From Cyanobacteria bacterium P01_A01_bin.123 (lineage in GTDB: Bacteria; Cyanobacteriota; Cyanobacteriia; Phormidesmidales; Phormidesmidaceae): DNA of 54,698 nt. The stretch covers positions 1-54,698 of the forward strand of contig JBCBZT010000049.1 of NCBI GenBank assembly GCA_039815185.1, given 5' to 3'. Of the stretch, positions 1 through 54,698 are shown in pieces. The notes under the pieces are model-generated. The model did no database searches, was not told where the DNA came from, and saw only the letters and a program-made list of their open reading frames with translations. Position 1 is the stretch's first letter; each line of letters begins with the position of its first letter. The translations under genes were made by a program, and so were the position numbers.

Positions 1-139
1 GAGACCTGTGGATGAAAGCCCAGGGCTATAGTTGACAACTCAGGTTAGAGTTTGCTCCGTGATGCTGAACCGCCCTGTGCGGACCCGCTTGCAGGGTGGT
101 GTGGGAGGGGGGATTCGTGAGGATTCTCCCTATCCCGAT
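1..139 (+). mobile_element. 3' end of a group II intron (class C / IIC-like): last codons of the intron-encoded RT, then domains V and VI
   Basis: 3-35 reads DLWMKAQGYS*, resembling a class C intron-protein C-terminus. 67-139 GAACCGCCCTGTGCGGACCCGCTTGCAGGGTGGTGTGGGAGGGGG...CTCCCTATCCCGAT matches the short class C domain V plus a domain VI hairpin ending in AT. Confidence 0.85.
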
Positions 140-501
140 TAGCTCTCCATAAAGCTTTTTCATAAATGACTCTAAGTTCCTGCACAACTTTAAAGTCGCG
201 ACAACTCAATTCTATTAGAAAGAAGAGGTGGTGGTTAGATTAATCCATAGAGCGAGGCTTCGCAAAGTTCCCAATGATGCCAAACTCTGACACATCAAGG
301 CATTGGAAGATTTGATTAGAAAGATGAAATAATTGGAAGAGAAGAGATTCATCCCGACCGACTAGCACTCTATCCAACTCCCATCTGGAGACGAAAGCAA
401 ATAGCATCTAAGGTATTGACAACTGTTGAAAGAATATTGAAAGGTTTTCAATACGCTCACATCCTTGTTCAGCAAGAGATTTGAAAGTTTTATTGGAAAA
501 T

Positions 502-1557
502 GGCGTTGTTGCATGAATCAGCCGCCTGTCAGAAATTCGTCTCACTAGCCATTCAACTAGCTCTCAATGGCATAGCTATCGGGCTTGGCCACTTGAATCA
601 TGCGATTGAGCGCCGCACATTGCAAGAAGAGTTCCACCGCTTGATTGTCAAAGATGCGCGAACGCACCCGTCCGCCAAAAGTGACTTTGACTCGAAACAT
701 CATGGTCTCAGCTAGTGAACGGCGATGATAGCCGCTCTCTTGCTTCCATCCTTTGCGTCCCACTTGCTCAATCCGGTGCAAGATTTGGTCGCGGGGATGA
801 GTGGGCATGTTCTCGTTCGGCTGAGACCGTTGAGCATCTCGACGGGGAGGGATTGCCGCCACAGCCCCCCGCTGGGCAATCACCTCATGGCACTCAAAGG
901 TATCGTCAGCCCCATCGCCAGAGACTTGGGAAACTTCATCACCGATACCGTCCAGCAAACTGGCTAAGATTTCGCTGTCGCGATAGTCGTTGGTAGTCAC
1001 CTCCGCTATCAGGATCTCTCCGCAAGCTTCATCTACGCCCAGATGCAGCTTGCGCCAAGTGCGACGTTTGCTCACCCCATGCTGTCGTGTTTTCCATTCG
1101 CCTTCCCCATAAATCTTGATGCCAGTCGAATCCACCACCACATGGCGGGGGCCAGTATGCTGCTGCACCGGCATCGACACGCTCAAAGTCCCTAAGCGGC
1201 GCGACACCGTACTGTGGTCAGGCACTGGCAGGTTGATCTGCATCAACTTAAAGAGCGATTGGGTCAAGCCTTGAGCTTGGCGACCGGCGAGGTGAAAGAG
1301 GCTTTTGAGGGTCGCTACTGTGGCAATTGCTAGGTCGCTATAAGTGGGGGAGGCCCCTCGATGGCCAGTTTTGTCTTGAATGAGCCACTGCTCTAGCACC
1401 TCATCGGTGACCCAAAAGATAAGACTTCCTCGCTGCTTGAGGCCAGCGGTATACTCAGACCAGTTGCGGACGCGATATTGACGTTTCATTGGCAGGGTTT
1501 GGTTTGGCGATTAAACCCTACCACGTCAGCCCGTCCGCCTTTTTATGCAACAACGTC
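502..1557 (-). mobile_element. IS5 family (IS903 group) insertion sequence
   Basis: Imperfect terminal inverted repeats GGCGTTGTTGCATGAA (502) and TTTATGCAACAACGTC (to 1557). 9-bp direct repeat TTGGAAAAT at 493-501 and 1558-1566. Confidence 0.93.
557..1489 (-). CDS. IS5 family transposase
   Basis: YRVRNWSEY..LKQRGSL, VPDHSTVSRR, VVDSTGIKIYGEGEW, WRKLHL and YHRRSLAET motifs. Confidence 0.95.
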   Translation of the reverse strand: MKRQYRVRNWSEYTAGLKQRGSLIFWVTDEVLEQWLIQDKTGHRGASPTYSDLAIATVATLKSLFHLAGRQAQGLTQSLFKLMQINLPVPDHSTVSRRLGTLSVSMPVQQHTGPRHVVVDSTGIKIYGEGEWKTRQHGVSKRRTWRKLHLGVDEACGEILIAEVTTNDYRDSEILASLLDGIGDEVSQVSGDGADDTFECHEVIAQRGAVAAIPPRRDAQRSQPNENMPTHPRDQILHRIEQVGRKGWKQESGYHRRSLAETMMFRVKVTFGGRVRSRIFDNQAVELFLQCAALNRMIQVAKPDSYAIES

Positions 1558-1759
1558 TTGGAAAATTGAAAAGTTGAAAGTTAAGAGTTTCTCTTTTTGT
1601 TGGTGTGTCCTTGGCCGTCGCACGTAACAAAGTGCTTGCCTACACTTTGCCAACCACCAAGAATGAAATTGTCACAACCCGAAATGGTGAATGGATGGTG
1701 ATTAAATAATTTGTTTCAAGCTAAAAGCTTTATTGAATAAAGCTTTTACGATTTAATTT

Positions 1760-1807
1760 AGCCGCCTCCTAAGCGGTAGGTCGCGCGTTCGAATCGCGCC
1801 AGTCCCG
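1760..1807 (+). pseudogene. 3' fragment of tRNA-Arg(CCU), probable att site of an integrated island
   Basis: Anticodon arm GCCGC-CT-CCT-AA-GCGGT, T arm GCGCG-TTCGAAT-CGCGC and the 3' acceptor strand are present. The D arm and 5' acceptor strand are replaced by AT-rich sequence. Confidence 0.85.
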
Positions 1808-2103
1808 TCCTTTAAGTCAATGGTTTCAGGCTTTTCAGGCGTGAAATTTGTCAATATAGACAGTTCAGCGCTCACCAGCTTTTCCTGATGTTCACCAGTA
1901 ATGTGGTGAATATATGGCGGATGGTGAGCGCCAGCTGTCACATGGCTTTGAATCCAAACGAAACGAATACTCGCTTGCGAAATCTTCATACAAAATATAA
2001 GTCAGCGATTGCTTCACTTGCGGTATTGCTGCCACTACACTTGAGTCACCGGATACTTCGCCATTAAGTATGTCATTGCTCTGCCATAGACTTGGATCAA
2101 GAA

Positions 2104-2982
2104 ATGAACAAGTTACTAGAATTGCCAAACCAAGAAAAAATCCATGTCCTCAATGAGAAGGAAGCACTCTTTCTTTACGATGATATTTTTGTCAGACAAA
2201 ATTACTTGCAGCATGGGCTTACCTTAAAACAAGGTGACACAGTATTTGATATTGGTGCGAATATAGGTTTGTTTACCCTTTTTGCCCATCACTACTGCCA
2301 AGGCAATGTAAATTTATTTGCGTTTGAGCCAATTTATCAACTCTATAAAATTCTAGAAAAAAATGCGAAACAGGCTACCGTCATCAACTCTGGGTTGTGG
2401 GATGAAGATGGTGAAGCAATTTTTGATTACTTTCCTCACTACTCCTTACTCTCAGGGGCGAATGCAAAGTTTAGCCCTGAAGAGAAGAAAAACTTCACCA
2501 GCTTAATTCTTGATAACTTAGACGATGTGAAAGGCAAAAATAATTTTATAGGAAATATTATTAGAACATGTCCTTCAAGATGGAAGGTCACGCTAGTGGA
2601 ATTCATTTTGGGAAATTTTTGGCTGAAAAACAAAAGATGTAAGGTGGCTTTGACAAGTCTGTCTAAAATCATCAAAGAGTATAACTTACCCGAAATCAAT
2701 CTAGTCAAGTTAGATGCTGAAAAAGCTGAGCTTAAAATTCTTGAGGGAATAGAATTAACAGACTGGCCAAAAATCCAGCAGTTCGTTATAGAAGTTCACG
2801 ACATTCAGGATCGCTTGAATATCATTACAATCATGCTAGAGAAATATGGTTTTGAATGTACTGTAGAGGCTGGGTATCCACCAAAGTTCTTAGCCTATTC
2901 AATTTTAGGTGTTACGAACCCAGTTTTTGCTCATCATAATTCACAAGATTTGCTCTACACCCTATATGCAAAAAGAATATAG
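2104..2982 (+). CDS. FkbM family SAM-dependent methyltransferase
   Basis: VFDIGANIGLF, AFEP, LVKLDAEKAE and FVIEVH motifs. ATG at 2104 preferred over TTG at 2092. Confidence 0.9.
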   Translation: MNKLLELPNQEKIHVLNEKEALFLYDDIFVRQNYLQHGLTLKQGDTVFDIGANIGLFTLFAHHYCQGNVNLFAFEPIYQLYKILEKNAKQATVINSGLWDEDGEAIFDYFPHYSLLSGANAKFSPEEKKNFTSLILDNLDDVKGKNNFIGNIIRTCPSRWKVTLVEFILGNFWLKNKRCKVALTSLSKIIKEYNLPEINLVKLDAEKAELKILEGIELTDWPKIQQFVIEVHDIQDRLNIITIMLEKYGFECTVEAGYPPKFLAYSILGVTNPVFAHHNSQDLLYTLYAKRI

Positions 2983-3494
2983 CAGCCCGCATTAGGAGAA
3001 TAAAGTCTCACGTTAAGGCATCGCCCTCCATTTTTTTTGCCGGTCTTATCACAAGCGTCATCATAACGGTGACCCGATGGCCTACTTCGGTGCTAACTTC
3101 TCTGTGCTAGACAAACTGCTGAAAACAGCCTTGTCGTTAAAAGGGCGCTACATTGCCTTCGCCGCCCCTCTCGATAATCTTGAAAAGCCCCTGCGGCAAG
3201 AACTCACCGAGGCTGGCGGACGATCCTCCCTCCAGGAAATCCAATCGACGTTGAGAAGACCTGCATTCTAGTCATTGATATCTCCAGTATCAAAGGGATT
3301 TGTCCAGAGAGGCTGTTCTCATACGAAGCGTAATCCGTTGCTGAATGACGTATTGGTGAGGCAATCTCCAAGTCACCCTCCGGGAAGACAACACTTCAAC
3401 CAAAACTAATGCACAATGTTGGATAAAGCTGCCCAATGCCAGGTCTGATTGGGGTAGTATCTTTGGTTGCAACCCTTGCAATAGGACAGTACCG

Positions 3495-4652
3495 TTGACC
3501 TCAAGCTCTGAACGCCGAATTTCAATCTCCCTGGGTAGCGTTGTGCTGCTAGTTTCAGCGGTACCCGTGCTGATATTGCTGTGGCAGCTCAAAAGCCTGA
3601 TTTTGCTGGTGATGATTTCGGTGGTGCTGGCGTCATCCATTGCCCCAGTTGTAGATTGGGCTGAAGGTCGGCGGGTTCCCCGTTGGTTAGCGGTGGTGCT
3701 GATCTACTTAGGGTTAATTAACCTCTTGGTTGCAACCATCTTTCTGATTGGCCCAACTATTTTTGAGCAGATCGAACGATTGATTCGCCAAATTCCGGTA
3801 TCCCTCAAAAGCTTGGCTACCGCTGCAGAAGCTTGGGTAATGCAGATCAACGACAGTCGGCCTGCGCTAATTAATGACCTGTTTGACCAATTGATCGATG
3901 TCCAAGGCATTACCCGCTGGGCAATTCGTTCTAGTCAACAATTGCTTGTACGTTCCTATGGGGTTACCACAGGGATTTTGGGGGGCTTTTTCAGCATTGT
4001 CTTGGCCATTTTTCTATCCGGCTATATGCTGGCCGATAGTCGTACGCTGATTCGGAATTTAGTCCGACTGCTACCCGCCCCTTGGGATGAACGGCTGGCC
4101 GCTCAAGTGGGGCCGATGAGCCATCGGATTGGCACCTACATTCGAGGAAGACTAATAGTCTCGGCCATTTTGGCCATTGTGACGACCATTAGTTTGAGCT
4201 TTTTGGGACTCTCAGACTTCGCGCTGGGCTTAGGCGCGATCGCTGGCGTTACCAATCTTATTCCCTTCATTGGCCCTATCTTGGGTGCGATTCCGGCTCT
4301 CGTTGTAGCGATTTCTCAGGGAGGCTTAACATTCCTGTGGGTGCTGATTTTGTTTGCCATTATTCAAAATCTGGAAACCTATGCCCTCGATCCGCTCCTG
4401 GTTGGGTCGTCTGTGGGCGTTCATCCGCTTTATCAACTCCTGGCCGTATTGGGGGGCACCCAGGTGCTCGGTATCATTGGTGCGTTGATTGTGCCTCCCT
4501 GGATTGCTGGAGGAGCTGTGCTGCTTGAAAACCTTTATCTCCGACCCAAGCTGATGGCAGAACGTCGCCGCAAAATTTCCCAAACCCAACAATCACTAGA
4601 CGCTAGTCCGCCAAATGAGAGTGAAAGCCCGGTTGAATCTGTGCCGACGTGA
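3495..4652 (+). CDS. AI-2E family transporter
   Basis: Multiple TM helices; NLIPFIGPILG, IQNLE..LDP.LVG and LGIIGALIVPP motifs. Confidence 0.9.
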   Translation: MTSSSERRISISLGSVVLLVSAVPVLILLWQLKSLILLVMISVVLASSIAPVVDWAEGRRVPRWLAVVLIYLGLINLLVATIFLIGPTIFEQIERLIRQIPVSLKSLATAAEAWVMQINDSRPALINDLFDQLIDVQGITRWAIRSSQQLLVRSYGVTTGILGGFFSIVLAIFLSGYMLADSRTLIRNLVRLLPAPWDERLAAQVGPMSHRIGTYIRGRLIVSAILAIVTTISLSFLGLSDFALGLGAIAGVTNLIPFIGPILGAIPALVVAISQGGLTFLWVLILFAIIQNLETYALDPLLVGSSVGVHPLYQLLAVLGGTQVLGIIGALIVPPWIAGGAVLLENLYLRPKLMAERRRKISQTQQSLDASPPNESESPVESVPT

Positions 4653-4725
4653 TGATCAACTAAACCAGATCTGATAAACAGATAGCGGACGATATCAGTT
4701 TGACAGCGGCGGGAGGCGTCAAATC

Positions 4726-5355
4726 ATGAACCAGTGGACTTCTGAGACTCACGCTTTAGGTTACCTTGAGCGGGCTGACAAGATTCCCCATCGCACTGAA
4801 GGTGAAGCGGTGCTGCTTGATCGTGTGCCGAAAACGGTGCGACGGATCCTTGATTTGGGCACGGGTAGTGGGCGGTTGCTGTCGCTGTTAAAAATCGAGC
4901 GTCCCCAGGCAAACAGTGTCGCTCTCGATTTTTCGCCGACGATGCTGAAAACAGTGCGCCAGACCTTTGCTGATGACCCCACCGTTCAGGTCATTGATCA
5001 TAATTTAGAGGCACCGTTACCAAACTTAGGCCAGTTTGACGCGGTAGTTTCAAGCTTTGCCATCCACCATTTGACTCACGACCGCAAGCGATCGCTCTAT
5101 GGTGAAATCTTTAACTGCTTGGAACCGGGTGGTATTTTCTGCAACCTGGAACACGTGGACTCGCCGACCTCCCGCCTACATGACCAGTTCTTAGCTGCAA
5201 TTGGGGTTTCACCTGAAAACGATGACCCCTCCAATATTCTGCTAGACGTTGAATCTCAACTCCGGTGGTTGCGGCAGCTTGGCTTTACCGATGTAGATTG
5301 CTATTGGAAATGGCTAGAATTAGCACTATTGATTGGGATTAAACCTGATCTGTAG
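4726..5355 (+). CDS. Class I SAM-dependent methyltransferase
   Basis: ILDLGTGSG, FDAVVSSFAIHHL and LEPGG motifs. Confidence 0.9.
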   Translation: MNQWTSETHALGYLERADKIPHRTEGEAVLLDRVPKTVRRILDLGTGSGRLLSLLKIERPQANSVALDFSPTMLKTVRQTFADDPTVQVIDHNLEAPLPNLGQFDAVVSSFAIHHLTHDRKRSLYGEIFNCLEPGGIFCNLEHVDSPTSRLHDQFLAAIGVSPENDDPSNILLDVESQLRWLRQLGFTDVDCYWKWLELALLIGIKPDL

Positions 5356-5426
5356 AATCAGCACAATCATGCGAAATTGATTCCTGTTGCAAAGTAGATC
5401 TTGCGCAAGGGTTCTGTGGCAGGCCT

Positions 5427-6260
5427 ATGCTAGCTCTCAACACCGAAGACAGCTTCTTTTTCGATGTCACCACTAATACCAACCCAATGGTCAACTTTTG
5501 TGTTTGGGTTTTAGAAATTGATGGTCTAAAGGTTGCACCTTTTGATCAACACCCGGATGGCGATGGTAGTCTCCGAGCTGCGGGGCTCACTGCTCATGAC
5601 TGGCAATCCTGGCTCAGGCAGATTTGTCTTTTGACAGACCGTCGCCTAGGTTGGCACACTCCAAACATTCAGGCAGAAGTAGAACAGCAAGTTGCCAACG
5701 ACGAGGCAGCGATCGCTCAAATACGGCCTCAAATGTTGCAAGTTCATCCAGAGCTTGATCCAGCCTCGATAGATCTAGGGGTAGTAGAGCGGAAACGGAC
5801 TGCTTTTTTAGAATGGCGGGAGCAACAATACAATATTGCGGCAGCGTTAATTCCTCAGTTGCTAGGAATATCTGAGCTACCCGAGCAGTCTTTTAATCCG
5901 GTCGATCACTGGCGGGGGCATCCCGACGTTAAAGCTTATCTTGGAAATCTATGGGGAGATTTTGAATCTCGCGTCTTTTCTAGACGTAAAAGATTATGTA
6001 GTAGCGCAATACGCAGATTGCTGCGAGAAAACAGTGATGTCCTGGCAGCTAATCACAAAGCTGAGCGTAGTGCATTGAATCCATACTTACCCGATCTACC
6101 TGTAGTGACATTTGACATTGTCAATTATCCTGCGCCAGTGACGCATGCAATTTCACCCATAACGGCAATCATTACAGACAAGATCTATATCCCTCACAAT
6201 AGGGAAACATTGCAGGCAAAAATTCGCTTGATCAGAAGATTAATTGAATCCCAAAACTGA
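5427..6260 (+). CDS. Hypothetical protein
   Basis: 277-aa open frame with no recognised motif. Confidence 0.7.
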   Translation: MLALNTEDSFFFDVTTNTNPMVNFCVWVLEIDGLKVAPFDQHPDGDGSLRAAGLTAHDWQSWLRQICLLTDRRLGWHTPNIQAEVEQQVANDEAAIAQIRPQMLQVHPELDPASIDLGVVERKRTAFLEWREQQYNIAAALIPQLLGISELPEQSFNPVDHWRGHPDVKAYLGNLWGDFESRVFSRRKRLCSSAIRRLLRENSDVLAANHKAERSALNPYLPDLPVVTFDIVNYPAPVTHAISPITAIITDKIYIPHNRETLQAKIRLIRRLIESQN

Positions 6261-6440
6261 CGTCTGTAGTAACCTACCAAAGGCAATTATCGACCTATTA
6301 GAAAATTTTAAGCCGTGATCATAGACTGCAAAATCAATCCGTTGCTTTTTCGAATATAAAGCCGTCTGGCTATCAGTTGTGTTGGCGATCGCCAACACGA
6401 CTGATAGCCACCAAAGCCTCACATCCAGCCCTTGACTAAG

Positions 6441-7634
6441 TTAGTGGTGGTGATGCCCATTGTGATCGTGGTGATGATCGCCGTGATGGTGATGGTGATG
6501 ATGCCCATGGTCGTGGCTGATTTGGGCTGCCTGCATTGCTGCCAATCTAGGGGTTACGTTCAACGCCTGGGCATTTAACAATGCATCAATGTGCTCATCG
6601 GCCCAATCTGCAGTCATCTGCAAAAACTCGGGGCGATCGTTGACGCAGGGCATTTGCACGTAGGTCACATCCGGACGCTTTTTGCGCAGATCCATCATGA
6701 TGTGATCCACATCAAGCAGGGTTTCGTGGTTCTCAGTGGCAAAGCCGATGGGCATAAATACAATCGCTGTTGCCCCCAAATCCATTAAGTTTTTAGCCGC
6801 CAAGGTGGCATTGGGTTGGGTCCACTCAATCATCGGGGTGTCGTGGTTGAGCCAACCCACTGAAATTAAAGGATATTTGTAGATCAGCTTCTCGCGAACA
6901 GCTTCATAGAGCAATTCACTTTCTCGAATGCCGGAGGTAAAGCCTTTAGCCTTGTGGGGACAGCCATGGTTCATCAACACAATCCCCGTTTGGGAAGGTA
7001 AGTGGGCCACCGCCAGGTCGGATTGAATTTTTTCTTCGACCATTTTTGCAGTCAGGTCGATATAGGCAGGCTCGTTATAAAACGAGGGAATATAGCGCGT
7101 ACCTTTGAGCCAATGCTCTGCTCCGCCTGCAGTAGCAGCTAGGGCCTGGTTCACTTGTTCAACTGCGATACCGCTGGTGAAAATCGAATCTACCACTAGC
7201 AGGGGATAGATCAACAGCTTGTCAAATCCTTCCGCTTTGATCTCAGCGATCACCTGTTCGGGTAAGTAAGGCTTACAAAAGTTGAAGGCTTTGAAGACCT
7301 TAACGCGATCGCCCCATTTTGCCTGCAGTGACGTTTCCAAGCCGGCCCGCTGGCGCTCAAAAATGGCATTATGGGGCGAAATGAAGTTGCCGTGCTGGTG
7401 GCTCCACTCATGCAAATCAAAAATGGCCAACAGCTTCGCCAAGGGTGGATAAACCCAAGTAGGCACTGGGGCAAATTTGGCTGTCAACAGATTTAACGCT
7501 TGTTCGTTGTAGTTTGCGAAGTCTTCGTAACTTTCCACTTCGCCGTATCCCATCAAAAGCACCGCTACCCGGTCGGAACCCACTGTCCCTACTGCCAAGG
7601 TTTGCTGCTTTTGCTTTTCTGGCGTGGCAACCAT
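6441..7634 (-). CDS. Ferrochelatase-family chelatase with His-rich C-terminal tail
   Basis: VLLMGYG, HGCP, PIGFATENHETLLDVD and PCVND motifs; poly-His tail; no CAB domain. Confidence 0.85.
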   Translation of the reverse strand: MVATPEKQKQQTLAVGTVGSDRVAVLLMGYGEVESYEDFANYNEQALNLLTAKFAPVPTWVYPPLAKLLAIFDLHEWSHQHGNFISPHNAIFERQRAGLETSLQAKWGDRVKVFKAFNFCKPYLPEQVIAEIKAEGFDKLLIYPLLVVDSIFTSGIAVEQVNQALAATAGGAEHWLKGTRYIPSFYNEPAYIDLTAKMVEEKIQSDLAVAHLPSQTGIVLMNHGCPHKAKGFTSGIRESELLYEAVREKLIYKYPLISVGWLNHDTPMIEWTQPNATLAAKNLMDLGATAIVFMPIGFATENHETLLDVDHIMMDLRKKRPDVTYVQMPCVNDRPEFLQMTADWADEHIDALLNAQALNVTPRLAAMQAAQISHDHGHHHHHHHGDHHHDHNGHHHH

Positions 7635-8182
7635 ACTGTGTGCTCCCTTGAGAATCCCTTATCACTGAACTTTAGCCTAGCATCCCCCCCTAGGGGATAG
7701 CTATTTTCACAAACATAGTCAGGTTATAACGCTCTATCCAATTCTGTGCTTTAGGCTTTATGGGAGCTTGAGCTTTTATTCTTCTTTCACAAAGAAACGT
7801 GAAAAAACGTAACTCTCGAATTGCTGGAACACTTCACTAAATCTTCTCCAGGTTCATGCCCACAAGTACAAACTGCGGGAACTTTTAGAACAAGCCGATC
7901 TTGCCTAGCGCGTTGATGCAGTCAACAATATGGCGCACCACAACTCAGTATTACCACTCCTGTAAAACGGTGGTTGTACCAGCAGAAGTCATGACTTCTC
8001 ATCCTTCTAAATTGCTACGATTATTCGCTTTCGAGAAATTTAACCGCACACAAATTTTATCTGACGCCAGCGTATTCTTTATTGAAGCTTTAATTTCTGC
8101 CTCTGTAAATGTGTTGAGATATACCTGATGTGTATCCCAGAAACTACTTACGATCCGTTACATCTTCTATAGGGCTTTTGTA

Positions 8183-8983
8183 ATGAAGCATGCTTTATTG
8201 TCCGCCTCAGCAGGTCTCGCTGTTGGTATGGCGGGTGTTCTAGGCGTCCTGCCAGCCCAGGCTCAAACCACAACTTACGATTATTTCGGTTCTATTACCG
8301 TCGACGGAACACTTGATGAGGCTTTGGAATTGCCACTTCAAATGAATGGCATCGACCTTGGTCTTGATTTTAGTAATGGCGACATTGATTTTAATTTCAG
8401 TGAGATTTTTAATGGTTCCTTTCCTGTCCCAGATGCGGCCATTACAGATGGTGACTTCACTGCAACGGCTACAGACCTGGCCAATTTATTTGGTTTAACC
8501 GTGACACCTGACATCCAAGATACGCTGGATGCTGCCCTTGCTTTTCTCGATCCACTCCCGACTGGTGTTGGATTTGCATTTACGGGTGAAGTAGATATTT
8601 TTGACAGTGTTGGTGCGGACTTGGCTAGCTATGTGCTTTCCTTTGATATTGCAACAGCAACCTTAGTGGCCAATGTTTCTGGTGCCCCGGCTAATGTTTT
8701 GGAACCTTGCCTCACGGAAAGCTGTAGTGCATCGGGTGATTTTTCTGCCTTGTTGACGCTCTTCAACACTACCGTGGCATCGGTCGATGTGGCGTTTAAC
8801 GTGGCAACAGCACCGCAGTCTTCTACTGATGATCCAACCGTCGAAGATCCGACTGTTATCGACTCAGGCAGCGGGAGCGGAGATCCTGCATCTGTCCCTG
8901 AGCCTGCCATGGTTTTGGGGTTGATTGGCTTGGGGGGATGGTTAGCCAATACCCGTCAAAGACAGGCGAAGACAATGGCATAG
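8183..8983 (+). CDS. PEP-CTERM sorting-domain exported protein
   Basis: Signal peptide ending PAQA; C-terminal VPEP, TM segment and basic residues. Confidence 0.92.
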   Translation: MKHALLSASAGLAVGMAGVLGVLPAQAQTTTYDYFGSITVDGTLDEALELPLQMNGIDLGLDFSNGDIDFNFSEIFNGSFPVPDAAITDGDFTATATDLANLFGLTVTPDIQDTLDAALAFLDPLPTGVGFAFTGEVDIFDSVGADLASYVLSFDIATATLVANVSGAPANVLEPCLTESCSASGDFSALLTLFNTTVASVDVAFNVATAPQSSTDDPTVEDPTVIDSGSGSGDPASVPEPAMVLGLIGLGGWLANTRQRQAKTMA

Positions 8984-8995
8984 GCGAGGGTCATA

Positions 8996-10147
8996 TTATC
9001 CCCACAAGCGCCGCCGTTCTGGGCCATTGAGGCGCTTGTGGGTATCTCTAAGCAACGTCGGAATTTTTAAGTCCTCAGGGCAACGGGGGAGACAGTCGCC
9101 ACAGTCGGTACACCGTTTGCCTTTGCGTCCCGGAAACCAGTGACCTGCATGTTCAAACATAGCGTAACGATATTCGCCAAAAGCGGTCATGTCGTAGGCC
9201 ACGGCTAGATTTCGCAGTCGCAGCATCTCTGGGATATTGATCGACTCTGGGCAAGGTAAGCACTGGTAGCACTGGGCACAGCGATCGCCTCCTAAGGTCT
9301 CTCGTGATTTCTGTTCTAAACGATTTAGGGCGGCCTGCATTTGGGCATTCCAGGCAGGTAACGCTTCAAAAGCAGAGATAAAGGCTAACTCTTGAGGCCC
9401 AGCAGGCCCGGTGCTGAGTGTGGTGATGCGTTCGTCCTGAAGCAACCATTGGTAGGTCAAGGCTAATGGTGAAAAGGGTTCACAAAGCTTTTGCAGCGTT
9501 TCAGGCGGCTTGTAAAGCATCCCCCCCTTATCACCAGGGGAAATGATAAAGACGCCCATATTCTGTTGATGGGCTAAGGCAACTGCCGGGGCGAGCCGTT
9601 GAAAAAAATAGTAGTAGTGTAGATTGACGAACTCAAACAGTCCCGTGGCGATCGCCGCCTGCACTATCTCTAAAGACCCGTGGGTCGAAAACCCCACATG
9701 GCGAATTTTGCCCGCCGCGATCGCGTCCCGCACCGCTGCCATACAACCTGACTCATCAGTAACCCAGGCCAAGTGCTGTTCGGTATTGATACCGTGGAGA
9801 GCTAGACAGTCCACACTGCTTTGCTGGAGCCGAGCCAAAGACTCATCAATCTGCTGGGCAAAAGTCGCTGCATCTGGAGTAGGCGGTATTTTAGTCGTGA
9901 TCACCAGCTGTGTTGGTGCAGCCTCTCCAGTGGAGAATTGCGTTTCTGCGTCCAACTGACTCAGGATTTTGCCTAGGAACCGTTCACTATTACCATAGCC
10001 CCGCGCTGTTTCGATGTGGTTAATCCCCAGCGCGATCGCAGCCGTGACCGTTGCCTGAAACTTCTCATAAGTCTCCAAACACCGCATTGTGCCTAAGGAG
10101 AATTCAGACAGTACGAGTTCTGTCTTGCCAAAGCGGCGGTAGCGCAT
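8996..10147 (-). CDS. Aldo/keto reductase with C-terminal 4Fe-4S domain
   Basis: YRRFGKT..LGTMR, ETARGYG, GFSTH; CxxCxxCxPCP and CxxCxxCxxxCP. Confidence 0.92.
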   Translation of the reverse strand: MRYRRFGKTELVLSEFSLGTMRCLETYEKFQATVTAAIALGINHIETARGYGNSERFLGKILSQLDAETQFSTGEAAPTQLVITTKIPPTPDAATFAQQIDESLARLQQSSVDCLALHGINTEQHLAWVTDESGCMAAVRDAIAAGKIRHVGFSTHGSLEIVQAAIATGLFEFVNLHYYYFFQRLAPAVALAHQQNMGVFIISPGDKGGMLYKPPETLQKLCEPFSPLALTYQWLLQDERITTLSTGPAGPQELAFISAFEALPAWNAQMQAALNRLEQKSRETLGGDRCAQCYQCLPCPESINIPEMLRLRNLAVAYDMTAFGEYRYAMFEHAGHWFPGRKGKRCTDCGDCLPRCPEDLKIPTLLRDTHKRLNGPERRRLWG

Positions 10148-10150
10148 CAA

Positions 10151-10654
10151 TTATGAATCGTTACTAGTAGATTTACCCCGTTGGGCAAAGTCTGAGGGAT
10201 TTAGCTCGGAGATAAAGTCACGAAAGGCTTGCTTTTCAGCTTCGTCGGCGTCGCGATCAACGGGGATCGAGGCATCGGCGATTACCCCTTCCATGACCCA
10301 AATGGAGGCGTCCGTTCGCAACGCGATCGCGATCGCATCGCTGGGACGAGCATCAATTTCTTTTTTAGTTTCCCCTTTTGCCACCGTGAGCACAGCGTAG
10401 AAGGTATTGTCTTTAAGGGAATGAATCACCACCCGTTCTAACACCATGTCCCACTCGTCTAGCATGTTCACTAGCAAATCATGGGTCAATGGACGAGGTG
10501 GGGCTTGATTTTCCAACGCATTGATAATTGATTTTGCTTGATCAGCCGCAATGTAAATCGGTAACGCTCGTCGTTCCGATGCGTCCCTGAGGAGCACAAT
10601 CGGGCTGCGCGAGACTGCATCGAGGGCAATTCCGGCAACTTTCATCTCAATCAT
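10151..10654 (-). CDS. Bifunctional nuclease family (DUF151) protein
   Basis: LPIYI, PRPLTHDL and IDARPSDAIAIA motifs. Confidence 0.93.
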   Translation of the reverse strand: MIEMKVAGIALDAVSRSPIVLLRDASERRALPIYIAADQAKSIINALENQAPPRPLTHDLLVNMLDEWDMVLERVVIHSLKDNTFYAVLTVAKGETKKEIDARPSDAIAIALRTDASIWVMEGVIADASIPVDRDADEAEKQAFRDFISELNPSDFAQRGKSTSNDS

Positions 10655-11008
10655 GGGATTCAGCCTCTAGACTCTGTAGCAGGTATGCGTTGGCGTGATA
10701 TGGACTTGAGTAACTTTATGGAATGACTGATATTAATAGAGTAAAGTCTCGGATTTTGGGGTCAGCAGTGATACAGCAGCTCATCTGGACAAAGACCGAA
10801 TTGTAAAGGCTGCACCACAATCTTAGACCTTGTTATCCGTACAATGAAGAGTAAACTATGCGCCCGGAGACCTAGAGCATGCGTAAAAGTCGGATCTGTA
10901 AAAATCGAACCTGACCGTCTGCCCTAGAGTATGCCCCTATCTTGCCTCAGATTGGGGGTGTTCAGTCTGAGAATTTTGTTAATTCATGCAGAGAAAAGTT
11001 AACGCATT

Positions 11009-11689
11009 GTGTTTACCGGACTTATTCAATCGCTCGGAACCCTCGAACCCCTTGGCGAAACGCAACTTAAGGTCACCTGTCTGAAGGGGGGGCACCAGTC
11101 AGCAGCGATCGCTCACCCAATTCTCTCAGACATGGCCCTGGGCGACAGTATTGCGGTAGACGGCGTTTGCTTGACCGTAGAGTCAAAATTGCCCCAAGGG
11201 TTTGTGGCTTCAGCCTCTCCAGAAACGCTCCAGCGCTCCACCCTGGGCCAGCTTCCTGCTGACGCGGTGGTCAATTTAGAATCTTCTCTACGGGTCGGTA
11301 GCAAGATTGGTGGCCACTTTGTGACCGGTCATGTCGATGGCATTGGCTATTTTGAATCGAGTCAGGCCATTGATAACGCCTGGGATATTCGCTTTAGCGT
11401 GCCAGAGCCGCGAGTGGCGCGATACATCGTCTCCAAGGGCAGCATTGCAGTGAACGGCATTAGCCTCACCGTAGCTGACTGTTCTCAAAGCGGTGACTGG
11501 TTTAGCATTGCCGTAATCCCGGTCACCTATGATGAAACGAGTCTAAGCAGCCTCATACCTGGACAAAGGGTGAATTTAGAAGCAGACATTTTAGGCAAGT
11601 ATGTTGAAAAGTTTCTGCGATCGAGCCCAGCTGAATCCGACAAACCTGATCTGTCGCTCAGTTTCTTAGCTGATCATGGATATATTTAG
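11009..11689 (+). CDS. ribE: Riboflavin synthase (alpha chain)
   Basis: MFTGLI start, GDSIAVDGVCLTV, GGHFVTGHVD, KGSIAVNGISLTV and VNLEAD. Named ribC in E. coli. Confidence 0.97.
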   Translation: MFTGLIQSLGTLEPLGETQLKVTCLKGGHQSAAIAHPILSDMALGDSIAVDGVCLTVESKLPQGFVASASPETLQRSTLGQLPADAVVNLESSLRVGSKIGGHFVTGHVDGIGYFESSQAIDNAWDIRFSVPEPRVARYIVSKGSIAVNGISLTVADCSQSGDWFSIAVIPVTYDETSLSSLIPGQRVNLEADILGKYVEKFLRSSPAESDKPDLSLSFLADHGYI

Positions 11690-11826
11690 GGCGATCGCCC
11701 TGGCAAGTATAGCCGTAGCCACAAAGCTTTGTGCGCTACGGCGAGCCAGATTGCTTGTGTGTTCAGCATCCCAGCGATACTAGGTGCATTAAGCAATCTG
11801 GCCAGCGCTATATTTCAGCTCGCCCA

Positions 11827-12045
11827 CTAGCGTCGCCAGAACATAGCCAATAAATCAATATCGTGTTTCATCGCGTCGAGTTCTTGGCGATGGCAGGCAG
11901 CGGTTTGTTCATACCAATCGCAATAAGCCTCAAAAGCCTCGCGGGAGTCGACTTCTTGATGAAAGTCGTAGGCCATTTGGTGCAGTTCAAACACCTCAAC
12001 GGGGTCTTGTACTTCATCATGATGGCTGATAGAAAAGGAATGCAT
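11827..12045 (-). CDS. Small hypothetical protein
   Basis: 72-aa ORF with plausible composition (F.AYC.WY...A..HRQEL), collinear with its minus-strand neighbours. Confidence 0.65.
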   Translation of the reverse strand: MHSFSISHHDEVQDPVEVFELHQMAYDFHQEVDSREAFEAYCDWYEQTAACHRQELDAMKHDIDLLAMFWRR

Positions 12046-12124
12046 AAACCACGTCCGCGTTCAAAACTGAAGATTTTCCCTTAATGGGAGAAGACAATGG
12101 GTCTGGATGTGGACAATTTCTAGC

Positions 12125-12916
12125 TTAGGCCCATCCCCGCAAACGGTAAATGCCAATGCCAATGTATTCTTTAAGCGCGCGGGTCAGTCGGTACAGCTTA
12201 TCCGCATCTGGCAAAAGACTCAGCAGTTTGGCTTCGACAGTTGTGCTGACCTCAGATTTTGATTGCACGGTGACCCAATAGTCCGTCGGGGCAGGAATAG
12301 CCTTAATCCCCTGTTTCTTGAAAATCATCATTGATCTCGGCATGTGGATAGCTGACGTGACCAGCAAAACCTGATCGATATTTTGGTCAGCTAAAATTTG
12401 CTTAACATTGACGGCATTCTGATAGGTGTTGAGCGAGGTTGGTTCTTCTAAAATCGACTGTTTAGGGACGCCCATCGCCTCGGCTAAAGTGGCCATATCA
12501 GCAGACTCTGGGGGGCCACCTTCTTTCCAGTCAATCCGCCCGCCGCTCATGACAATCAACGGGGCCTTACCCTGACTGTAAAGCCAGGCGCTATACAGCA
12601 CCCGATCACCTGCCTCCGAGACTTCCACCCAGGGCCGGGGGGGCGCTGGCGGACGAATTGCCCCACCCAACACCACGATAGCGTCTGCCTCTGGTACAGG
12701 CTGCATGGGTTGATACCGCCACTCTAGGGATTCCACAAGCCGATCAGATAGCCAACCGTTGCCCCCTGCGAGGAGAAGCATCAATGCACCCGCGATCGCC
12801 CCAGCGGCCCACCGAGGTCGCCGCCAGAGCAACACCAACGAAACCATCAATAGCACACAGGCCAACCCCAGGGGATAGACAAAAAGAGGCAGCAGTTTGG
12901 AAAGAAAGAGAAACAT
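12125..12916 (-). CDS. YdcF/ElyC (DUF218) family membrane protein
   Basis: DAIVVLGG, SGG, SLNTYQNA, LVTSAIHMPRS and KEYIG motifs. Confidence 0.93.
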   Translation of the reverse strand: MFLFLSKLLPLFVYPLGLACVLLMVSLVLLWRRPRWAAGAIAGALMLLLAGGNGWLSDRLVESLEWRYQPMQPVPEADAIVVLGGAIRPPAPPRPWVEVSEAGDRVLYSAWLYSQGKAPLIVMSGGRIDWKEGGPPESADMATLAEAMGVPKQSILEEPTSLNTYQNAVNVKQILADQNIDQVLLVTSAIHMPRSMMIFKKQGIKAIPAPTDYWVTVQSKSEVSTTVEAKLLSLLPDADKLYRLTRALKEYIGIGIYRLRGWA

Positions 12917-12952
12917 AAACCACGACCGATTTGAAACCTTTAGTCTGACGGG

Positions 12953-13255
12953 TTAACGTCGGGGGCGAGTAGCCTGATCTCTAAGATTAGGGCGTCTAAA
13001 TCGAGGGATGGGTAGGCGTCGTAAAGAGCGTGATTGCAACTGTCTCCTGAGCCTTTGTAGCGTACCTGGCGATTCTTCAGGGGGAGGCTCGGGGATACCA
13101 CCTTGGGTTTGCCACCAAGCGGTGACCATGCCCCCTGCGATCGCGCCAATCAAACCAAAGAAAATACTCGCAACCACTGGATAACCCAAAATGATGAAAC
13201 AGGCTAAAAAGGCTAACCAAATTTTGAGTCCAGCAGGGATGGCTTTATCGAGCAT
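12953..13255 (-). CDS. Hypothetical membrane protein
   Basis: Two hydrophobic segments followed by an Arg-rich tail. Confidence 0.7.
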   Translation of the reverse strand: MLDKAIPAGLKIWLAFLACFIILGYPVVASIFFGLIGAIAGGMVTAWWQTQGGIPEPPPEESPGTLQRLRRQLQSRSLRRLPIPRFRRPNLRDQATRPRR

Positions 13256-13355
13256 GGTGTATTAGGAGGTCAGACTGTTTATCGCTAGGGTGATCACGGT
13301 TCACTTTTAGTCGTTGTAGCATGTTTGGGATGGGGCTCGGTCGCCTACCCTGCTC

Positions 13356-14915
13356 TTATTCTCCAACTTTAGCCAGTTCTTGGGTGAGGGCCGCCGTGGT
13401 ATCTAGGGCAGTGACATAAGGGAGTTCATCGCCGCTAAAGGCTTCAAAGTGTTGTCGGGTCAGCACATCAACGGTGGCATCAGCAATATCACCCGTTCGC
13501 TGCTGGACGCGATCGCGCAGCACGGCATCTGGTGCAGTACAGTGCAAAATCTGGAGTGGAATGGTGTGGGTTTGGGCACGGGCGATCGCCGCTTTGCGCT
13601 TATCTTGCCGATCGTACTTAGCATCGAGAATTACGGTGTACCCCGCTTGAGCCAAAGTAACACCCAGATCGAGCAGGCGATCGTAGGTTTTCTGGGTCAT
13701 GGTTGGGGTGTAGAGCTCGTCGTCACCCCGTGCCATTAGCGGAATCCCCGCCAAATGCTTGCGTACCGCATCAGAGCGGATGTGAATCGCCCCGGTTTGC
13801 TTAGCCCATTGCCGCGCGACAGTCGTCTTACCCGACCCTGACAATCCTGCCATCAAAAATAGTCGTCCTGCCCTAGGCTGCATCGCCTCATAAGCCAAGC
13901 GATAGTAGGGTGCGGCTTGCTCAGAAACCTTTGTCTTCTCAGTGGCTGAAATTGCCGGGTCATTGAGCATAAACGAGGTGACTTTACCCCGCACATAAGA
14001 CTGACGACTCACATAGAGTGGCAACACTTGTAATCCCTCCCAGTCACCAGTTTGCTCCACATAGGTGTTGAGAAATGAGGTGGCCAATGCCGTTTGTCCG
14101 GCTAGAGATAGATCCATGATCACGTAGGCAATGTCGTACATCACATCGACTAGGCGAAAGGGTTCGTTGAACTCAATACAGTCAAACAAGTACAGGGTGT
14201 CTTGCCATAGGCAAATATTGCCCAGATGCAAATCGCCGTGGCAGGCGCGGATCCAGTTTTGTTCGCGACGCTGGGTCAGTAGTTCCTTCTGCTCAGCAAA
14301 GAAACGATTGGTGTAAGCTTGGGTGGCGTCAAACTGCGGCTGGGTTTGTGGGCCGCCAATAAAGTCTGCCGTTTGCGCATAATTTTCATCAAAGGCCTGG
14401 CGAATCGCTGAAATTTCCCCAAAGCTGCTGATATAGTCACTGGTCTCAGCGCTTTTGTGGAAGTCTGCGATTGTGGTAGCCAGTCGCTCTAGCAGTGCTT
14501 CTGTCAACTCCCCTTGAGCAAACATCGCATTGAGCAAAGCGTCTTGGGGAAACTGCCTCATCTGCAAGGTGTATTCCACCGTTGCGCCAGCCTGGTTTTC
14601 AGGATCGCTACCCGCCGCCTCTAGAACAAAGCCCGTGTCACCGTCGCTAATGGGCAACACCGCCAGATAGAGAGCAGCTGCAGCCCGCTGATTTAGCCGC
14701 AATTCTTCTTCACAAAAGTGCTTGCGCAACGCCAGCGTGGTGTAGTTCAAGAAGCCGAAGTCTAGCGGTTTCTTTACCTTATAGGCGTAGTCCCCAGCCA
14801 GCAACACGTAGGAAATGTGGGTTTGAATCAACTGAATCGGGTCAACAACCGGATGGGGATAAAACTCCGGCTGCATCATTTGCACAATCAATGGCGGCAG
14901 CACAGCATCGGACAT
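13356..14915 (-). CDS. Bifunctional aminoglycoside-phosphotransferase-like / AAA_33 P-loop kinase protein
   Basis: IQTHISYV, CHGDLHLGNI, FDCIEFN; Walker A GLSGSGKT. Confidence 0.92.
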   Translation of the reverse strand: MSDAVLPPLIVQMMQPEFYPHPVVDPIQLIQTHISYVLLAGDYAYKVKKPLDFGFLNYTTLALRKHFCEEELRLNQRAAAALYLAVLPISDGDTGFVLEAAGSDPENQAGATVEYTLQMRQFPQDALLNAMFAQGELTEALLERLATTIADFHKSAETSDYISSFGEISAIRQAFDENYAQTADFIGGPQTQPQFDATQAYTNRFFAEQKELLTQRREQNWIRACHGDLHLGNICLWQDTLYLFDCIEFNEPFRLVDVMYDIAYVIMDLSLAGQTALATSFLNTYVEQTGDWEGLQVLPLYVSRQSYVRGKVTSFMLNDPAISATEKTKVSEQAAPYYRLAYEAMQPRAGRLFLMAGLSGSGKTTVARQWAKQTGAIHIRSDAVRKHLAGIPLMARGDDELYTPTMTQKTYDRLLDLGVTLAQAGYTVILDAKYDRQDKRKAAIARAQTHTIPLQILHCTAPDAVLRDRVQQRTGDIADATVDVLTRQHFEAFSGDELPYVTALDTTAALTQELAKVGE

Positions 14916-14951
14916 AGGGGCAGCTTCTGGAAAACCTGAAATGGGTGGGCG

Positions 14952-15632
14952 TTAGAGAAAACGAGTGTAGTCTTGACCTAAAAACAGAGCCCGTTCGGCG
15001 TTACGCCGTCGGGTAAGCCCAGCTAAGACTCTGCTCCCAGCTCTGTTCCAGCGGGGAAATTGATCAGCAGCGCCCTGATAGTTGCCCTGGTTGAGCAACC
15101 GCAGCAACGTTGAATCGCCCAATGCCGACGACCCCACGTTATAGCTGAACGATACCAGGGCTGCAAATTGATTGTCGTTGATTGAAACCTTCACGAGACT
15201 ACTAACGGCCCGCTCAAATTTGTCTACATCTCGTCTGAGCAGCCGTTCTGCCTCGGCTTCGGTGATCACCATACCGGGCCTCACCCCTGAAGTGGTGCCA
15301 TAACCAATGGTCCAAATGCCAACGGCATCCTGATAAGCCTTGAGGCGCAATCCCTCGAAAGACTTAATTAAACGGATACCCGCAGCATTGGTATTGCGCC
15401 CAGTAGACGGTGATGGCGGGGGTGGGGGTAGGGGCTGCGGTTCTTCCCCCCCTGGGGCAACTGCCATCGCGCCTGGGGCTTCTGCCCGCGTAAACCAAGC
15501 TCGCATCCCGCTGACATTGACGACTTTTTCCTTAGGATTGCTTTTTGAGGGATACTTCGAAATTTTTGAAATATAATAGCCCCCCTGCATTAAGTAGATA
15601 GCTGTGTCGGTCTCTTTAATCCAAGTACCCAT
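14952..15632 (-). CDS. GH24 (phage-type) lysozyme with N-terminal extra domain and proline linker
   Basis: IKSFEGLRLKAYQDAVGIWTIGYGTT, NQFAALVSFSYNVG and LAGLTRRRNAERALF motifs. Confidence 0.93.
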   Translation of the reverse strand: MGTWIKETDTAIYLMQGGYYISKISKYPSKSNPKEKVVNVSGMRAWFTRAEAPGAMAVAPGGEEPQPLPPPPPSPSTGRNTNAAGIRLIKSFEGLRLKAYQDAVGIWTIGYGTTSGVRPGMVITEAEAERLLRRDVDKFERAVSSLVKVSINDNQFAALVSFSYNVGSSALGDSTLLRLLNQGNYQGAADQFPRWNRAGSRVLAGLTRRRNAERALFLGQDYTRFL

Positions 15633-15752
15633 AAACCCTTACCCCGAAAGAATCGGTATCCCAGGACTTTATAACATCAGAACTCACAAACGGCTGGATT
15701 TTGCCTCAAATTCATCAACCCAGATAAAGAACTTAACCTATTAAGCGCCGAC

Positions 15753-17183
15753 ATGAGCCAGGAAGGGGGCTGTGGGGTAAAACAACGCACTACCATAGAC
15801 AAAGATCGACAAATGCCTGAGCTCAATTCAATCCCCAACCCAGATCAAATTTTCATGCAACCTACTTTGGTATCTCCTGCTGCTACGCCTCAACTTCATT
15901 TTCCGGTTATCCGTCGTTTGCCCAATGGGTTAACGGTAGTTGCAGAACAAATGCCCATTGATGCGGTTAACCTCAGCCTCTGGCTGAAGGCGGGGTCGGC
16001 TTTGGAATCTGATGCCATTAACGGCATCGCCCATTATTTAGAGCACATGATTTTTAAGGGCACGCCGCGCATTCGCTGCGGCGAGTTTGAAAGATTTGTG
16101 GAAGAACGGGGCGCAATCACCAATGCGGTTACGAGTCAAGATTACACTCACTTCTATATCACCAGTGCCCCTCAAGATTTTGCCACCCTAGCCCCCTTAC
16201 ACATTGACTTGGTGATGAATCCCAGTATTGATGATCAGGACTTTGAACGGGAGCGTCCAGTGATTTTAGAGGAAATCCGCCGTTCTCAAAGTAACCCTCG
16301 TCGCCGTACGTTTTATCGATCGATGGAATTGGCCTTTGAACGGTTGCCCTATCGACGGCAGGTGCTTGGCCCTGCAACCGTGATTGAACAGCTTGCGCCT
16401 CAAACCATGCGCAATTTTCACCAGTGCTGGTATCAGCCTCAAAATTTAACTGCCGTCGCTGTGGGCAATCTACCCGTGGAAGATCTCGTCACGACTATTG
16501 CCAATGGGTTTGAACACGCGATCGCCCACCGTCAATTGCTCAATTCAGAGCGTTCTCAATCCCCGCTTTGCCATCAGGCAATTCATCCTGAACAGCCGTT
16601 TCAGAACATTCATCGCATTGATCATGAGGATGTCTCACTGCAGCAGGCGCGGTTGATTTTAAGCTGGCGTGTGCCTGGACTCTCTGATTTGGGGCAAACC
16701 TATGCGTTAGATGTAGTGGCGTCCATTTTGGGTCGAGGGCGTACTGCCCGGCTGATTCGAGACCTGCGGGAAGAACGACAATTAGTTGCCGGGGTGAGTG
16801 CCAGTAATTTGACCTATGATCACCAGGGGGTGTTTTCGATTTCGGCCCAGCTAGACGTTGAGCACTTAGCTGAGGTAGAGACAGCGATCGCCCAACAAAT
16901 CCAGTCTCTAGCAGATCATGGCGTCACCGCTGATGAGCTGCGACGGGTCCAAACACAGGTTGCTAACCGCTACATCTTTGGCTCTGAGACTCCCAGCGAT
17001 CGCGCCGGACTCTATGGCTACTACCAAACCATGACAGGAGACATCAATCACGCCCTCCATTATCCTGCCGAGATTCAAGCCTTGACGTTAGAGGATTTAC
17101 AACAGGCGGTGCAGCAATTTTTGCCCAGTACTGCCTATGGGGTAATGATCGTGAGGCCAGGGGATCGTTTGGATGGAAACTGA
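15753..17183 (+). CDS. M16 (pitrilysin/insulinase) family zinc peptidase
   Basis: GIAHYLEHMIFKGT (HxxEH) and NAVTSQDYT. The true start may be downstream. Confidence 0.94.
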   Translation: MSQEGGCGVKQRTTIDKDRQMPELNSIPNPDQIFMQPTLVSPAATPQLHFPVIRRLPNGLTVVAEQMPIDAVNLSLWLKAGSALESDAINGIAHYLEHMIFKGTPRIRCGEFERFVEERGAITNAVTSQDYTHFYITSAPQDFATLAPLHIDLVMNPSIDDQDFERERPVILEEIRRSQSNPRRRTFYRSMELAFERLPYRRQVLGPATVIEQLAPQTMRNFHQCWYQPQNLTAVAVGNLPVEDLVTTIANGFEHAIAHRQLLNSERSQSPLCHQAIHPEQPFQNIHRIDHEDVSLQQARLILSWRVPGLSDLGQTYALDVVASILGRGRTARLIRDLREERQLVAGVSASNLTYDHQGVFSISAQLDVEHLAEVETAIAQQIQSLADHGVTADELRRVQTQVANRYIFGSETPSDRAGLYGYYQTMTGDINHALHYPAEIQALTLEDLQQAVQQFLPSTAYGVMIVRPGDRLDGN

Positions 17184-17268
17184 TTGGTAGCTGAGAGTGC
17201 AGAGAAAACGCCTCTCTCCTCCCTCCTTGCTTACACCTGACGATTCTGAACTAAGTGATATAGAGCCT

Positions 17269-18132
17269 ATGTGGGATGCGATTGCGCGACATATTAGTCA
17301 GGCGACGGGGACTGATTTTACGATCCGCGATCGCCAGGGGGTTAGCGGCGGCAGTATCAATCAAGCCTATGGCATTTCTGATGGCGAACAACGCTACTTT
17401 CTCAAGCTCAATCAAGCCAGTAAGGTAGCGATGTTTGAACAGGAGGCGTTGGGCTTAAAGGAAATGGCCGATAGCAATACGATCACCGTGCCACGTCCAA
17501 TTTGTTGGGGTACGAGCGATCGCGATGCCTATGTCGTGCTGACCTGGCTTGATTTGGGGTATGGCAATGGGCAGGCTTGGGAAGTAATGGGGCGTCAGTT
17601 GGCGGCGATGCACCGCGTGACAAGCCCCAAAGGGTTTGGCTGGCATCAAAACAACACCATCGGTGCAATCCCACAACGCAATCCCTGGACGCAAGATTGG
17701 GTGACGTTCTTGCGAGACCATCGTCTCGGCTACCAGTTCAGTTTGGCCCACCGCCGGGGCGGTCATTTCCCTCGGGCCGATCAACTGCTGGCAGCGCTAC
17801 CAGAACTTTTGTCAGGGCATGAGCCGGCTCCGGGGCTGGTGCATGGGGATTTGTGGTCGGGTAATGCAGCGGTGACAAAAACGGGGGAACCCGTCTTGTT
17901 GGATCCGGCAGTTTATTATGGCGATCGCGAGGTGGATATCGCCATGACAGAGCTGTTTGGGGGATTCCCTAGTGGGTTTTACCAGGGCTACAATGCTGCC
18001 TATCCATTAGATGAAGGGTATCGGCAACGCAAGGTGCTCTACAACCTCTATCACATCCTTAACCACTTCAATCTGTTCGGCGGTGGTTATGGGTCCCAAG
18101 CGAATCGCATGATTGATCAGATTTTGGGTTAG
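17269..18132 (+). CDS. Fructosamine kinase family protein
   Basis: GGSINQAY, LVHGDLWSGN and DPAVYYGDREVDIAMTELFGGF motifs. Confidence 0.95.
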   Translation: MWDAIARHISQATGTDFTIRDRQGVSGGSINQAYGISDGEQRYFLKLNQASKVAMFEQEALGLKEMADSNTITVPRPICWGTSDRDAYVVLTWLDLGYGNGQAWEVMGRQLAAMHRVTSPKGFGWHQNNTIGAIPQRNPWTQDWVTFLRDHRLGYQFSLAHRRGGHFPRADQLLAALPELLSGHEPAPGLVHGDLWSGNAAVTKTGEPVLLDPAVYYGDREVDIAMTELFGGFPSGFYQGYNAAYPLDEGYRQRKVLYNLYHILNHFNLFGGGYGSQANRMIDQILG

Positions 18133-18186
18133 TTCCAGATTTCAGCCCGAAAACGACATGAATTTGATATATTGGGTGTTCGATAT

Positions 18187-18257
18187 GGCGGCATGGCCAA
18201 GTGGTAAGGCAGAGGATTGCAAATCCTTTATCCCCAGTTCGAATCTGGGTGCCGCCT
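18187..18257 (+). tRNA. trnC: tRNA-Cys (GCA)
   Basis: Complete cloverleaf GGCGGCA...GAGGA-TT-GCA-AA-TCCTT...GTTCGAATC...TGCCGCC-T. Confidence 0.98.
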
Positions 18258-18269
18258 TTATTTATGTTG

Positions 18270-18326
18270 AACAGTCAATCCCGAAAAGCCTTCGAGTACA
18301 GGGCTTTTCGGGATTGACTGTTTTTT
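18270..18326 (+). terminator. Long hairpin with T-tract after tRNA-Cys
   Basis: 21-bp perfect inverted repeat AACAGTCAATCCCGAAAAGCC / GGCTTTTCGGGATTGACTGTT followed by Ts. Confidence 0.8.
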
Positions 18327-18438
18327 GTGTTGTAGCAAGTTGTCGCAGGTTGTGGCTAATAGAGCGGTCTGATTTAGGCAGATTTTAGGCAGGACATCTG
18401 CCTATACTGGGATTACTGATTTAGCAGGGGTTCCAGAG

Positions 18439-19557
18439 GTGACGGCAAACGGTAATAAGGCATTGAACATTGCCAACGGTCGGTTAAAAGCGGCAAAGAT
18501 TCCAGCCCGGATCAATATCCAAGATGGCAAGCTTTATTTGAGGGCCACGTTGCCCCCAAAGCCGGGTAGCACCAAAAGCACACCCTATCAGCAGCGGATT
18601 GCGTTGGGCCTTGATGCCGTTGGGCGCTGCATCAAAATTGCTGAGGATAAAGCCCGATTACTGGGCCTACAGCTTGAATCGGGTAATTTTGATTGGGAGC
18701 AATGGGGCACCACTAAGCGGGCTGAATCAGTAGTTGACTGGGTAGAACGGTTTGAAGCCGATTTTTTCAAGCGTGGGGGCACTCAAACAACCTGGAAGGG
18801 GGATTATCTGCAAAGCTTCCGCAAGCTGCCCCCAGATGCCCCGTTAACCCTGCCCTTACTGATATCGGTAGCTGAGAACCAAACTGCAAACAGTAAGCCA
18901 CGTCAGCGGGTTTGCATGGCCTTCAAGCGGTTAGCTGACTTTGCGGGCATCGAGGGCACTGATCAACTAACCGTCATCAGAGGCACCTATTCAAGTGATG
19001 AAGTTGATCCGCGTTCGTTACCCGATGACGAACAGTTAGCCATTTTCAGGGATTCGATTACAAACGCTGCCTGGCAATGGGTGTTTTCGATGATGGCTTG
19101 TTATGGCCTGAGACCCCACGAATGCTTTAAATGTGACTTATCGGAGTTTCCGACAATTCATGTTGAAGGCGATACGAAAACAGGTGCTAGATTTGTTTGG
19201 CCGCTCTATCCAGAATGGGCTAAACAATGGGGATTGCAGGATATCAAACTGCCTAATATTGATTTTGAAAACTTCACCAATGCCAAAATAGGCACTAAGG
19301 TTTCTAGATACTTTTATACTCAGAAATTTGACAAATGCAATGGCGACACTTTGACTGCTTATGAGCTGAGGCATTGTTACGCGAGGCGATTGCTACAGTT
19401 TGGGTTTAGTCCTGAGTTTGGGGCAAAGATGATGGGGCATAGCCCAGATGTTCACTGTCGGGTTTATCGGCGTTGGATTGATAAAGCAACCTATGAGGCT
19501 ATTTACGCCAAAACGATAGGCAATCCAGAGAGACCTAAGCCGCCTGTTCTGGCGTAA
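18439..19557 (+). CDS. Tyrosine recombinase / phage integrase
   Basis: Catalytic set appears intact: YGLRPHE, TKTG, LRHCYARR, MMGHS, VYRRW. Lies adjacent to the tRNA 3' end. Confidence 0.95.
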   Translation: MTANGNKALNIANGRLKAAKIPARINIQDGKLYLRATLPPKPGSTKSTPYQQRIALGLDAVGRCIKIAEDKARLLGLQLESGNFDWEQWGTTKRAESVVDWVERFEADFFKRGGTQTTWKGDYLQSFRKLPPDAPLTLPLLISVAENQTANSKPRQRVCMAFKRLADFAGIEGTDQLTVIRGTYSSDEVDPRSLPDDEQLAIFRDSITNAAWQWVFSMMACYGLRPHECFKCDLSEFPTIHVEGDTKTGARFVWPLYPEWAKQWGLQDIKLPNIDFENFTNAKIGTKVSRYFYTQKFDKCNGDTLTAYELRHCYARRLLQFGFSPEFGAKMMGHSPDVHCRVYRRWIDKATYEAIYAKTIGNPERPKPPVLA

Positions 19558-19624
19558 ATCAATTGCTTGAAAAATTCGAGGCGCTGCGCGCCAACAGAGG
19601 GCAAAAAGGCAAAAAGGAAAAGGG

Positions 19625-20476
19625 CTAGCTGGAAGCGTCCGTCGGGGCTGAACATACAACTCGAAAACCGATAAAGTAGAGGCGGAACACGGGGTCGTAG
19701 CTGAGGCGAGAGGCAGACCGGCAGTACCACGGAAAGTCGTCCCAAGAACCGCCGCGTCTGATACGACTTACGCTTTCATTCTCAGTTAACCAGACACTCC
19801 CGTCTCTAGGTGCACCTTTATAGCTATCGTGCCAGTGGTCTAAACACCATTCCCATACGTTGCCATGCATATCACATAGGCCCCAAGCATTGGCCACATC
19901 AAAGTAATCAACCGGGGTGGTTTCTTGACGATATTCGCCCTTTGGCCCACGACCATAGGCCCCATACTGCTCATTTGTGCCGTTGTAGTTGGCCAGATCG
20001 GTGGTGATGGTTTCACCAAAGTGAAAAGGGGTATCCGTTCCTGCTCGACAGGCATATTCCCACTCAGCTTCGGTCGGTAGGCGATACCCTCGTCTAGTGT
20101 GACGAGCCAGGCGATCGCAAAACTCCACTGCTTCATCCCAACTCACGCTCTCAACCGGGCGTTTATCCCCCTTGACTCGCGACGGATCAGGCTTTAACGC
20201 TTGCTTCACCAGTTCTAGATTTGCCACGAAGCGCCATTGGGCCTGGGTGACAGGATACTTACCCATAAAGAAGCTGGGCACGGTTACATTATGCTGAGGG
20301 CCTTCAGCATCTGTTCGGTCTAGCTCGTCGTCTGGGGAGCCCATTGTGAAGCTGCCACCAGGGATTTGCATCATCCGTAGCAGTACTCCCTCCCCTAGCA
20401 GCTCATCGAAACATGGGTGTTGGGCTTTGCGTTTATTGATGGTGATTTTGGGCTGGCTTTCTTGGGTGGTTGGCAT
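19625..20476 (-). CDS. FGE-sulfatase (SUMF1 / C-type lectin fold) protein, DGR target-like
   Basis: FTMGS, YPVTQAQW, YRLPTEAEWEYACRAGT, DMHGNVWEW and RGGSW...GFRVVC motifs. Confidence 0.95.
   Translation of the reverse strand: MPTTQESQPKITINKRKAQHPCFDELLGEGVLLRMMQIPGGSFTMGSPDDELDRTDAEGPQHNVTVPSFFMGKYPVTQAQWRFVANLELVKQALKPDPSRVKGDKRPVESVSWDEAVEFCDRLARHTRRGYRLPTEAEWEYACRAGTDTPFHFGETITTDLANYNGTNEQYGAYGRGPKGEYRQETTPVDYFDVANAWGLCDMHGNVWEWCLDHWHDSYKGAPRDGSVWLTENESVSRIRRGGSWDDFPWYCRSASRLSYDPVFRLYFIGFRVVCSAPTDASS
19652..19756 (-). repeat. DGR-type variable repeat VR1
   Basis: 105-bp segment homologous to 20617-20721 and 21615-21719. Differences are concentrated in codon positions 1-2. Confidence 0.85.
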
Positions 20477-20589
20477 GGGGGGGAAGCAGCTAGGAGTTAG
20501 AAGTTAGGAGGTTGTGAAGGCAGAACTTCAGCTAGAAAATTCGAGGCGCTACGCGCCAACAAAGGGCAAAAAACCAAAAGCGGAAAGGG

Positions 20590-21417
20590 CTAACTGGAAG
20601 AGTCCATCGGGGCAGCACACACAACTCGAAAACCGATAATGTAGTAGCGGACGACGGGAAAGTAGTTGAAGCAAAAGGCAGACCGGCAGAACCTCGGACT
20701 GTCGTCCCAAGAACCGCCGCGTAGGACACGACTGGCATCTTTGTCTTCAGTTAACCAGGCACGGCCATCTTCAGGTGCGTCTCCATAGCTGCCATGCCAG
20801 TGGTCTAAGCACCATTCATAAACATTGCCATGCATATCGCATAGGCCCCAGGCATTGGCTACATCAAAGTGATTTACAGGGGTGGTTTCTTCACGATACT
20901 CACCTTCTGGGCCACCGTTGTAAGTGTATCTGCCGTTGTAATTCGCTAGTTCTGTCGTTAGGGTTTGGCCAAACGAGAAGGGGGTTTTCGTGCCTGCTCG
21001 ACAGGCATATTCCCACTCGGCCTCACTGGGAAGACGGTAAGGGCGACCAGAGTAACGCGCCAGACGATCGCAGAACTCTACCGCCTCATACCAAGAAACT
21101 CGCTCTACGGGACGATTAGGGCCTTTGAAATTGGACGGATCGGTATCAAGTTCTCGATTTACTTCAGGCATCTTGGCCACCACACGCCATTGGGCTTGGG
21201 TAATGGGATAGCGCCCCATAAAAAAGGTTGGCACAGTGACATCATGCTGAGGGCCTTCATCATCTTCCCGATCAGGTTCATCTGATAGAGACCCCATGCT
21301 AAAGGTGTCACCGCGAATCAAAAGCATGTCGAGGGAAATGGCATCGCCAAGGCCCTCTAGGGGCTCAGTAAAGCATTGAGCAGTTGTCGGGGTGCGACGG
21401 AGGGTGAAGGGGGGCAT
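20590..21417 (-). CDS. FGE-sulfatase (C-type lectin fold) protein, DGR target-like
   Basis: Same FGE motifs; paralog of its neighbours. Confidence 0.95.
   Translation of the reverse strand: MPPFTLRRTPTTAQCFTEPLEGLGDAISLDMLLIRGDTFSMGSLSDEPDREDDEGPQHDVTVPTFFMGRYPITQAQWRVVAKMPEVNRELDTDPSNFKGPNRPVERVSWYEAVEFCDRLARYSGRPYRLPSEAEWEYACRAGTKTPFSFGQTLTTELANYNGRYTYNGGPEGEYREETTPVNHFDVANAWGLCDMHGNVYEWCLDHWHGSYGDAPEDGRAWLTEDKDASRVLRGGSWDDSPRFCRSAFCFNYFPVVRYYIIGFRVVCAAPMDSSS
20617..20721 (-). repeat. DGR-type variable repeat VR2
   Basis: Aligns to VR1 and VR3 without gaps. Confidence 0.85.
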
Positions 21418-21432
21418 CGGAGAAACACTGAA

Positions 21433-21580
21433 TGGGCCAGAGAACTCTTCGGTTACCCTACCAAGCTAACTGACCCTTTTGGTTTTCGGATGCCGTTGCC
21501 GACATCACAGGGATAGATCTGGACTCTTCAAAACACGCCCGACAGATTCCCACCTGCCAGTTCTGGCACTGAAGAGTATT
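21433..21580 (-). ncRNA. Structured non-coding segment, probable remnant of the DGR RNA region downstream of a template repeat
   Basis: Minus-strand stems CTCTTCA...TGAAGAG, GATGTCG-GCAA-CGGCATC and GGGTCAG...TTGGTAG...CGAA...CTGGCCC, located directly after VR3. Confidence 0.55.
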
Positions 21581-21596
21581 TCTCCTTCGGAGACGC

Positions 21597-24506
21597 TCAC
21601 GCGAACGGGGCAGCACACACAACTCGAAAACCGAAAGGGTTGAAGCGGACGTCGGGGAAGAAGCTGAGGCGATAGGCAGACCGGCAGTCCCCCGGATCGA
21701 CGTCCCAAGACCCGCCGCGTAGGATACGCCTTGCATTTTCGTTATTAGTTGACCAAGCACTGCCATCCTCCGTAGCACCTCGGTAACTGTCGTGATAGTG
21801 ATCACGACACCACTCATAAACATTTCCATGCATATCAGACAAACCAAAAGTGTTGGCTACACCAAAGTGATCAACAGGTGTAGTCTCTTCTCGATATTCT
21901 CCAGCAGGGCCATCCGCAAAGGTCGTTGTGCCCCGGTAGTTGGCCAGCTCTGATGAAATGGTTGCGCCAAAATGAAAAGGTGTTTCTGTCCCAGCACGAC
22001 AGGCATATTCCCACTCAGCTTCGGTAGGTAGGCGGTATTCTCTTTGGGTGTGATTAGAGAGGCGATCGCAAAACTCCACCGCTTCATACCAACTCACTTG
22101 CTCAACCGGACGATTATCCCCCTTAAAGCGCGACGGATCAGGATTTAACTTGCGGTTGACTTGCTCCAGACCAGCAACAAAACGCCATTGGGCCTGTGTG
22201 ATAGGGTAGCGCCCCATAGAGAACGGCTGGACGGTAACTTTGTGTTGAGGCCCTTCTCGGTCATATCGATCGGGTTCAGTATCTGGAGAGCCCATGGTGA
22301 AGGTATCACCCAGAATGTAGACCATTTCCACTCCCCCATCCTCTGCAATAACCTGTAAAACCTCTTTAACAGCAGCTAGCCCAGACCCCGTAGGCCCCTC
22401 TGCCCACTGCAACAAGGAATAAGTGCGCCTTTCTTGAGAGGAAGCCGTCGCAACGCCGTATGGTCTTCCCAAAGCAACCAACACCTGATCAAATTGCCCC
22501 TCAGGAAGTGCATTCAAGCAGCTGATGAGTGCTTGTTTTTGATCCGCAGCATCTTGAAGTTGAAGGTCGGGACTTGGCAAGCGACTCAGTACTTCAACAA
22601 AGCGTCGTGCTTGCCCTCGTCGCTTATTAATCACCCATTCAGCACGCTGACGGAACAACCCCCGCTGCTGTTTTTCAAGGGTTGCAATTTCAAATTCAAA
22701 CAGCTCTAGGCCATTAACAGAGTCTGACTCAAATGCGATGGTCGCAACTGTAAAGCCGTCCATCTGAATGGGTGGCCACTCAGCTTCAGGGTTAGGGAGA
22801 TCTTCAGCATCAATTAATTGAGCCTGCATAAAATCGAGAGTGCGTAGAGGCGGTATCTCAAAAGCAGGTCGCTGAATAAGTGAGCCAGACTCAACAGGGC
22901 GATCTAGAGTATCCACCAATGCTGCGTAGTCTCCCCCCATTTGCTGCAACACTTGCTTAGCAAGATTGGCAAATTTCAACAGGTCTGAACCGGTAGCTTC
23001 CCCTAACTCATTTTCTAGCTGTAGGAGCGCTGTGAAGCTGTAGATACTTCGATTCAACTTTTTGCCAATATATTGTGAAACCCGATCGAGTACTGCTTCC
23101 TTAACAGGAGTAGGCACCGAGGCAATCAGGGGTTCTCGCACATCTGGCAAAAAGTCATAGGTTGGTTGACTGTAAGAGGAAGAGCCTTCTCCTGTTGAAT
23201 CATCCGTGCGCTCGACCAGACCACTCATAAAAATCTCCGCTAGATGTAGCGGTGTGGACTCTGGCAGCATCGCCGCTTGTAAGAGATAGATAATCGGCAA
23301 GTCCACAGGCACCAACGCCATCAACCCAGCCAGCCGCTTTGCCAACCCAGACGCCGTTGTGGTGAACCGCTTCACCAGTTGCTCTGCTGTCAGGGGCATA
23401 GCTGAGGATGCTGAGGGGATCTGTAGGGTTTGCCATCCCTGATCAAACCAGATGCCTGCTGCCCAACTCTCGCCCCACCCAGACACCATCTTTGCCCATG
23501 GGGTCAATGAATTCGGCTCCAGAGTAATGACAGGTAGCTTTAAACCTTCAGATGCATTTTGCTCAGCACCAATAGGAGGCTCTTGAAACAAAAGTTGCTG
23601 GTTAGTTACACCCGGCATCCAAGCCCCTAACTGTACTTCTAGACCTGCGCTCAAAACCGTGCGCGACCATAGATGGCCAGGTAACAACTGCACAATTGCC
23701 AAAGGACTATGGGCTGCCCAAAGCTCTAGACACGCCTGATGCAGTTCGCCAGTGCGCCAAGCCGACGAAATACAGTCACTCACCAATAAGATCAACCGAC
23801 GCCCTGATGCATCAAGCAGTTCTTTAGGGCTGCGAGACGGTTGTTGAGACGTTTTTGTAGGTGACTTAGCAAACAGCTTAATTGCACCTGATGAGGTTTG
23901 AAGATGCCATACTGTGACCGCCCGAAAAGCCCCTTGACGCTCTAGTACCTGTTTGAAATCACGAATGGTCTCTCGCCAAAGAATGCTGGCCGCAGAGTCT
24001 TCAATCACCAATGCCACCTCTAGCCATCGTTCTTTGGCAGGTCGCACCACCGTCATGCAAAATCGTTGCTCTGCCGTTTGTTCTGCCGTGGCATCTTCGT
24101 CTAAAATCTGCTGCGTGTAGGAATCCACCTTACGCATCAGCGGGCGCAGGGCTCGACCAATGGCCAAGGTTTTTCGCAATGCCGGGGCCGTCGGGGCTTG
24201 AAATGGAATACCTTTCTTGGCGGGAGCTGATTGTTTGGCTTGCGGCTGAGTCCTGCCTGAATAAAGACCAATCCCAGGATCTGGAGGGGGTGGGGGAACT
24301 GGCTGAGACAGATTGGTTTGCTGCCGCATAGGCGTAGGTGATGCTTGAGGAGAGGATGCCTGGGAACTTTGGGTGATTTCTCCGTCCATATAGCGGGATA
24401 GCCACATCAAGTCAGCAATCTTTTCAGCATCCCAATCGATCCCAGCCCCTCTAAGGCGAGCAATTAGCTCTGATAATGCTGCATGAGGTGCTACCGAGTC
24501 GCTCAT
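21597..24506 (-). CDS. vWA-like (SAV_2336-type N-terminus) protein fused to a C-terminal FGE-sulfatase domain; vWA component of a ternary conflict system
   Basis: IGRALRPLMRKV, LEVALVIEDS, LILLVSDCIS and IVQLLP..LW, followed by the full FGE motif set. Confidence 0.88.
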   Translation of the reverse strand: MSDSVAPHAALSELIARLRGAGIDWDAEKIADLMWLSRYMDGEITQSSQASSPQASPTPMRQQTNLSQPVPPPPPDPGIGLYSGRTQPQAKQSAPAKKGIPFQAPTAPALRKTLAIGRALRPLMRKVDSYTQQILDEDATAEQTAEQRFCMTVVRPAKERWLEVALVIEDSAASILWRETIRDFKQVLERQGAFRAVTVWHLQTSSGAIKLFAKSPTKTSQQPSRSPKELLDASGRRLILLVSDCISSAWRTGELHQACLELWAAHSPLAIVQLLPGHLWSRTVLSAGLEVQLGAWMPGVTNQQLLFQEPPIGAEQNASEGLKLPVITLEPNSLTPWAKMVSGWGESWAAGIWFDQGWQTLQIPSASSAMPLTAEQLVKRFTTTASGLAKRLAGLMALVPVDLPIIYLLQAAMLPESTPLHLAEIFMSGLVERTDDSTGEGSSSYSQPTYDFLPDVREPLIASVPTPVKEAVLDRVSQYIGKKLNRSIYSFTALLQLENELGEATGSDLLKFANLAKQVLQQMGGDYAALVDTLDRPVESGSLIQRPAFEIPPLRTLDFMQAQLIDAEDLPNPEAEWPPIQMDGFTVATIAFESDSVNGLELFEFEIATLEKQQRGLFRQRAEWVINKRRGQARRFVEVLSRLPSPDLQLQDAADQKQALISCLNALPEGQFDQVLVALGRPYGVATASSQERRTYSLLQWAEGPTGSGLAAVKEVLQVIAEDGGVEMVYILGDTFTMGSPDTEPDRYDREGPQHKVTVQPFSMGRYPITQAQWRFVAGLEQVNRKLNPDPSRFKGDNRPVEQVSWYEAVEFCDRLSNHTQREYRLPTEAEWEYACRAGTETPFHFGATISSELANYRGTTTFADGPAGEYREETTPVDHFGVANTFGLSDMHGNVYEWCRDHYHDSYRGATEDGSAWSTNNENARRILRGGSWDVDPGDCRSAYRLSFFPDVRFNPFGFRVVCAAPFA
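21615..21719 (-). repeat. DGR-type variable repeat VR3
   Basis: Aligns to VR1 and VR2 without gaps. Confidence 0.85.
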
Positions 24507-25501
24507 CAGGCACCTGGCCCAGATAGGGGTTTCAACAGCTTATCTCGCAGTTGCTCTCTCGCTTTATCTGTCGGTATGCCACTCTGCCGTAGTAGATAAA
24601 TGGCGTTCAACAACTGATCAGTTGCTAATTCCTGGCCTTGTGTATCCCGCTTCTCTAAGAAGCTTTGAATAATGGATTTTGCTTCTTCCAAAACATTCTC
24701 ATCTCGGAGATGCTGCTGCACAATATCTGATAATTCAGCCTCGTTAGGTTCTCGCATATCCAATCGAATGCACCGCCGTAGAAATGGAGGTGGAAAATCT
24801 CGTTCACCGTTGCTAGTCAAAATCACAAAGGGAAAAGTATTGCACTGCACCTGCCCTGCTGGAATGGTCACGGTTGAGTCCTGGTTTTCATAGGCAGTAC
24901 TCACTTGCACGGTCGGCAACACTTCCTTGATACGCTCCAACTCAGGGATGCGATAGCGGCCTTCTTCGAAGGCATGGAGCAAATCGTTAGGGAGATCAAT
25001 ATCACTTTTGTCGATCTCATCAATCAGCAAGATACGAGGCCGCTTTAAATTTTCAACGGGCAATAAGGCTGTACCCAAAGGCCCTAAACGAATATATTTG
25101 CCAATATCTTTGAGCGTTTCACTCAGGTCATTAGACTGTCGCTCTTTTTGCTGAGAGTCTTGCAGACGCCCAATCGCGTCATAGCTATACAGGCCATCTT
25201 TGAGTGTGGTTCGGGTCGTGACTGGCCAGTAAAGAACTTCCCCCAGCTTTAACTCACGAGCCACAGCATAGGCCAGAGAAGTTTTTCCGGTTCCCGGTTT
25301 CCCCGTTATTAGTAGGGGGCGACGTAGATACAGTGCGGCATTCACCAAATCAATTTCTTCAGGTCTTGCCTTAAACGTGGCCCCTTTTTGTTGCTGTCGC
25401 GTTTGCTCATCTTTAAAGACACGCCAGTTAGGTGGGTCTGGCAAACGCTCCAAACCATCGTGGGGTTGTCCAGTCCCTTCAAAAATCTTCCAACTGGTCA
25501 T
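24506..25501 (-). CDS. MoxR family AAA+ ATPase
   Basis: VNAALYLRRPLLITGKPGTGKT, LLIDEIDKSDIDLPNDLL and TSNGERDFPPPFLRRC motifs. Confidence 0.95.
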   Translation of the reverse strand: MTSWKIFEGTGQPHDGLERLPDPPNWRVFKDEQTRQQQKGATFKARPEEIDLVNAALYLRRPLLITGKPGTGKTSLAYAVARELKLGEVLYWPVTTRTTLKDGLYSYDAIGRLQDSQQKERQSNDLSETLKDIGKYIRLGPLGTALLPVENLKRPRILLIDEIDKSDIDLPNDLLHAFEEGRYRIPELERIKEVLPTVQVSTAYENQDSTVTIPAGQVQCNTFPFVILTSNGERDFPPPFLRRCIRLDMREPNEAELSDIVQQHLRDENVLEEAKSIIQSFLEKRDTQGQELATDQLLNAIYLLRQSGIPTDKAREQLRDKLLKPLSGPGA

Positions 25502-27339
25502 AATAGCTGCTCATCAGAGTAGGTAATGCTAGGCGGCACACGATAAAAATCTTCCCACAGAAAGGATAGGTGATGCCCCAATTCTGGAGGGGCCTCTGGA
25601 TCACCATCTTCATCTAGCGCTGGCGTTTCCCGTCGCAAAGCACTCACTTTTTTCGGTACCTGTTCAAGGCAGTCATCCAAAATATCATTGTGCAAACGAT
25701 TAGCCAATTCACAACCCTGGCACCGCAGCCAAACAGCTGTTGGAGTTCCCGTTGCCAGCAGCACACCGATTTCTCCTTGCTTAGCAGCCTTGGGGAGTTT
25801 TTGCGTAAGCTTTAGTCCCAAAGCCGATTTGAGGGGTGTTTGCAAACTTTTGGCAGACAAGGCATCACCATCCACAAAGGCATCTATAGCCGCCGAATTG
25901 AGTTCAGTTTGCAAGCGATTCCATTTGGCTTCCCATAGCTTTTGCCCCCGTGCATACTCCAACCGTTCCTGGGAGCGGATCACAATATGAGCACAATCTG
26001 CATCGATCCCAAGCAGCATAGGGAATCCATATTCGTCCGGAACCAGGCATTGCTCAATGGGCTGATTAATCAGCGCCATCGGCAAAAAGAACTCAATAGT
26101 TAACTCCTGTAGTGACAGGCCACGTTTAGCAACTTGATCTACATAGACCGCTAAAAATATGGGCAGATGTTTGTAGTCGATACCATTCGTAAAGTCGATG
26201 GCGTCAGGGTTTTCAACGTATTTTTGCCAATCTGAGTCTGCTAAGGCTTCTGCCCCTTCTCCCGTTGTCGGGTCATAGCCCTCACCGGTGGCAGAATTGT
26301 ATCGCCTGGTATCAGGCACTATCCAAGCGTTCACTTGGTAAGGCTCCTTTTTAGTATTCCGATCTGCCTGAATACTGATCAACAAGCAGGGCTGAAATGG
26401 ATGTGCCTGTCGAGAGACGATTTCTTCTCGCTGTTGCTTTATTTGGGCCAACAAGGTTGAGAGCTCAATATCGTTATGTTTATAGCGCTCGATCCAGCCT
26501 AATAGTTTATCTTGAAGCTGTTCAACGCCTGGTAGGCCCCACAGGCAGGCGGCAAATTCCACCAACTTACCCTCTGACATCTGGGCAATGTCAGTGAGTT
26601 GTGATGCTAACTTATTTTGGAAAGGTTCTGACCAAGTATCAGGTCGGCACACCTTGTAGGCTGTCGTGATTTGTGACGCTAAGGTGCTCTGATGGGGGCG
26701 CAGCAATACTAACAGTGAGTGAAGCTTAACCTGGTTTAATGCAGCCTGGAGCTTTTGAATAGGCAGGATGAAGCCAACTTTAGCAGTGTCTTGTCCCTGG
26801 TGGCGGGCAACGACCATCCCTACAGTGCCTGGACTTTCATCCCGTTGCCATACTGGCGACCCGCTGAAACCTGGTTCAATGGCTAATCCAGGTTCTTTCG
26901 TATCTTCAACTTGCACCCATCCGCCGTCTACTTCGCCTCGGGTAACAGCAGTTAAATTGCGTCCAGCAGCGTCACTGCCTGGATAGCCAAAAATCTGTAG
27001 TGCCGCTCTATTGAATTGACGTAAGGGGTGTCTGGGGGCAGATGTTATCCCTAACGGAAGGGCTGAGGGTAAATACAATACTGCCGCATCTTGTCCATAG
27101 GTTGATGCTTCTAGCTCAAAAAAGATGACCTTGGCTAGCTGAGGCTCACTCGTATCAAAAAAGGTTATTTGCAGAGAAGCTCCTATTACTTCATCGGCAG
27201 CAAACAAAGCGGCTTCGACAACATGGGCACAGGTCAACACATAGTTCTCTGCTATCAAGAAACCAGTTCCAGCGATACTATCTGTGCTGTTCTGGTAATG
27301 AATTTTGGCGATCGCCCGTTTGCTAGATTCAAACGTCAT
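25498..27339 (-). CDS. Trypsin-like serine peptidase fused to VMAP (vWA-MoxR associated protein) domains
   Basis: Catalytic triad LTCAHVV / DAAVL / GFSGSPV; VMAP-C-like IEFFLP, IRSQERL, G.P.AVW.R and HLSFLWED. Confidence 0.88.
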   Translation of the reverse strand: MTFESSKRAIAKIHYQNSTDSIAGTGFLIAENYVLTCAHVVEAALFAADEVIGASLQITFFDTSEPQLAKVIFFELEASTYGQDAAVLYLPSALPLGITSAPRHPLRQFNRAALQIFGYPGSDAAGRNLTAVTRGEVDGGWVQVEDTKEPGLAIEPGFSGSPVWQRDESPGTVGMVVARHQGQDTAKVGFILPIQKLQAALNQVKLHSLLVLLRPHQSTLASQITTAYKVCRPDTWSEPFQNKLASQLTDIAQMSEGKLVEFAACLWGLPGVEQLQDKLLGWIERYKHNDIELSTLLAQIKQQREEIVSRQAHPFQPCLLISIQADRNTKKEPYQVNAWIVPDTRRYNSATGEGYDPTTGEGAEALADSDWQKYVENPDAIDFTNGIDYKHLPIFLAVYVDQVAKRGLSLQELTIEFFLPMALINQPIEQCLVPDEYGFPMLLGIDADCAHIVIRSQERLEYARGQKLWEAKWNRLQTELNSAAIDAFVDGDALSAKSLQTPLKSALGLKLTQKLPKAAKQGEIGVLLATGTPTAVWLRCQGCELANRLHNDILDDCLEQVPKKVSALRRETPALDEDGDPEAPPELGHHLSFLWEDFYRVPPSITYSDEQLL

Positions 27340-27703
27340 CCGTACTGCCTGATGCTTTCTCTTGATCCTTTCCCCACTTCAGCTTGACTTCAAAGGTCAC
27401 ATCTCCACCGACAGAGCCAAACACAACACCTGCTTCGGCAGCGAGTTTGAGCCCAAAGGTCACTTCCACTTCATCAGCAGGCGTTGTTAGTCCTGACCTC
27501 AACCGAGACACAACCGTTGAAGCAACAGGTTTGATGGTGTCTAGTGCTTGTTCAAGGGTTTGAGTTGCCTGATAGACCATCTGCTTCGTATTCACCGAAG
27601 CTACCCGCTGAATAGAGCCGCCTTGAGTGGGCTTCGGTGTATCTACCTCAACCAGAAAGGCAGTCCCGTCTTCGAGCTTGAATTGGGCTAGTTCTTTTTC
27701 CAT
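27329..27703 (-). CDS. Trypsin-co-occurring (Trypco1 / CU044_2847 family) protein
   Basis: DGT.FLVEV and PADEVEVTFGLKLAAEAG....FEVKLKW; overlaps the start of the peptidase gene. Confidence 0.88.
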   Translation of the reverse strand: MEKELAQFKLEDGTAFLVEVDTPKPTQGGSIQRVASVNTKQMVYQATQTLEQALDTIKPVASTVVSRLRSGLTTPADEVEVTFGLKLAAEAGVVFGSVGGDVTFEVKLKWGKDQEKASGSTDDV

Positions 27704-27862
27704 CAGTGTTAGTACGCTAGGACTCGTCCCAGTGTAAGATTTTGCAGCTTTAGGTTAAAGTCATTTCATCTAATATCCACAAGCTGTGGCGCAAAAATCC
27801 AGAAAAACTATGGATTCTCTGCTACTAAAAATGTCAGCGAATTGCATCAGGAACTGCCATTG

Positions 27863-28321
27863 CTACACAGGCAATTCTTCCAAAGCAGGTATCCGATACC
27901 CACGCCAACGCAAAACTGCCCAAGCATATGCTTTTCGTAGCATGAGGTGATCTCTTAGAGTTCGGAGATCGGCTAATTCCTGCTGCTCCATAGACGTTAA
28001 CTGACCAACCTGATTTTTCCCCAATAGATATTGATGCCGTTCGTTTTGACGAGTATCTACCTGAGCTTGGGCAACCTTAAATAATTCATCAATGCTCAAA
28101 GTTTGCAACTCTAATAGCTCAGACTGGATTTCGGGTAGGGCATTTTCAGGAAACGGCGGTAGATTACTGGCAATACTTTGAGCTACCAAAGTTTCCAGCG
28201 GCTGCTGAGTCATCTCAGCAATCCGGGCCAACTGACGAAATATTGCCTCAGATAGCTCAATCGTGACTCGCTGAGTTGCCATTTCTACTACATCACTGCG
28301 GAACTTTATAGTCTTCATCAT
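27863..28321 (-). CDS. Hypothetical protein with a ribbon-helix-helix-like N-terminus
   Basis: RVTIELSEAIFRQLARIAE..., C-terminal LMLRKAYAWAVLRWRG. Start may be 28282. Confidence 0.7.
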   Translation of the reverse strand: MMKTIKFRSDVVEMATQRVTIELSEAIFRQLARIAEMTQQPLETLVAQSIASNLPPFPENALPEIQSELLELQTLSIDELFKVAQAQVDTRQNERHQYLLGKNQVGQLTSMEQQELADLRTLRDHLMLRKAYAWAVLRWRGYRIPALEELPV

Positions 28322-28489
28322 AGCCAGATAGCATCAAGCGTAACCTTTCAATCACGGATGATTGAGCCTTGTAAGGGGCAATTGGGCGATCGGGCTAACT
28401 CAAAGCCTTCTATCAGGTCATTCCTTAACCACAAGCCGTACCCCAACAATCCAGGAAATCGCGAAATTCTCATAAATCTTGTTAAGCCC

Positions 28490-28759
28490 TTAATTCTGGG
28501 TAGCCTGTAACTTCTCAATCTGCCGCACGTTAAACAGATACGTCCACTTAGCAGCATCAGGGTTTTTAGGCTTCCAATGCGTCCCACGCTTCAACGTCCC
28601 GTTGTCGATCATCCGCTTCAACGTCCACCGGGACACACCTAACAATTCTGTAGCCTGCGACGTTGGATACCAAGTCTTGCCCGCAGGTCTCCCTGGTCGC
28701 GGTTGAGGCAAACTTAGCCCCAGCTGGTCGCTTTGGTAGGGGGGCTCCACTTTAGCCAT
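28490..28759 (-). CDS. Excisionase-like helix-turn-helix protein
   Basis: WYPTSQATELLGVSRWTLKRMIDNGTLKRGTHW is a MerR/Xis-type HTH. A G-rich RBS precedes the ATG at 28759. Confidence 0.8.
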   Translation of the reverse strand: MAKVEPPYQSDQLGLSLPQPRPGRPAGKTWYPTSQATELLGVSRWTLKRMIDNGTLKRGTHWKPKNPDAAKWTYLFNVRQIEKLQATQN

Positions 28760-28937
28760 ATACCCCCCTATCAACTGCCACAATACAAAGCCGTTCGATC
28801 AGTCGTTCCAGTGCGCCGCTGTCGCAAGTGGTGGGATGGCCATCATCGCACCACGGCGTTAACTCATCCCAACGCTGATATCTCAGCTTTGCCCTGAGGA
28901 CATCCACTTCAGTGATAAGCAAAGACAGGTTTTCCAT
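28752..28937 (-). CDS. Small hypothetical protein
   Basis: Fills the gap between the Rep-like and xis-like genes with tight coupling. Confidence 0.55.
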   Translation of the reverse strand: MENLSLLITEVDVLRAKLRYQRWDELTPWCDDGHPTTCDSGALERLIERLCIVAVDRGVYG

Positions 28938-28939
28938 CA

Positions 28940-30370
28940 CTACACCCCCTCCAACCCTGTGGATAACCCCTTCTCTCCCCCAGACCCCCACACTTCCCCT
29001 GGAGGTAAATATTCTCCGGGCAGAGATTTCAACGCTACACTCTTCATACTTGTGTCAAGGTGTAAAAAAACGTTGCCCATCAAGGGTTGTGACGGCTTCG
29101 GTTGATGATCTTCTAGGCTGGGTATTTGCCCTTTATTTCGGGCTAGAACCCCTGCCAATAGGAAGTTTTTACACCCTTCGTCGCAGACGGCTGGATGCCA
29201 TAGCTCTTTATGCTTGTAGAGTGTCTTTGTTGAGACACCGATTTTGTTGACCAGCGCTTTAACCCAATCGGTAACGGTTTGAAGCTTGTCTCCTAGTTCA
29301 GCATGTAGCGCGATGACGGCCCTATATATCCTCTGAGATGCTTCATCCGCCCTCTGCTGGTTGCCATTGGGCACATCCACAGAGACGGGGTAGGGAGCTT
29401 TTTTGTAGGGTTGTGTCCCCGCTGGATAGTAGTAGTTCTCAACCGATCGCGCCCAGCTAGCAGCACGGCGGTTGATCTCTAATCGGTGCTGACACCAGCG
29501 GTCATAGCCGGGAGATGATTGGGCAGTGTCGCTGGTGTACTGGGCTAAGTCAGCCCCCTCTAGCCCTAGAAAGACACGGCCATAGGTGGCAATGCTCTTA
29601 AGGATGTGGTTGGTTTGCCCGAAGTCTGTCCAGCCTTCACCTATCTCGCTCTCCAAGTCTTCTCGCCACTGGCGCAACGGGGTCAATATGCGGCGTCTTC
29701 CCCGGTTGCGTTTGGCAGTGGCGAGCGCCTGTTTCAGCAATTCATCGTCTTGGGCCTGGGCAGCATAGTCCCAGCTCCAAAAGAAGCGTTTGAGTTCTCC
29801 CCCCACGGGTTGCAAATCATGGTTAAGCAGTGCCGAACCGCTGCCGGGTTGCAATGGCAGACGATGGCCGTTGTACTCAACAAATTCACCCAACCAGCAC
29901 CGGCCAAAGGTTTTACGGTTTGGGAAAATCTCTAATTGACCAGGCGCGATGGTGAACCCCTGCGCTTTTAGTGCGCCCTTGATGGCGACGGCCAGATTAA
30001 ACGTGTTGACTGGCTCAGGCAGAGGGATATAGATGTGGATGCCCCCTGACCAAGATGATCTCACCTTGACAGTTCGCACGATGCCGAGGGTTTCTAATGC
30101 ACCCTCGATGTCAGCGATCGCTTTCGAGTTTAGATAGTCACTCTTGCAGTCGATGTCGAGCATCGCGTAAGCGGTTGTGCTGCCAAACCGGACGCCGATT
30201 TGGACGGCAGCATCCTGCCAGTGCTTCCAGAGCAATCGGGGTCGCAAGGGATAGCGTGTCTCGGTTACCCAGTTATGATCATCATGCTTTAACAAAAACT
30301 GCCAGGGGTAGCGGCAAAAGGTTTCGCAGATGCGTTGACCCATCAGGTCTTGGGGTAGCGGGTTTGTCAT
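28940..30370 (-). CDS. Putative AEP-type primase / replication protein
   Basis: LDID motif, RSSWSGGIHIY, LEIFPN, RLPL; C-terminal HTH-like GVSTKTLYK. Confidence 0.7.
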   Translation of the reverse strand: MTNPLPQDLMGQRICETFCRYPWQFLLKHDDHNWVTETRYPLRPRLLWKHWQDAAVQIGVRFGSTTAYAMLDIDCKSDYLNSKAIADIEGALETLGIVRTVKVRSSWSGGIHIYIPLPEPVNTFNLAVAIKGALKAQGFTIAPGQLEIFPNRKTFGRCWLGEFVEYNGHRLPLQPGSGSALLNHDLQPVGGELKRFFWSWDYAAQAQDDELLKQALATAKRNRGRRRILTPLRQWREDLESEIGEGWTDFGQTNHILKSIATYGRVFLGLEGADLAQYTSDTAQSSPGYDRWCQHRLEINRRAASWARSVENYYYPAGTQPYKKAPYPVSVDVPNGNQQRADEASQRIYRAVIALHAELGDKLQTVTDWVKALVNKIGVSTKTLYKHKELWHPAVCDEGCKNFLLAGVLARNKGQIPSLEDHQPKPSQPLMGNVFLHLDTSMKSVALKSLPGEYLPPGEVWGSGGEKGLSTGLEGV

Positions 30371-30420
30371 GATAAGTTAGATGCTCGGTAAATGGAAAAG
30401 GCAGGTAACTCCCTTGTGAG

Positions 30421-30627
30421 TTACCTGCCTTTTTTTGTCGGTTGGTTTAGGAAAGCTTGTAAATCAAGCGGTTCGATCAATCTCAGGGTTTGTTCCCACA
30501 ACCGGATTTCTCGCTCTCCGGGCGATCGCCGTACAAAGTCTTGCACGACGTATTTGAGCGTCTGGATTTGGCTTGCATTACGCTGAATGGCTGGTTCTAT
30601 ACGTTGTTGCCAAAGTTGCTGATCCAT
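30421..30627 (-). CDS. Small hypothetical protein
   Basis: 68-aa ORF heading the rep/xis operon. Confidence 0.55.
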   Translation of the reverse strand: MDQQLWQQRIEPAIQRNASQIQTLKYVVQDFVRRSPGEREIRLWEQTLRLIEPLDLQAFLNQPTKKGR

Positions 30628-30652
30628 TGGGAAAAACCTATGAACATTGTTG

Positions 30653-30684
30653 AATAGCAGCCCTTAAGGCCAAGGGCTGCTATT
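30653..30684. terminator. 13-bp perfect hairpin in the divergent intergenic region
   Basis: AATAGCAGCCCTT-AAGGCC-AAGGGCTGCTATT followed by Ts. Confidence 0.6.
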
Positions 30685-30772
30685 TTTAGCCTGTGACACA
30701 GATCACAGGACAATTAGTCCGAGCGGGAATGCCGGGAAGCTTTACCCCGCTGGAAGATGTCGTTTAGCAGGA

Positions 30773-30800
30773 CTGACGAAGTGACTAGACATTTCGTCAG
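30773..30800. promoter_or_regulatory. Candidate operator palindrome
   Basis: CTGACGAAGTGACTAGACATTTCGTCAG is a near-perfect 28-bp dyad immediately before the HTH gene. Confidence 0.55.
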
Positions 30801-30803
30801 ACG

Positions 30804-31091
30804 ATGTGTATGGTAATGCCTAGTGACCAAAAAGATCAAGCGGAGACACCACCGTTGAAGCAGATCCGAGAAGCCCTCAACCTTTCTCAAGAAAAGTTCG
30901 CACGGTTTATAGGTTGTTCTGCCAAGAAAATCTCTAGAGGTGAAAACGGCGGAAACGTCCTGTGGACTATGGCTGAAGCGAAAGCACTGGATAAGTTCAT
31001 GCAGAAAGAATTTGGATTAACGATCCATGATCTGCCTGACGACATGAGTCAGCCAATTGCAAAGCTTACTTTCCTGGAAAAGGCTGGGTAA
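30804..31091 (+). CDS. Cro/C1-type (XRE) HTH regulator
   Basis: LKQIREALNLSQEKFARFIGCSAKKISRGENG. Confidence 0.9.
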   Translation: MCMVMPSDQKDQAETPPLKQIREALNLSQEKFARFIGCSAKKISRGENGGNVLWTMAEAKALDKFMQKEFGLTIHDLPDDMSQPIAKLTFLEKAG

Positions 31092-31384
31092 TGACCAAAC
31101 GATTAAGCCGGGGGCGGCTGTCAACCTCAACCCCCGGTTACCCTACTGTGGAGGATGAACCAATGAGGCCGATACGAATTAATGATGCGGTAAAGTACCG
31201 TCAATTCAAGGCTTATAGAGAACAGTTAGAGTTTCATAGGATACCCTCGATGCTGGCTCATGATGTTGCCTGGGTTCTCATCTTTGATGAGGTGCCCAAG
31301 CATCACCACAGTGAGGCGGATCAGGCAATGGTGAGAGCGGCTTATGATTTGCTGTTCCGGGGTCATCGGGGAGGTGTGGCGTGA
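31091..31384 (+). CDS. Hypothetical protein
   Basis: Translationally coupled (TAATG) to the HTH gene. Confidence 0.65.
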   Translation: MTKRLSRGRLSTSTPGYPTVEDEPMRPIRINDAVKYRQFKAYREQLEFHRIPSMLAHDVAWVLIFDEVPKHHHSEADQAMVRAAYDLLFRGHRGGVA

Positions 31385-31884
31385 TTGATCCAGATGCAAA
31401 TGCATTTCCCATCTTTGAAGCTAGCGGACGGTACAACCCTTTAGAAGCTGGTCTTACAAAGCGTGAGTATTTCGCGGCGATGGCAATGCAAGGCATTTTG
31501 GGCAGTGACGTTGAAGGTACTTGCAGCTACGAAGCTTTTGCCAAATCTAGCGTTAAGCAAGCTGATGCATTGATTGCAGCGCTCAACAGTCCTGAGCATG
31601 AACCTGTAGCTGACTCCACACTAAATTTGCAAGACATCATTGCAACAACATGTTTGTCGATTGGTGGAGACTATAACGTTAGAGTCCGACTCTCTACCCT
31701 TCGCCAAAATTTGAGCAGCCTACCTCGGACAGAACTTGATCAGGCATTGAAAGACATGCAGATTTCTGGGCGGCTTGTTCTTATGACCTTGGATAACCCT
31801 CAAGAAATTACTGCGGATGATGAAGCCGCAGCAATCGATATGGGCTCACCAAATAAGCGTCACATTTTGTATTTGAATAGATGA
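31381..31884 (+). CDS. Phage-type hypothetical protein
   Basis: AFP...GLTKREYFAAMAMQG...ADALIAAL motif, common in phage accessory proteins. Confidence 0.8.
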   Translation: MIDPDANAFPIFEASGRYNPLEAGLTKREYFAAMAMQGILGSDVEGTCSYEAFAKSSVKQADALIAALNSPEHEPVADSTLNLQDIIATTCLSIGGDYNVRVRLSTLRQNLSSLPRTELDQALKDMQISGRLVLMTLDNPQEITADDEAAAIDMGSPNKRHILYLNR

Positions 31885-32225
31885 ACTTAAAGCACTTGGC
31901 GATCGCCATGGCTTTATCCACTGTCACCCTCATTGGCTTTGCTTGCACCAGGGCAGAGCTTAAAACCTTCTTAAATACTGAATCCGAACCTGAAGCTATG
32001 GGGGCATCCCCTGAGCCATGGGGAACGGGCAACATGCTATCGCAAGACCAAGTGAATGTGATGGGGGGATTAGCTTGGCCGCAAGAGTACAGAGACATGA
32101 TCGGCACGTTTGGTTACCCAGAAAAGCGGAATCACGGAGTTGACTACTATCTCTCACCAGAAGGGAAATGGATAGCTGTTTACTACAACAGCGCGGGGCA
32201 AGCGACCGGATACGGCTATGAATAG
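31881..32225 (+). CDS. Putative lipoprotein / exported protein
   Basis: Signal-like N-terminus ending GFAC; ATGA overlap with the upstream gene. Confidence 0.7.
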   Translation: MNLKHLAIAMALSTVTLIGFACTRAELKTFLNTESEPEAMGASPEPWGTGNMLSQDQVNVMGGLAWPQEYRDMIGTFGYPEKRNHGVDYYLSPEGKWIAVYYNSAGQATGYGYE

Positions 32226-32308
32226 ACCCGCTTTTCAGTAGCGACAGGGCAACCCATTTGCCGGGGTTGGTAACACAGTAATTTATTGCAACTAAGGAGA
32301 CTACAATT

Positions 32309-32575
32309 ATGGGGTGGCCGTTTAAGACTCGTATGGCAGCCGTCAATAATGCGGTTGAAGGAGCTAAATTTCAGGAAAAAAAGCGGAAGGAAGCTGAAAA
32401 TGACGGGAACGAAACAAAGGAAAAGCGTCATAGAGACTATCGTGAGCACACTTTTAAAGGTGCTGAGCAACATTTGGGGAAAGCTCGTGAGGAAACCAAC
32501 GAAGCTATCAAACAGCGAGACTCAGACGGAATTCCAAGTGCCGAAGAAGGAAGTAGAAAAGGTTGGTTTTGGTGA
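32309..32575 (+). CDS. Charged hypothetical protein
   Basis: ATG at 32309 preceded by AAGGAG; reads as a helical charged protein. Confidence 0.6.
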   Translation: MGWPFKTRMAAVNNAVEGAKFQEKKRKEAENDGNETKEKRHRDYREHTFKGAEQHLGKAREETNEAIKQRDSDGIPSAEEGSRKGWFW

Positions 32576-32624
32576 ATATCATGCAGACTTCTTCACCATT
32601 AACTTTACTACTTTCGGAGACAAC

Positions 32625-32960
32625 ATGAATGTTCTCGTAATGGCTGATGAATTGCCGGAACCCTTTTATCCTGACCTATTAAAGTTTGCTGCTCACTACT
32701 CTCCGTCAGGGATTGTTGAATTAGAAATTGCCGGGGAAAATCGCAGCGTTCTTTATCAAGCCGTTCCCGTTATGGATCTTGAGAAAGCCCATAGTGAGCT
32801 TTCTCAAATTGAAGAGGGGTGGCAATTAAAAGATGATGGAAAACTGTTAATTCCGCCACTAGAGTCCAAAATCCCCTACGACAAGTTCCGAGATGTTCTA
32901 AGGTCGGCTTCTTATGAAGCTATGACTTTAGTTAATCAAGACCTTTTGAATGCAGCATAA
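32625..32960 (+). CDS. Hypothetical protein (C-terminal part of the 32286-32960 frame)
   Basis: GGAG precedes the ATG of MNVLVMADEL. The upstream part of this frame overlaps another ORF. Confidence 0.5.
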   Translation: MNVLVMADELPEPFYPDLLKFAAHYSPSGIVELEIAGENRSVLYQAVPVMDLEKAHSELSQIEEGWQLKDDGKLLIPPLESKIPYDKFRDVLRSASYEAMTLVNQDLLNAA

Positions 32961-33159
32961 GCTTATATTATGACTCTAGCTATTGATTAGTTTAAATAAC
33001 TCTTTTTGGAAATATAACCTTCTGTATCTCTCGCTATACTCCAAAGATCGCGTTAGCTGGACTAAGCACATCATTAGCCAAGCAATAATGGCTACCAGTA
33101 TATTTATCAGAACATCTTCTGAAGACATAGCACCCACTAAAACGATAATTTGGAGTGCC

Positions 33160-33459
33160 CTAACTGCTCCGGTTGCGATTCAAGATCTCGCTAATTGATT
33201 CATCTGAGCCACGGGTAACCAGGATTTGCAAAAAGCTCTTTACATCTCTGATATCTGCCTCTAAGTTGTCCAACCTTCGATCCATTTCTCGGCTTTGCTG
33301 TGTGATGATGCTAGACATCTGCTCATACTGCCTCTTGAGGTGCCCAAAATCTCGTTGGGCCGCATATTGCTTTTCAATCGAACCTTTATACCAAAGCAGT
33401 GCACCAGCAGCAAAGGAAATTGCTCCTAACGCTATAGATAGAACATTTCCCCAGTCCAT
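33160..33459 (-). CDS. Small membrane-anchored coiled-coil protein
   Basis: N-terminal TM segment followed by a heptad-like helix. Confidence 0.7.
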   Translation of the reverse strand: MDWGNVLSIALGAISFAAGALLWYKGSIEKQYAAQRDFGHLKRQYEQMSSIITQQSREMDRRLDNLEADIRDVKSFLQILVTRGSDESISEILNRNRSS

Positions 33460-33462
33460 AGT

Positions 33463-33795
33463 TTAGATCCACTCGCTAAGAGAAACAGCCCAATTAATTG
33501 CAATTGTATTAGCTGGATAAAGCCTTTTCCTAACTTGCACCTTCGGAAACTCAGCATCTATCGGCAACAGGAAATCCAGCCGATAAACCTCTTCTACGGC
33601 CCCCTTTGGGTACAACTGTACCCAATCAGCACTGAATAAATCAGCTTCCCACTGCAACCGTAGAAACCCACGGGGAAACCGCCCTGCTCTAAAGTTGCCC
33701 GTGAAACTAGCCCTGATGACATCACTTGTCAGCGATCGTGAAATTGTTTGCCAGTCATCCCCCGCAGAGATCGACCCGATCGCCCGCCACACCAT
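33463..33795 (-). CDS. Hypothetical beta-rich protein (putative virion component)
   Basis: Coupled in the minus-strand operon; alternating beta-strand pattern. Confidence 0.65.
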   Translation of the reverse strand: MVWRAIGSISAGDDWQTISRSLTSDVIRASFTGNFRAGRFPRGFLRLQWEADLFSADWVQLYPKGAVEEVYRLDFLLPIDAEFPKVQVRKRLYPANTIAINWAVSLSEWI

Positions 33796-34037
33796 TAAAA
33801 AATCACCCAGTCATCATCAGCCTGAATGATGTCTTGCTCCCTTTCCTCATACTCACCCGAGTTGAGATAGTCCCGCGCCTGGGCTTGGGTGACAGGTTCC
33901 ATCACCTCAGACCCAGGACGGACAATAAACGTAAAATCCCCCCCAGTGGCCGCTGTAACTTCCCGCCAGTTTGGGGGCGGGGTTTGATACAGCGTCAAAT
34001 TAAACAGCGGATCGCCGGGGAGAATTAGCTGAGTCAT
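33795..34037 (-). CDS. Hypothetical phage-like protein
   Basis: MTQLILPGDPLFNLTL start follows the stop of the upstream gene; TAATG coupling downstream. Confidence 0.65.
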   Translation of the reverse strand: MTQLILPGDPLFNLTLYQTPPPNWREVTAATGGDFTFIVRPGSEVMEPVTQAQARDYLNSGEYEEREQDIIQADDDWVIF

Positions 34038-34041
34038 CACA

Positions 34042-34638
34042 CTAAGGCGTCTGTAAGGGGTCTTGACCTTCAGATTGATATTTCCAACCATCCGCTAACT
34101 GTGAGTTGGGATCAACAAAGGTGCTAATCGTATTGGTTTCATCCCCCAACACGATGGTTTGATAAGCTCTAGGCGGCTTCGGACTAGATGCTCCCCAAAT
34201 CAAATCTGAATCATCAGACGTGGCCGCCCGGACTCCCATCTGAGTTAAATCAGCTTGGTACGCTTGCCAGTTGCGTAGCGGAATATTCCAAGCATATTTA
34301 ACCCCCAGCAGCGTCACGTACACAGAAATAGAAAACTGAGTTGATCCTCCCCTGCGAATCTTGGCCTTCCCCACCCGCCATCCCTGCGTCCTCGCCGTGG
34401 GAATCGCCGCTACATCGATAAAACTGCTCACTGTACCCGAGGCAAACCGCCTTGATGCCCGAGCAGGCTTCGGGCTATTCGCCCCAATCACCGTACCCGC
34501 TGGGGTATCCCCCGTAATCTCGTTGTGGCCCAGCTGGGCACTTTGGGCCGTATCAATATTGGTCTTGAACCCATAGTTGAATAACGCCCCATTAAAGGGC
34601 ACCACCGACACCAATCGCCGCGAATCATAAACCCCCAT
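34042..34638 (-). CDS. Hypothetical protein with internal duplication (putative structural)
   Basis: Strong RBS AGGAGG; repeated motif GANSPKPARA / GASSPKPPRA. Confidence 0.8.
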   Translation of the reverse strand: MGVYDSRRLVSVVPFNGALFNYGFKTNIDTAQSAQLGHNEITGDTPAGTVIGANSPKPARASRRFASGTVSSFIDVAAIPTARTQGWRVGKAKIRRGGSTQFSISVYVTLLGVKYAWNIPLRNWQAYQADLTQMGVRAATSDDSDLIWGASSPKPPRAYQTIVLGDETNTISTFVDPNSQLADGWKYQSEGQDPLQTP

Positions 34639-34689
34639 CGGGTTATCCTCCTGTTTATTGGATTAATTAACTTGATTGACTGTGGAGGA

Positions 34690-35046
34690 CTAGACCGCGC
34701 CAGTAATTTCAGACTCCTGAAGCGGCACTGACACCCGAATCGTATGCGTTTTAACTGATACGATACTGCCGTCTGTTTGGGTGACTGGGTTGCCCCTTGT
34801 GGGCGATGGGAAGCCGTTTAAGGGCGTTGTGGGGGCTGGGTCAGTGGAGTTATAAGCAACCTGTGCGGTGCTGGCTCCCGACAACAGCTTAGAAATCGCT
34901 TCAGATACTTTTTCGTCCGTCAACGCAACAGCCGTTTCACCCATCAGTGTCTTAAGGCTAATGGTGACATCATTGTTGCCAGCATCCTCAACGAGCGCAT
35001 TAGCGGGCAACTGAGCTGCCAGGTTAGTAAAAGTTAGATCCGCCAT
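34690..35046 (-). CDS. Hypothetical protein (putative structural), paralog of 35213-35557
   Basis: Shares AD..F..L.A.LP.N, NDV.IS.K, AQ..YN and V.VPL...EITG with the neighbour. Confidence 0.8.
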   Translation of the reverse strand: MADLTFTNLAAQLPANALVEDAGNNDVTISLKTLMGETAVALTDEKVSEAISKLLSGASTAQVAYNSTDPAPTTPLNGFPSPTRGNPVTQTDGSIVSVKTHTIRVSVPLQESEITGAV

Positions 35047-35212
35047 GATTTCAATCCTTGCTCAAGCCATTTGAACAAGCTCAGCATAGCCGAATCAAAC
35101 TGCCGCAAACCCCTGCTATTGCTGACTTAAATCGTTTGAAATTGTTGTAGGAACCCTTAGGGTTCTGACAAACCTCCAACAACTTAGAAGGGTGCCATTA
35201 ATTTTTATTAAG

Positions 35213-35557
35213 TCAGAAGGTCACCCCAGTGATCTCATCAGAATTCAAAGGAACTTGCACCGTTAACGTCTGGACACGTAGAGCCGTTAACCCTCCACTG
35301 CCGTCAGTTGTGGGGATGCCATAGGTCGGGGGGTGATAGGAGCTTAGCTCCGGCGTGTTTCTAGCGTTATAAAACGCTTGGGCCTTAGCCGCTGCGAGTA
35401 ATAGGGTTGATAACGCTTGAGCTACCTTGCGGTCTAATCCGTTCACATCGCTGCCAATCATTGCTTTGATCGAAATTTTCACGTCGTTATCGCCATAAAT
35501 CAGCGTGTTGTTTGGCAAGTTTGCTTGTAGTTCGGCAAAGCTAATATCAGCAGTCAT
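35213..35557 (-). CDS. Hypothetical protein (putative structural), paralog of 34690-35046
   Basis: End-to-end similarity to the adjacent ORF. Confidence 0.8.
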   Translation of the reverse strand: MTADISFAELQANLPNNTLIYGDNDVKISIKAMIGSDVNGLDRKVAQALSTLLLAAAKAQAFYNARNTPELSSYHPPTYGIPTTDGSGGLTALRVQTLTVQVPLNSDEITGVTF

Positions 35558-35610
35558 CTTGGAAGCCTTTCGATAAAATTTGAAAATATCTTAACGCTGG
35601 GAGTTCAGCT

Positions 35611-36426
35611 GTGCCGGAAATTCAGCAGGTTTATAGCCGTTCTGTCCAAATCCTTCATCAATTCAATCGTCAGTCAGGGGACAAGATTAAAACTATCTAT
35701 CAACCCGGCGTTTTAACCCCCTTTGACCAAACCCATAGCCTCAGATTTTATGGCTTTATTACTGAGTTAAAGTGCAAGATTGATATTAAAAGCTTGGCTG
35801 AGTCTGAGTTGCCGAATGTTGATGTGAATACCAGTCGAACTGACCGCGTTGCTGCTGTTCGAGATTTAGAATGGAAAAGTGAAAGAAAGCAGCTGGATTT
35901 GTTCCTAGCCACTACTGACAGCGGCGGCTGGATACAGATTGCCAGTCTAAGCCTGTTAAATAGACTGCCCTTTTATATTGTTAATCTGTTGGCCTACCTC
36001 AGCAGCAATATTGCGTTTCAGGTTGCCAGTAATGCCAAGTTAGGACTAGCCATCACCGACGTGGGTTATGGGCTGCTGGATGGGAACGACACGGTTACGA
36101 TTTTCGGAGCGGCAAAAGAAGAGATTACAACGCTGCCCAGTCACTCGCCTGTTATCACCACGGCTCAAAACTATGCTGTCCCGGTTGGCACTCAATCAGC
36201 CACGGCATTAACGCTTAATCCCCATCGGAAACAGGCGACTTTTGTGAATCGCTCCAATACTGAAACAGTTTGGCTCAGCTATGCGCCAATGGCTGAGTTG
36301 GGTAAGGGCTTAGAATTGCGTCCGCGTGGGGGAGCCTATGAGATTAACAACAGCAATCCCTATCAAGGGGCTGTATCAGCCATTGCTTCTGGCAATGCAG
36401 AACTATCCATCATGGAAGCGGTTTAA
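35611..36426 (+). CDS. Hypothetical protein, putative virion protein
   Basis: 271 aa; C-terminal beta-sandwich-like segment RKQATFVNRS..TVWL...GLELRPRGGAYE...YQGAVSAI. Confidence 0.75.
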   Translation: MPEIQQVYSRSVQILHQFNRQSGDKIKTIYQPGVLTPFDQTHSLRFYGFITELKCKIDIKSLAESELPNVDVNTSRTDRVAAVRDLEWKSERKQLDLFLATTDSGGWIQIASLSLLNRLPFYIVNLLAYLSSNIAFQVASNAKLGLAITDVGYGLLDGNDTVTIFGAAKEEITTLPSHSPVITTAQNYAVPVGTQSATALTLNPHRKQATFVNRSNTETVWLSYAPMAELGKGLELRPRGGAYEINNSNPYQGAVSAIASGNAELSIMEAV

Positions 36427-36428
36427 TC

Positions 36429-36599
36429 ATGGATTATTTGCGGTTTTCAGACTTCCAACAACCCGAAAACCTAATATTTTATGACCCTATTTTTAACTGT
36501 GGTGAATTTGAGTATTTAATTCTACATGCTGAAATGTATCAGCGCAGAGAGCTTTCCTATGGGGTGATTTACCCAATCACCGAGGAAAGCTTTATATGA
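36429..36599 (+). CDS. Small hypothetical protein (56 aa) absent from the ORF track
   Basis: MDYLRFSDF...TEESFI* exactly fills the operon gap, with an ATGA overlap on the next gene. Confidence 0.6.
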   Translation: MDYLRFSDFQQPENLIFYDPIFNCGEFEYLILHAEMYQRRELSYGVIYPITEESFI

Positions 36600-38515
36600 T
36601 GCGTTTTTTGCGGAATCGATATGGACAACCGGGGGGGATTGGCAATGTCATCGGCGATGCTGGCCTAGCGGAGGATTTTCTAGAAGATCCAGTTGCAACA
36701 GCCTTAGGCGGGGCTCAGCGTGATGCGTGGGCGCGTGGTGATATCAGAACCTTTGCTGGGGCAACTGCATTAAGGGCCATTATTCCCAATGGGCAGGCCC
36801 CAGCAGGTGATCCGGTTCCCCGTGATTGGTTGGTACCAGCGCCATTAGGCTTCTATGTATCGCCTAATGAACCTGTGGATCCGAGGGATTGTGACCGTTG
36901 GCCGACCTCACCGTTTTGTGGTGGAACGGGTTTGAGTCCAACTCGTTTAGGGTTTGATGTTGATTTTACGTTTAACGCGTGTGAAGTTTGCTGGGTTGTC
37001 AACCCTCGACTGGCTTTTGTCTCACTGTCCCCTTATTTTGTCTGTTTCCGGCTACCGAGTTGTCGAGAAACCTTACAAACTCAACCTGTTGAGCCAGTCA
37101 GACCAGAATCACCGTTTATCTTGCCGCCGATTCCAAACGCCTTAACCATCCCAGGGCATTGTCGATTAGTGCTGGGTCGATATTATTACGCTTACGAAGA
37201 TTCTGCGCCTCGCCCATCCATTAGAATCTACAATTCAGGGCCAGGATTTAACGGTGCAGGCCGATTGCCTAATCCATCTTGGAGCACTGAAACGACAGCT
37301 AGCTATGATTGGATTGAAGCAGCAATTACCCATGTCGTCGGGTTTTATGGGGTTCAAGAACTGGGTATAGGCTGGATTTCAACCCAGATATCGCGGGAGC
37401 AAGCGATTCAAATTGTGGGGACATCTGTTGCGGGGCGTCCTATCAAGAGAAGATATTGGAATCAGCACGGGGGAATCAGGGTGATCAATTATTCGATGTG
37501 GCGCGATTTCCCCCATGGCTTTGTTGTTCCAGGAACCAGCATTCCGATACAACAAGCTGCCTTTGGTTTAATCGATGACTCAATCCAAAACTCTCCCAGT
37601 GCCTGGGGACTCAATGCTCAGGGTTGGGGGCTGATTCTAAATTCGTGTGCCGTTGTTGATCTACCACAACCTGAGGAACGATTACCGATGCCGTGCAATT
37701 GTGATGAGTTAGAGGAAATGGTTCGGGGGATTTATAATCGCCTGGGTGTTGAGGATTACCCGGTTGAATTGCCCGCTAAGTTATTTGATGACAGTGAGCG
37801 AGAATTTACAGTTGAGTCTAATGCTCAATACCTGACGTGGCTGGTTGAACAAATTGATGGCTTAACGGGTCAGTTCCCAATTGAACTAGAAATCGAAGAT
37901 ATCGATCCAATCCAGCAAGGCAATCAGAAGCAGCAAATTACACTGCCTAACCTGGCTGAGTCTTTAGCTGATATTTATGCCTTGAGTCTCAAAAACAATG
38001 TTGATAGTCATGTTCAGATTGAATTCTTGACTCGCTTAACGGCTGAGATACTCTCAACTAAAATTGCCACGTTAATCACTCAAGACTATACACGGGCTAA
38101 CGCTGATTTCCTGGGCTACGAAGGGAATCCAGTCAATCGAGAGGTTGACTCAAACTTTAACCCAGATCCTGAAGCAATGGACAACTTTAACAAGTTGTTT
38201 AGGCAGTCACGCAAGCGGTTTAAGGGCTGGAAGAACGACAGTCGGGAGACGGTTCTAGATTACCTCCAGAAAAACCAGTTTATCAACGGAATCCTGAAGG
38301 AAGTGTTCTTTCGGGGGAATGACCGAATCGCAGAAGTTCAAGCCGAAATCGACGAATCTTTGAAAGACCAGGGTGATAGGGATTCCAATTGGGATTCGTT
38401 TATCCAAGAAACTGAGGACGGCGCTTCATTGCGCAATAGTAATCAGCCAAGACCGAGAATTACCGATTTGAATAACCTTGATGATGTCTTTGGAGATATT
38501 CAGCCTGGGGGATAA
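36596..38515 (+). CDS. Large hypothetical protein (putative minor structural / adsorption protein)
   Basis: 639 aa; Cys/Pro-rich N-terminal half and helical C-terminal half. Confidence 0.8.
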   Translation: MMRFLRNRYGQPGGIGNVIGDAGLAEDFLEDPVATALGGAQRDAWARGDIRTFAGATALRAIIPNGQAPAGDPVPRDWLVPAPLGFYVSPNEPVDPRDCDRWPTSPFCGGTGLSPTRLGFDVDFTFNACEVCWVVNPRLAFVSLSPYFVCFRLPSCRETLQTQPVEPVRPESPFILPPIPNALTIPGHCRLVLGRYYYAYEDSAPRPSIRIYNSGPGFNGAGRLPNPSWSTETTASYDWIEAAITHVVGFYGVQELGIGWISTQISREQAIQIVGTSVAGRPIKRRYWNQHGGIRVINYSMWRDFPHGFVVPGTSIPIQQAAFGLIDDSIQNSPSAWGLNAQGWGLILNSCAVVDLPQPEERLPMPCNCDELEEMVRGIYNRLGVEDYPVELPAKLFDDSEREFTVESNAQYLTWLVEQIDGLTGQFPIELEIEDIDPIQQGNQKQQITLPNLAESLADIYALSLKNNVDSHVQIEFLTRLTAEILSTKIATLITQDYTRANADFLGYEGNPVNREVDSNFNPDPEAMDNFNKLFRQSRKRFKGWKNDSRETVLDYLQKNQFINGILKEVFFRGNDRIAEVQAEIDESLKDQGDRDSNWDSFIQETEDGASLRNSNQPRPRITDLNNLDDVFGDIQPGG

Positions 38516-38517
38516 TC

Positions 38518-40041
38518 GTGGGACTGAAATTATCTAAGGATCTGCTGAATTCTCGCATAGTACGTAAGTCAATCAATGGGGGAGAGAGATTTAAGAAGCT
38601 AGATATTTCTGGAGCGATTGGACTCTCTAGAGATAGCGATAGTGGAGTAATCACCAGCCTCTTTAACTTTGCTCGGGGTGCTGTCGGGTTTTTATGGTCT
38701 AGCCTCAGCTTTTTGGGGTTCTCGGTCACGACGCTATTTAGCTGGTTATTTGTTCAAACGCAACGATTAAGCCGTTTTAACTGGAATGCGACCGATAGAG
38801 AGTTACGTTCGGTTCTGAATTCTCAGAATGTTGCCCTAGCTTCTATTTGGGGCTCTTTTGTGGGCCAAGGGATAGGATGGCTCTCAGGCATTACCGTGGG
38901 CTACGGCATAGGGCTGATCTGCCCGGTGATTGGCTCTGGGGTCTTAGCCCGCTCCATTGCGACTCGGGTCGGCACTGAAGCTTTAGAAGAACTTCGCTTT
39001 GGGCTGCAAGCGGCTGTTGTGAATACGATTGAAGTCGGGGCAAATAAGCTGCTCATCAATGGCTATATCCAATTTAGAAGACTGCTGAAAACAGCCCCAT
39101 TTGGAGCGCTGGAAACCCTCTTTGGAGAGGATGCCGCTATATTTATCCAAAAAGAATGGGGCAATGAAGGCGGGCCGAATCTGAGTTTTTCAAACACGAT
39201 TGAGGAACAAATCGAGTCAATCGAGTCTGATGCCTTGAGAGCCTTTGTTGAATCTGCTTTTGATGAAGGGTTTGATAGTTTTATCGAGGCTGGCTTCATT
39301 ATTGCGAATGAGCTGGATAGCGCTTATAGCAGTGCAAAAGCGGCACAAGAAACCTCGGGGTTAGGGCCAGAACGCAAAGTCTTGTTATATCCCGACAGGC
39401 GTACCGATGAACGGGTGGTAGTGGCTGGTAAGGAAGCAGTTGCTAAGCAGGAGATTCAATCTACGATTAGCCAATATAGGTTGGTTGGTTCCCGCGACGT
39501 GGGGCAGATTGTGGGACAACCGCTCAATGATTGGGTGAGGGCACAACCTCAGCGGCGGAAGTTGACGGTGATATTTCGTAATCAGGAACGGCCCCCCTGG
39601 AGACGGGAAGGGGTTGATTTGAAAGAATCCACCATTACAATCCCTGATGCAGACTTGGGTTTGACGTGGACGCGGCTGAAGCAGGTTTTGCGCCCTTATT
39701 TGTGGGGTGAGTGGAGAGCGACGGCACAACTTGATAATGGGCGACAAATGGCGGTTTATGGGGCTTCAAAGCAGGAAGCAGAAAATACCTTGATTCGGTG
39801 TTTGACTCTATCGACGGCTGAGATATCAACGCTCAATACCTCTCAGGAGGTGCTCAGACATCCTGATTTGAAGAAACACACGACGCAGGTTTATCCTGCC
39901 TACGCAACGCTATTGGTTAGGCGCGACAGTGTTGATCGCACGGGTCGAACCTTTATTAATGGTGACAACCAGACTGAGGAAACAATTAGGATTGAGCTGT
40001 GGCCGGATGAAGAACCCCCTGATCTGGAGCCTTTACAATAA
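38518..40041 (+). CDS. Large hypothetical protein with hydrophobic Gly-rich segments
   Basis: 507 aa in the same operon; putative membrane-interacting helices. Confidence 0.8.
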   Translation: MGLKLSKDLLNSRIVRKSINGGERFKKLDISGAIGLSRDSDSGVITSLFNFARGAVGFLWSSLSFLGFSVTTLFSWLFVQTQRLSRFNWNATDRELRSVLNSQNVALASIWGSFVGQGIGWLSGITVGYGIGLICPVIGSGVLARSIATRVGTEALEELRFGLQAAVVNTIEVGANKLLINGYIQFRRLLKTAPFGALETLFGEDAAIFIQKEWGNEGGPNLSFSNTIEEQIESIESDALRAFVESAFDEGFDSFIEAGFIIANELDSAYSSAKAAQETSGLGPERKVLLYPDRRTDERVVVAGKEAVAKQEIQSTISQYRLVGSRDVGQIVGQPLNDWVRAQPQRRKLTVIFRNQERPPWRREGVDLKESTITIPDADLGLTWTRLKQVLRPYLWGEWRATAQLDNGRQMAVYGASKQEAENTLIRCLTLSTAEISTLNTSQEVLRHPDLKKHTTQVYPAYATLLVRRDSVDRTGRTFINGDNQTEETIRIELWPDEEPPDLEPLQ

Positions 40042-40043
40042 CC

Positions 40044-40862
40044 ATGCCGATTTTTAATCCTCCATCAACAGGCGATGCAGATGTAGCAGCGGCAATTGAT
40101 GCCCATGAGCAGGCGACCAACCCACACCCGGTTTATGTGACGGGCAATGATGCCAATACTTTGGTGGCCGCTGCTGTCGATGCTCATGCTCAGGCCACTG
40201 ACCCACACCCGGCTTATGTGACGGGCAATGATGCCAATACTTCGATCGCCGCTGCCGTCGATGCCCATGCCCAGGCCGCTGATCCTCACCCGGCTTATGT
40301 GACCGGAGATGAAGCTAACACCTCGATCGCCGCTGCTGTTGATGCTCACGCTCAGGCCGCTGACCCGCATAGCCAATATGTAAAAGCGTCGGATACTGTC
40401 GGGCTAGCTGTTGCCGTTGCTCAGATCACGGGTACCTGGGCCACCTCAAGCACCAGTTACACGCAGTTGGGGGGGGCAGATTTTCAGGTTGCGATCAGTG
40501 CGAAGGCAGGCGATCACATTTTGATATCACCACCGCCATTGAGTTGGACAGCTTACGTTCAGATCCGGTTAAAAATTAATGGCGTCCATGAATTGCTTGG
40601 CGATGCCGTCTCAGGCAAGCAGCAAGTAACATGGGGCGCTGGTTACTCGGGGGGGAGTAATGCCGCGCATTACTTGGGTGTCTTGCCTATCGGCAATCCT
40701 GTTATCTATATCGCGCCAAACGAGGGGACATTTGTGATTGCGATCGACGTAAAAGTGTCTTCTGGAAATGCTGTATATTTGGGCAGAGGGGGGCCAGGGG
40801 CAGGCAGCAGCCCCATTTCTCAGCTATTTGCCTTAAATCTTGGCTCATCAGCACCCCCGTAA
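40044..40862 (+). CDS. Phage fibre/spike-like protein
   Basis: AH.QAADPH..Y repeats typical of phage fibres, plus a C-terminal beta domain (TSSTSY...). Confidence 0.75.
   Translation: MPIFNPPSTGDADVAAAIDAHEQATNPHPVYVTGNDANTLVAAAVDAHAQATDPHPAYVTGNDANTSIAAAVDAHAQAADPHPAYVTGDEANTSIAAAVDAHAQAADPHSQYVKASDTVGLAVAVAQITGTWATSSTSYTQLGGADFQVAISAKAGDHILISPPPLSWTAYVQIRLKINGVHELLGDAVSGKQQVTWGAGYSGGSNAAHYLGVLPIGNPVIYIAPNEGTFVIAIDVKVSSGNAVYLGRGGPGAGSSPISQLFALNLGSSAPP
40083..40382 (+). repeat. 81-bp (27-aa) tandem repeat, about 3.7 copies
   Basis: VAAAVDAHAQATDPHPAYVTGNDANTS units. Confidence 0.9.
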
Positions 40863-40867
40863 CACTT

Positions 40868-41119
40868 ATGACAATTATTTTTGAGGCGATTAGAAACCTG
40901 CGCCCAAAGGCACAGTTTAATTGTGGGGATAGTTTGGACTCAATCGCGTGGCTCGACCATGAGAAAAAGCCCACTGATGCTGAGATTTTGGCTGAAGTAG
41001 ATAGGCTCGATAAGCTGGCTCAACTCCCCCCCTCAGACTGGAACGGCTTTCGTAGGTGACGCTACACAAACCCGCACTATAAAGCCCTGCTTAGGAATAA
41101 GGCGGGGTTAATGCAAGCC
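40868..41119 (+). pseudogene. XkdW-like fibre-associated gene with a probable premature stop or truncation
   Basis: AIRNLRP.AQF......I.W....KPT.AEI; TGA at 41057-41059, after which the frame continues RYTNPHYKALL up to the cmr gene end. Confidence 0.55.
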
Positions 41120-42802
41120 TTATTCCGGCCAGAGTTTTTGGAAGGATTGCTGTTGATTATTCAGGAAGTCCAGAAAATCAAGGGTTTCTGGTTCATCGTC
41201 TGGGAAGAGAGTCAGGAGCTCGAAATATTGTCGAGTGACTAGGGGCTTAGGTCTCTTGGGATTTTCGGGGTCTTTGACCAGGCGAATGTAAGGGTACATG
41301 CGATGCCAGAGGCGACCGATTTGTCCCATTTGTCCGGTGAGGGATGATTTATAAATTGAACCTTCGCGGATGCCTGCGGTGGGAATGGCTTGGCGGTATG
41401 GGCCATGGAGCCAGTGAACCGCTTGACAATCTTCGATGTCTCCACTTTTGTCGGTTAGTCGGCCCCAAACTTGAACCTTGCTGGGATGCCAGGCTTCCCG
41501 CCAGTCAGCATGTTGAGCAGGGTTGGGTTGCACATTTTGCAGCTGCATCCAGTCTTGGGCTGCTGTTTGCACTTCAGTGATGAAGTCGCCAAACTTTTCG
41601 AGCTTGCGGAAGCGGGCATCTCTGACCTGAGAGCGCTTCCCTAACCATTCCCAGTGGCACCCAATTAATGCCTTGTAGTCATCTTCGTAGTAGTCTGGGT
41701 AGACCAAACGGTGATCTGCCCGTCGCCAGGATTTGCCAAAGCCTCCGAGCACCATGGCAAATCGTGTGAGTGCCTCAATCAGCTTTGTCAACGCGGTACG
41801 TTCAGTATCGGGAAGGGGGCGTGTCAGCATCCAAAGCAGTTTGCCTTCAACTTCATAAGTTGGTTGAGCATAATTGCCTCGCCCAAATGTGTCCATCTCC
41901 GATCGCGCTTCGTCTGTTTGAAAGGCCATGCTGAGCAACCCTACTTTGGCATCGCGGCGACGAATACCTCCAAATAGTGTATCAACTAGATCTTCAGCAT
42001 TACTTGCATTGGTCAACCCGCCAAAAATCCGCAAAGCATGACCGCGAATGGCAGCGCGAAAGATGTTCGGACGGAACTCGCCGCTCTCATCCAAGAGCTT
42101 GGCTGCTTGGCCTTGCCCTTTTAGTTGGGTGTAGTAAATCACTTCACCGGACTGCTGCTGGGGTTGACCGTACCCGGCGCTGACACGACATCCTAAGCCC
42201 GAGGCGATCGCGTTGTCCCAGATTTTCCAGATGGTCTCCCATTCTTCAGTAGATAAGGGAATTGTGCTGGAAATGCCAAACTTTAATTCTGGCTTGTAGA
42301 GGGATATTTGAATAAAGGCAGACGATCGCCCCTCTTGTTTAACCTGGCGATCTTGCTGGGGGTGGACGATGTCTACAAGGGCATCGGTCCAAGACTCGTC
42401 AGTGGGATACCCCCCGTGGAATCTTAAAATCCCCGGCGTAAGCTCATCTTCGCCGCCGCAATAGCGTTCAGCTTGGCGCGCATCACAGGCTTGCCGAAAG
42501 ACGCCTTTCATACTGCTGCCGGGATAGAAGGGCCACCCTTTAGCCCCAATGACGGGGCGAATGACGCCGTCGTCTTGGCCACCGTTGGTAACAAATCGCC
42601 AGCTCAATTGATAGATGCGACTTTGTACCCCACCTGAAAATTCAGGGGCTACTGGATAGGTTTTGTCGATCCATTCATCAGCCCAGCGTTCTGCGTGTTG
42701 TTCGTCGGCTCTTGGAACTAGGCGCTGGAGTTGGCAACGCCCATTGATTTGGGCGCGAAACATCATAGGGACTTTTTGGGCCGCATCGGGAATTGTGGTC
42801 AC
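41120..42802 (-). CDS. cmr6: Type III-B RAMP protein, Cmr6-Cmr1-like fusion
   Basis: PFYPGSSMKG, DIVHPQ and GLGCRVSAGYG, then a second RAMP (FRAAIRGHALR, LFGG, LGGFGKSWRR). Confidence 0.85.
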   Translation of the reverse strand: MTTIPDAAQKVPMMFRAQINGRCQLQRLVPRADEQHAERWADEWIDKTYPVAPEFSGGVQSRIYQLSWRFVTNGGQDDGVIRPVIGAKGWPFYPGSSMKGVFRQACDARQAERYCGGEDELTPGILRFHGGYPTDESWTDALVDIVHPQQDRQVKQEGRSSAFIQISLYKPELKFGISSTIPLSTEEWETIWKIWDNAIASGLGCRVSAGYGQPQQQSGEVIYYTQLKGQGQAAKLLDESGEFRPNIFRAAIRGHALRIFGGLTNASNAEDLVDTLFGGIRRRDAKVGLLSMAFQTDEARSEMDTFGRGNYAQPTYEVEGKLLWMLTRPLPDTERTALTKLIEALTRFAMVLGGFGKSWRRADHRLVYPDYYEDDYKALIGCHWEWLGKRSQVRDARFRKLEKFGDFITEVQTAAQDWMQLQNVQPNPAQHADWREAWHPSKVQVWGRLTDKSGDIEDCQAVHWLHGPYRQAIPTAGIREGSIYKSSLTGQMGQIGRLWHRMYPYIRLVKDPENPKRPKPLVTRQYFELLTLFPDDEPETLDFLDFLNNQQQSFQKLWPE

Positions 42803-42840
42803 AGTTTGATCCAAGAATTCGACAGTTATTTTGACCCGCT

Positions 42841-43398
42841 TTAATTTAGGGTCAACCAACTAAAAAGGACATCTACGGATAAATCCAGGGAGATTTCAGG
42901 GAGCACGGGAAGTTGAGCGTTGCCCCTTAACAGTTGCACTCTTTGCTCTGGCAGAACTACAAAGACGCTTTCGGCCTCAGGATCAATCAGCCAACCTAAC
43001 TCTGTACCGTGGGAAGAGCAATGCAATAGATTGCCCAATACACGGGTTGAACTCTGGTCTGGCGAGAGGATTTCAATTGCCCAATCAGGATGCAGAAAGA
43101 AGCGATTCTCAATTCGCCCTGAGGCTTTAACAGGAATTCGCGGCCATCGGAATACCACTAAATCTGGCACGATGGATTGGTTGCCAAAGGTGCATCGCAA
43201 CTCTGGGAAAGCCATCGCCACTTTTTCCGCTTGAGCAACTCGGTTAATAGCTTCACAGAGTTTGCCTTGTAAGAGGCTATGTTCACCTTGAGGCATTGGT
43301 TTCTGAGTAGTTCTTCCTTCCAAAAATTCGGAGGCAGGCTTGGTTTCTGGAAGTTCTAGAAAAGCTTCGAGTGTTAGAGATTGGGTTGCGATCGCCAT
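42841..43398 (-). CDS. Uma2 family (DUF820) endonuclease
   Basis: LPETKPASEF, PELRCTF..SIVPD, PDWAIEILSPDQS and LGWLIDP motifs. Confidence 0.95.
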   Translation of the reverse strand: MAIATQSLTLEAFLELPETKPASEFLEGRTTQKPMPQGEHSLLQGKLCEAINRVAQAEKVAMAFPELRCTFGNQSIVPDLVVFRWPRIPVKASGRIENRFFLHPDWAIEILSPDQSSTRVLGNLLHCSSHGTELGWLIDPEAESVFVVLPEQRVQLLRGNAQLPVLPEISLDLSVDVLFSWLTLN

Positions 43399-43460
43399 AC
43401 TGGCCCCTTGCAAATACTGCGTCTCTCTAGAGTAAGCAAAATCATCAATTTGATTAGAGA

Positions 43461-43853
43461 CTATTTGTACCGCTGGGTCCACCAGACGATGCAGTCACAA
43501 AGTTGAGTGAGTACTGCTAGGGCAACTCGTTGATCATCAACACCGATTTTCCAAAGTTTGTCAGACATCGCTTGGATGTCAGCTGTGTTCTCAGATTGCA
43601 CGGTGTCGTTAGGTAAAGGGATGCCTGCTTGCCCCACCACTTCTACTAGTGCATCCCAGGTTTCTTTCCAATAATCGGATTTCGTCTGTTCTTTACCTTG
43701 GAGGCGCAAATGCTCTCCCCAGAAACGTTCTAGGCCGTAGGCAGTAGCCATGCGCATTTTGTAAGACTGGTTTAAGGAGCTAGAGTCCCGCTGCTTTGCG
43801 TCTAGTACAAGTTTTTGTGCCTTTCGATCAAGGCCATAGGATTGCCAAGACAT
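43461..43853 (-). CDS. cmr5: Type III-B small subunit Cmr5
   Basis: 130-aa helical protein between cmr4 and cmr6; AYGLERF and W..RY motifs. Confidence 0.7.
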   Translation of the reverse strand: MSWQSYGLDRKAQKLVLDAKQRDSSSLNQSYKMRMATAYGLERFWGEHLRLQGKEQTKSDYWKETWDALVEVVGQAGIPLPNDTVQSENTADIQAMSDKLWKIGVDDQRVALAVLTQLCDCIVWWTQRYK

Positions 43854-43855
43854 GA

Positions 43856-44674
43856 TTAATATTCTCCTCCTAGGGTGACTTTGCAATGACCAAAGCCGAT
43901 TGACTCTAGCCCGCCAAAGTAGAGTTCTTCAGTACTTTCGCCTTCTCCGAAAGGCTGCCAATCTCGTTGTTTTAATGCTATTGGGAAAACCATGACGGTA
44001 CCCTCTGGTAGTGCTTCTACATTGAAGAATGCGCCACCTTCAACTTTTTTCTCGGTATCGGATAGCTTGACGCGACTTTGGCGATAGAGCGCCATGTCAT
44101 GGATCATGGCAATGTCCTTGTTGCCTACAACAACTAGGTTCTCTTCTTTCAAATTGGAGCCGGGTGGAATCCAACCTGCTAAGCTCGCTTCATGTTCAAT
44201 CTCTAGGAATCCAAGATTGAAGAACAACACCTTGCGATTACTTTGAACCGGACGAGCCTGCAAGTTTGCTGCTGCGGTGTATTCTTTGGGCACTTCAGTT
44301 TCTGGATCCATGTCGGTAACAAGCTTGTATCGCTCCAACAAACGAGGGCAGGTGACCCAAACGATGGGTTGTCCAGGGCAAAAAACGGGTAACCAAAGCA
44401 TAGAGGCGTATTCAAATTTAACTAGCGCTTCTGTTGTTCCCCCATCCTCTCGACCAGCAACGGCTTCATGACCGTACCATCGTTGTTCTTTCCCTTCTTC
44501 TTTGCCGCGCATATCTGCCCGAAAGCGACCGCGAATGGAGCTACCAGGAATGATGCCAGTTTGAGTAAACTGGTCGCGAAAAATCAAATTCAGGTTGCCG
44601 GTTTCTTCTCCGGCGCTGGCACCCACATGGAGGGGAGCCAACGTTTCAATGATGCCGTAGGCTTTGTTGTACAT
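43856..44674 (-). CDS. cmr4: Type III-B RAMP Cmr4
   Basis: APLHVGA, IIPGSSIRGRFR, WVTCP, FFNVEALPEGT and FGGLESIGFG motifs. Confidence 0.92.
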   Translation of the reverse strand: MYNKAYGIIETLAPLHVGASAGEETGNLNLIFRDQFTQTGIIPGSSIRGRFRADMRGKEEGKEQRWYGHEAVAGREDGGTTEALVKFEYASMLWLPVFCPGQPIVWVTCPRLLERYKLVTDMDPETEVPKEYTAAANLQARPVQSNRKVLFFNLGFLEIEHEASLAGWIPPGSNLKEENLVVVGNKDIAMIHDMALYRQSRVKLSDTEKKVEGGAFFNVEALPEGTVMVFPIALKQRDWQPFGEGESTEELYFGGLESIGFGHCKVTLGGEY

Positions 44675-44717
44675 AGGTATTGAGCTTTGTGAAACGTCTA
44701 AGGTGTAGTAATTTTTG

Positions 44718-45836
44718 TTAGCTAGCTGCTGGCATGACCTTGGTAGAAGCTGCAAACTGTACAAACTTTTCAGAGAGGGGTAGCGCAAGGCCACAACCCC
44801 AGCGATTCATATGAGGGCCTTCTTGAGGGAACCAATCGTCTGGCCATTCTTGCCAGCTCAGCCCTAATGGTTCTTTGAAAACATAAATGCTGCCAGTCGG
44901 AACGGCATAGCGTCCTCTCGACAATCGTTTAGGTTTCTTGGGATTGCCGCCCAAGCGATAACGAAAAGGGGTTGGACGGGCGGTCAGTGCAGTTGCGAGT
45001 GTCTTATCCCAGGCAGTAGGCCAACGCTGGGACAAACGATTAGATCCCCAAACGGCTGGGACAATCAACGCGCAAATTTGCTGAATGGGCTGGTTAAGCA
45101 GAAATTGCATCGGATCGCCTAGCGGATGGCATTGAACATCTACCATGTGTCCCTCGCCACCAAAGCGGTACCATCCTGGTTCTAGCTTTGCGTTAGAGAG
45201 ATAAACCAAGCAGGTGCCGGGTTCCATCTGTACGCCGTTCTCTAAAAACAGGCTGCCAGTGGCGTCGTCATTATCGGGAGAAATGACTCGGCGCTGATCG
45301 CTTGCAAGGCGGGGATGCAAGTGAGGAATATATTTCCAAGGTGTCTCTGTCATAACCTGGCTAGGTGTCTCCCACTCATCGATCGCCACCCAAGAGGCAC
45401 CATCAAACTTTCCTATTGGGCTTTCTTGATGCTGATCAAGCCAACAAAAAGGAGTTTGGGCATCATCTGAATTAGGGTTTGTGTAACACGCTAGCTGATG
45501 TTGAATTTGGCCTTGTTTGGAAAGATAGAGACGGGGAGTAGGCACATAAAAGCGCTGACGGTCAGGGTTGTGTACCTCTGTGGTTTTGCCCCAAAAGGGG
45601 CCAGCTAGGCAGAGTGATTCAAGCGCTTGATGGAGTGATGCTCCACGATTTGGCGTCTCTTGTGGAATCTGCTGGCTTTGATAATGGGCAAATAGACCTG
45701 AGACTGTAGCGGCGCTGGGTGGGAAATAGCTCCCTGATCGTCCCACTAAGTTTTCAGGCGATAGGAACCGTCCAGCACTCCCGTAAAGCAACCCTAAGGG
45801 TTCTACGGTAATTAGATATTGGAACTGCTTCGACAT
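44718..45836 (-). CDS. cmr3: Type III-B Cmr3 (Cas5 group)
   Basis: EPLGLLYGS, FPPSAATVSG, LAGPF, RFGGEGH, YAVPTGSIY and WGCG motifs. Confidence 0.9.
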   Translation of the reverse strand: MSKQFQYLITVEPLGLLYGSAGRFLSPENLVGRSGSYFPPSAATVSGLFAHYQSQQIPQETPNRGASLHQALESLCLAGPFWGKTTEVHNPDRQRFYVPTPRLYLSKQGQIQHQLACYTNPNSDDAQTPFCWLDQHQESPIGKFDGASWVAIDEWETPSQVMTETPWKYIPHLHPRLASDQRRVISPDNDDATGSLFLENGVQMEPGTCLVYLSNAKLEPGWYRFGGEGHMVDVQCHPLGDPMQFLLNQPIQQICALIVPAVWGSNRLSQRWPTAWDKTLATALTARPTPFRYRLGGNPKKPKRLSRGRYAVPTGSIYVFKEPLGLSWQEWPDDWFPQEGPHMNRWGCGLALPLSEKFVQFAASTKVMPAAS

Positions 45837-47707
45837 AGGTGAAATCCTACTTTGGCGAGGTCAACAATCCATTGGTTGAAGGCGTCATGCACTTTTTCAG
45901 TGTCGAGGGGGCCTTCGTCGGTATGGTCGATGGTATAAGCAGCGCGATCGCCCAAAATTCCCCCTGTAATTTGTTTAGTTGCCGAATCAATCTGATTCCA
46001 CAGGGCGGGATGATCTAAATCGAGATCATCATCCGGATCGCCATCTTTCATTAGGTTGTAAAACTGATCGCGATCGCTCTCTTGCCAGGTACTGAAACCT
46101 GCCTCTGCATTTGAAATCGCCGTGGCCCGTTTGAAATACACCTGAAACAGACGCAGCGCCACCACTGACTGTGCACCGTCTTGGCCATCCTGAAAGGCAT
46201 GGCGAGATTCTAAGGTGGCGACATCGTTGTAGATGTGGGTCCACTGGTCAGTGCCGTTGTGAGGGGTGCGATCGCAGTAGTCTTGCACCACGGGTAAAAA
46301 GCGCCAAGGACAGACCCACTCTAAGTGGTTGCCACCGTTAAACAGGATGCGCAAGGCTAGACGATCGCGGCCCTGACCCTTGGCGGATTTTTCAGACAGT
46401 CGGCAGTGCTGCAACACGTCCCGCTGAGGTACGTTGGGGGCTGCCCATACAAATCCAACACTGACGCTAATCGGTTCTTGGTGGAGACTCCAAATCTTTG
46501 GCTTGAAGCTATAAAACCAGTTCAAGCATTCTTGAGCTGTTAGGTGGGTATCCGGTGGGTTGCGGTAAAGGACGCCTAAAAAGTCGTCCCCACCGGCGTA
46601 AATGATGCGACCGTCTCGATCAAGGGTTTTACGTGTCTTCTGGGAGCGGGGCAAATGGGTGTGTAGCTTAGCGCCCCATTCACGCATCGCTTTGCTGAAC
46701 TTGTGGGTAGAGTCTTCTAGCTTTTGTTCGTCATGGGCCTGTGCAGCAAGGACTTCAAGATATTTTCCGGCGCGATCGCCGTCTCCTTGAAACCACCCAG
46801 TCCAGCGACGACTCTCGCCACGGTCAGCGTCTTCAGTGCCATCAGCCGTATTGTCATCGTCTGTTTCTTTGGACTTCCAACGGTTAATCTGGTTGAAAGT
46901 TCTAGGTAATTCCAGCGGCGATCGTACCCCGACGATGTCTTCAATTGTGACCAGGCGCTTTACCAGTTCTGGGATACTGAGCTGTTCTCGCTGAGTAATG
47001 ATGCTGGCATTTTCCGTTGCGTCTTCCGTTGCGTCAGTATTGGCCGGAGCTGAAGACGACGGTTCAATTGTTTGGCTCAGCTGAGTATAAAACGCTTTGA
47101 CTTCAGCTTCCTCTTCAGCGCGGGAGCGTTCGTGAGATTTATGGAATCCCAAAGTAGGCCAGGCTCGCGAGTCCAGGCCAGAGAGCGTTGAGCTTTCCCC
47201 TACCCAGTTGATGCCTGTCCAAGCGCGAGCATATTTCACCTGGTTGAGATTTTTACGGGCTTCGTCCATGGTCGAACCCGTGGCCCAAAAGAACTCCCAG
47301 CAATGGTTGATCCACTCTTGCCACGGGCGTTTCCAGGCATATTGCCAGGGTTGATGATCAGCCTTCTCGTCCACCTGGTTTTCTATCCAGATGCGGCATT
47401 TCAGGGCAAGTTCACGCCAAGCACGGTTGAGCGTGTCCTGGGCTGCAGTTTTAGGAAATTCGCCCCGAATCAAGATGGTGTTTGGCGTACCTCGGGCCAC
47501 GTCAATGCGCGCAGGAGAAACAATGGGGTCTTGGGGCCAGGTGGCATTCTCCGCAACTTGAAAATAAGCGCGAGCGGCACGACAAATTTCATCGGCCAGA
47601 TAAGACAAGATAATGGAGCTTCCATATAGATCTCGCAGCTTCCTGGATTTTTCAATAAAGTCTTGCACTGGCGAAAAGGTAATCGCCGTATAGATTTGAC
47701 CTTGCAT
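45812..47707 (-). CDS. cas10: Cas10/Cmr2 lacking an HD domain
   Basis: FSPVQDFIEKSRKLRDLYGSS at the N-terminus; DGDRAG and IYAGGDD palm motifs intact. Confidence 0.95.
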   Translation of the reverse strand: MQGQIYTAITFSPVQDFIEKSRKLRDLYGSSIILSYLADEICRAARAYFQVAENATWPQDPIVSPARIDVARGTPNTILIRGEFPKTAAQDTLNRAWRELALKCRIWIENQVDEKADHQPWQYAWKRPWQEWINHCWEFFWATGSTMDEARKNLNQVKYARAWTGINWVGESSTLSGLDSRAWPTLGFHKSHERSRAEEEAEVKAFYTQLSQTIEPSSSAPANTDATEDATENASIITQREQLSIPELVKRLVTIEDIVGVRSPLELPRTFNQINRWKSKETDDDNTADGTEDADRGESRRWTGWFQGDGDRAGKYLEVLAAQAHDEQKLEDSTHKFSKAMREWGAKLHTHLPRSQKTRKTLDRDGRIIYAGGDDFLGVLYRNPPDTHLTAQECLNWFYSFKPKIWSLHQEPISVSVGFVWAAPNVPQRDVLQHCRLSEKSAKGQGRDRLALRILFNGGNHLEWVCPWRFLPVVQDYCDRTPHNGTDQWTHIYNDVATLESRHAFQDGQDGAQSVVALRLFQVYFKRATAISNAEAGFSTWQESDRDQFYNLMKDGDPDDDLDLDHPALWNQIDSATKQITGGILGDRAAYTIDHTDEGPLDTEKVHDAFNQWIVDLAKVGFHLCRSSSNI

Positions 47708-47991
47708 ACGACCTGCCAATTAATGAGTCGATGACGTAGATTTGGACACACTGTAACAGCCTGTTGGAAGGCGGGCTTTCCAAATAGAATGTGTTCCAAT
47801 AACGCAATACAGAGCAGTAGCGCTGTTTCTGGATGGTGCAATGAGGCTTAACCATTTCTGTAGGTTGCTGTTAAAGCCCCCTGGTAAGCAATTGGAAGAG
47901 GGTACTTCCAGGTTTGAGATTTTATATAAGTAAGCGACTTTGAACGTTAGATCGAGACGCTTTACCGAGAAAGCAGCTTTAAGGATCTTCT

Positions 47992-48915
47992 GTGATGACT
48001 CGTTTTCGACGATTGCTTTATTCCGCTACCGCCAGTATCTATCGAGTTGGAAAGCTGGCCTTCCGAGGCATTCAAGTGATTAGACGACGTTTCCAGTCTC
48101 TGTTTACCTGGTTAGGGGCGGAGCTGGCTCGTCTATTGGCTTTGCTGCAGTTAGGCCGTATTTTCCGTCGTTTGGGGTTGCCCCTGTGGACATTTCTGGG
48201 CATTGGCATTTCCACGTGGTTGTTTGAAGGCATAGGCACTCTGGTTCAGCAAGGAATTGCCCACTTAATTGGTACTGCTGATACGCCTCTGGACTGGAAA
48301 GCCTATGTTCCGGCAGGCGCATTGCTGATACTGACCCTAGCCAGTATTGGTGGGATGGCTCTGTGGCATGGCAGCCGCCGTCGATTAGCAGCAGCAGGTA
48401 TGTTGAGTGCTCCTCTGCAGCAACCTACTGGGAAGCAAGAGTTAATTTTGCTGATCAGCAATCCAGAGAGCGCTATTTACGCCATTAACTATCACTTTTT
48501 GACTCACCAAACCTTAGAGCAGGTATGGTTGATTCCCTCCGATGACAGTGCCCGAGATGCCTTTGGCAAAAGCTCCCGAGATCGCATTCCAGAAATTCAG
48601 CAGCATTGTCAAACGTTGGTGGAACAGACCGGGCGATCGCTGCGGGTGGAAGTTCATTCCAACGGTGTTTCCCCAGCCGATGCTCAAGACACCTTCGATG
48701 CGGTCAATCGGATCTTTCGCCATAGCCCCTATTCAACTGAAGCCATCATTGCAGATTTCACGGGGGGGACTAAACCAATGTCAGCCGGGGTGATTATGGC
48801 TTGCTTACCTGCAGGCCGTGAGCTGCAATATGTTTCGTTCAATGGGGCAACTCAGACTTCCCATGGGCCTTTCCTAGTGGATTACCAATATAGTGCGTTT
48901 GACCTAGTGGGATGA
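47992..48915 (+). CDS. CRISPR-associated transmembrane + CARF-like protein (Cam1-like architecture)
   Basis: Two TM helices, then a Rossmann-like domain: LILLIS, VWLIPS, IIADFTGGTKPMS..., LQYVS. Confidence 0.75.
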   Translation: MMTRFRRLLYSATASIYRVGKLAFRGIQVIRRRFQSLFTWLGAELARLLALLQLGRIFRRLGLPLWTFLGIGISTWLFEGIGTLVQQGIAHLIGTADTPLDWKAYVPAGALLILTLASIGGMALWHGSRRRLAAAGMLSAPLQQPTGKQELILLISNPESAIYAINYHFLTHQTLEQVWLIPSDDSARDAFGKSSRDRIPEIQQHCQTLVEQTGRSLRVEVHSNGVSPADAQDTFDAVNRIFRHSPYSTEAIIADFTGGTKPMSAGVIMACLPAGRELQYVSFNGATQTSHGPFLVDYQYSAFDLVG

Positions 48916-48919
48916 GCAG

Positions 48920-49581
48920 ATGGCTTCCCTCAGAGATCGCTTCTTAGCGCCGATCAATTTTGAGTTGGCTTGGGACAAGGTTGCGTCAAACCGGGGTTGT
49001 GCTGGCGTGGATGGTGAAACCGTCACTGACTTTGGCTTGCGCAAAGCTGAGGCGTTAGCAGCCCTGCGTCATGCTGTGGCGACTGGCCAGTATCGCCCGA
49101 TGCCGCTCCGACAGCTGTTCATCCCAAAGAAAACGGGGGGCTGGCGGGAGCTGGAGGTGCCGATTCGGGAGGTGGAGCGGATTTTGGTGTTTATGTGTTT
49201 AGTTTGCTGCTGGCGGAGGGGTTGAATCCTTATTTAGGCAATTTGCATGGGGCGGAGCGGCAAAAGGCGTATTTGGCATTTGATTTGATGGAGGAGTTTC
49301 GATCGCCGGTTGTGGATTCGTTGGTGATGCGATTGGTGAATCAAAAGATCATTCGCCCGACGGATTTTACCTGGCCGAAGGCGAATCAGGGGGTTTATTT
49401 AACTGGGCCTGCGCGGCGAGTATTTCTGAAGCACTTTGAGCAACGCATTACAGAAAAGGTTTCGCATCCGGATGTGAAGGAGTCGATTACCTATCGACGG
49501 GTGATTCAATTACAAATTCAGTGTTATAAGCGGGCACTTTTGGGCAACCAACCCTATGAATCTTTTCAGCGGATTAGATGA
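48920..49581 (+). pseudogene. cas1: RT-Cas1 fusion gene with a large internal deletion and frameshift
   Basis: RT N-terminus (AWDKV.SNRG.AGVDG, YRP.PLR...IPKK.GGWREL.VP) joined out of frame to the Cas1 C-terminus (GLNPYLGNLH, LAFDLMEEFRSPVVD). Confidence 0.88.
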
Positions 49582-49856
49582 TGTTGGTGCTGGTGGTTTA
49601 TGACATTCCGGATGATAAACGTCGGACGAAGCTGGCGACGTTTTTGGAGGGATATGGACGGCGGGTACAGTATTCGGTGTTTGAGTGTTTTATGAGTTTG
49701 GCGGAGATGACGCAACTCTATGAGGCGCTTAAGCGGCGGGTAAAGTCTGATGAGGATAATGTCAGGCTGTATTGGATTACTCGGGATTCGTTTGAGAAGG
49801 CGTTGTCGATTGGGAGTCCGCCGCCGGAGGGGCCACCAAACTTTTATATTGTTTGA
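49578..49856 (+). CDS. cas2: CRISPR-associated endonuclease Cas2
   Basis: LVVYDIPDDKRR, GRRVQYSVFEC and DNVRLY motifs. Confidence 0.97.
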   Translation: MMLVLVVYDIPDDKRRTKLATFLEGYGRRVQYSVFECFMSLAEMTQLYEALKRRVKSDEDNVRLYWITRDSFEKALSIGSPPPEGPPNFYIV

Positions 49857-50076
49857 GGTTTTCTTGCGGGGTTACTAACGGTTTGGGTGTTGTATTGGCA
49901 CATGGGGTGGATCGGCTGAAACCCTTGTTTTCTCGTTCTGATGTGCCAAAGCCTGTTATGGCGGGGTGTTCGGGGAGTGGAGGGAGCTGTTGAGCGGGGT
50001 TAGCGCTGGGTAAATATGGTAATGTGCCAAATGAGGGGGTGAACCCCGCTCTATGTTTGGCTTCTAGGAAGTCGCA
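49857..50076 (+). promoter_or_regulatory. CRISPR leader
   Basis: Non-coding region between cas2 and the first repeat, with TTGGCACAT and two inverted copies ATGTGCCAA. Confidence 0.75.
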
Positions 50077-53000
50077 CCCAACCGAAGGGCTAAATTCGGA
50101 ATAGTTGGGAACTGGTCATGCAGCACGTAGGTAAAGGTTGATACCTTCACGTACGACCCCCAACCGAAGGGCTAAATTCGGAATAGTTGGAAACTTTTCT
50201 TGTTCGAGTTGTCTTAAAACCGCATTCGCATTCCGACCCAACCGAAGGGCTAAATTCGGAATAGTTGGAAACCAAAGCACTAAGCGAAGCATCCATGCCT
50301 GAATAGAAACACCAGCCCAACCGAAGGGCTAAATTCGGAATAGTTGGAAACCTTACCGAGAACAGCGCCTAACGCCTCAGCAACCGGGAGAGACCCAACC
50401 GAAGGGCTAAATTCGGAATAGTTGGAAACCTTAGTTCTGAGGTTTCATAGTAGTCTTCATCGACCAATTGCCCAACCGAAGGGCTAAATTCGGAATAGTT
50501 GGAAACTATTGGTCGGCTTTAGAGTTTGGCAATGCTTCTGCAAGATCCCAACCGAAGGGCTAAATTCGGAATAGTTGGAAACCAGACCAGTTTTCTAATA
50601 AATGAGCTAGTTGGCGGTAGCCCAACCGAAGGGCTAAATTCGGAATAGTTGGAAACTCCATGCGGACAACCAGTCGATTCAGCTCGTTACCGGACTCCCA
50701 ACCGAAGGGCTAAATTCGGAATAGTTGGAAACTATAATGACAACGCCATCTCCTAGGATTGCTTCCAACAACGCCCCAACCGAAGGGCTAAATTCGGAAT
50801 AGTTGGAAACGAAAACTCACACGCGCCAGTCAAAGGGGGCAAGAGGCAAAGCCCAACCGAAGGGCTAAATTCGGAATAGTTGGAAACTGTAAGGTTTCTG
50901 ATAACCGAGCTTCTTAGCAATGGCATCATACCCAACCGAAGGGCTAAATTCGGAATAGTTGGAAACCCTTTTCGGGGGCTTCTGTGGTTTCAACCAATGT
51001 AGCAGAATCCCAACCGAAGGGCTAAATTCGGAATAGTTGGAAACTTGTGAAACCTTGGCCTCTGGAACTGCTAGAATTCGTTCGAGAGTCCCAACCGAAG
51101 GGCTAAATTCGGAATAGTTGGAAACCCACCAGTCAAGGTGTCGTCGCCACCAGCAACGGGAGCATCACCCAACCGAAGGGCTAAATTCGGAATAGTTGGA
51201 AACTGATATTTGGAAGAGCGGTGCTAGGAACTAGTTGCTTTGCAGCCCAACCGAAGGGCTAAATTCGGAATAGTTGGAAACTATTGGGCGTTGTGATTTC
51301 AACAGTGAGATCGGTCCCCAACCGAAGGGCTAAATTCGGAATAGTTGGAAACCTTGTAGAGGCCAGTAAAGATCCAACTAACAAAGACAGAGCAACCCAC
51401 CCGAAGGGCTAAATTCGGAATAGTTGGAAACCCTTGGGCTGCGAACAGTTGCGAACCAGTGCCGAGCAACCCAACCGAAGGGCTAAATTCGGAATAGTTG
51501 GAAACCTGTCCTTCACCCAAACCTCACGACTGTCGGTCCCAGACCCCCAACCGAAGGGCTAAATTCGGAATAGTTGGAAACCAAAGCTAGGGTCATCAAA
51601 TACTGCCCCCACTTCGTAGGCCCAACCGAAGGGCTAAATTCGGAATAGTTGGAAACAGATTCTTAGCGGTGTTTTTTGATGGATTTCATTCGATCTCCCC
51701 AACCGAAGGGCTAAATTCGGAATAGTTGGAAACTGGTGGCAAAAAGAGAAACGGTAGCGATGGTGATGGAAGCCCCCAACCGAAGGGCTAAATTCGGAAT
51801 AGTTGGAAACCTTTCCTGATATATAGAGCGGCAGACTCAAAGAGAGAGTTCCCAACCGAAGGGCTAAATTCGGAATAGTTGGAAACGATAGTTATTGAAA
51901 GGTACCCAAGACCTTTCCAAAATAGATCCATCCCAACCGAAGGGCTAAATTCGGAATAGTTGGAAACCATCTGATCAATCTGTTCAACGGTGTACACACC
52001 TACGTACACGGCCCAACCGAAGGGCTAAATTCGGAATAGTTGGAAACCGCAGATTGCGCCTTAGCAAACCATGGATCGTCAGCACGGTTGGCCCAACCGA
52101 AGGGCTAAATTCGGAATAGTTGGAAACCAATTGAAACGATGCATGTGGTGCTACCTAACCAGTTTTTCGTCCCACCCGAAGGGCTAAATTCGGAATAGTT
52201 GGAAACTGCTGGCGTTGCTCCTGAGTCATGCTTTGCCATTGTTGCCCAACCGAAGGGCTAAATTCGGAATAGTTGGAAACTGCAAAAAGCCCAGCACACA
52301 TGAAGATCTTAACAGAAACGGCCCAACCGAAGGGCTAAATTCGGAATAGTTGGAAACTCCTCCAATTTTGGGGTATTGTGTGCAGTTAAACTAAAAGCGG
52401 ACCCCAACCGAAGGGCTAAATTCGGAATAGTTGGAAACTCGTCACTGAAGTCTGCACCGTACTTAGTTTTTTACTACGCCCCAACCGAAGGGCTAAATTC
52501 GGAATAGTTGGAAACAATCAGGGGGCGTAAAGCTCCCCTGGCTCCCATTGGTGCCGATGCCCAACCGAAGGGCTAAATTCGGAATAGTTGGAAACGAATC
52601 AAATAAAAACGTAACAGACTGCCCTTGAGCAATCACACCCAACCGAAGGGCTAAATTCGGAATAGTTGGAAACCAATAGGCCAGGCTTTTGCGTAATTAC
52701 CAGACTTGAGCACGACGCCCAACCGAAGGGCTAAATTCGGAATAGTTGGAAACGCGCCTGGATGGCGTGGTGGTTAGTAAACATGTTCTCGCCACCCCAA
52801 CCGAAGGGCTAAATTCGGAATAGTTGGAAACCAGATTCGACAACTCCGGTGTCCGGAGGAAGTTCCACCTGCCCAACCGAAGGGCTAAATTCGGAATAGT
52901 TGGAAACTAGGGTTAGACAACAAGAAGGCTAGAGCAACCATCGGGTCAACTCCCAACCGAAGGGCTAAATTCGGAATAGTTGGAAACCACCTCGCTTTTA

Positions 53001-54670
53001 ACGGTCCAGTCGATGATCTCTAGCCCCAACCGAAGGGCTAAATTCGGAATAGTTGGAAACATGCATGTGATCAATCATACCCCGTTCTTCACTGTCAGTG
53101 CCCCAACCGAAGGGCTAAATTCGGAATAGTTGGAAACTTCCGAGGCGCTTAGTGACAGTGACGGCATCAAGCTTCATCCCAACCGAAGGGCTAAATTCGG
53201 AATAGTTGGAAACTGGACAATACAGTGGTCTGAACATCAGCCGCCTTTAGCAAGACCCAACCGAAGGGCTAAATTCGGAATAGTTGGAAACTTTTTTTCT
53301 TGCTCTTCAGCAACCCATTGAGTAAAATGTGAAACCCAACCGAAGGGCTAAATTCGGAATAGTTGGAAACTAGCCGCGACAGTCACACCAGCACCAGCAA
53401 ACAGAACAGACCCAACCGAAGGGCTAAATTCGGAATAGTTGGAAACTCGTCGTCACATATGACAGAACCCGACGGATTCGTTTGCTCGAAGCCCAACCGA
53501 AGGGCTAAATTCGGAATAGTTGGAAACTTGTCAATCAGACGCTGTCTGTAGTCTCTTTGCTTCATGATTCCCAACCGAAGGGCTAAATTCGGAATAGTTG
53601 GAAACCAGCAAGCTCAGCAATGGGGCGGTTGAAACCAGAATTCAACCCAACCGAAGGGCTAAATTCGGAATAGTTGGAAACCTATTACGCCGAAAAACGT
53701 AAGCAGCCGCTGTAGAACCAAACCCAACCGAAGGGCTAAATTCGGAATAGTTGGAAACATCGGAGATCCGCTGAGACTGATAACATGAATTTCAATGATG
53801 CCCAACCGAAGGGCTAAATTCGGAATAGTTGGAAACAAACCTACGCTGACGATTAGCGCAAGAAAACAACATCCGGCCCCAACCGAAGGGCTAAATTCGA
53901 AATAGTTGGAAACTCAGAAATGGGAGTTTTTCGGCCTGTCCCAATAAAGGATACACCCAACCGAAGGGCTAAATTCGGAATAGTTGGAAACTCAAGCTCA
54001 GCTGCGCTAAGGCAAGATATTTCCGCTGTTGCCCAACCGAAGGGCTAAATTCGGAATAGTTGGAAACATACACGCATTACACGCGTTGGTTCCAATGATT
54101 GCGCCCGCCCCAACCGAAGGGCTAAATTCGGAATAGTTGGAAACTTCCGAGGTCTAAACCTCCGAAGAACGCTCTCGACTGTTGGGAAACCCAACCGAAG
54201 GGCTAAATTCGGAATAGTTGGAAACACAAACCCTGTAGAGGGGTTATAGGTGAGTGCATTGTATGCCCAACCGAAGGGCTAAATTCGGAATAGTTGGAAA
54301 CAAATCATGGTGCAGCAAGGTTCCGAGCCCGGTCGCTTTGATCTTGCCCAACCGAAGGGTTAATTTCGGAATAGTTGGAAACTGATTTAATTTTGCTATT
54401 TTAATACAATCTTTAAACCCCTACCGAAGGGTTAATTTCGGAATAGTTGGAAACCTTTGATTTCTGCCCAGCTACCACGGAATAGCCGATAACCTACCGA
54501 AGGGTTAATTTCGGAATAGTTGGAAACAAGTTGTTGAACGTATTGTACAAATTGAAGGAGAACCTACCGAAGGGTTAATTTCGGAATAGTTGGAAACTCG
54601 ACCTCGCTGTTATCCTGTTCAACTTTGGGAAAGTTCCTACCGAAGGGTTAATTTCGGAATAGTTGGAAAC
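50077..54670 (+). CRISPR. CRISPR array of about 60 repeats (36 bp), probably continuing past the window
   Basis: Consensus CCCAACCGAAGGGCTAAATTCGGAATAGTTGGAAAC with a CCGAA/TTCGG stem; spacers about 34-46 bp; variant repeat from 54347. Confidence 0.99.
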
Positions 54671-54698
54671 TATTGAAGCAGTTTACCAAAGTTTTATC

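What the first reader, a model, noticed from the sequence alone, without database searches (positions are those of the whole stretch)
19625..27703. Mobile VMAP-MoxR-vWA conflict system with hypervariable sensor domains and a protease effector
Seen: a tightly coupled operon of Trypco1, trypsin-VMAP with an intact catalytic triad, MoxR ATPase and vWA-FGE fusion, followed by two stand-alone FGE paralogs that each end in a VR. Known: VMAP/MoxR/vWA ternary systems are predicted conflict or immunity systems of multicellular bacteria. Inference: DGR-diversified CLec domains act as a variable, antibody-like recognition repertoire (one fused sensor, two free sensors or decoys) that triggers a protease, and the module travels on a tRNA-integrated virus-like element. 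This is my best candidate for an uncharacterised system in the window.
Basis: partly seen in the sequence, partly recalled or inferred. Interest (0 to 1): 0.82.

Follow-up and report, generated by a model that had tools for sequence, protein, structure and literature searches.

The report
Known immune cassette, mutator excised
This is an intact example of an already described cyanobacterial immune-like gene cluster riding on an integrated mobile island, but the machinery that once hypermutated its three lectin-like binding tips appears to have been cut out, leaving a clear scar and a probably fixed set of tips.

Summary
The anatomy is real. Trypco1, trypsin–VMAP-M1–VMAP-C (triad H39/D84/S159 intact), MoxR, vWA–FGE and two stand-alone FGE genes match family profiles. 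This is the cyanobacterial VMAP-ternary system of Kaur 2020 and Doré 2024, including the CLec-sensor model, so it is not uncharacterised.

The three VRs carry a DGR footprint, but no DGR reverse transcriptase, Avd or template (TR) was found in the 8.09-Mb assembly. Directly behind the vWA–FGE VR lies the 3′ flank that normally follows a TR (89% over 144 nt to a relative's). Intact relatives read VR–Avd–RT–TR–flank–FGE. The best reading is that recombination between VR and TR removed ~1.8 kb. A contig from a second study spans the same collapsed locus. The scar occurs in 5 of 77 family loci examined, one with a half-VR/half-TR hybrid. The repertoire is therefore probably frozen, not actively 'antibody-like'.

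The cassette sits in a 49.6-kb att-bounded island at tRNA-Cys, with integrase, excisionase, an unnamed jelly-roll module and type III CRISPR. Defence function and signal direction are inferred, not shown. Verdict: new member of a known kind; the recurrent pop-out scar and the unnamed carrier element are the new bits.

The parts
18187..18257 (+). tRNA-Cys, integration site
   Evidence: ARAGORN
18212..18266 (+). att core, 55 bp; identical copy on contig C82 (223562-223616), which overlaps the window end by 47 nt; island 49,599 nt
18439..19557 (+). Tyrosine integrase, open frame of 372 aa
   Evidence: phrog_1 E7.8e-13
19625..20476 (-). FGE2: stand-alone FGE/CLec-fold protein; VR at 19655-19756
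   Evidence: PF03781 E6.4e-56; VR analysis
20590..21417 (-). FGE1: stand-alone FGE/CLec-fold protein; VR at 20620-20721
   Evidence: PF03781 E5.1e-52
21435..21578 (-). Orphaned TR 3' flank (homologue of the DGR-RNA 3' spacer): scar of the lost Avd-RT-TR cassette
   Evidence: 89% over 144 nt to L053 TR flank, E1e-45; 77% over 163 nt to L046; survey
21579..21605 (-). 27-nt insert between VR end and flank; supplies the vWA-FGE stop codon; a near-identical insert lies in the TR flank of intact locus L046 and in L120
21597..24506 (-). vWA component, 969 aa: vWA domain ~160-345 (E169/D170, D244), winged-helix-like extension ~370-485, C-terminal FGE/CLec 727-963; VR at 21618-21719
   Evidence: NF041121; model pLDDT 81; NorD vWA E6e-5; MIDAS Z9.0, STAND Z8.9; conservation
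24506..25501 (-). MoxR AAA+ ATPase with both VMAP-type N-terminal motifs, Walker A 67-74, Walker B 158-164
   Evidence: motif definitions from PMC7159879
25498..27339 (-). VMAP: trypsin (H39/D84/S159) - VMAP-M1 - VMAP-C
27329..27703 (-). Trypco1
   Evidence: PF19493 E1.3e-24
28490..28783 (-). Excisionase-like HTH
   Evidence: phrog_66 E6.5e-4
28940..30370 (-). Putative primase-type replication protein (weak hit)
   Evidence: phrog_21866 E0.015; homologues in related elements
33160..41059 (.). Conserved unnamed gene block of the carrier element; 35611-36426 models as two jelly-roll domains
41120..54698 (.). Type III CRISPR-Cas genes and array, inside the att-bounded island (other cargo)

Best explanation
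A DGR-type VMAP-ternary conflict cassette, carried as cargo by an island integrated at tRNA-Cys, whose diversifier has been excised. (1, shown) The six genes are intact members of the expected families. (2, shown by footprint) All three CLec tips were rewritten from one common template by adenine-directed retrohoming. (3, strongly inferred) The ancestral order was vWA-FGE[VR]-Avd-RT-TR-flank-FGE1-FGE2. Recombination between the direct repeats VR and TR, in their shared constant 3' end, removed ~1.8 kb, leaving the VR joined to the TR's 3' flank and the three tips fixed unless a matching DGR arrives in trans. (4, inferred from PMC10907252, untested) The CLec tip on the vWA protein binds an invader ligand. 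MoxR engages the vWA domain and remodels the complex, the VMAP trypsin is switched on and arrests or kills the cell, and the two free CLecs widen or buffer recognition. My odds: step 1 0.97, step 2 0.95, step 3 0.85, step 4 about 0.5.
For: Profiles and folds. Footprint. Over 66 non-adenine VR positions the three window VRs are 94-95% identical while third codon positions of the domain bodies are only 45-57% identical; the between-locus VR mean is 83% over 234 pairs. No mutator: the 3 RT hits are a stop-broken group II intron-type RT and two RTs only 24-33% identical to DGR RTs; a DGR RT query hits 49 of 173 family genomes but not this one; no over-cut-off Avd; no TR-like segment in whole-genome scans. 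Scar: flank present behind 5 of 5 relatives' TRs and 0 of 16 relatives' VRs inspected. 8 of 8 RT-bearing loci that I picked have VR and TR as direct repeats 1.7-2.6 kb apart around Avd/RT. The same VR-flank fusion occurs in 5 of 77 flank loci, on different target genes, one being a VR/TR hybrid. The junction is spanned by a contig with 0 differences in run X1 and by single contigs in X4 and X5 from another study. Island; HIP1 0.23-0.31/kb against 1.12 genome-wide.
Against: The genome is probably metagenome-assembled (best holder is a marine metagenome; 133 contigs, 5.99% contamination), so an unbinned RT/TR or a minority intact variant cannot be excluded; PMC10907252 reports such coexisting variants. 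The related strain in X5 differs by 363 of 3163 nt across the CLec genes against 255 of 5098 nt upstream, with small indels inside two VRs; the VR letters were not shown, so later diversification is open. No cognate TR was found anywhere: the best relatives' TRs leave 6-8 non-adenine mismatches against 0-1 for 7 cognate controls. My searches found no experimental test of any VMAP system. The vWA N-terminal motif fits only approximately.
Confidence: 0.72

Rival explanations
1. The tips are still diversified in trans by an RT/Avd/TR that is missing from the assembly, or in cis in a minority of cells with an intact cassette.
For: Draft assembly from a metagenome; trans activity and coexisting intact variants are documented (PMC10907252); the CLec region differs twice as much as the rest between strains, with VR indels.
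Against: No RT, Avd or TR in 8.09 Mb at 99.99% marker completeness. Constant VR positions have drifted to 94-95%, against 98-100% in three loci with RT and TR in place. The X1 contig runs unbroken across the VR-flank junction.
Confidence: 0.12
2. Same anatomy, opposite signal direction (Kaur model): VMAP senses, MoxR activates its trypsin, which cleaves the vWA protein and frees the CLec as a binding effector; free FGE1 and FGE2 are ready-made effectors.
For: Model as summarised in PMC10907252 section 13; FGS called the primary effector in cyanobacteria (PMC7159879); a long, apparently low-complexity linker lies before the CLec (sequence).
Against: A hypervariable ligand-binding tip with no catalytic role fits a receptor better (inference): the FGE enzyme segment carrying its cysteines is shortened and replaced by VR residues (catalytic role of those cysteines recalled).
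Confidence: 0.3
3. Not defence: a ligand-tuned signalling or regulatory module, or a decaying relic after DGR loss.
For: PMC7517822 reads cyanobacterial DGR targets as signalling/regulatory and suggests removal of the diversifier after selection.
Against: All six frames are open and catalytic residues kept, also in a second strain; the cassette is island cargo beside CRISPR-Cas, Csx3, WYL and CHAT-TPR genes.
Confidence: 0.15
4. The VR-flank junction is an assembly chimera of VR and TR repeats.
For: VR and TR share a constant 3' end; one TR(5')/VR(3') hybrid seen in L158 could be such a chimera.
Against: Unbroken contigs across the junction in three runs from two studies; the X4 piece covers 8246 window bases with 8245 of its own; the excised RT/TR is nowhere in the assembly.
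Confidence: 0.03

Closest known systems
Cyanobacterial VMAP-ternary systems with DGR (Kaur et al. 2020, PMC7159879)
   Same: VMAP>MoxR>vWA order, Trypco1 with trypsin-VMAP, VMAP-M/VMAP-C, FGS domain at the C-terminus of the vWA component, VR variability.
   Different: Kaur confirmed a TR nearby or elsewhere in the genome; none was found here. The words prophage and integrase do not occur in that main text; here the cassette is island cargo.
DGR clade 5 'antigen sensor' loci, e.g. Thiohalocapsa DGR 7 and cyanobacterial clade 5E (Doré et al. 2024, PMC10907252)
   Same: Trypsin-VMAP effector, vWA-CLec sensor model, short CLec-only targets beside a long one, degenerate loci lacking RT or TR.
   Different: There the loss is attributed to transposons and MITE-like arrays; here a clean VR-to-TR deletion is indicated, and no complete DGR remains in the assembly.
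Remote or remnant cyanobacterial DGR targets (Vallota-Eastman et al. 2020, PMC7517822)
   Same: CLec targets without a nearby RT; idea that the diversifier is removed once a variant is selected.
   Different: Their remote targets were defined against a TR in the same genome; no scar mechanism appeared in the passages read.
Bordetella phage DGR RNA (Handa et al., 10.1101/2023.10.23.563531)
   Same: A ~140-nt non-coding segment directly 3' of TR (Sp) that primes cDNA synthesis; the cyanobacterial flank has the same position and similar length.
   Different: Homology to Sp is by position only, not tested by sequence or structure; here the segment follows a coding VR.

Membership tests
VMAP-ternary system | Gene order VMAP > MoxR > vWA | tested here: met
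VMAP-ternary system | Tripartite VMAP: N-terminal effector, VMAP-M, VMAP-C | tested here: met
   PF13365, PF19963, PF20028 above cut-off
VMAP-ternary system | MoxR N-terminal motifs WxhapG and PsWRxa; intact Walker A/B | tested here: met
   residues 4-9, 24-29, 67-74, 158-164; definitions
VMAP-ternary system | vWA fold with acidic residues ending core strands | tested here: met
   Foldseek NorD vWA E6e-5; Z9.0, rmsd 3.7, 160 aligned to Rea1-MIDAS; E169 >=90% conserved and D244 invariant in 18 sequences; Pfam gave no vWA hit
VMAP-ternary system | [D/E]xxx[D/E]xxxa motif in the vWA N-terminal extension | tested here: inconclusive
   E28-xxx-D32-xx-W35: aromatic one position earlier than the printed motif
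VMAP-ternary system | Trypco1 or Trypco2 beside a trypsin VMAP | tested here: met
   PF19493
VMAP-ternary system | Physical ternary complex and counter-invader activity | not testable with these tools
   bench work needed
Diversity-generating retroelement (active) | VRs at the 3' end of CLec genes varying at template adenines | tested here: met
   19 of 25 variable columns at adenines of a non-cognate relative TR, p=2e-8
Diversity-generating retroelement (active) | Template repeat matching VRs at non-adenine sites | tested here: not met
   none in the assembly; assembly is a draft
Diversity-generating retroelement (active) | DGR reverse transcriptase and Avd | tested here: not met
   best Avd score 26 bits against cut-off 80, control genome G048 135 bits
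Diversity-generating retroelement (active) | Ongoing adenine-specific variation in reads | not testable with these tools
   only contigs were available
Formylglycine-generating enzyme (catalytic) | Cysteine-bearing active-site segment after GGS | tested here: not met
   3-residue gap and VR residues against solved FGE; role of the cysteines recalled
Site-specifically integrated element | att direct repeats, integrase, excisionase | tested here: met
Temperate virus (tailless or tailed) | Major capsid protein and packaging ATPase or terminase | tested here: inconclusive
   one two-jelly-roll protein, best match PM2 spike Z10.3, rmsd 2.4, 86 aligned; no Walker A motif in 27800-41100; other genes unnamed

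The most novel reading that the evidence does not exclude
Cyanobacterial DGRs have a built-in off switch: recombination between VR and TR pops out Avd-RT-TR and locks in a selected receptor set, a bacterial analogue of fixing a matured antibody. Such locked immune cassettes are then spread by an undescribed family of tRNA-Cys-integrating, jelly-roll-encoding temperate elements. The VR-flank scar would be a countable marker of these lock-in events.
Probability: 0.2. Interest if true: 0.7.

Novelty: new member of a known kind. Interest (0 to 1): 0.38.

Why it matters
No experimental test of a VMAP-ternary system turned up in my searches. A compact, intact, RT-free cassette with three fixed tips is a convenient construct for deciding whether the CLec is sensor or effector. 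The scar gives a simple sequence test that separates 'DGR lost by pop-out' from 'remote target' or 'assembly gap', which affects DGR counts in draft genomes: only 19 of 35 VMAP-positive family genomes had a DGR RT match. If lock-in were selected, it would add a termination step to the DGR life cycle.

Tried and rejected
TR search by BLAST, constant-position scan and peptide/AAY patterns in the own genome: nothing. VMAP query in genome contigs by word patterns: nothing. A VR-anchor pattern gave 1 TR in genome contigs, 1 VR in metagenome contigs and 0 in viral contigs; none cognate. Idea that the flank-fused vWA VR now acts as template for FGE1/FGE2: rejected, only 5 of 19 and 4 of 19 differences fall on its adenines. 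Test for loss of the upstream/flank RNA duplex: uninformative, energies mostly within about 2 sd of shuffles for TRs and scars alike. Tree of 23 CLec bodies: largely unresolved. Trypco1-trypsin complex prediction: no verdict. Promoter/terminator scan: at chance level. No RNA holder listed. CRISPR spacers of the window had no match in the genome outside arrays. Element proteins: no PHROG/NCBIfam/Atlas names and no IMG/VR loci. Weak Avd hit at C6:115034 dismissed as a generic helical-bundle protein (label recalled). The 27-nt insert as a dispersed repeat: single copy in this genome; the paper search gave nothing usable. Literature searches for a VR-TR deletion scar: 0 papers, 0, 2 and 13 listed with no relevant title or abstract start; the library lacks most subscription papers.
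Full report
OBSERVATION. The minus strand at 19625-27703 holds six open genes: Trypco1, trypsin-VMAP-M1-VMAP-C, an AAA ATPase, a 969-aa protein ending in an FGE-sulfatase domain, and two stand-alone FGE proteins; all named Pfam hits pass their cut-offs. The first four overlap by 11, 4 and 1 nt; the last two follow after 179 and 113 nt. H39, D84 and S159 are invariant in 20 of 20 aligned trypsin domains. The ATPase has both N-terminal motifs that PMC7159879 gives for VMAP-type MoxR, and intact Walker motifs. Pfam finds no vWA domain, but the N-part hits NF041121 at 434 bits, and a model of residues 91-490 (pLDDT 81) matches NorD vWA domains (E6e-5) and Rea1-MIDAS (Z9.0). A VMAP relative at E<=1e-20 occurs in 35 of 173 family genomes, this one included.

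THE VARIABLE REGIONS. The three genes end in a 102-nt stretch with 25 variable columns, distributed 11/10/4 over codon positions against 16/15/39 in the 60 codons upstream (p=8e-4). Of the 25, 15-19 fall on adenines of four relatives' TRs (p from 4e-5 to 2e-8). At 66 positions that are non-adenine in five TRs the three VRs are 94-95% identical, although third positions in the domain bodies are 45-57% identical; the mean between loci is 83% over 234 pairs. One template therefore wrote all three after the genes had long diverged.

NO MUTATOR. The assembly (8.09 Mb, 133 contigs, 99.99% complete, 5.99% contaminated) has three RT hits: a stop-broken group II intron-type RT and two unrelated long RTs (labels from my reading of the sequences). 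Four DGR RTs and four Avds from relatives find nothing above 33% identity for RT and nothing at E<0.3 for Avd. A DGR RT query matches 49 of 173 family genomes, not this one. The Avd model scores 26 bits here against a cut-off of 80, and 135 in a control genome. Whole-genome scans for a TR return only coding VR-like ends. The nearest TRs elsewhere leave 6-8 non-adenine mismatches, against 0-1 for 7 cognate controls.

THE SCAR. The 179-nt gap behind the vWA-FGE gene is not an ordinary VR flank. Bases 21578-21435 are 89% identical over 144 nt to the sequence just 3' of the TR in L053, and 77% over 163 nt to that of L046, which even shares a 27-nt insert. Of the flanks printed, 5 of 5 TRs and 0 of 16 relatives' VRs carried this segment. 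By position it corresponds to the Sp RNA that primes cDNA synthesis in the Bordetella DGR (10.1101/2023.10.23.563531, passages). In 8 of 8 RT-bearing loci that I chose for high flank similarity, a target VR and the TR are direct repeats 1.7-2.6 kb apart with Avd and RT between them; L165 and L166 continue flank-FGE-FGE exactly as the window does. Deleting VR-to-TR gives the window. The flank query gave 80 rows (79 loci) in 52 of 173 genomes; I examined 77. The script called 55 TR-preceded and 2 lacked upstream sequence. After inspection of 12 loci by eye, 5 were FGE genes fused directly to the flank and 15 were other states, such as truncated, interrupted or absent TR (L099 added and L130 removed by eye). 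The five are the window, a second gene in this genome (C6, a PNP-FGE fusion), L094, L099 and L120, on different target genes, so probably separate events. L120 is mutated in the 5' part of its VR and pure template in the 3' part, as a mid-repeat crossover predicts. Kin are not independent and this is one family, so 5 of 77 is no rate.

ARTEFACT CHECK. Only contigs were available. In run X1, a possible source of the window, a 1028-nt contig spans 20995-22022 without a difference. In X4, from another study, one contig piece covers 19569-27814 with 8245 of its own bases and 618 differences; X5 of that study also spans the junction. The collapse is real and shared by a strain about 5-11% diverged. 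Against a simple 'frozen' reading: that strain differs 11.5% across the CLec genes and 5.0% upstream, with small indels inside two VRs; the VR letters were not listed. Constant-position identity of 94-95%, against 98-100% in L038, L046 and L047 and 76-89% in the RT-less L035 and L044, suggests a moderately old loss.

CARRIER. The last 55 nt of tRNA-Cys plus flank recur exactly on contig C82, whose end overlaps the window end by 47 nt inside the CRISPR array: an island of 49,599 nt. It holds integrase, excisionase, a weak primase hit and a repressor-like HTH, the unnamed block 33160-41059, type III CRISPR-Cas, Csx3, WYL and CHAT-TPR genes. HIP1 is depleted in its left half (6 sites in 22.8 kb). 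A gene of the unnamed block occurs in 27 of 173 genomes in syntenic blocks; two such elements sit at tRNA-Cys without a VMAP cassette in the stretches fetched, so the cassette is exchangeable cargo. One protein models as two jelly rolls, best matching the PM2 spike (Z10.3) and phage cement proteins (Z9.4, 8.4). No capsid protein or packaging ATPase was identified, so 'virus-like' is plausible, not shown. The island may be a composite of several insertions.

MECHANISM. Shown: intact parts, past diversification, island. Inferred: VR-TR recombination froze the tips. Borrowed and untested: CLec binds an invader ligand, MoxR acts on the vWA domain, the trypsin fires (PMC10907252). The reverse direction, protease freeing the CLec effector, remains a live rival. 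The FGE domains are unlikely enzymes.

KNOWN WORK, AS SEEN. PMC7159879: passages and section 9 part 1: defines the system, Trypco1, FGS fusion and ~80% DGR linkage in cyanobacteria. PMC10907252: section 13, passages and supplement passages: sensor model, CLec-only targets, degenerate loci, RT-deleted variants at a VMAP locus; supplementary figures were seen as legends only and could show a similar junction. PMC7517822: passages. 10.1101/2024.09.03.611090: passages: co-expression of MoxR, vWA and a target, and low-level mutation, in Nostoc; its supplements are closed. PMC5758913 and PMC10910872: passages, little bearing. Searches for anti-phage tests or newer VMAP work listed only these. Searches for a VR-TR deletion scar found nothing relevant. 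One earlier scan note reports a template-less VMAP operon in another genome (unchecked).

VERDICT. A new member of a known kind. The recurrent pop-out scar and the unnamed carrier element lift it slightly above ordinary: interest 0.38.

Noticed in passing
window 33160-41059: Conserved block of unnamed genes, with one member in 27 of 173 family genomes, often with integrase/excisionase and twice at tRNA-Cys; 35611-36426 models as two jelly rolls like a PM2 spike or penton. No IMG/VR locus found. Possibly an undescribed family of temperate cyanobacterial elements.
   Followed up: partly
L116:10006-11586 (G000:C6): A PNP/nucleosidase-FGE gene whose VR is also fused to a TR 3' flank: a second, separate DGR scar in the same genome.
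   Followed up: partly
window 23055-23400 (vWA protein residues ~370-485): The helical extension after the vWA domain resembles the winged-helix region of STAND ATPases and CED-4 (Z8.9 and 8.4, ~97 residues). A lead only.
   Followed up: no
L158 versus L157: Near-identical RT loci; in L158 the 3' half of the TR looks VR-like. Back-conversion of the template or an assembly chimera.
   Followed up: no
L035:9041-9200; L107; L122: TRs interrupted at the same place by a short palindromic insert; L035 is the closest VMAP relative and its genome has no DGR RT match.
   Followed up: no
window 41120-54698 and L004:7200-18101: Type III CRISPR-Cas with only a cas1 fragment (49195-49581), an array of about 60 or more repeats with two repeat variants continuing on C82, two Csx3, WYL and CHAT-TPR genes, all inside the att-bounded island.
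   Followed up: no
G000:C82:223429-223533: An integrase 3' remnant lies just outside the right att copy, suggesting an older element at the same tRNA site.
   Followed up: no
G000:C2:61488-63911 and C131:48246-49835: Two long non-DGR reverse transcriptases, probably defence-type (label recalled); the group II intron-type RT on C8 is stop-broken.
   Followed up: no
window 14952-15632: Stand-alone phage-type lysozyme outside the island, left of tRNA-Cys.
   Followed up: no
window 27814-27837: The related strain in runs X4 and X5 has 481 other bases here, just upstream of Trypco1.
   Followed up: no

What the first reader, a model, noticed from the sequence alone, without database searches (positions are those of the whole stretch)
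19625..21719. Three tandem lectin-fold genes carry a DGR hypermutation signature, yet no template or RT is present
Seen: the final ~35 codons of the three FGE genes (19652-19756, 20617-20721, 21615-21719, minus strand) align without gaps. Constant codons are nearly identical even at wobble sites, while variable codons differ at positions 1-2 and mostly keep position 3: TTT/AGT/GAT, TGG/AGG/GGG, TAC/TTC/GAC, AGC/AAC/AGC, CTC/TAC/TTC, TTT/ATT/CCT, ATC/ATC/TTC. This is the reverse of neutral drift. Known: adenine-specific mutagenesis of AAC/AAT codons by DGRs gives this pattern, and cyanobacterial DGRs target FGE/CLec domains. Inferred template: CGCGGCGGTTCTTGG AAC AAC AAT CCG AGG AAC TGCCGGTCTGCC AAT CGC AAC AAC AAC AAC CCC GAC AAC CGC AAC AAC AAT ATC GGTTTTCGAGTTGTGTGT. 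I found no such A-rich copy, avd or DGR RT in the window, so these are trans-serviced or orphaned targets.
Basis: partly seen in the sequence, partly recalled or inferred. Interest (0 to 1): 0.88.

Follow-up and report, generated by a model that had tools for sequence, protein, structure and literature searches.

The report
Frozen hypermutation targets, template deleted
Three lectin-like sensor genes of a cyanobacterial defence-type operon were once rewritten by a targeted-mutation element that has since been deleted, most likely by recombination between its own repeats; this is decay of a known system, and the same scar recurs in other cyanobacteria.

Summary
20 of 25 sites that vary among the three VRs fall on adenines of a real template from a relative. 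The genes end a Trypco1–trypsin/VMAP–MoxR–vWA/CLec operon in a tRNA-Cys island, a published DGR-linked system (PMC7159879, PMC10907252). No template, Avd or DGR RT was found in the assembly, so the targets are orphaned rather than trans-serviced.

Relatives read vWA/CLec–avd–RT–TR–Spacer–CLec–CLec, so a VR×TR crossover in a 29-nt constant block removed about 1.8 kb. The junction lies inside one source-run contig.

The same fusion occurs at a second locus of this genome and in 10 of 146 other cyanobacterial Spacer loci, two of them with template sequence inside the gene. 12 of 13 fusions keep a normal short C-terminus, against 24 of 124 template frames, hinting at selection on the frozen gene. 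The scan noted decayed DGRs before on other DNA. Known system; the recurrent exit route was not found in my searches.

The parts
21597..24506 (-). Target 1: vWA-type N-terminus (SAV_2336 N-term) fused to a C-terminal FGE/CLec domain, 969 aa, intact
   Evidence: NF041121 434 bits over cut-off 200; PF03781 at residues 727-963
21615..21719 (-). VR3, the variable region of target 1; 21 of 30 template adenines changed; now fused to the template's 3' flank
21606..21634 (-). Inferred crossover interval: the 29-nt constant block between the last mutated VR base and the start of template-type flank
   Evidence: alignment with templates; last variable template-A site at 21635; inference
21581..21605 (-). 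25-nt insert (two tiny hairpins) in the template-type flank; supplies target 1's stop codon
   Evidence: same or similar insert at the same site in L138, L118/L186, L225, L264; DNA fold
21429..21580 (-). Orphaned DGR Spacer RNA (3' flank of the lost template) with GNRA hairpin and the Spacer strand of the cPRT-stop duplex, whose upstream partner is gone
   Evidence: 86% over 150 nt to the segment right after the template in L025; Rfam RT-14 full-length, 35.9 bits, below gathering 48.1; duplex -7.4 kcal/mol against mean -18.4 in 54 intact loci
20590..21417 (-). Target 2: stand-alone FGE/CLec protein, 275 aa, intact
   Evidence: PF03781
20617..20721 (-). VR2; 18 of 30 template adenines changed, 2 private non-A changes
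20536..20616 (-). VR-type 3' flank of target 2 (pyrimidine tract and small hairpin), shared with target 3 and absent behind VR3
   Evidence: 85.7% over 84 nt to 19571-19654; fold; role as IMH/hairpin is recalled, not tested
19625..20476 (-). Target 3: stand-alone FGE/CLec protein, 283 aa, intact
   Evidence: PF03781
19652..19756 (-). VR1; 21 of 30 template adenines changed, 2 private non-A changes
19571..19651 (-). VR-type 3' flank of target 3
24506..25501 (-). MoxR-type AAA ATPase
   Evidence: AAA_5 over cut-off, weak bpMoxR hit below cut-off; position in the operon
25498..27339 (-). Trypsin-like peptidase fused to VMAP-M1 and VMAP-C
   Evidence: PF13365, PF19963, PF20028 all over cut-off
27329..27703 (-). 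Trypco1 adaptor
   Evidence: PF19493
18187..18257 (+). tRNA-Cys, the island's integration site
18212..18266 (+). Left att site; an exact 55-nt copy lies on contig C82 at 223616-223562; island about 49.6 kb
   Evidence: C130 and C82 overlap by 47 nt
18439..19557 (+). Putative integrase of the island
   Evidence: no Pfam or NCBIfam hit; 97% identical to P0009, named 'integrase' by NCBI

Best explanation
This is a cyanobacterial VMAP ternary conflict operon on an integrative island. Its three CLec/FGE tips were diversified by a DGR that sat in cis between target 1 and target 2 (order vWA/CLec-avd-RT-TR-Spacer-CLec-CLec). VR3 and the template were direct repeats about 1.8 kb apart. A crossover in their shared 3' constant block deleted avd, RT and TR in one step and joined the mutated VR3 to the template's Spacer. 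All three targets are now frozen. Shown: the adenine signature, the Spacer remnant, the gene order in relatives, the absence of the machinery from the assembly, and recurrence. Inferred: recombination as the route, and that retrohoming has stopped. Taken from papers, not tested: the CLec tips bind an invader ligand and signal through vWA and MoxR to the protease effector.
For: 20 of 25 variable sites on template adenines. Spacer directly behind VR3, where relatives have it behind TR. Intact three-target order in L180 and, downstream part, in L179; L189 has the identical collapsed order. VR-to-TR distances 1797 nt (L180) and 1911 nt (L179). L138/L191 is a VR-5'/TR-3' chimera inside an intact gene, and the L248 gene ends in near-pure template, as crossovers at other constant blocks predict. 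No TR, Avd or DGR RT in G000. The island is assembled through to its right att site. One contig of run X1 spans 20995-22022 with no differences. Private non-A changes in all three VRs; X6 shows the consensus base at both VR2 sites and X3 at one. The cPRT-stop partner strand is lost.
Against: G000 is a 133-contig assembly with 6% contamination; an unbinned plasmid or phage with a compatible DGR cannot be excluded. Related strains (X3, X6, P0011/P0085) seem to lack the cassette too, yet differ at template-A positions, which needs independent losses or exchange of the target block. X1 may be the source of the window, so it is not independent. The contigs laid drop rare variants. No intact direct ancestor of this island was found in 173 family genomes (best match 71-73% over part of MoxR-VMAP).
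Confidence: 0.85

Rival explanations
1. Same deletion, but made by the DGR's own cDNA: a mutagenised cDNA anneals to VR3 at one end and to the chromosomal Spacer at the other and bridges out avd-RT-TR.
For: 11 of 13 fusions carry a fully mutated VR joined to template-type flank; Spacer primes cDNA synthesis in the Bordetella DGR (bioRxiv 10.1101/2023.10.23.563531, passages).
Against: Two fusions keep unmutated template inside the gene (L138/L191, L248), as plain crossovers predict. The 3' block is the longest perfect repeat, so plain recombination also predicts most junctions there.
Confidence: 0.12
2. Targets 2 and 3, which keep their VR-type flanks, are still serviced in trans by a DGR on an unassembled or transient element.
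For: Trans service is inferred for other loci (PMC10907252, passages) and remote targets are common in cyanobacteria (PMC7517822, passages). Strains without the cassette differ at template-A sites.
Against: No template in G000. Every template found differs at about 6 or more non-A sites per VR. Private non-A changes remain unrepaired. The CLec genes are 82-90% identical to P0085/P0011 outside the VR while MoxR is 99%, which points to block exchange.
Confidence: 0.08
3. Mis-assembly: the assembler jumped from VR3 to the template's flank and dropped the cassette.
For: VR and TR share a 29-nt block; the genome is metagenome-derived.
Against: An independently built contig of X1 spans the junction; a contig of X3, from another study, is colinear over 19569-27814 (8245 against 8246 nt). 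The cassette is nowhere else in the assembly. Fusions also occur on 5.9-Mb and 5.6-Mb contigs (L229, L248).
Confidence: 0.03
4. No DGR: diversifying selection plus gene conversion between tandem paralogues produced the pattern.
For: Gene conversion can homogenise wobble sites.
Against: It does not explain the match to template adenines (p=1.5e-9) or the Spacer remnant.
Confidence: 0.01

Closest known systems
DGR-associated cyanobacterial VMAP ternary systems (Kaur et al. 2020, PMC7159879; passages read)
   Same: Trypco1, trypsin-VMAP, MoxR and vWA fused to an FGS/CLec domain with a hypervariable VR; the paper reports a DGR link for about 80% of cyanobacterial and gammaproteobacterial systems.
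   Different: There the template was confirmed nearby or elsewhere in the genome; here none exists and only the Spacer survives.
Thiohalocapsa PB-PSB1 DGR 7 and DGRs 4/5; cyanobacterial clade 5E (Doré et al. 2024, PMC10907252; passages read)
   Same: VMAP system with CLec targets and incomplete DGR machinery; past diversification offered as the explanation for DGR 7.
   Different: Loss there is by MITE arrays and transposons, and DGRs 4/5 match a template in trans; here it is a clean VR-to-Spacer join with no template in the genome.
Remote or remnant variable proteins of cyanobacteria (Vallota-Eastman et al. 2020, PMC7517822; passages read)
   Same: [quoted passage not shown]
   Different: The passages I read give no mechanism or scar; their remote targets were defined against a template in the same genome.
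Bordetella phage BPP-1 DGR RNA, avd-TR-Spacer (Handa et al., bioRxiv 10.1101/2023.10.23.563531; passages read)
   Same: Spacer with a GNRA-capped stem and a cPRT-stop duplex, reported as conserved in cyanobacteria.
   Different: Here the Spacer lacks its template and its upstream pairing strand.
Rfam RT-14 motif (RF02921; Weinberg et al. 2017, PMC5737381; passage read)
   Same: Full-length model match to the Spacer here and to three other Spacers.
   Different: All four scores (32.5-36.5 bits) are below the gathering score of 48.1; the passage assigns RT motifs no definite element.

Membership tests
Active diversity-generating retroelement | VR at the 3' end of a CLec-fold gene, with differences from TR at adenines | tested here: met
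   20 of 25 variable sites on adenines of a relative's template; PF03781
Active diversity-generating retroelement | Cognate template repeat in the genome | tested here: not met
   blastn and motif searches of G000 found none
Active diversity-generating retroelement | DGR-class reverse transcriptase | tested here: not met
   Three RTs: a broken group II intron type and two long DRT/UG-like proteins, 27-29% to a DGR RT
Active diversity-generating retroelement | Avd accessory protein | tested here: not met
   Only a 26-bit hit against cut-off 80, a small gene amid fatty-acid genes; tblastn nothing under E 0.5
Active diversity-generating retroelement | Spacer RNA and upstream strand forming the cPRT-stop duplex | tested here: not met
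   Spacer present; duplex -7.4 against mean -18.4 kcal/mol in 54 intact loci
Active diversity-generating retroelement | Ongoing A-restricted polymorphism in the population | not testable with these tools
   Only contigs were available; they drop rare variants
VMAP ternary conflict system | VMAP protein with N-terminal peptidase | tested here: met
   VMAP-C, VMAP-M1, Trypsin_2 over cut-off
VMAP ternary conflict system | MoxR-like AAA ATPase next to VMAP | tested here: met
   AAA_5 over cut-off; bpMoxR weak; adjacent gene
VMAP ternary conflict system | vWA component fused to an effector or sensor domain | tested here: met
   NF041121 over residues 26-485 plus FGE; that NF041121 is this system's vWA is recalled, not from a call
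VMAP ternary conflict system | Anti-invader activity | not testable with these tools
   Predicted in PMC7159879 and PMC10907252; no experiment here
Rfam RT-14 RNA | Score at or above gathering threshold 48.1 | tested here: not met
   35.9 bits, full-length, E 0.026

The most novel reading that the evidence does not exclude
VR-by-TR self-deletion is a selected, one-way lock-in step of cyanobacterial DGRs: a lineage that has found a useful set of sensor tips drops avd-RT-TR in one event that leaves the target gene whole, while intact islands circulate and re-supply diversity by block exchange. About 7% of cyanobacterial Spacer loci (10 of 146 outside this genome) would be such locked states, found across six families and invisible to RT-anchored DGR searches; the orphan Spacer is a marker for finding them.
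Probability: 0.25. Interest if true: 0.65.

Novelty: new member of a known kind. Interest (0 to 1): 0.36.

Why it matters
The locus itself is an ordinary member of a published system. What it adds is a recognisable and countable exit route for DGRs. A target gene fused to the Spacer marks a DGR that removed itself. RT-anchored surveys miss such loci, so past hypermutation is undercounted. The short-tail bias suggests frozen sensors stay under selection, which makes the 2020 speculation about removal after an optimal variant testable.

Tried and rejected
An exact degenerate VR pattern over GTDB genomes found 0 loci. The Spacer pattern found 0 loci in viral contigs. No close intact copy of the island in 173 family genomes. 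No RNA holder was listed, which says nothing on expression. Exact cluster look-up gave singleton clusters for all three targets. 67 CRISPR spacers of the island matched no DGR locus; the best hits were 16 of 42 and 21 of 44 nt. The idea that the 25-nt insert arose to repair the fusion was weakened: similar inserts sit at the same site behind templates (L118/L186, L225). The idea that VR3-Spacer is a new template was rejected on the lost duplex partner. The weak Avd hit on C6 was rejected. The upstream-Spacer duplex beats swapped partners only modestly (-18.4 against -16.8; 44 of 54 above the swapped median; 11 of 65 loci dropped for lack of the anchor motif), so I claim no covariation. Paper searches for VR-TR recombination or deletion and finds in PMC5758913, PMC7517822, PMC10907252, PMC3091744, bioRxiv 2025.08.18.670894 and 2024.11.15.621889 (passages only) gave no description of VR-Spacer fusion. 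Supplements were not read and may bear on this, as may subscription papers. No structure or complex prediction was run.
Full report
OBSERVATION. Variation is 11/10/4 by codon position against 15/15/37 in the 56 codons upstream (p=8e-4), and same-residue codons differ in 2 of 18 against 21 of 28. With the best of 43 templates, 20 of 25 variable sites are adenines (p=1.5e-9). The DGR signature is real.

CONTEXT. The genes close an operon Trypco1, trypsin-VMAP, MoxR, vWA-CLec, CLec, CLec. It lies in an island at tRNA-Cys whose 55-nt att repeat recurs on contig C82. C130 and C82 overlap by 47 nt, giving about 49.6 kb with type III-B cas genes and 69 CRISPR repeats. Kaur et al. (PMC7159879) and Doré et al. 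(PMC10907252) describe this system and its DGR link (passages). The host is a cyanobacterium by the names of its closest proteins; the best run is labelled marine metagenome.

NO MACHINERY. blastn and motif searches find no template in G000. Its three RTs are a broken group II type and two long DRT/UG-like proteins. A relative's DGR RT and Avd find nothing credible.

THE SCAR. The 180 nt between target 1 and target 2 match, at 86% over 150 nt, the segment directly behind the template in L025, and hit the same place in other loci. This is the Spacer RNA; it also gives a sub-threshold full-length RT-14 match. Intact relatives read vWA/CLec-avd-RT-TR-Spacer-CLec-CLec (L180; L179 for the downstream part), and L189 has exactly the window's collapsed order. 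VR1 and VR2 share a VR-type flank that VR3 lacks. The junction falls in the 29-nt constant block 21634-21606, and about 1.8-1.9 kb is missing. The upstream strand of the cPRT-stop duplex described by Handa et al. (passages) went with it: -7.4 kcal/mol against a mean of -18.4 in 54 intact loci. All three VRs have private non-A changes (2, 2, 1), while 62 of 85 VRs beside a template have none (one non-cognate pair dropped). That fits drift after retrohoming stopped.

NOT AN ASSEMBLY ERROR. One X1 contig spans 20995-22022 with no differences; X1 may be the window's source. An X3 contig from another study is colinear over 19569-27814 with 618 differences. An X6 contig has 302 nt where the window has 184, too little for the cassette and with a different junction. 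Five orthologues from a named MAG all list an 8606-nt contig, against a span of 8406 nt in the window, again leaving no room (indirect). X6 and that MAG may be one lineage and are not counted separately.

AGAINST A SIMPLE STORY. These strains differ from the window at template-A positions; only 1 of 16 and 3 of 16 such residues are shared with P0011 and P0085. Rewriting therefore happened after the lineages split. Independent losses explain this, since crossovers in the same block give the same junction. So does exchange of the target block: the CLec genes are 82-90% identical outside the VR while MoxR is 99% and VMAP 97%. Trans service is not strictly excluded.

RECURRENCE. G000 has a second VR-Spacer fusion on C6, from another DGR family. 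The Spacer search hit 50 of 173 family genomes (77 rows, 76 loci) and 69 of 401 class genomes (72 loci outside the family). All were classified by eye from script output, with contig-edge and fragment loci left in the denominator. Direct fusions: 3 of 74 in the family outside G000 (L116, L123, L138) and 7 of 72 outside it (L229, L233, L247, L248, L257, L263, L264), so 10 of 146, in six families counting G000's. A pattern scan gave 1 of 29 metagenome loci (L094) and 0 precise and 1 imprecise of 35 genome loci. L138 and L248 keep template sequence inside the gene, which is the signature of a crossover between the repeats. Other decay routes (RT or avd deletions, insertions) are also common in these sets. 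Of 10 other genomes with a precise or imprecise fusion tested alongside G001 and three intact controls, Avd over the cut-off was found in G149, G467 and G237 and not in G105, G193, G457, G434, G325, G362, G323 or G080.

SELECTION HINT. Normal targets stop within 12 codons of the VR (160 of 163). 12 of 13 fusions do too, against 24 of 124 template-Spacer frames. I set the threshold after seeing the first six fusions and kin are not independent, so the p value (2e-7) overstates. It suggests that fusions leaving a normal C-terminus are the ones that persist. That is purifying selection on the frozen gene, not proof that freezing was favoured.

MECHANISM. Shown: DGR-type rewriting, loss of avd-RT-TR, the Spacer scar, recurrence. 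Inferred: crossover between direct repeats; targets frozen. From papers only: CLec tips sense an invader and relay through vWA and MoxR to the protease.

NOVELTY. The system is published, and incomplete DGRs at such loci are published (PMC10907252). Removal after an optimal variant was speculated (PMC7517822). The scan noted decayed DGRs on other DNA, including a target fused to its template. I did not find VR-Spacer fusion described in the searches listed under Tried and rejected. Verdict: a new member of a known kind, interest 0.36; the lock-in reading has probability about 0.25.

Noticed in passing
G000:C6:61857-63585 (L188): A second CLec target gene (526 aa) whose VR is followed at once by a Spacer RNA from a different DGR family; a second collapse in the same genome.
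   Followed up: partly
window 43856-54698, continuing on C82: Type III-B CRISPR-Cas (Cmr2/Cas10, Cmr3, RAMP, CARF-like gene) and a 69-repeat array inside the same tRNA-Cys island.
   Followed up: partly
window 28940-42859: Several long island ORFs (476, 639, 507, 272, 579 and 271 aa) with no Pfam or NCBIfam hit.
   Followed up: no
window 21581-21605; L138, L118/L186, L225, L264: A 25-nt two-hairpin insert sits at the same spot just 3' of the repeat in several unrelated DGR families; in the window and L138 it supplies the stop codon.
   Followed up: partly
L178/L194 (G078:C40): A template whose 3' half has been overwritten by VR-like sequence while keeping its own flank; the RT gene beside it is frameshifted.
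   Followed up: no
L263 (G237:C55): avd and RT are retained upstream of a target whose VR is fused to the Spacer; enzyme present, template lost at this locus.
   Followed up: no
window 21434-21576; L094, L113, L116: Rfam RT-14 matches these DGR Spacers full-length below threshold, suggesting RT-14 is a DGR Spacer-type RNA.
   Followed up: partly
window 19625-21417 against P0011 and P0085: The CLec genes are far more diverged between close strains (82-90% outside the VR) than MoxR (99%) or VMAP (97%), suggesting exchange of the target block.
   Followed up: partly
L001, L002, L003: A group II intron-type RT with an internal stop (C8) and two DRT/UG-like RTs (C2, C131) elsewhere in the genome.
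   Followed up: partly
window 19568-20536, run X6: One X6 contig joins 19568 to 20536, a variant that lacks target 3.
   Followed up: no
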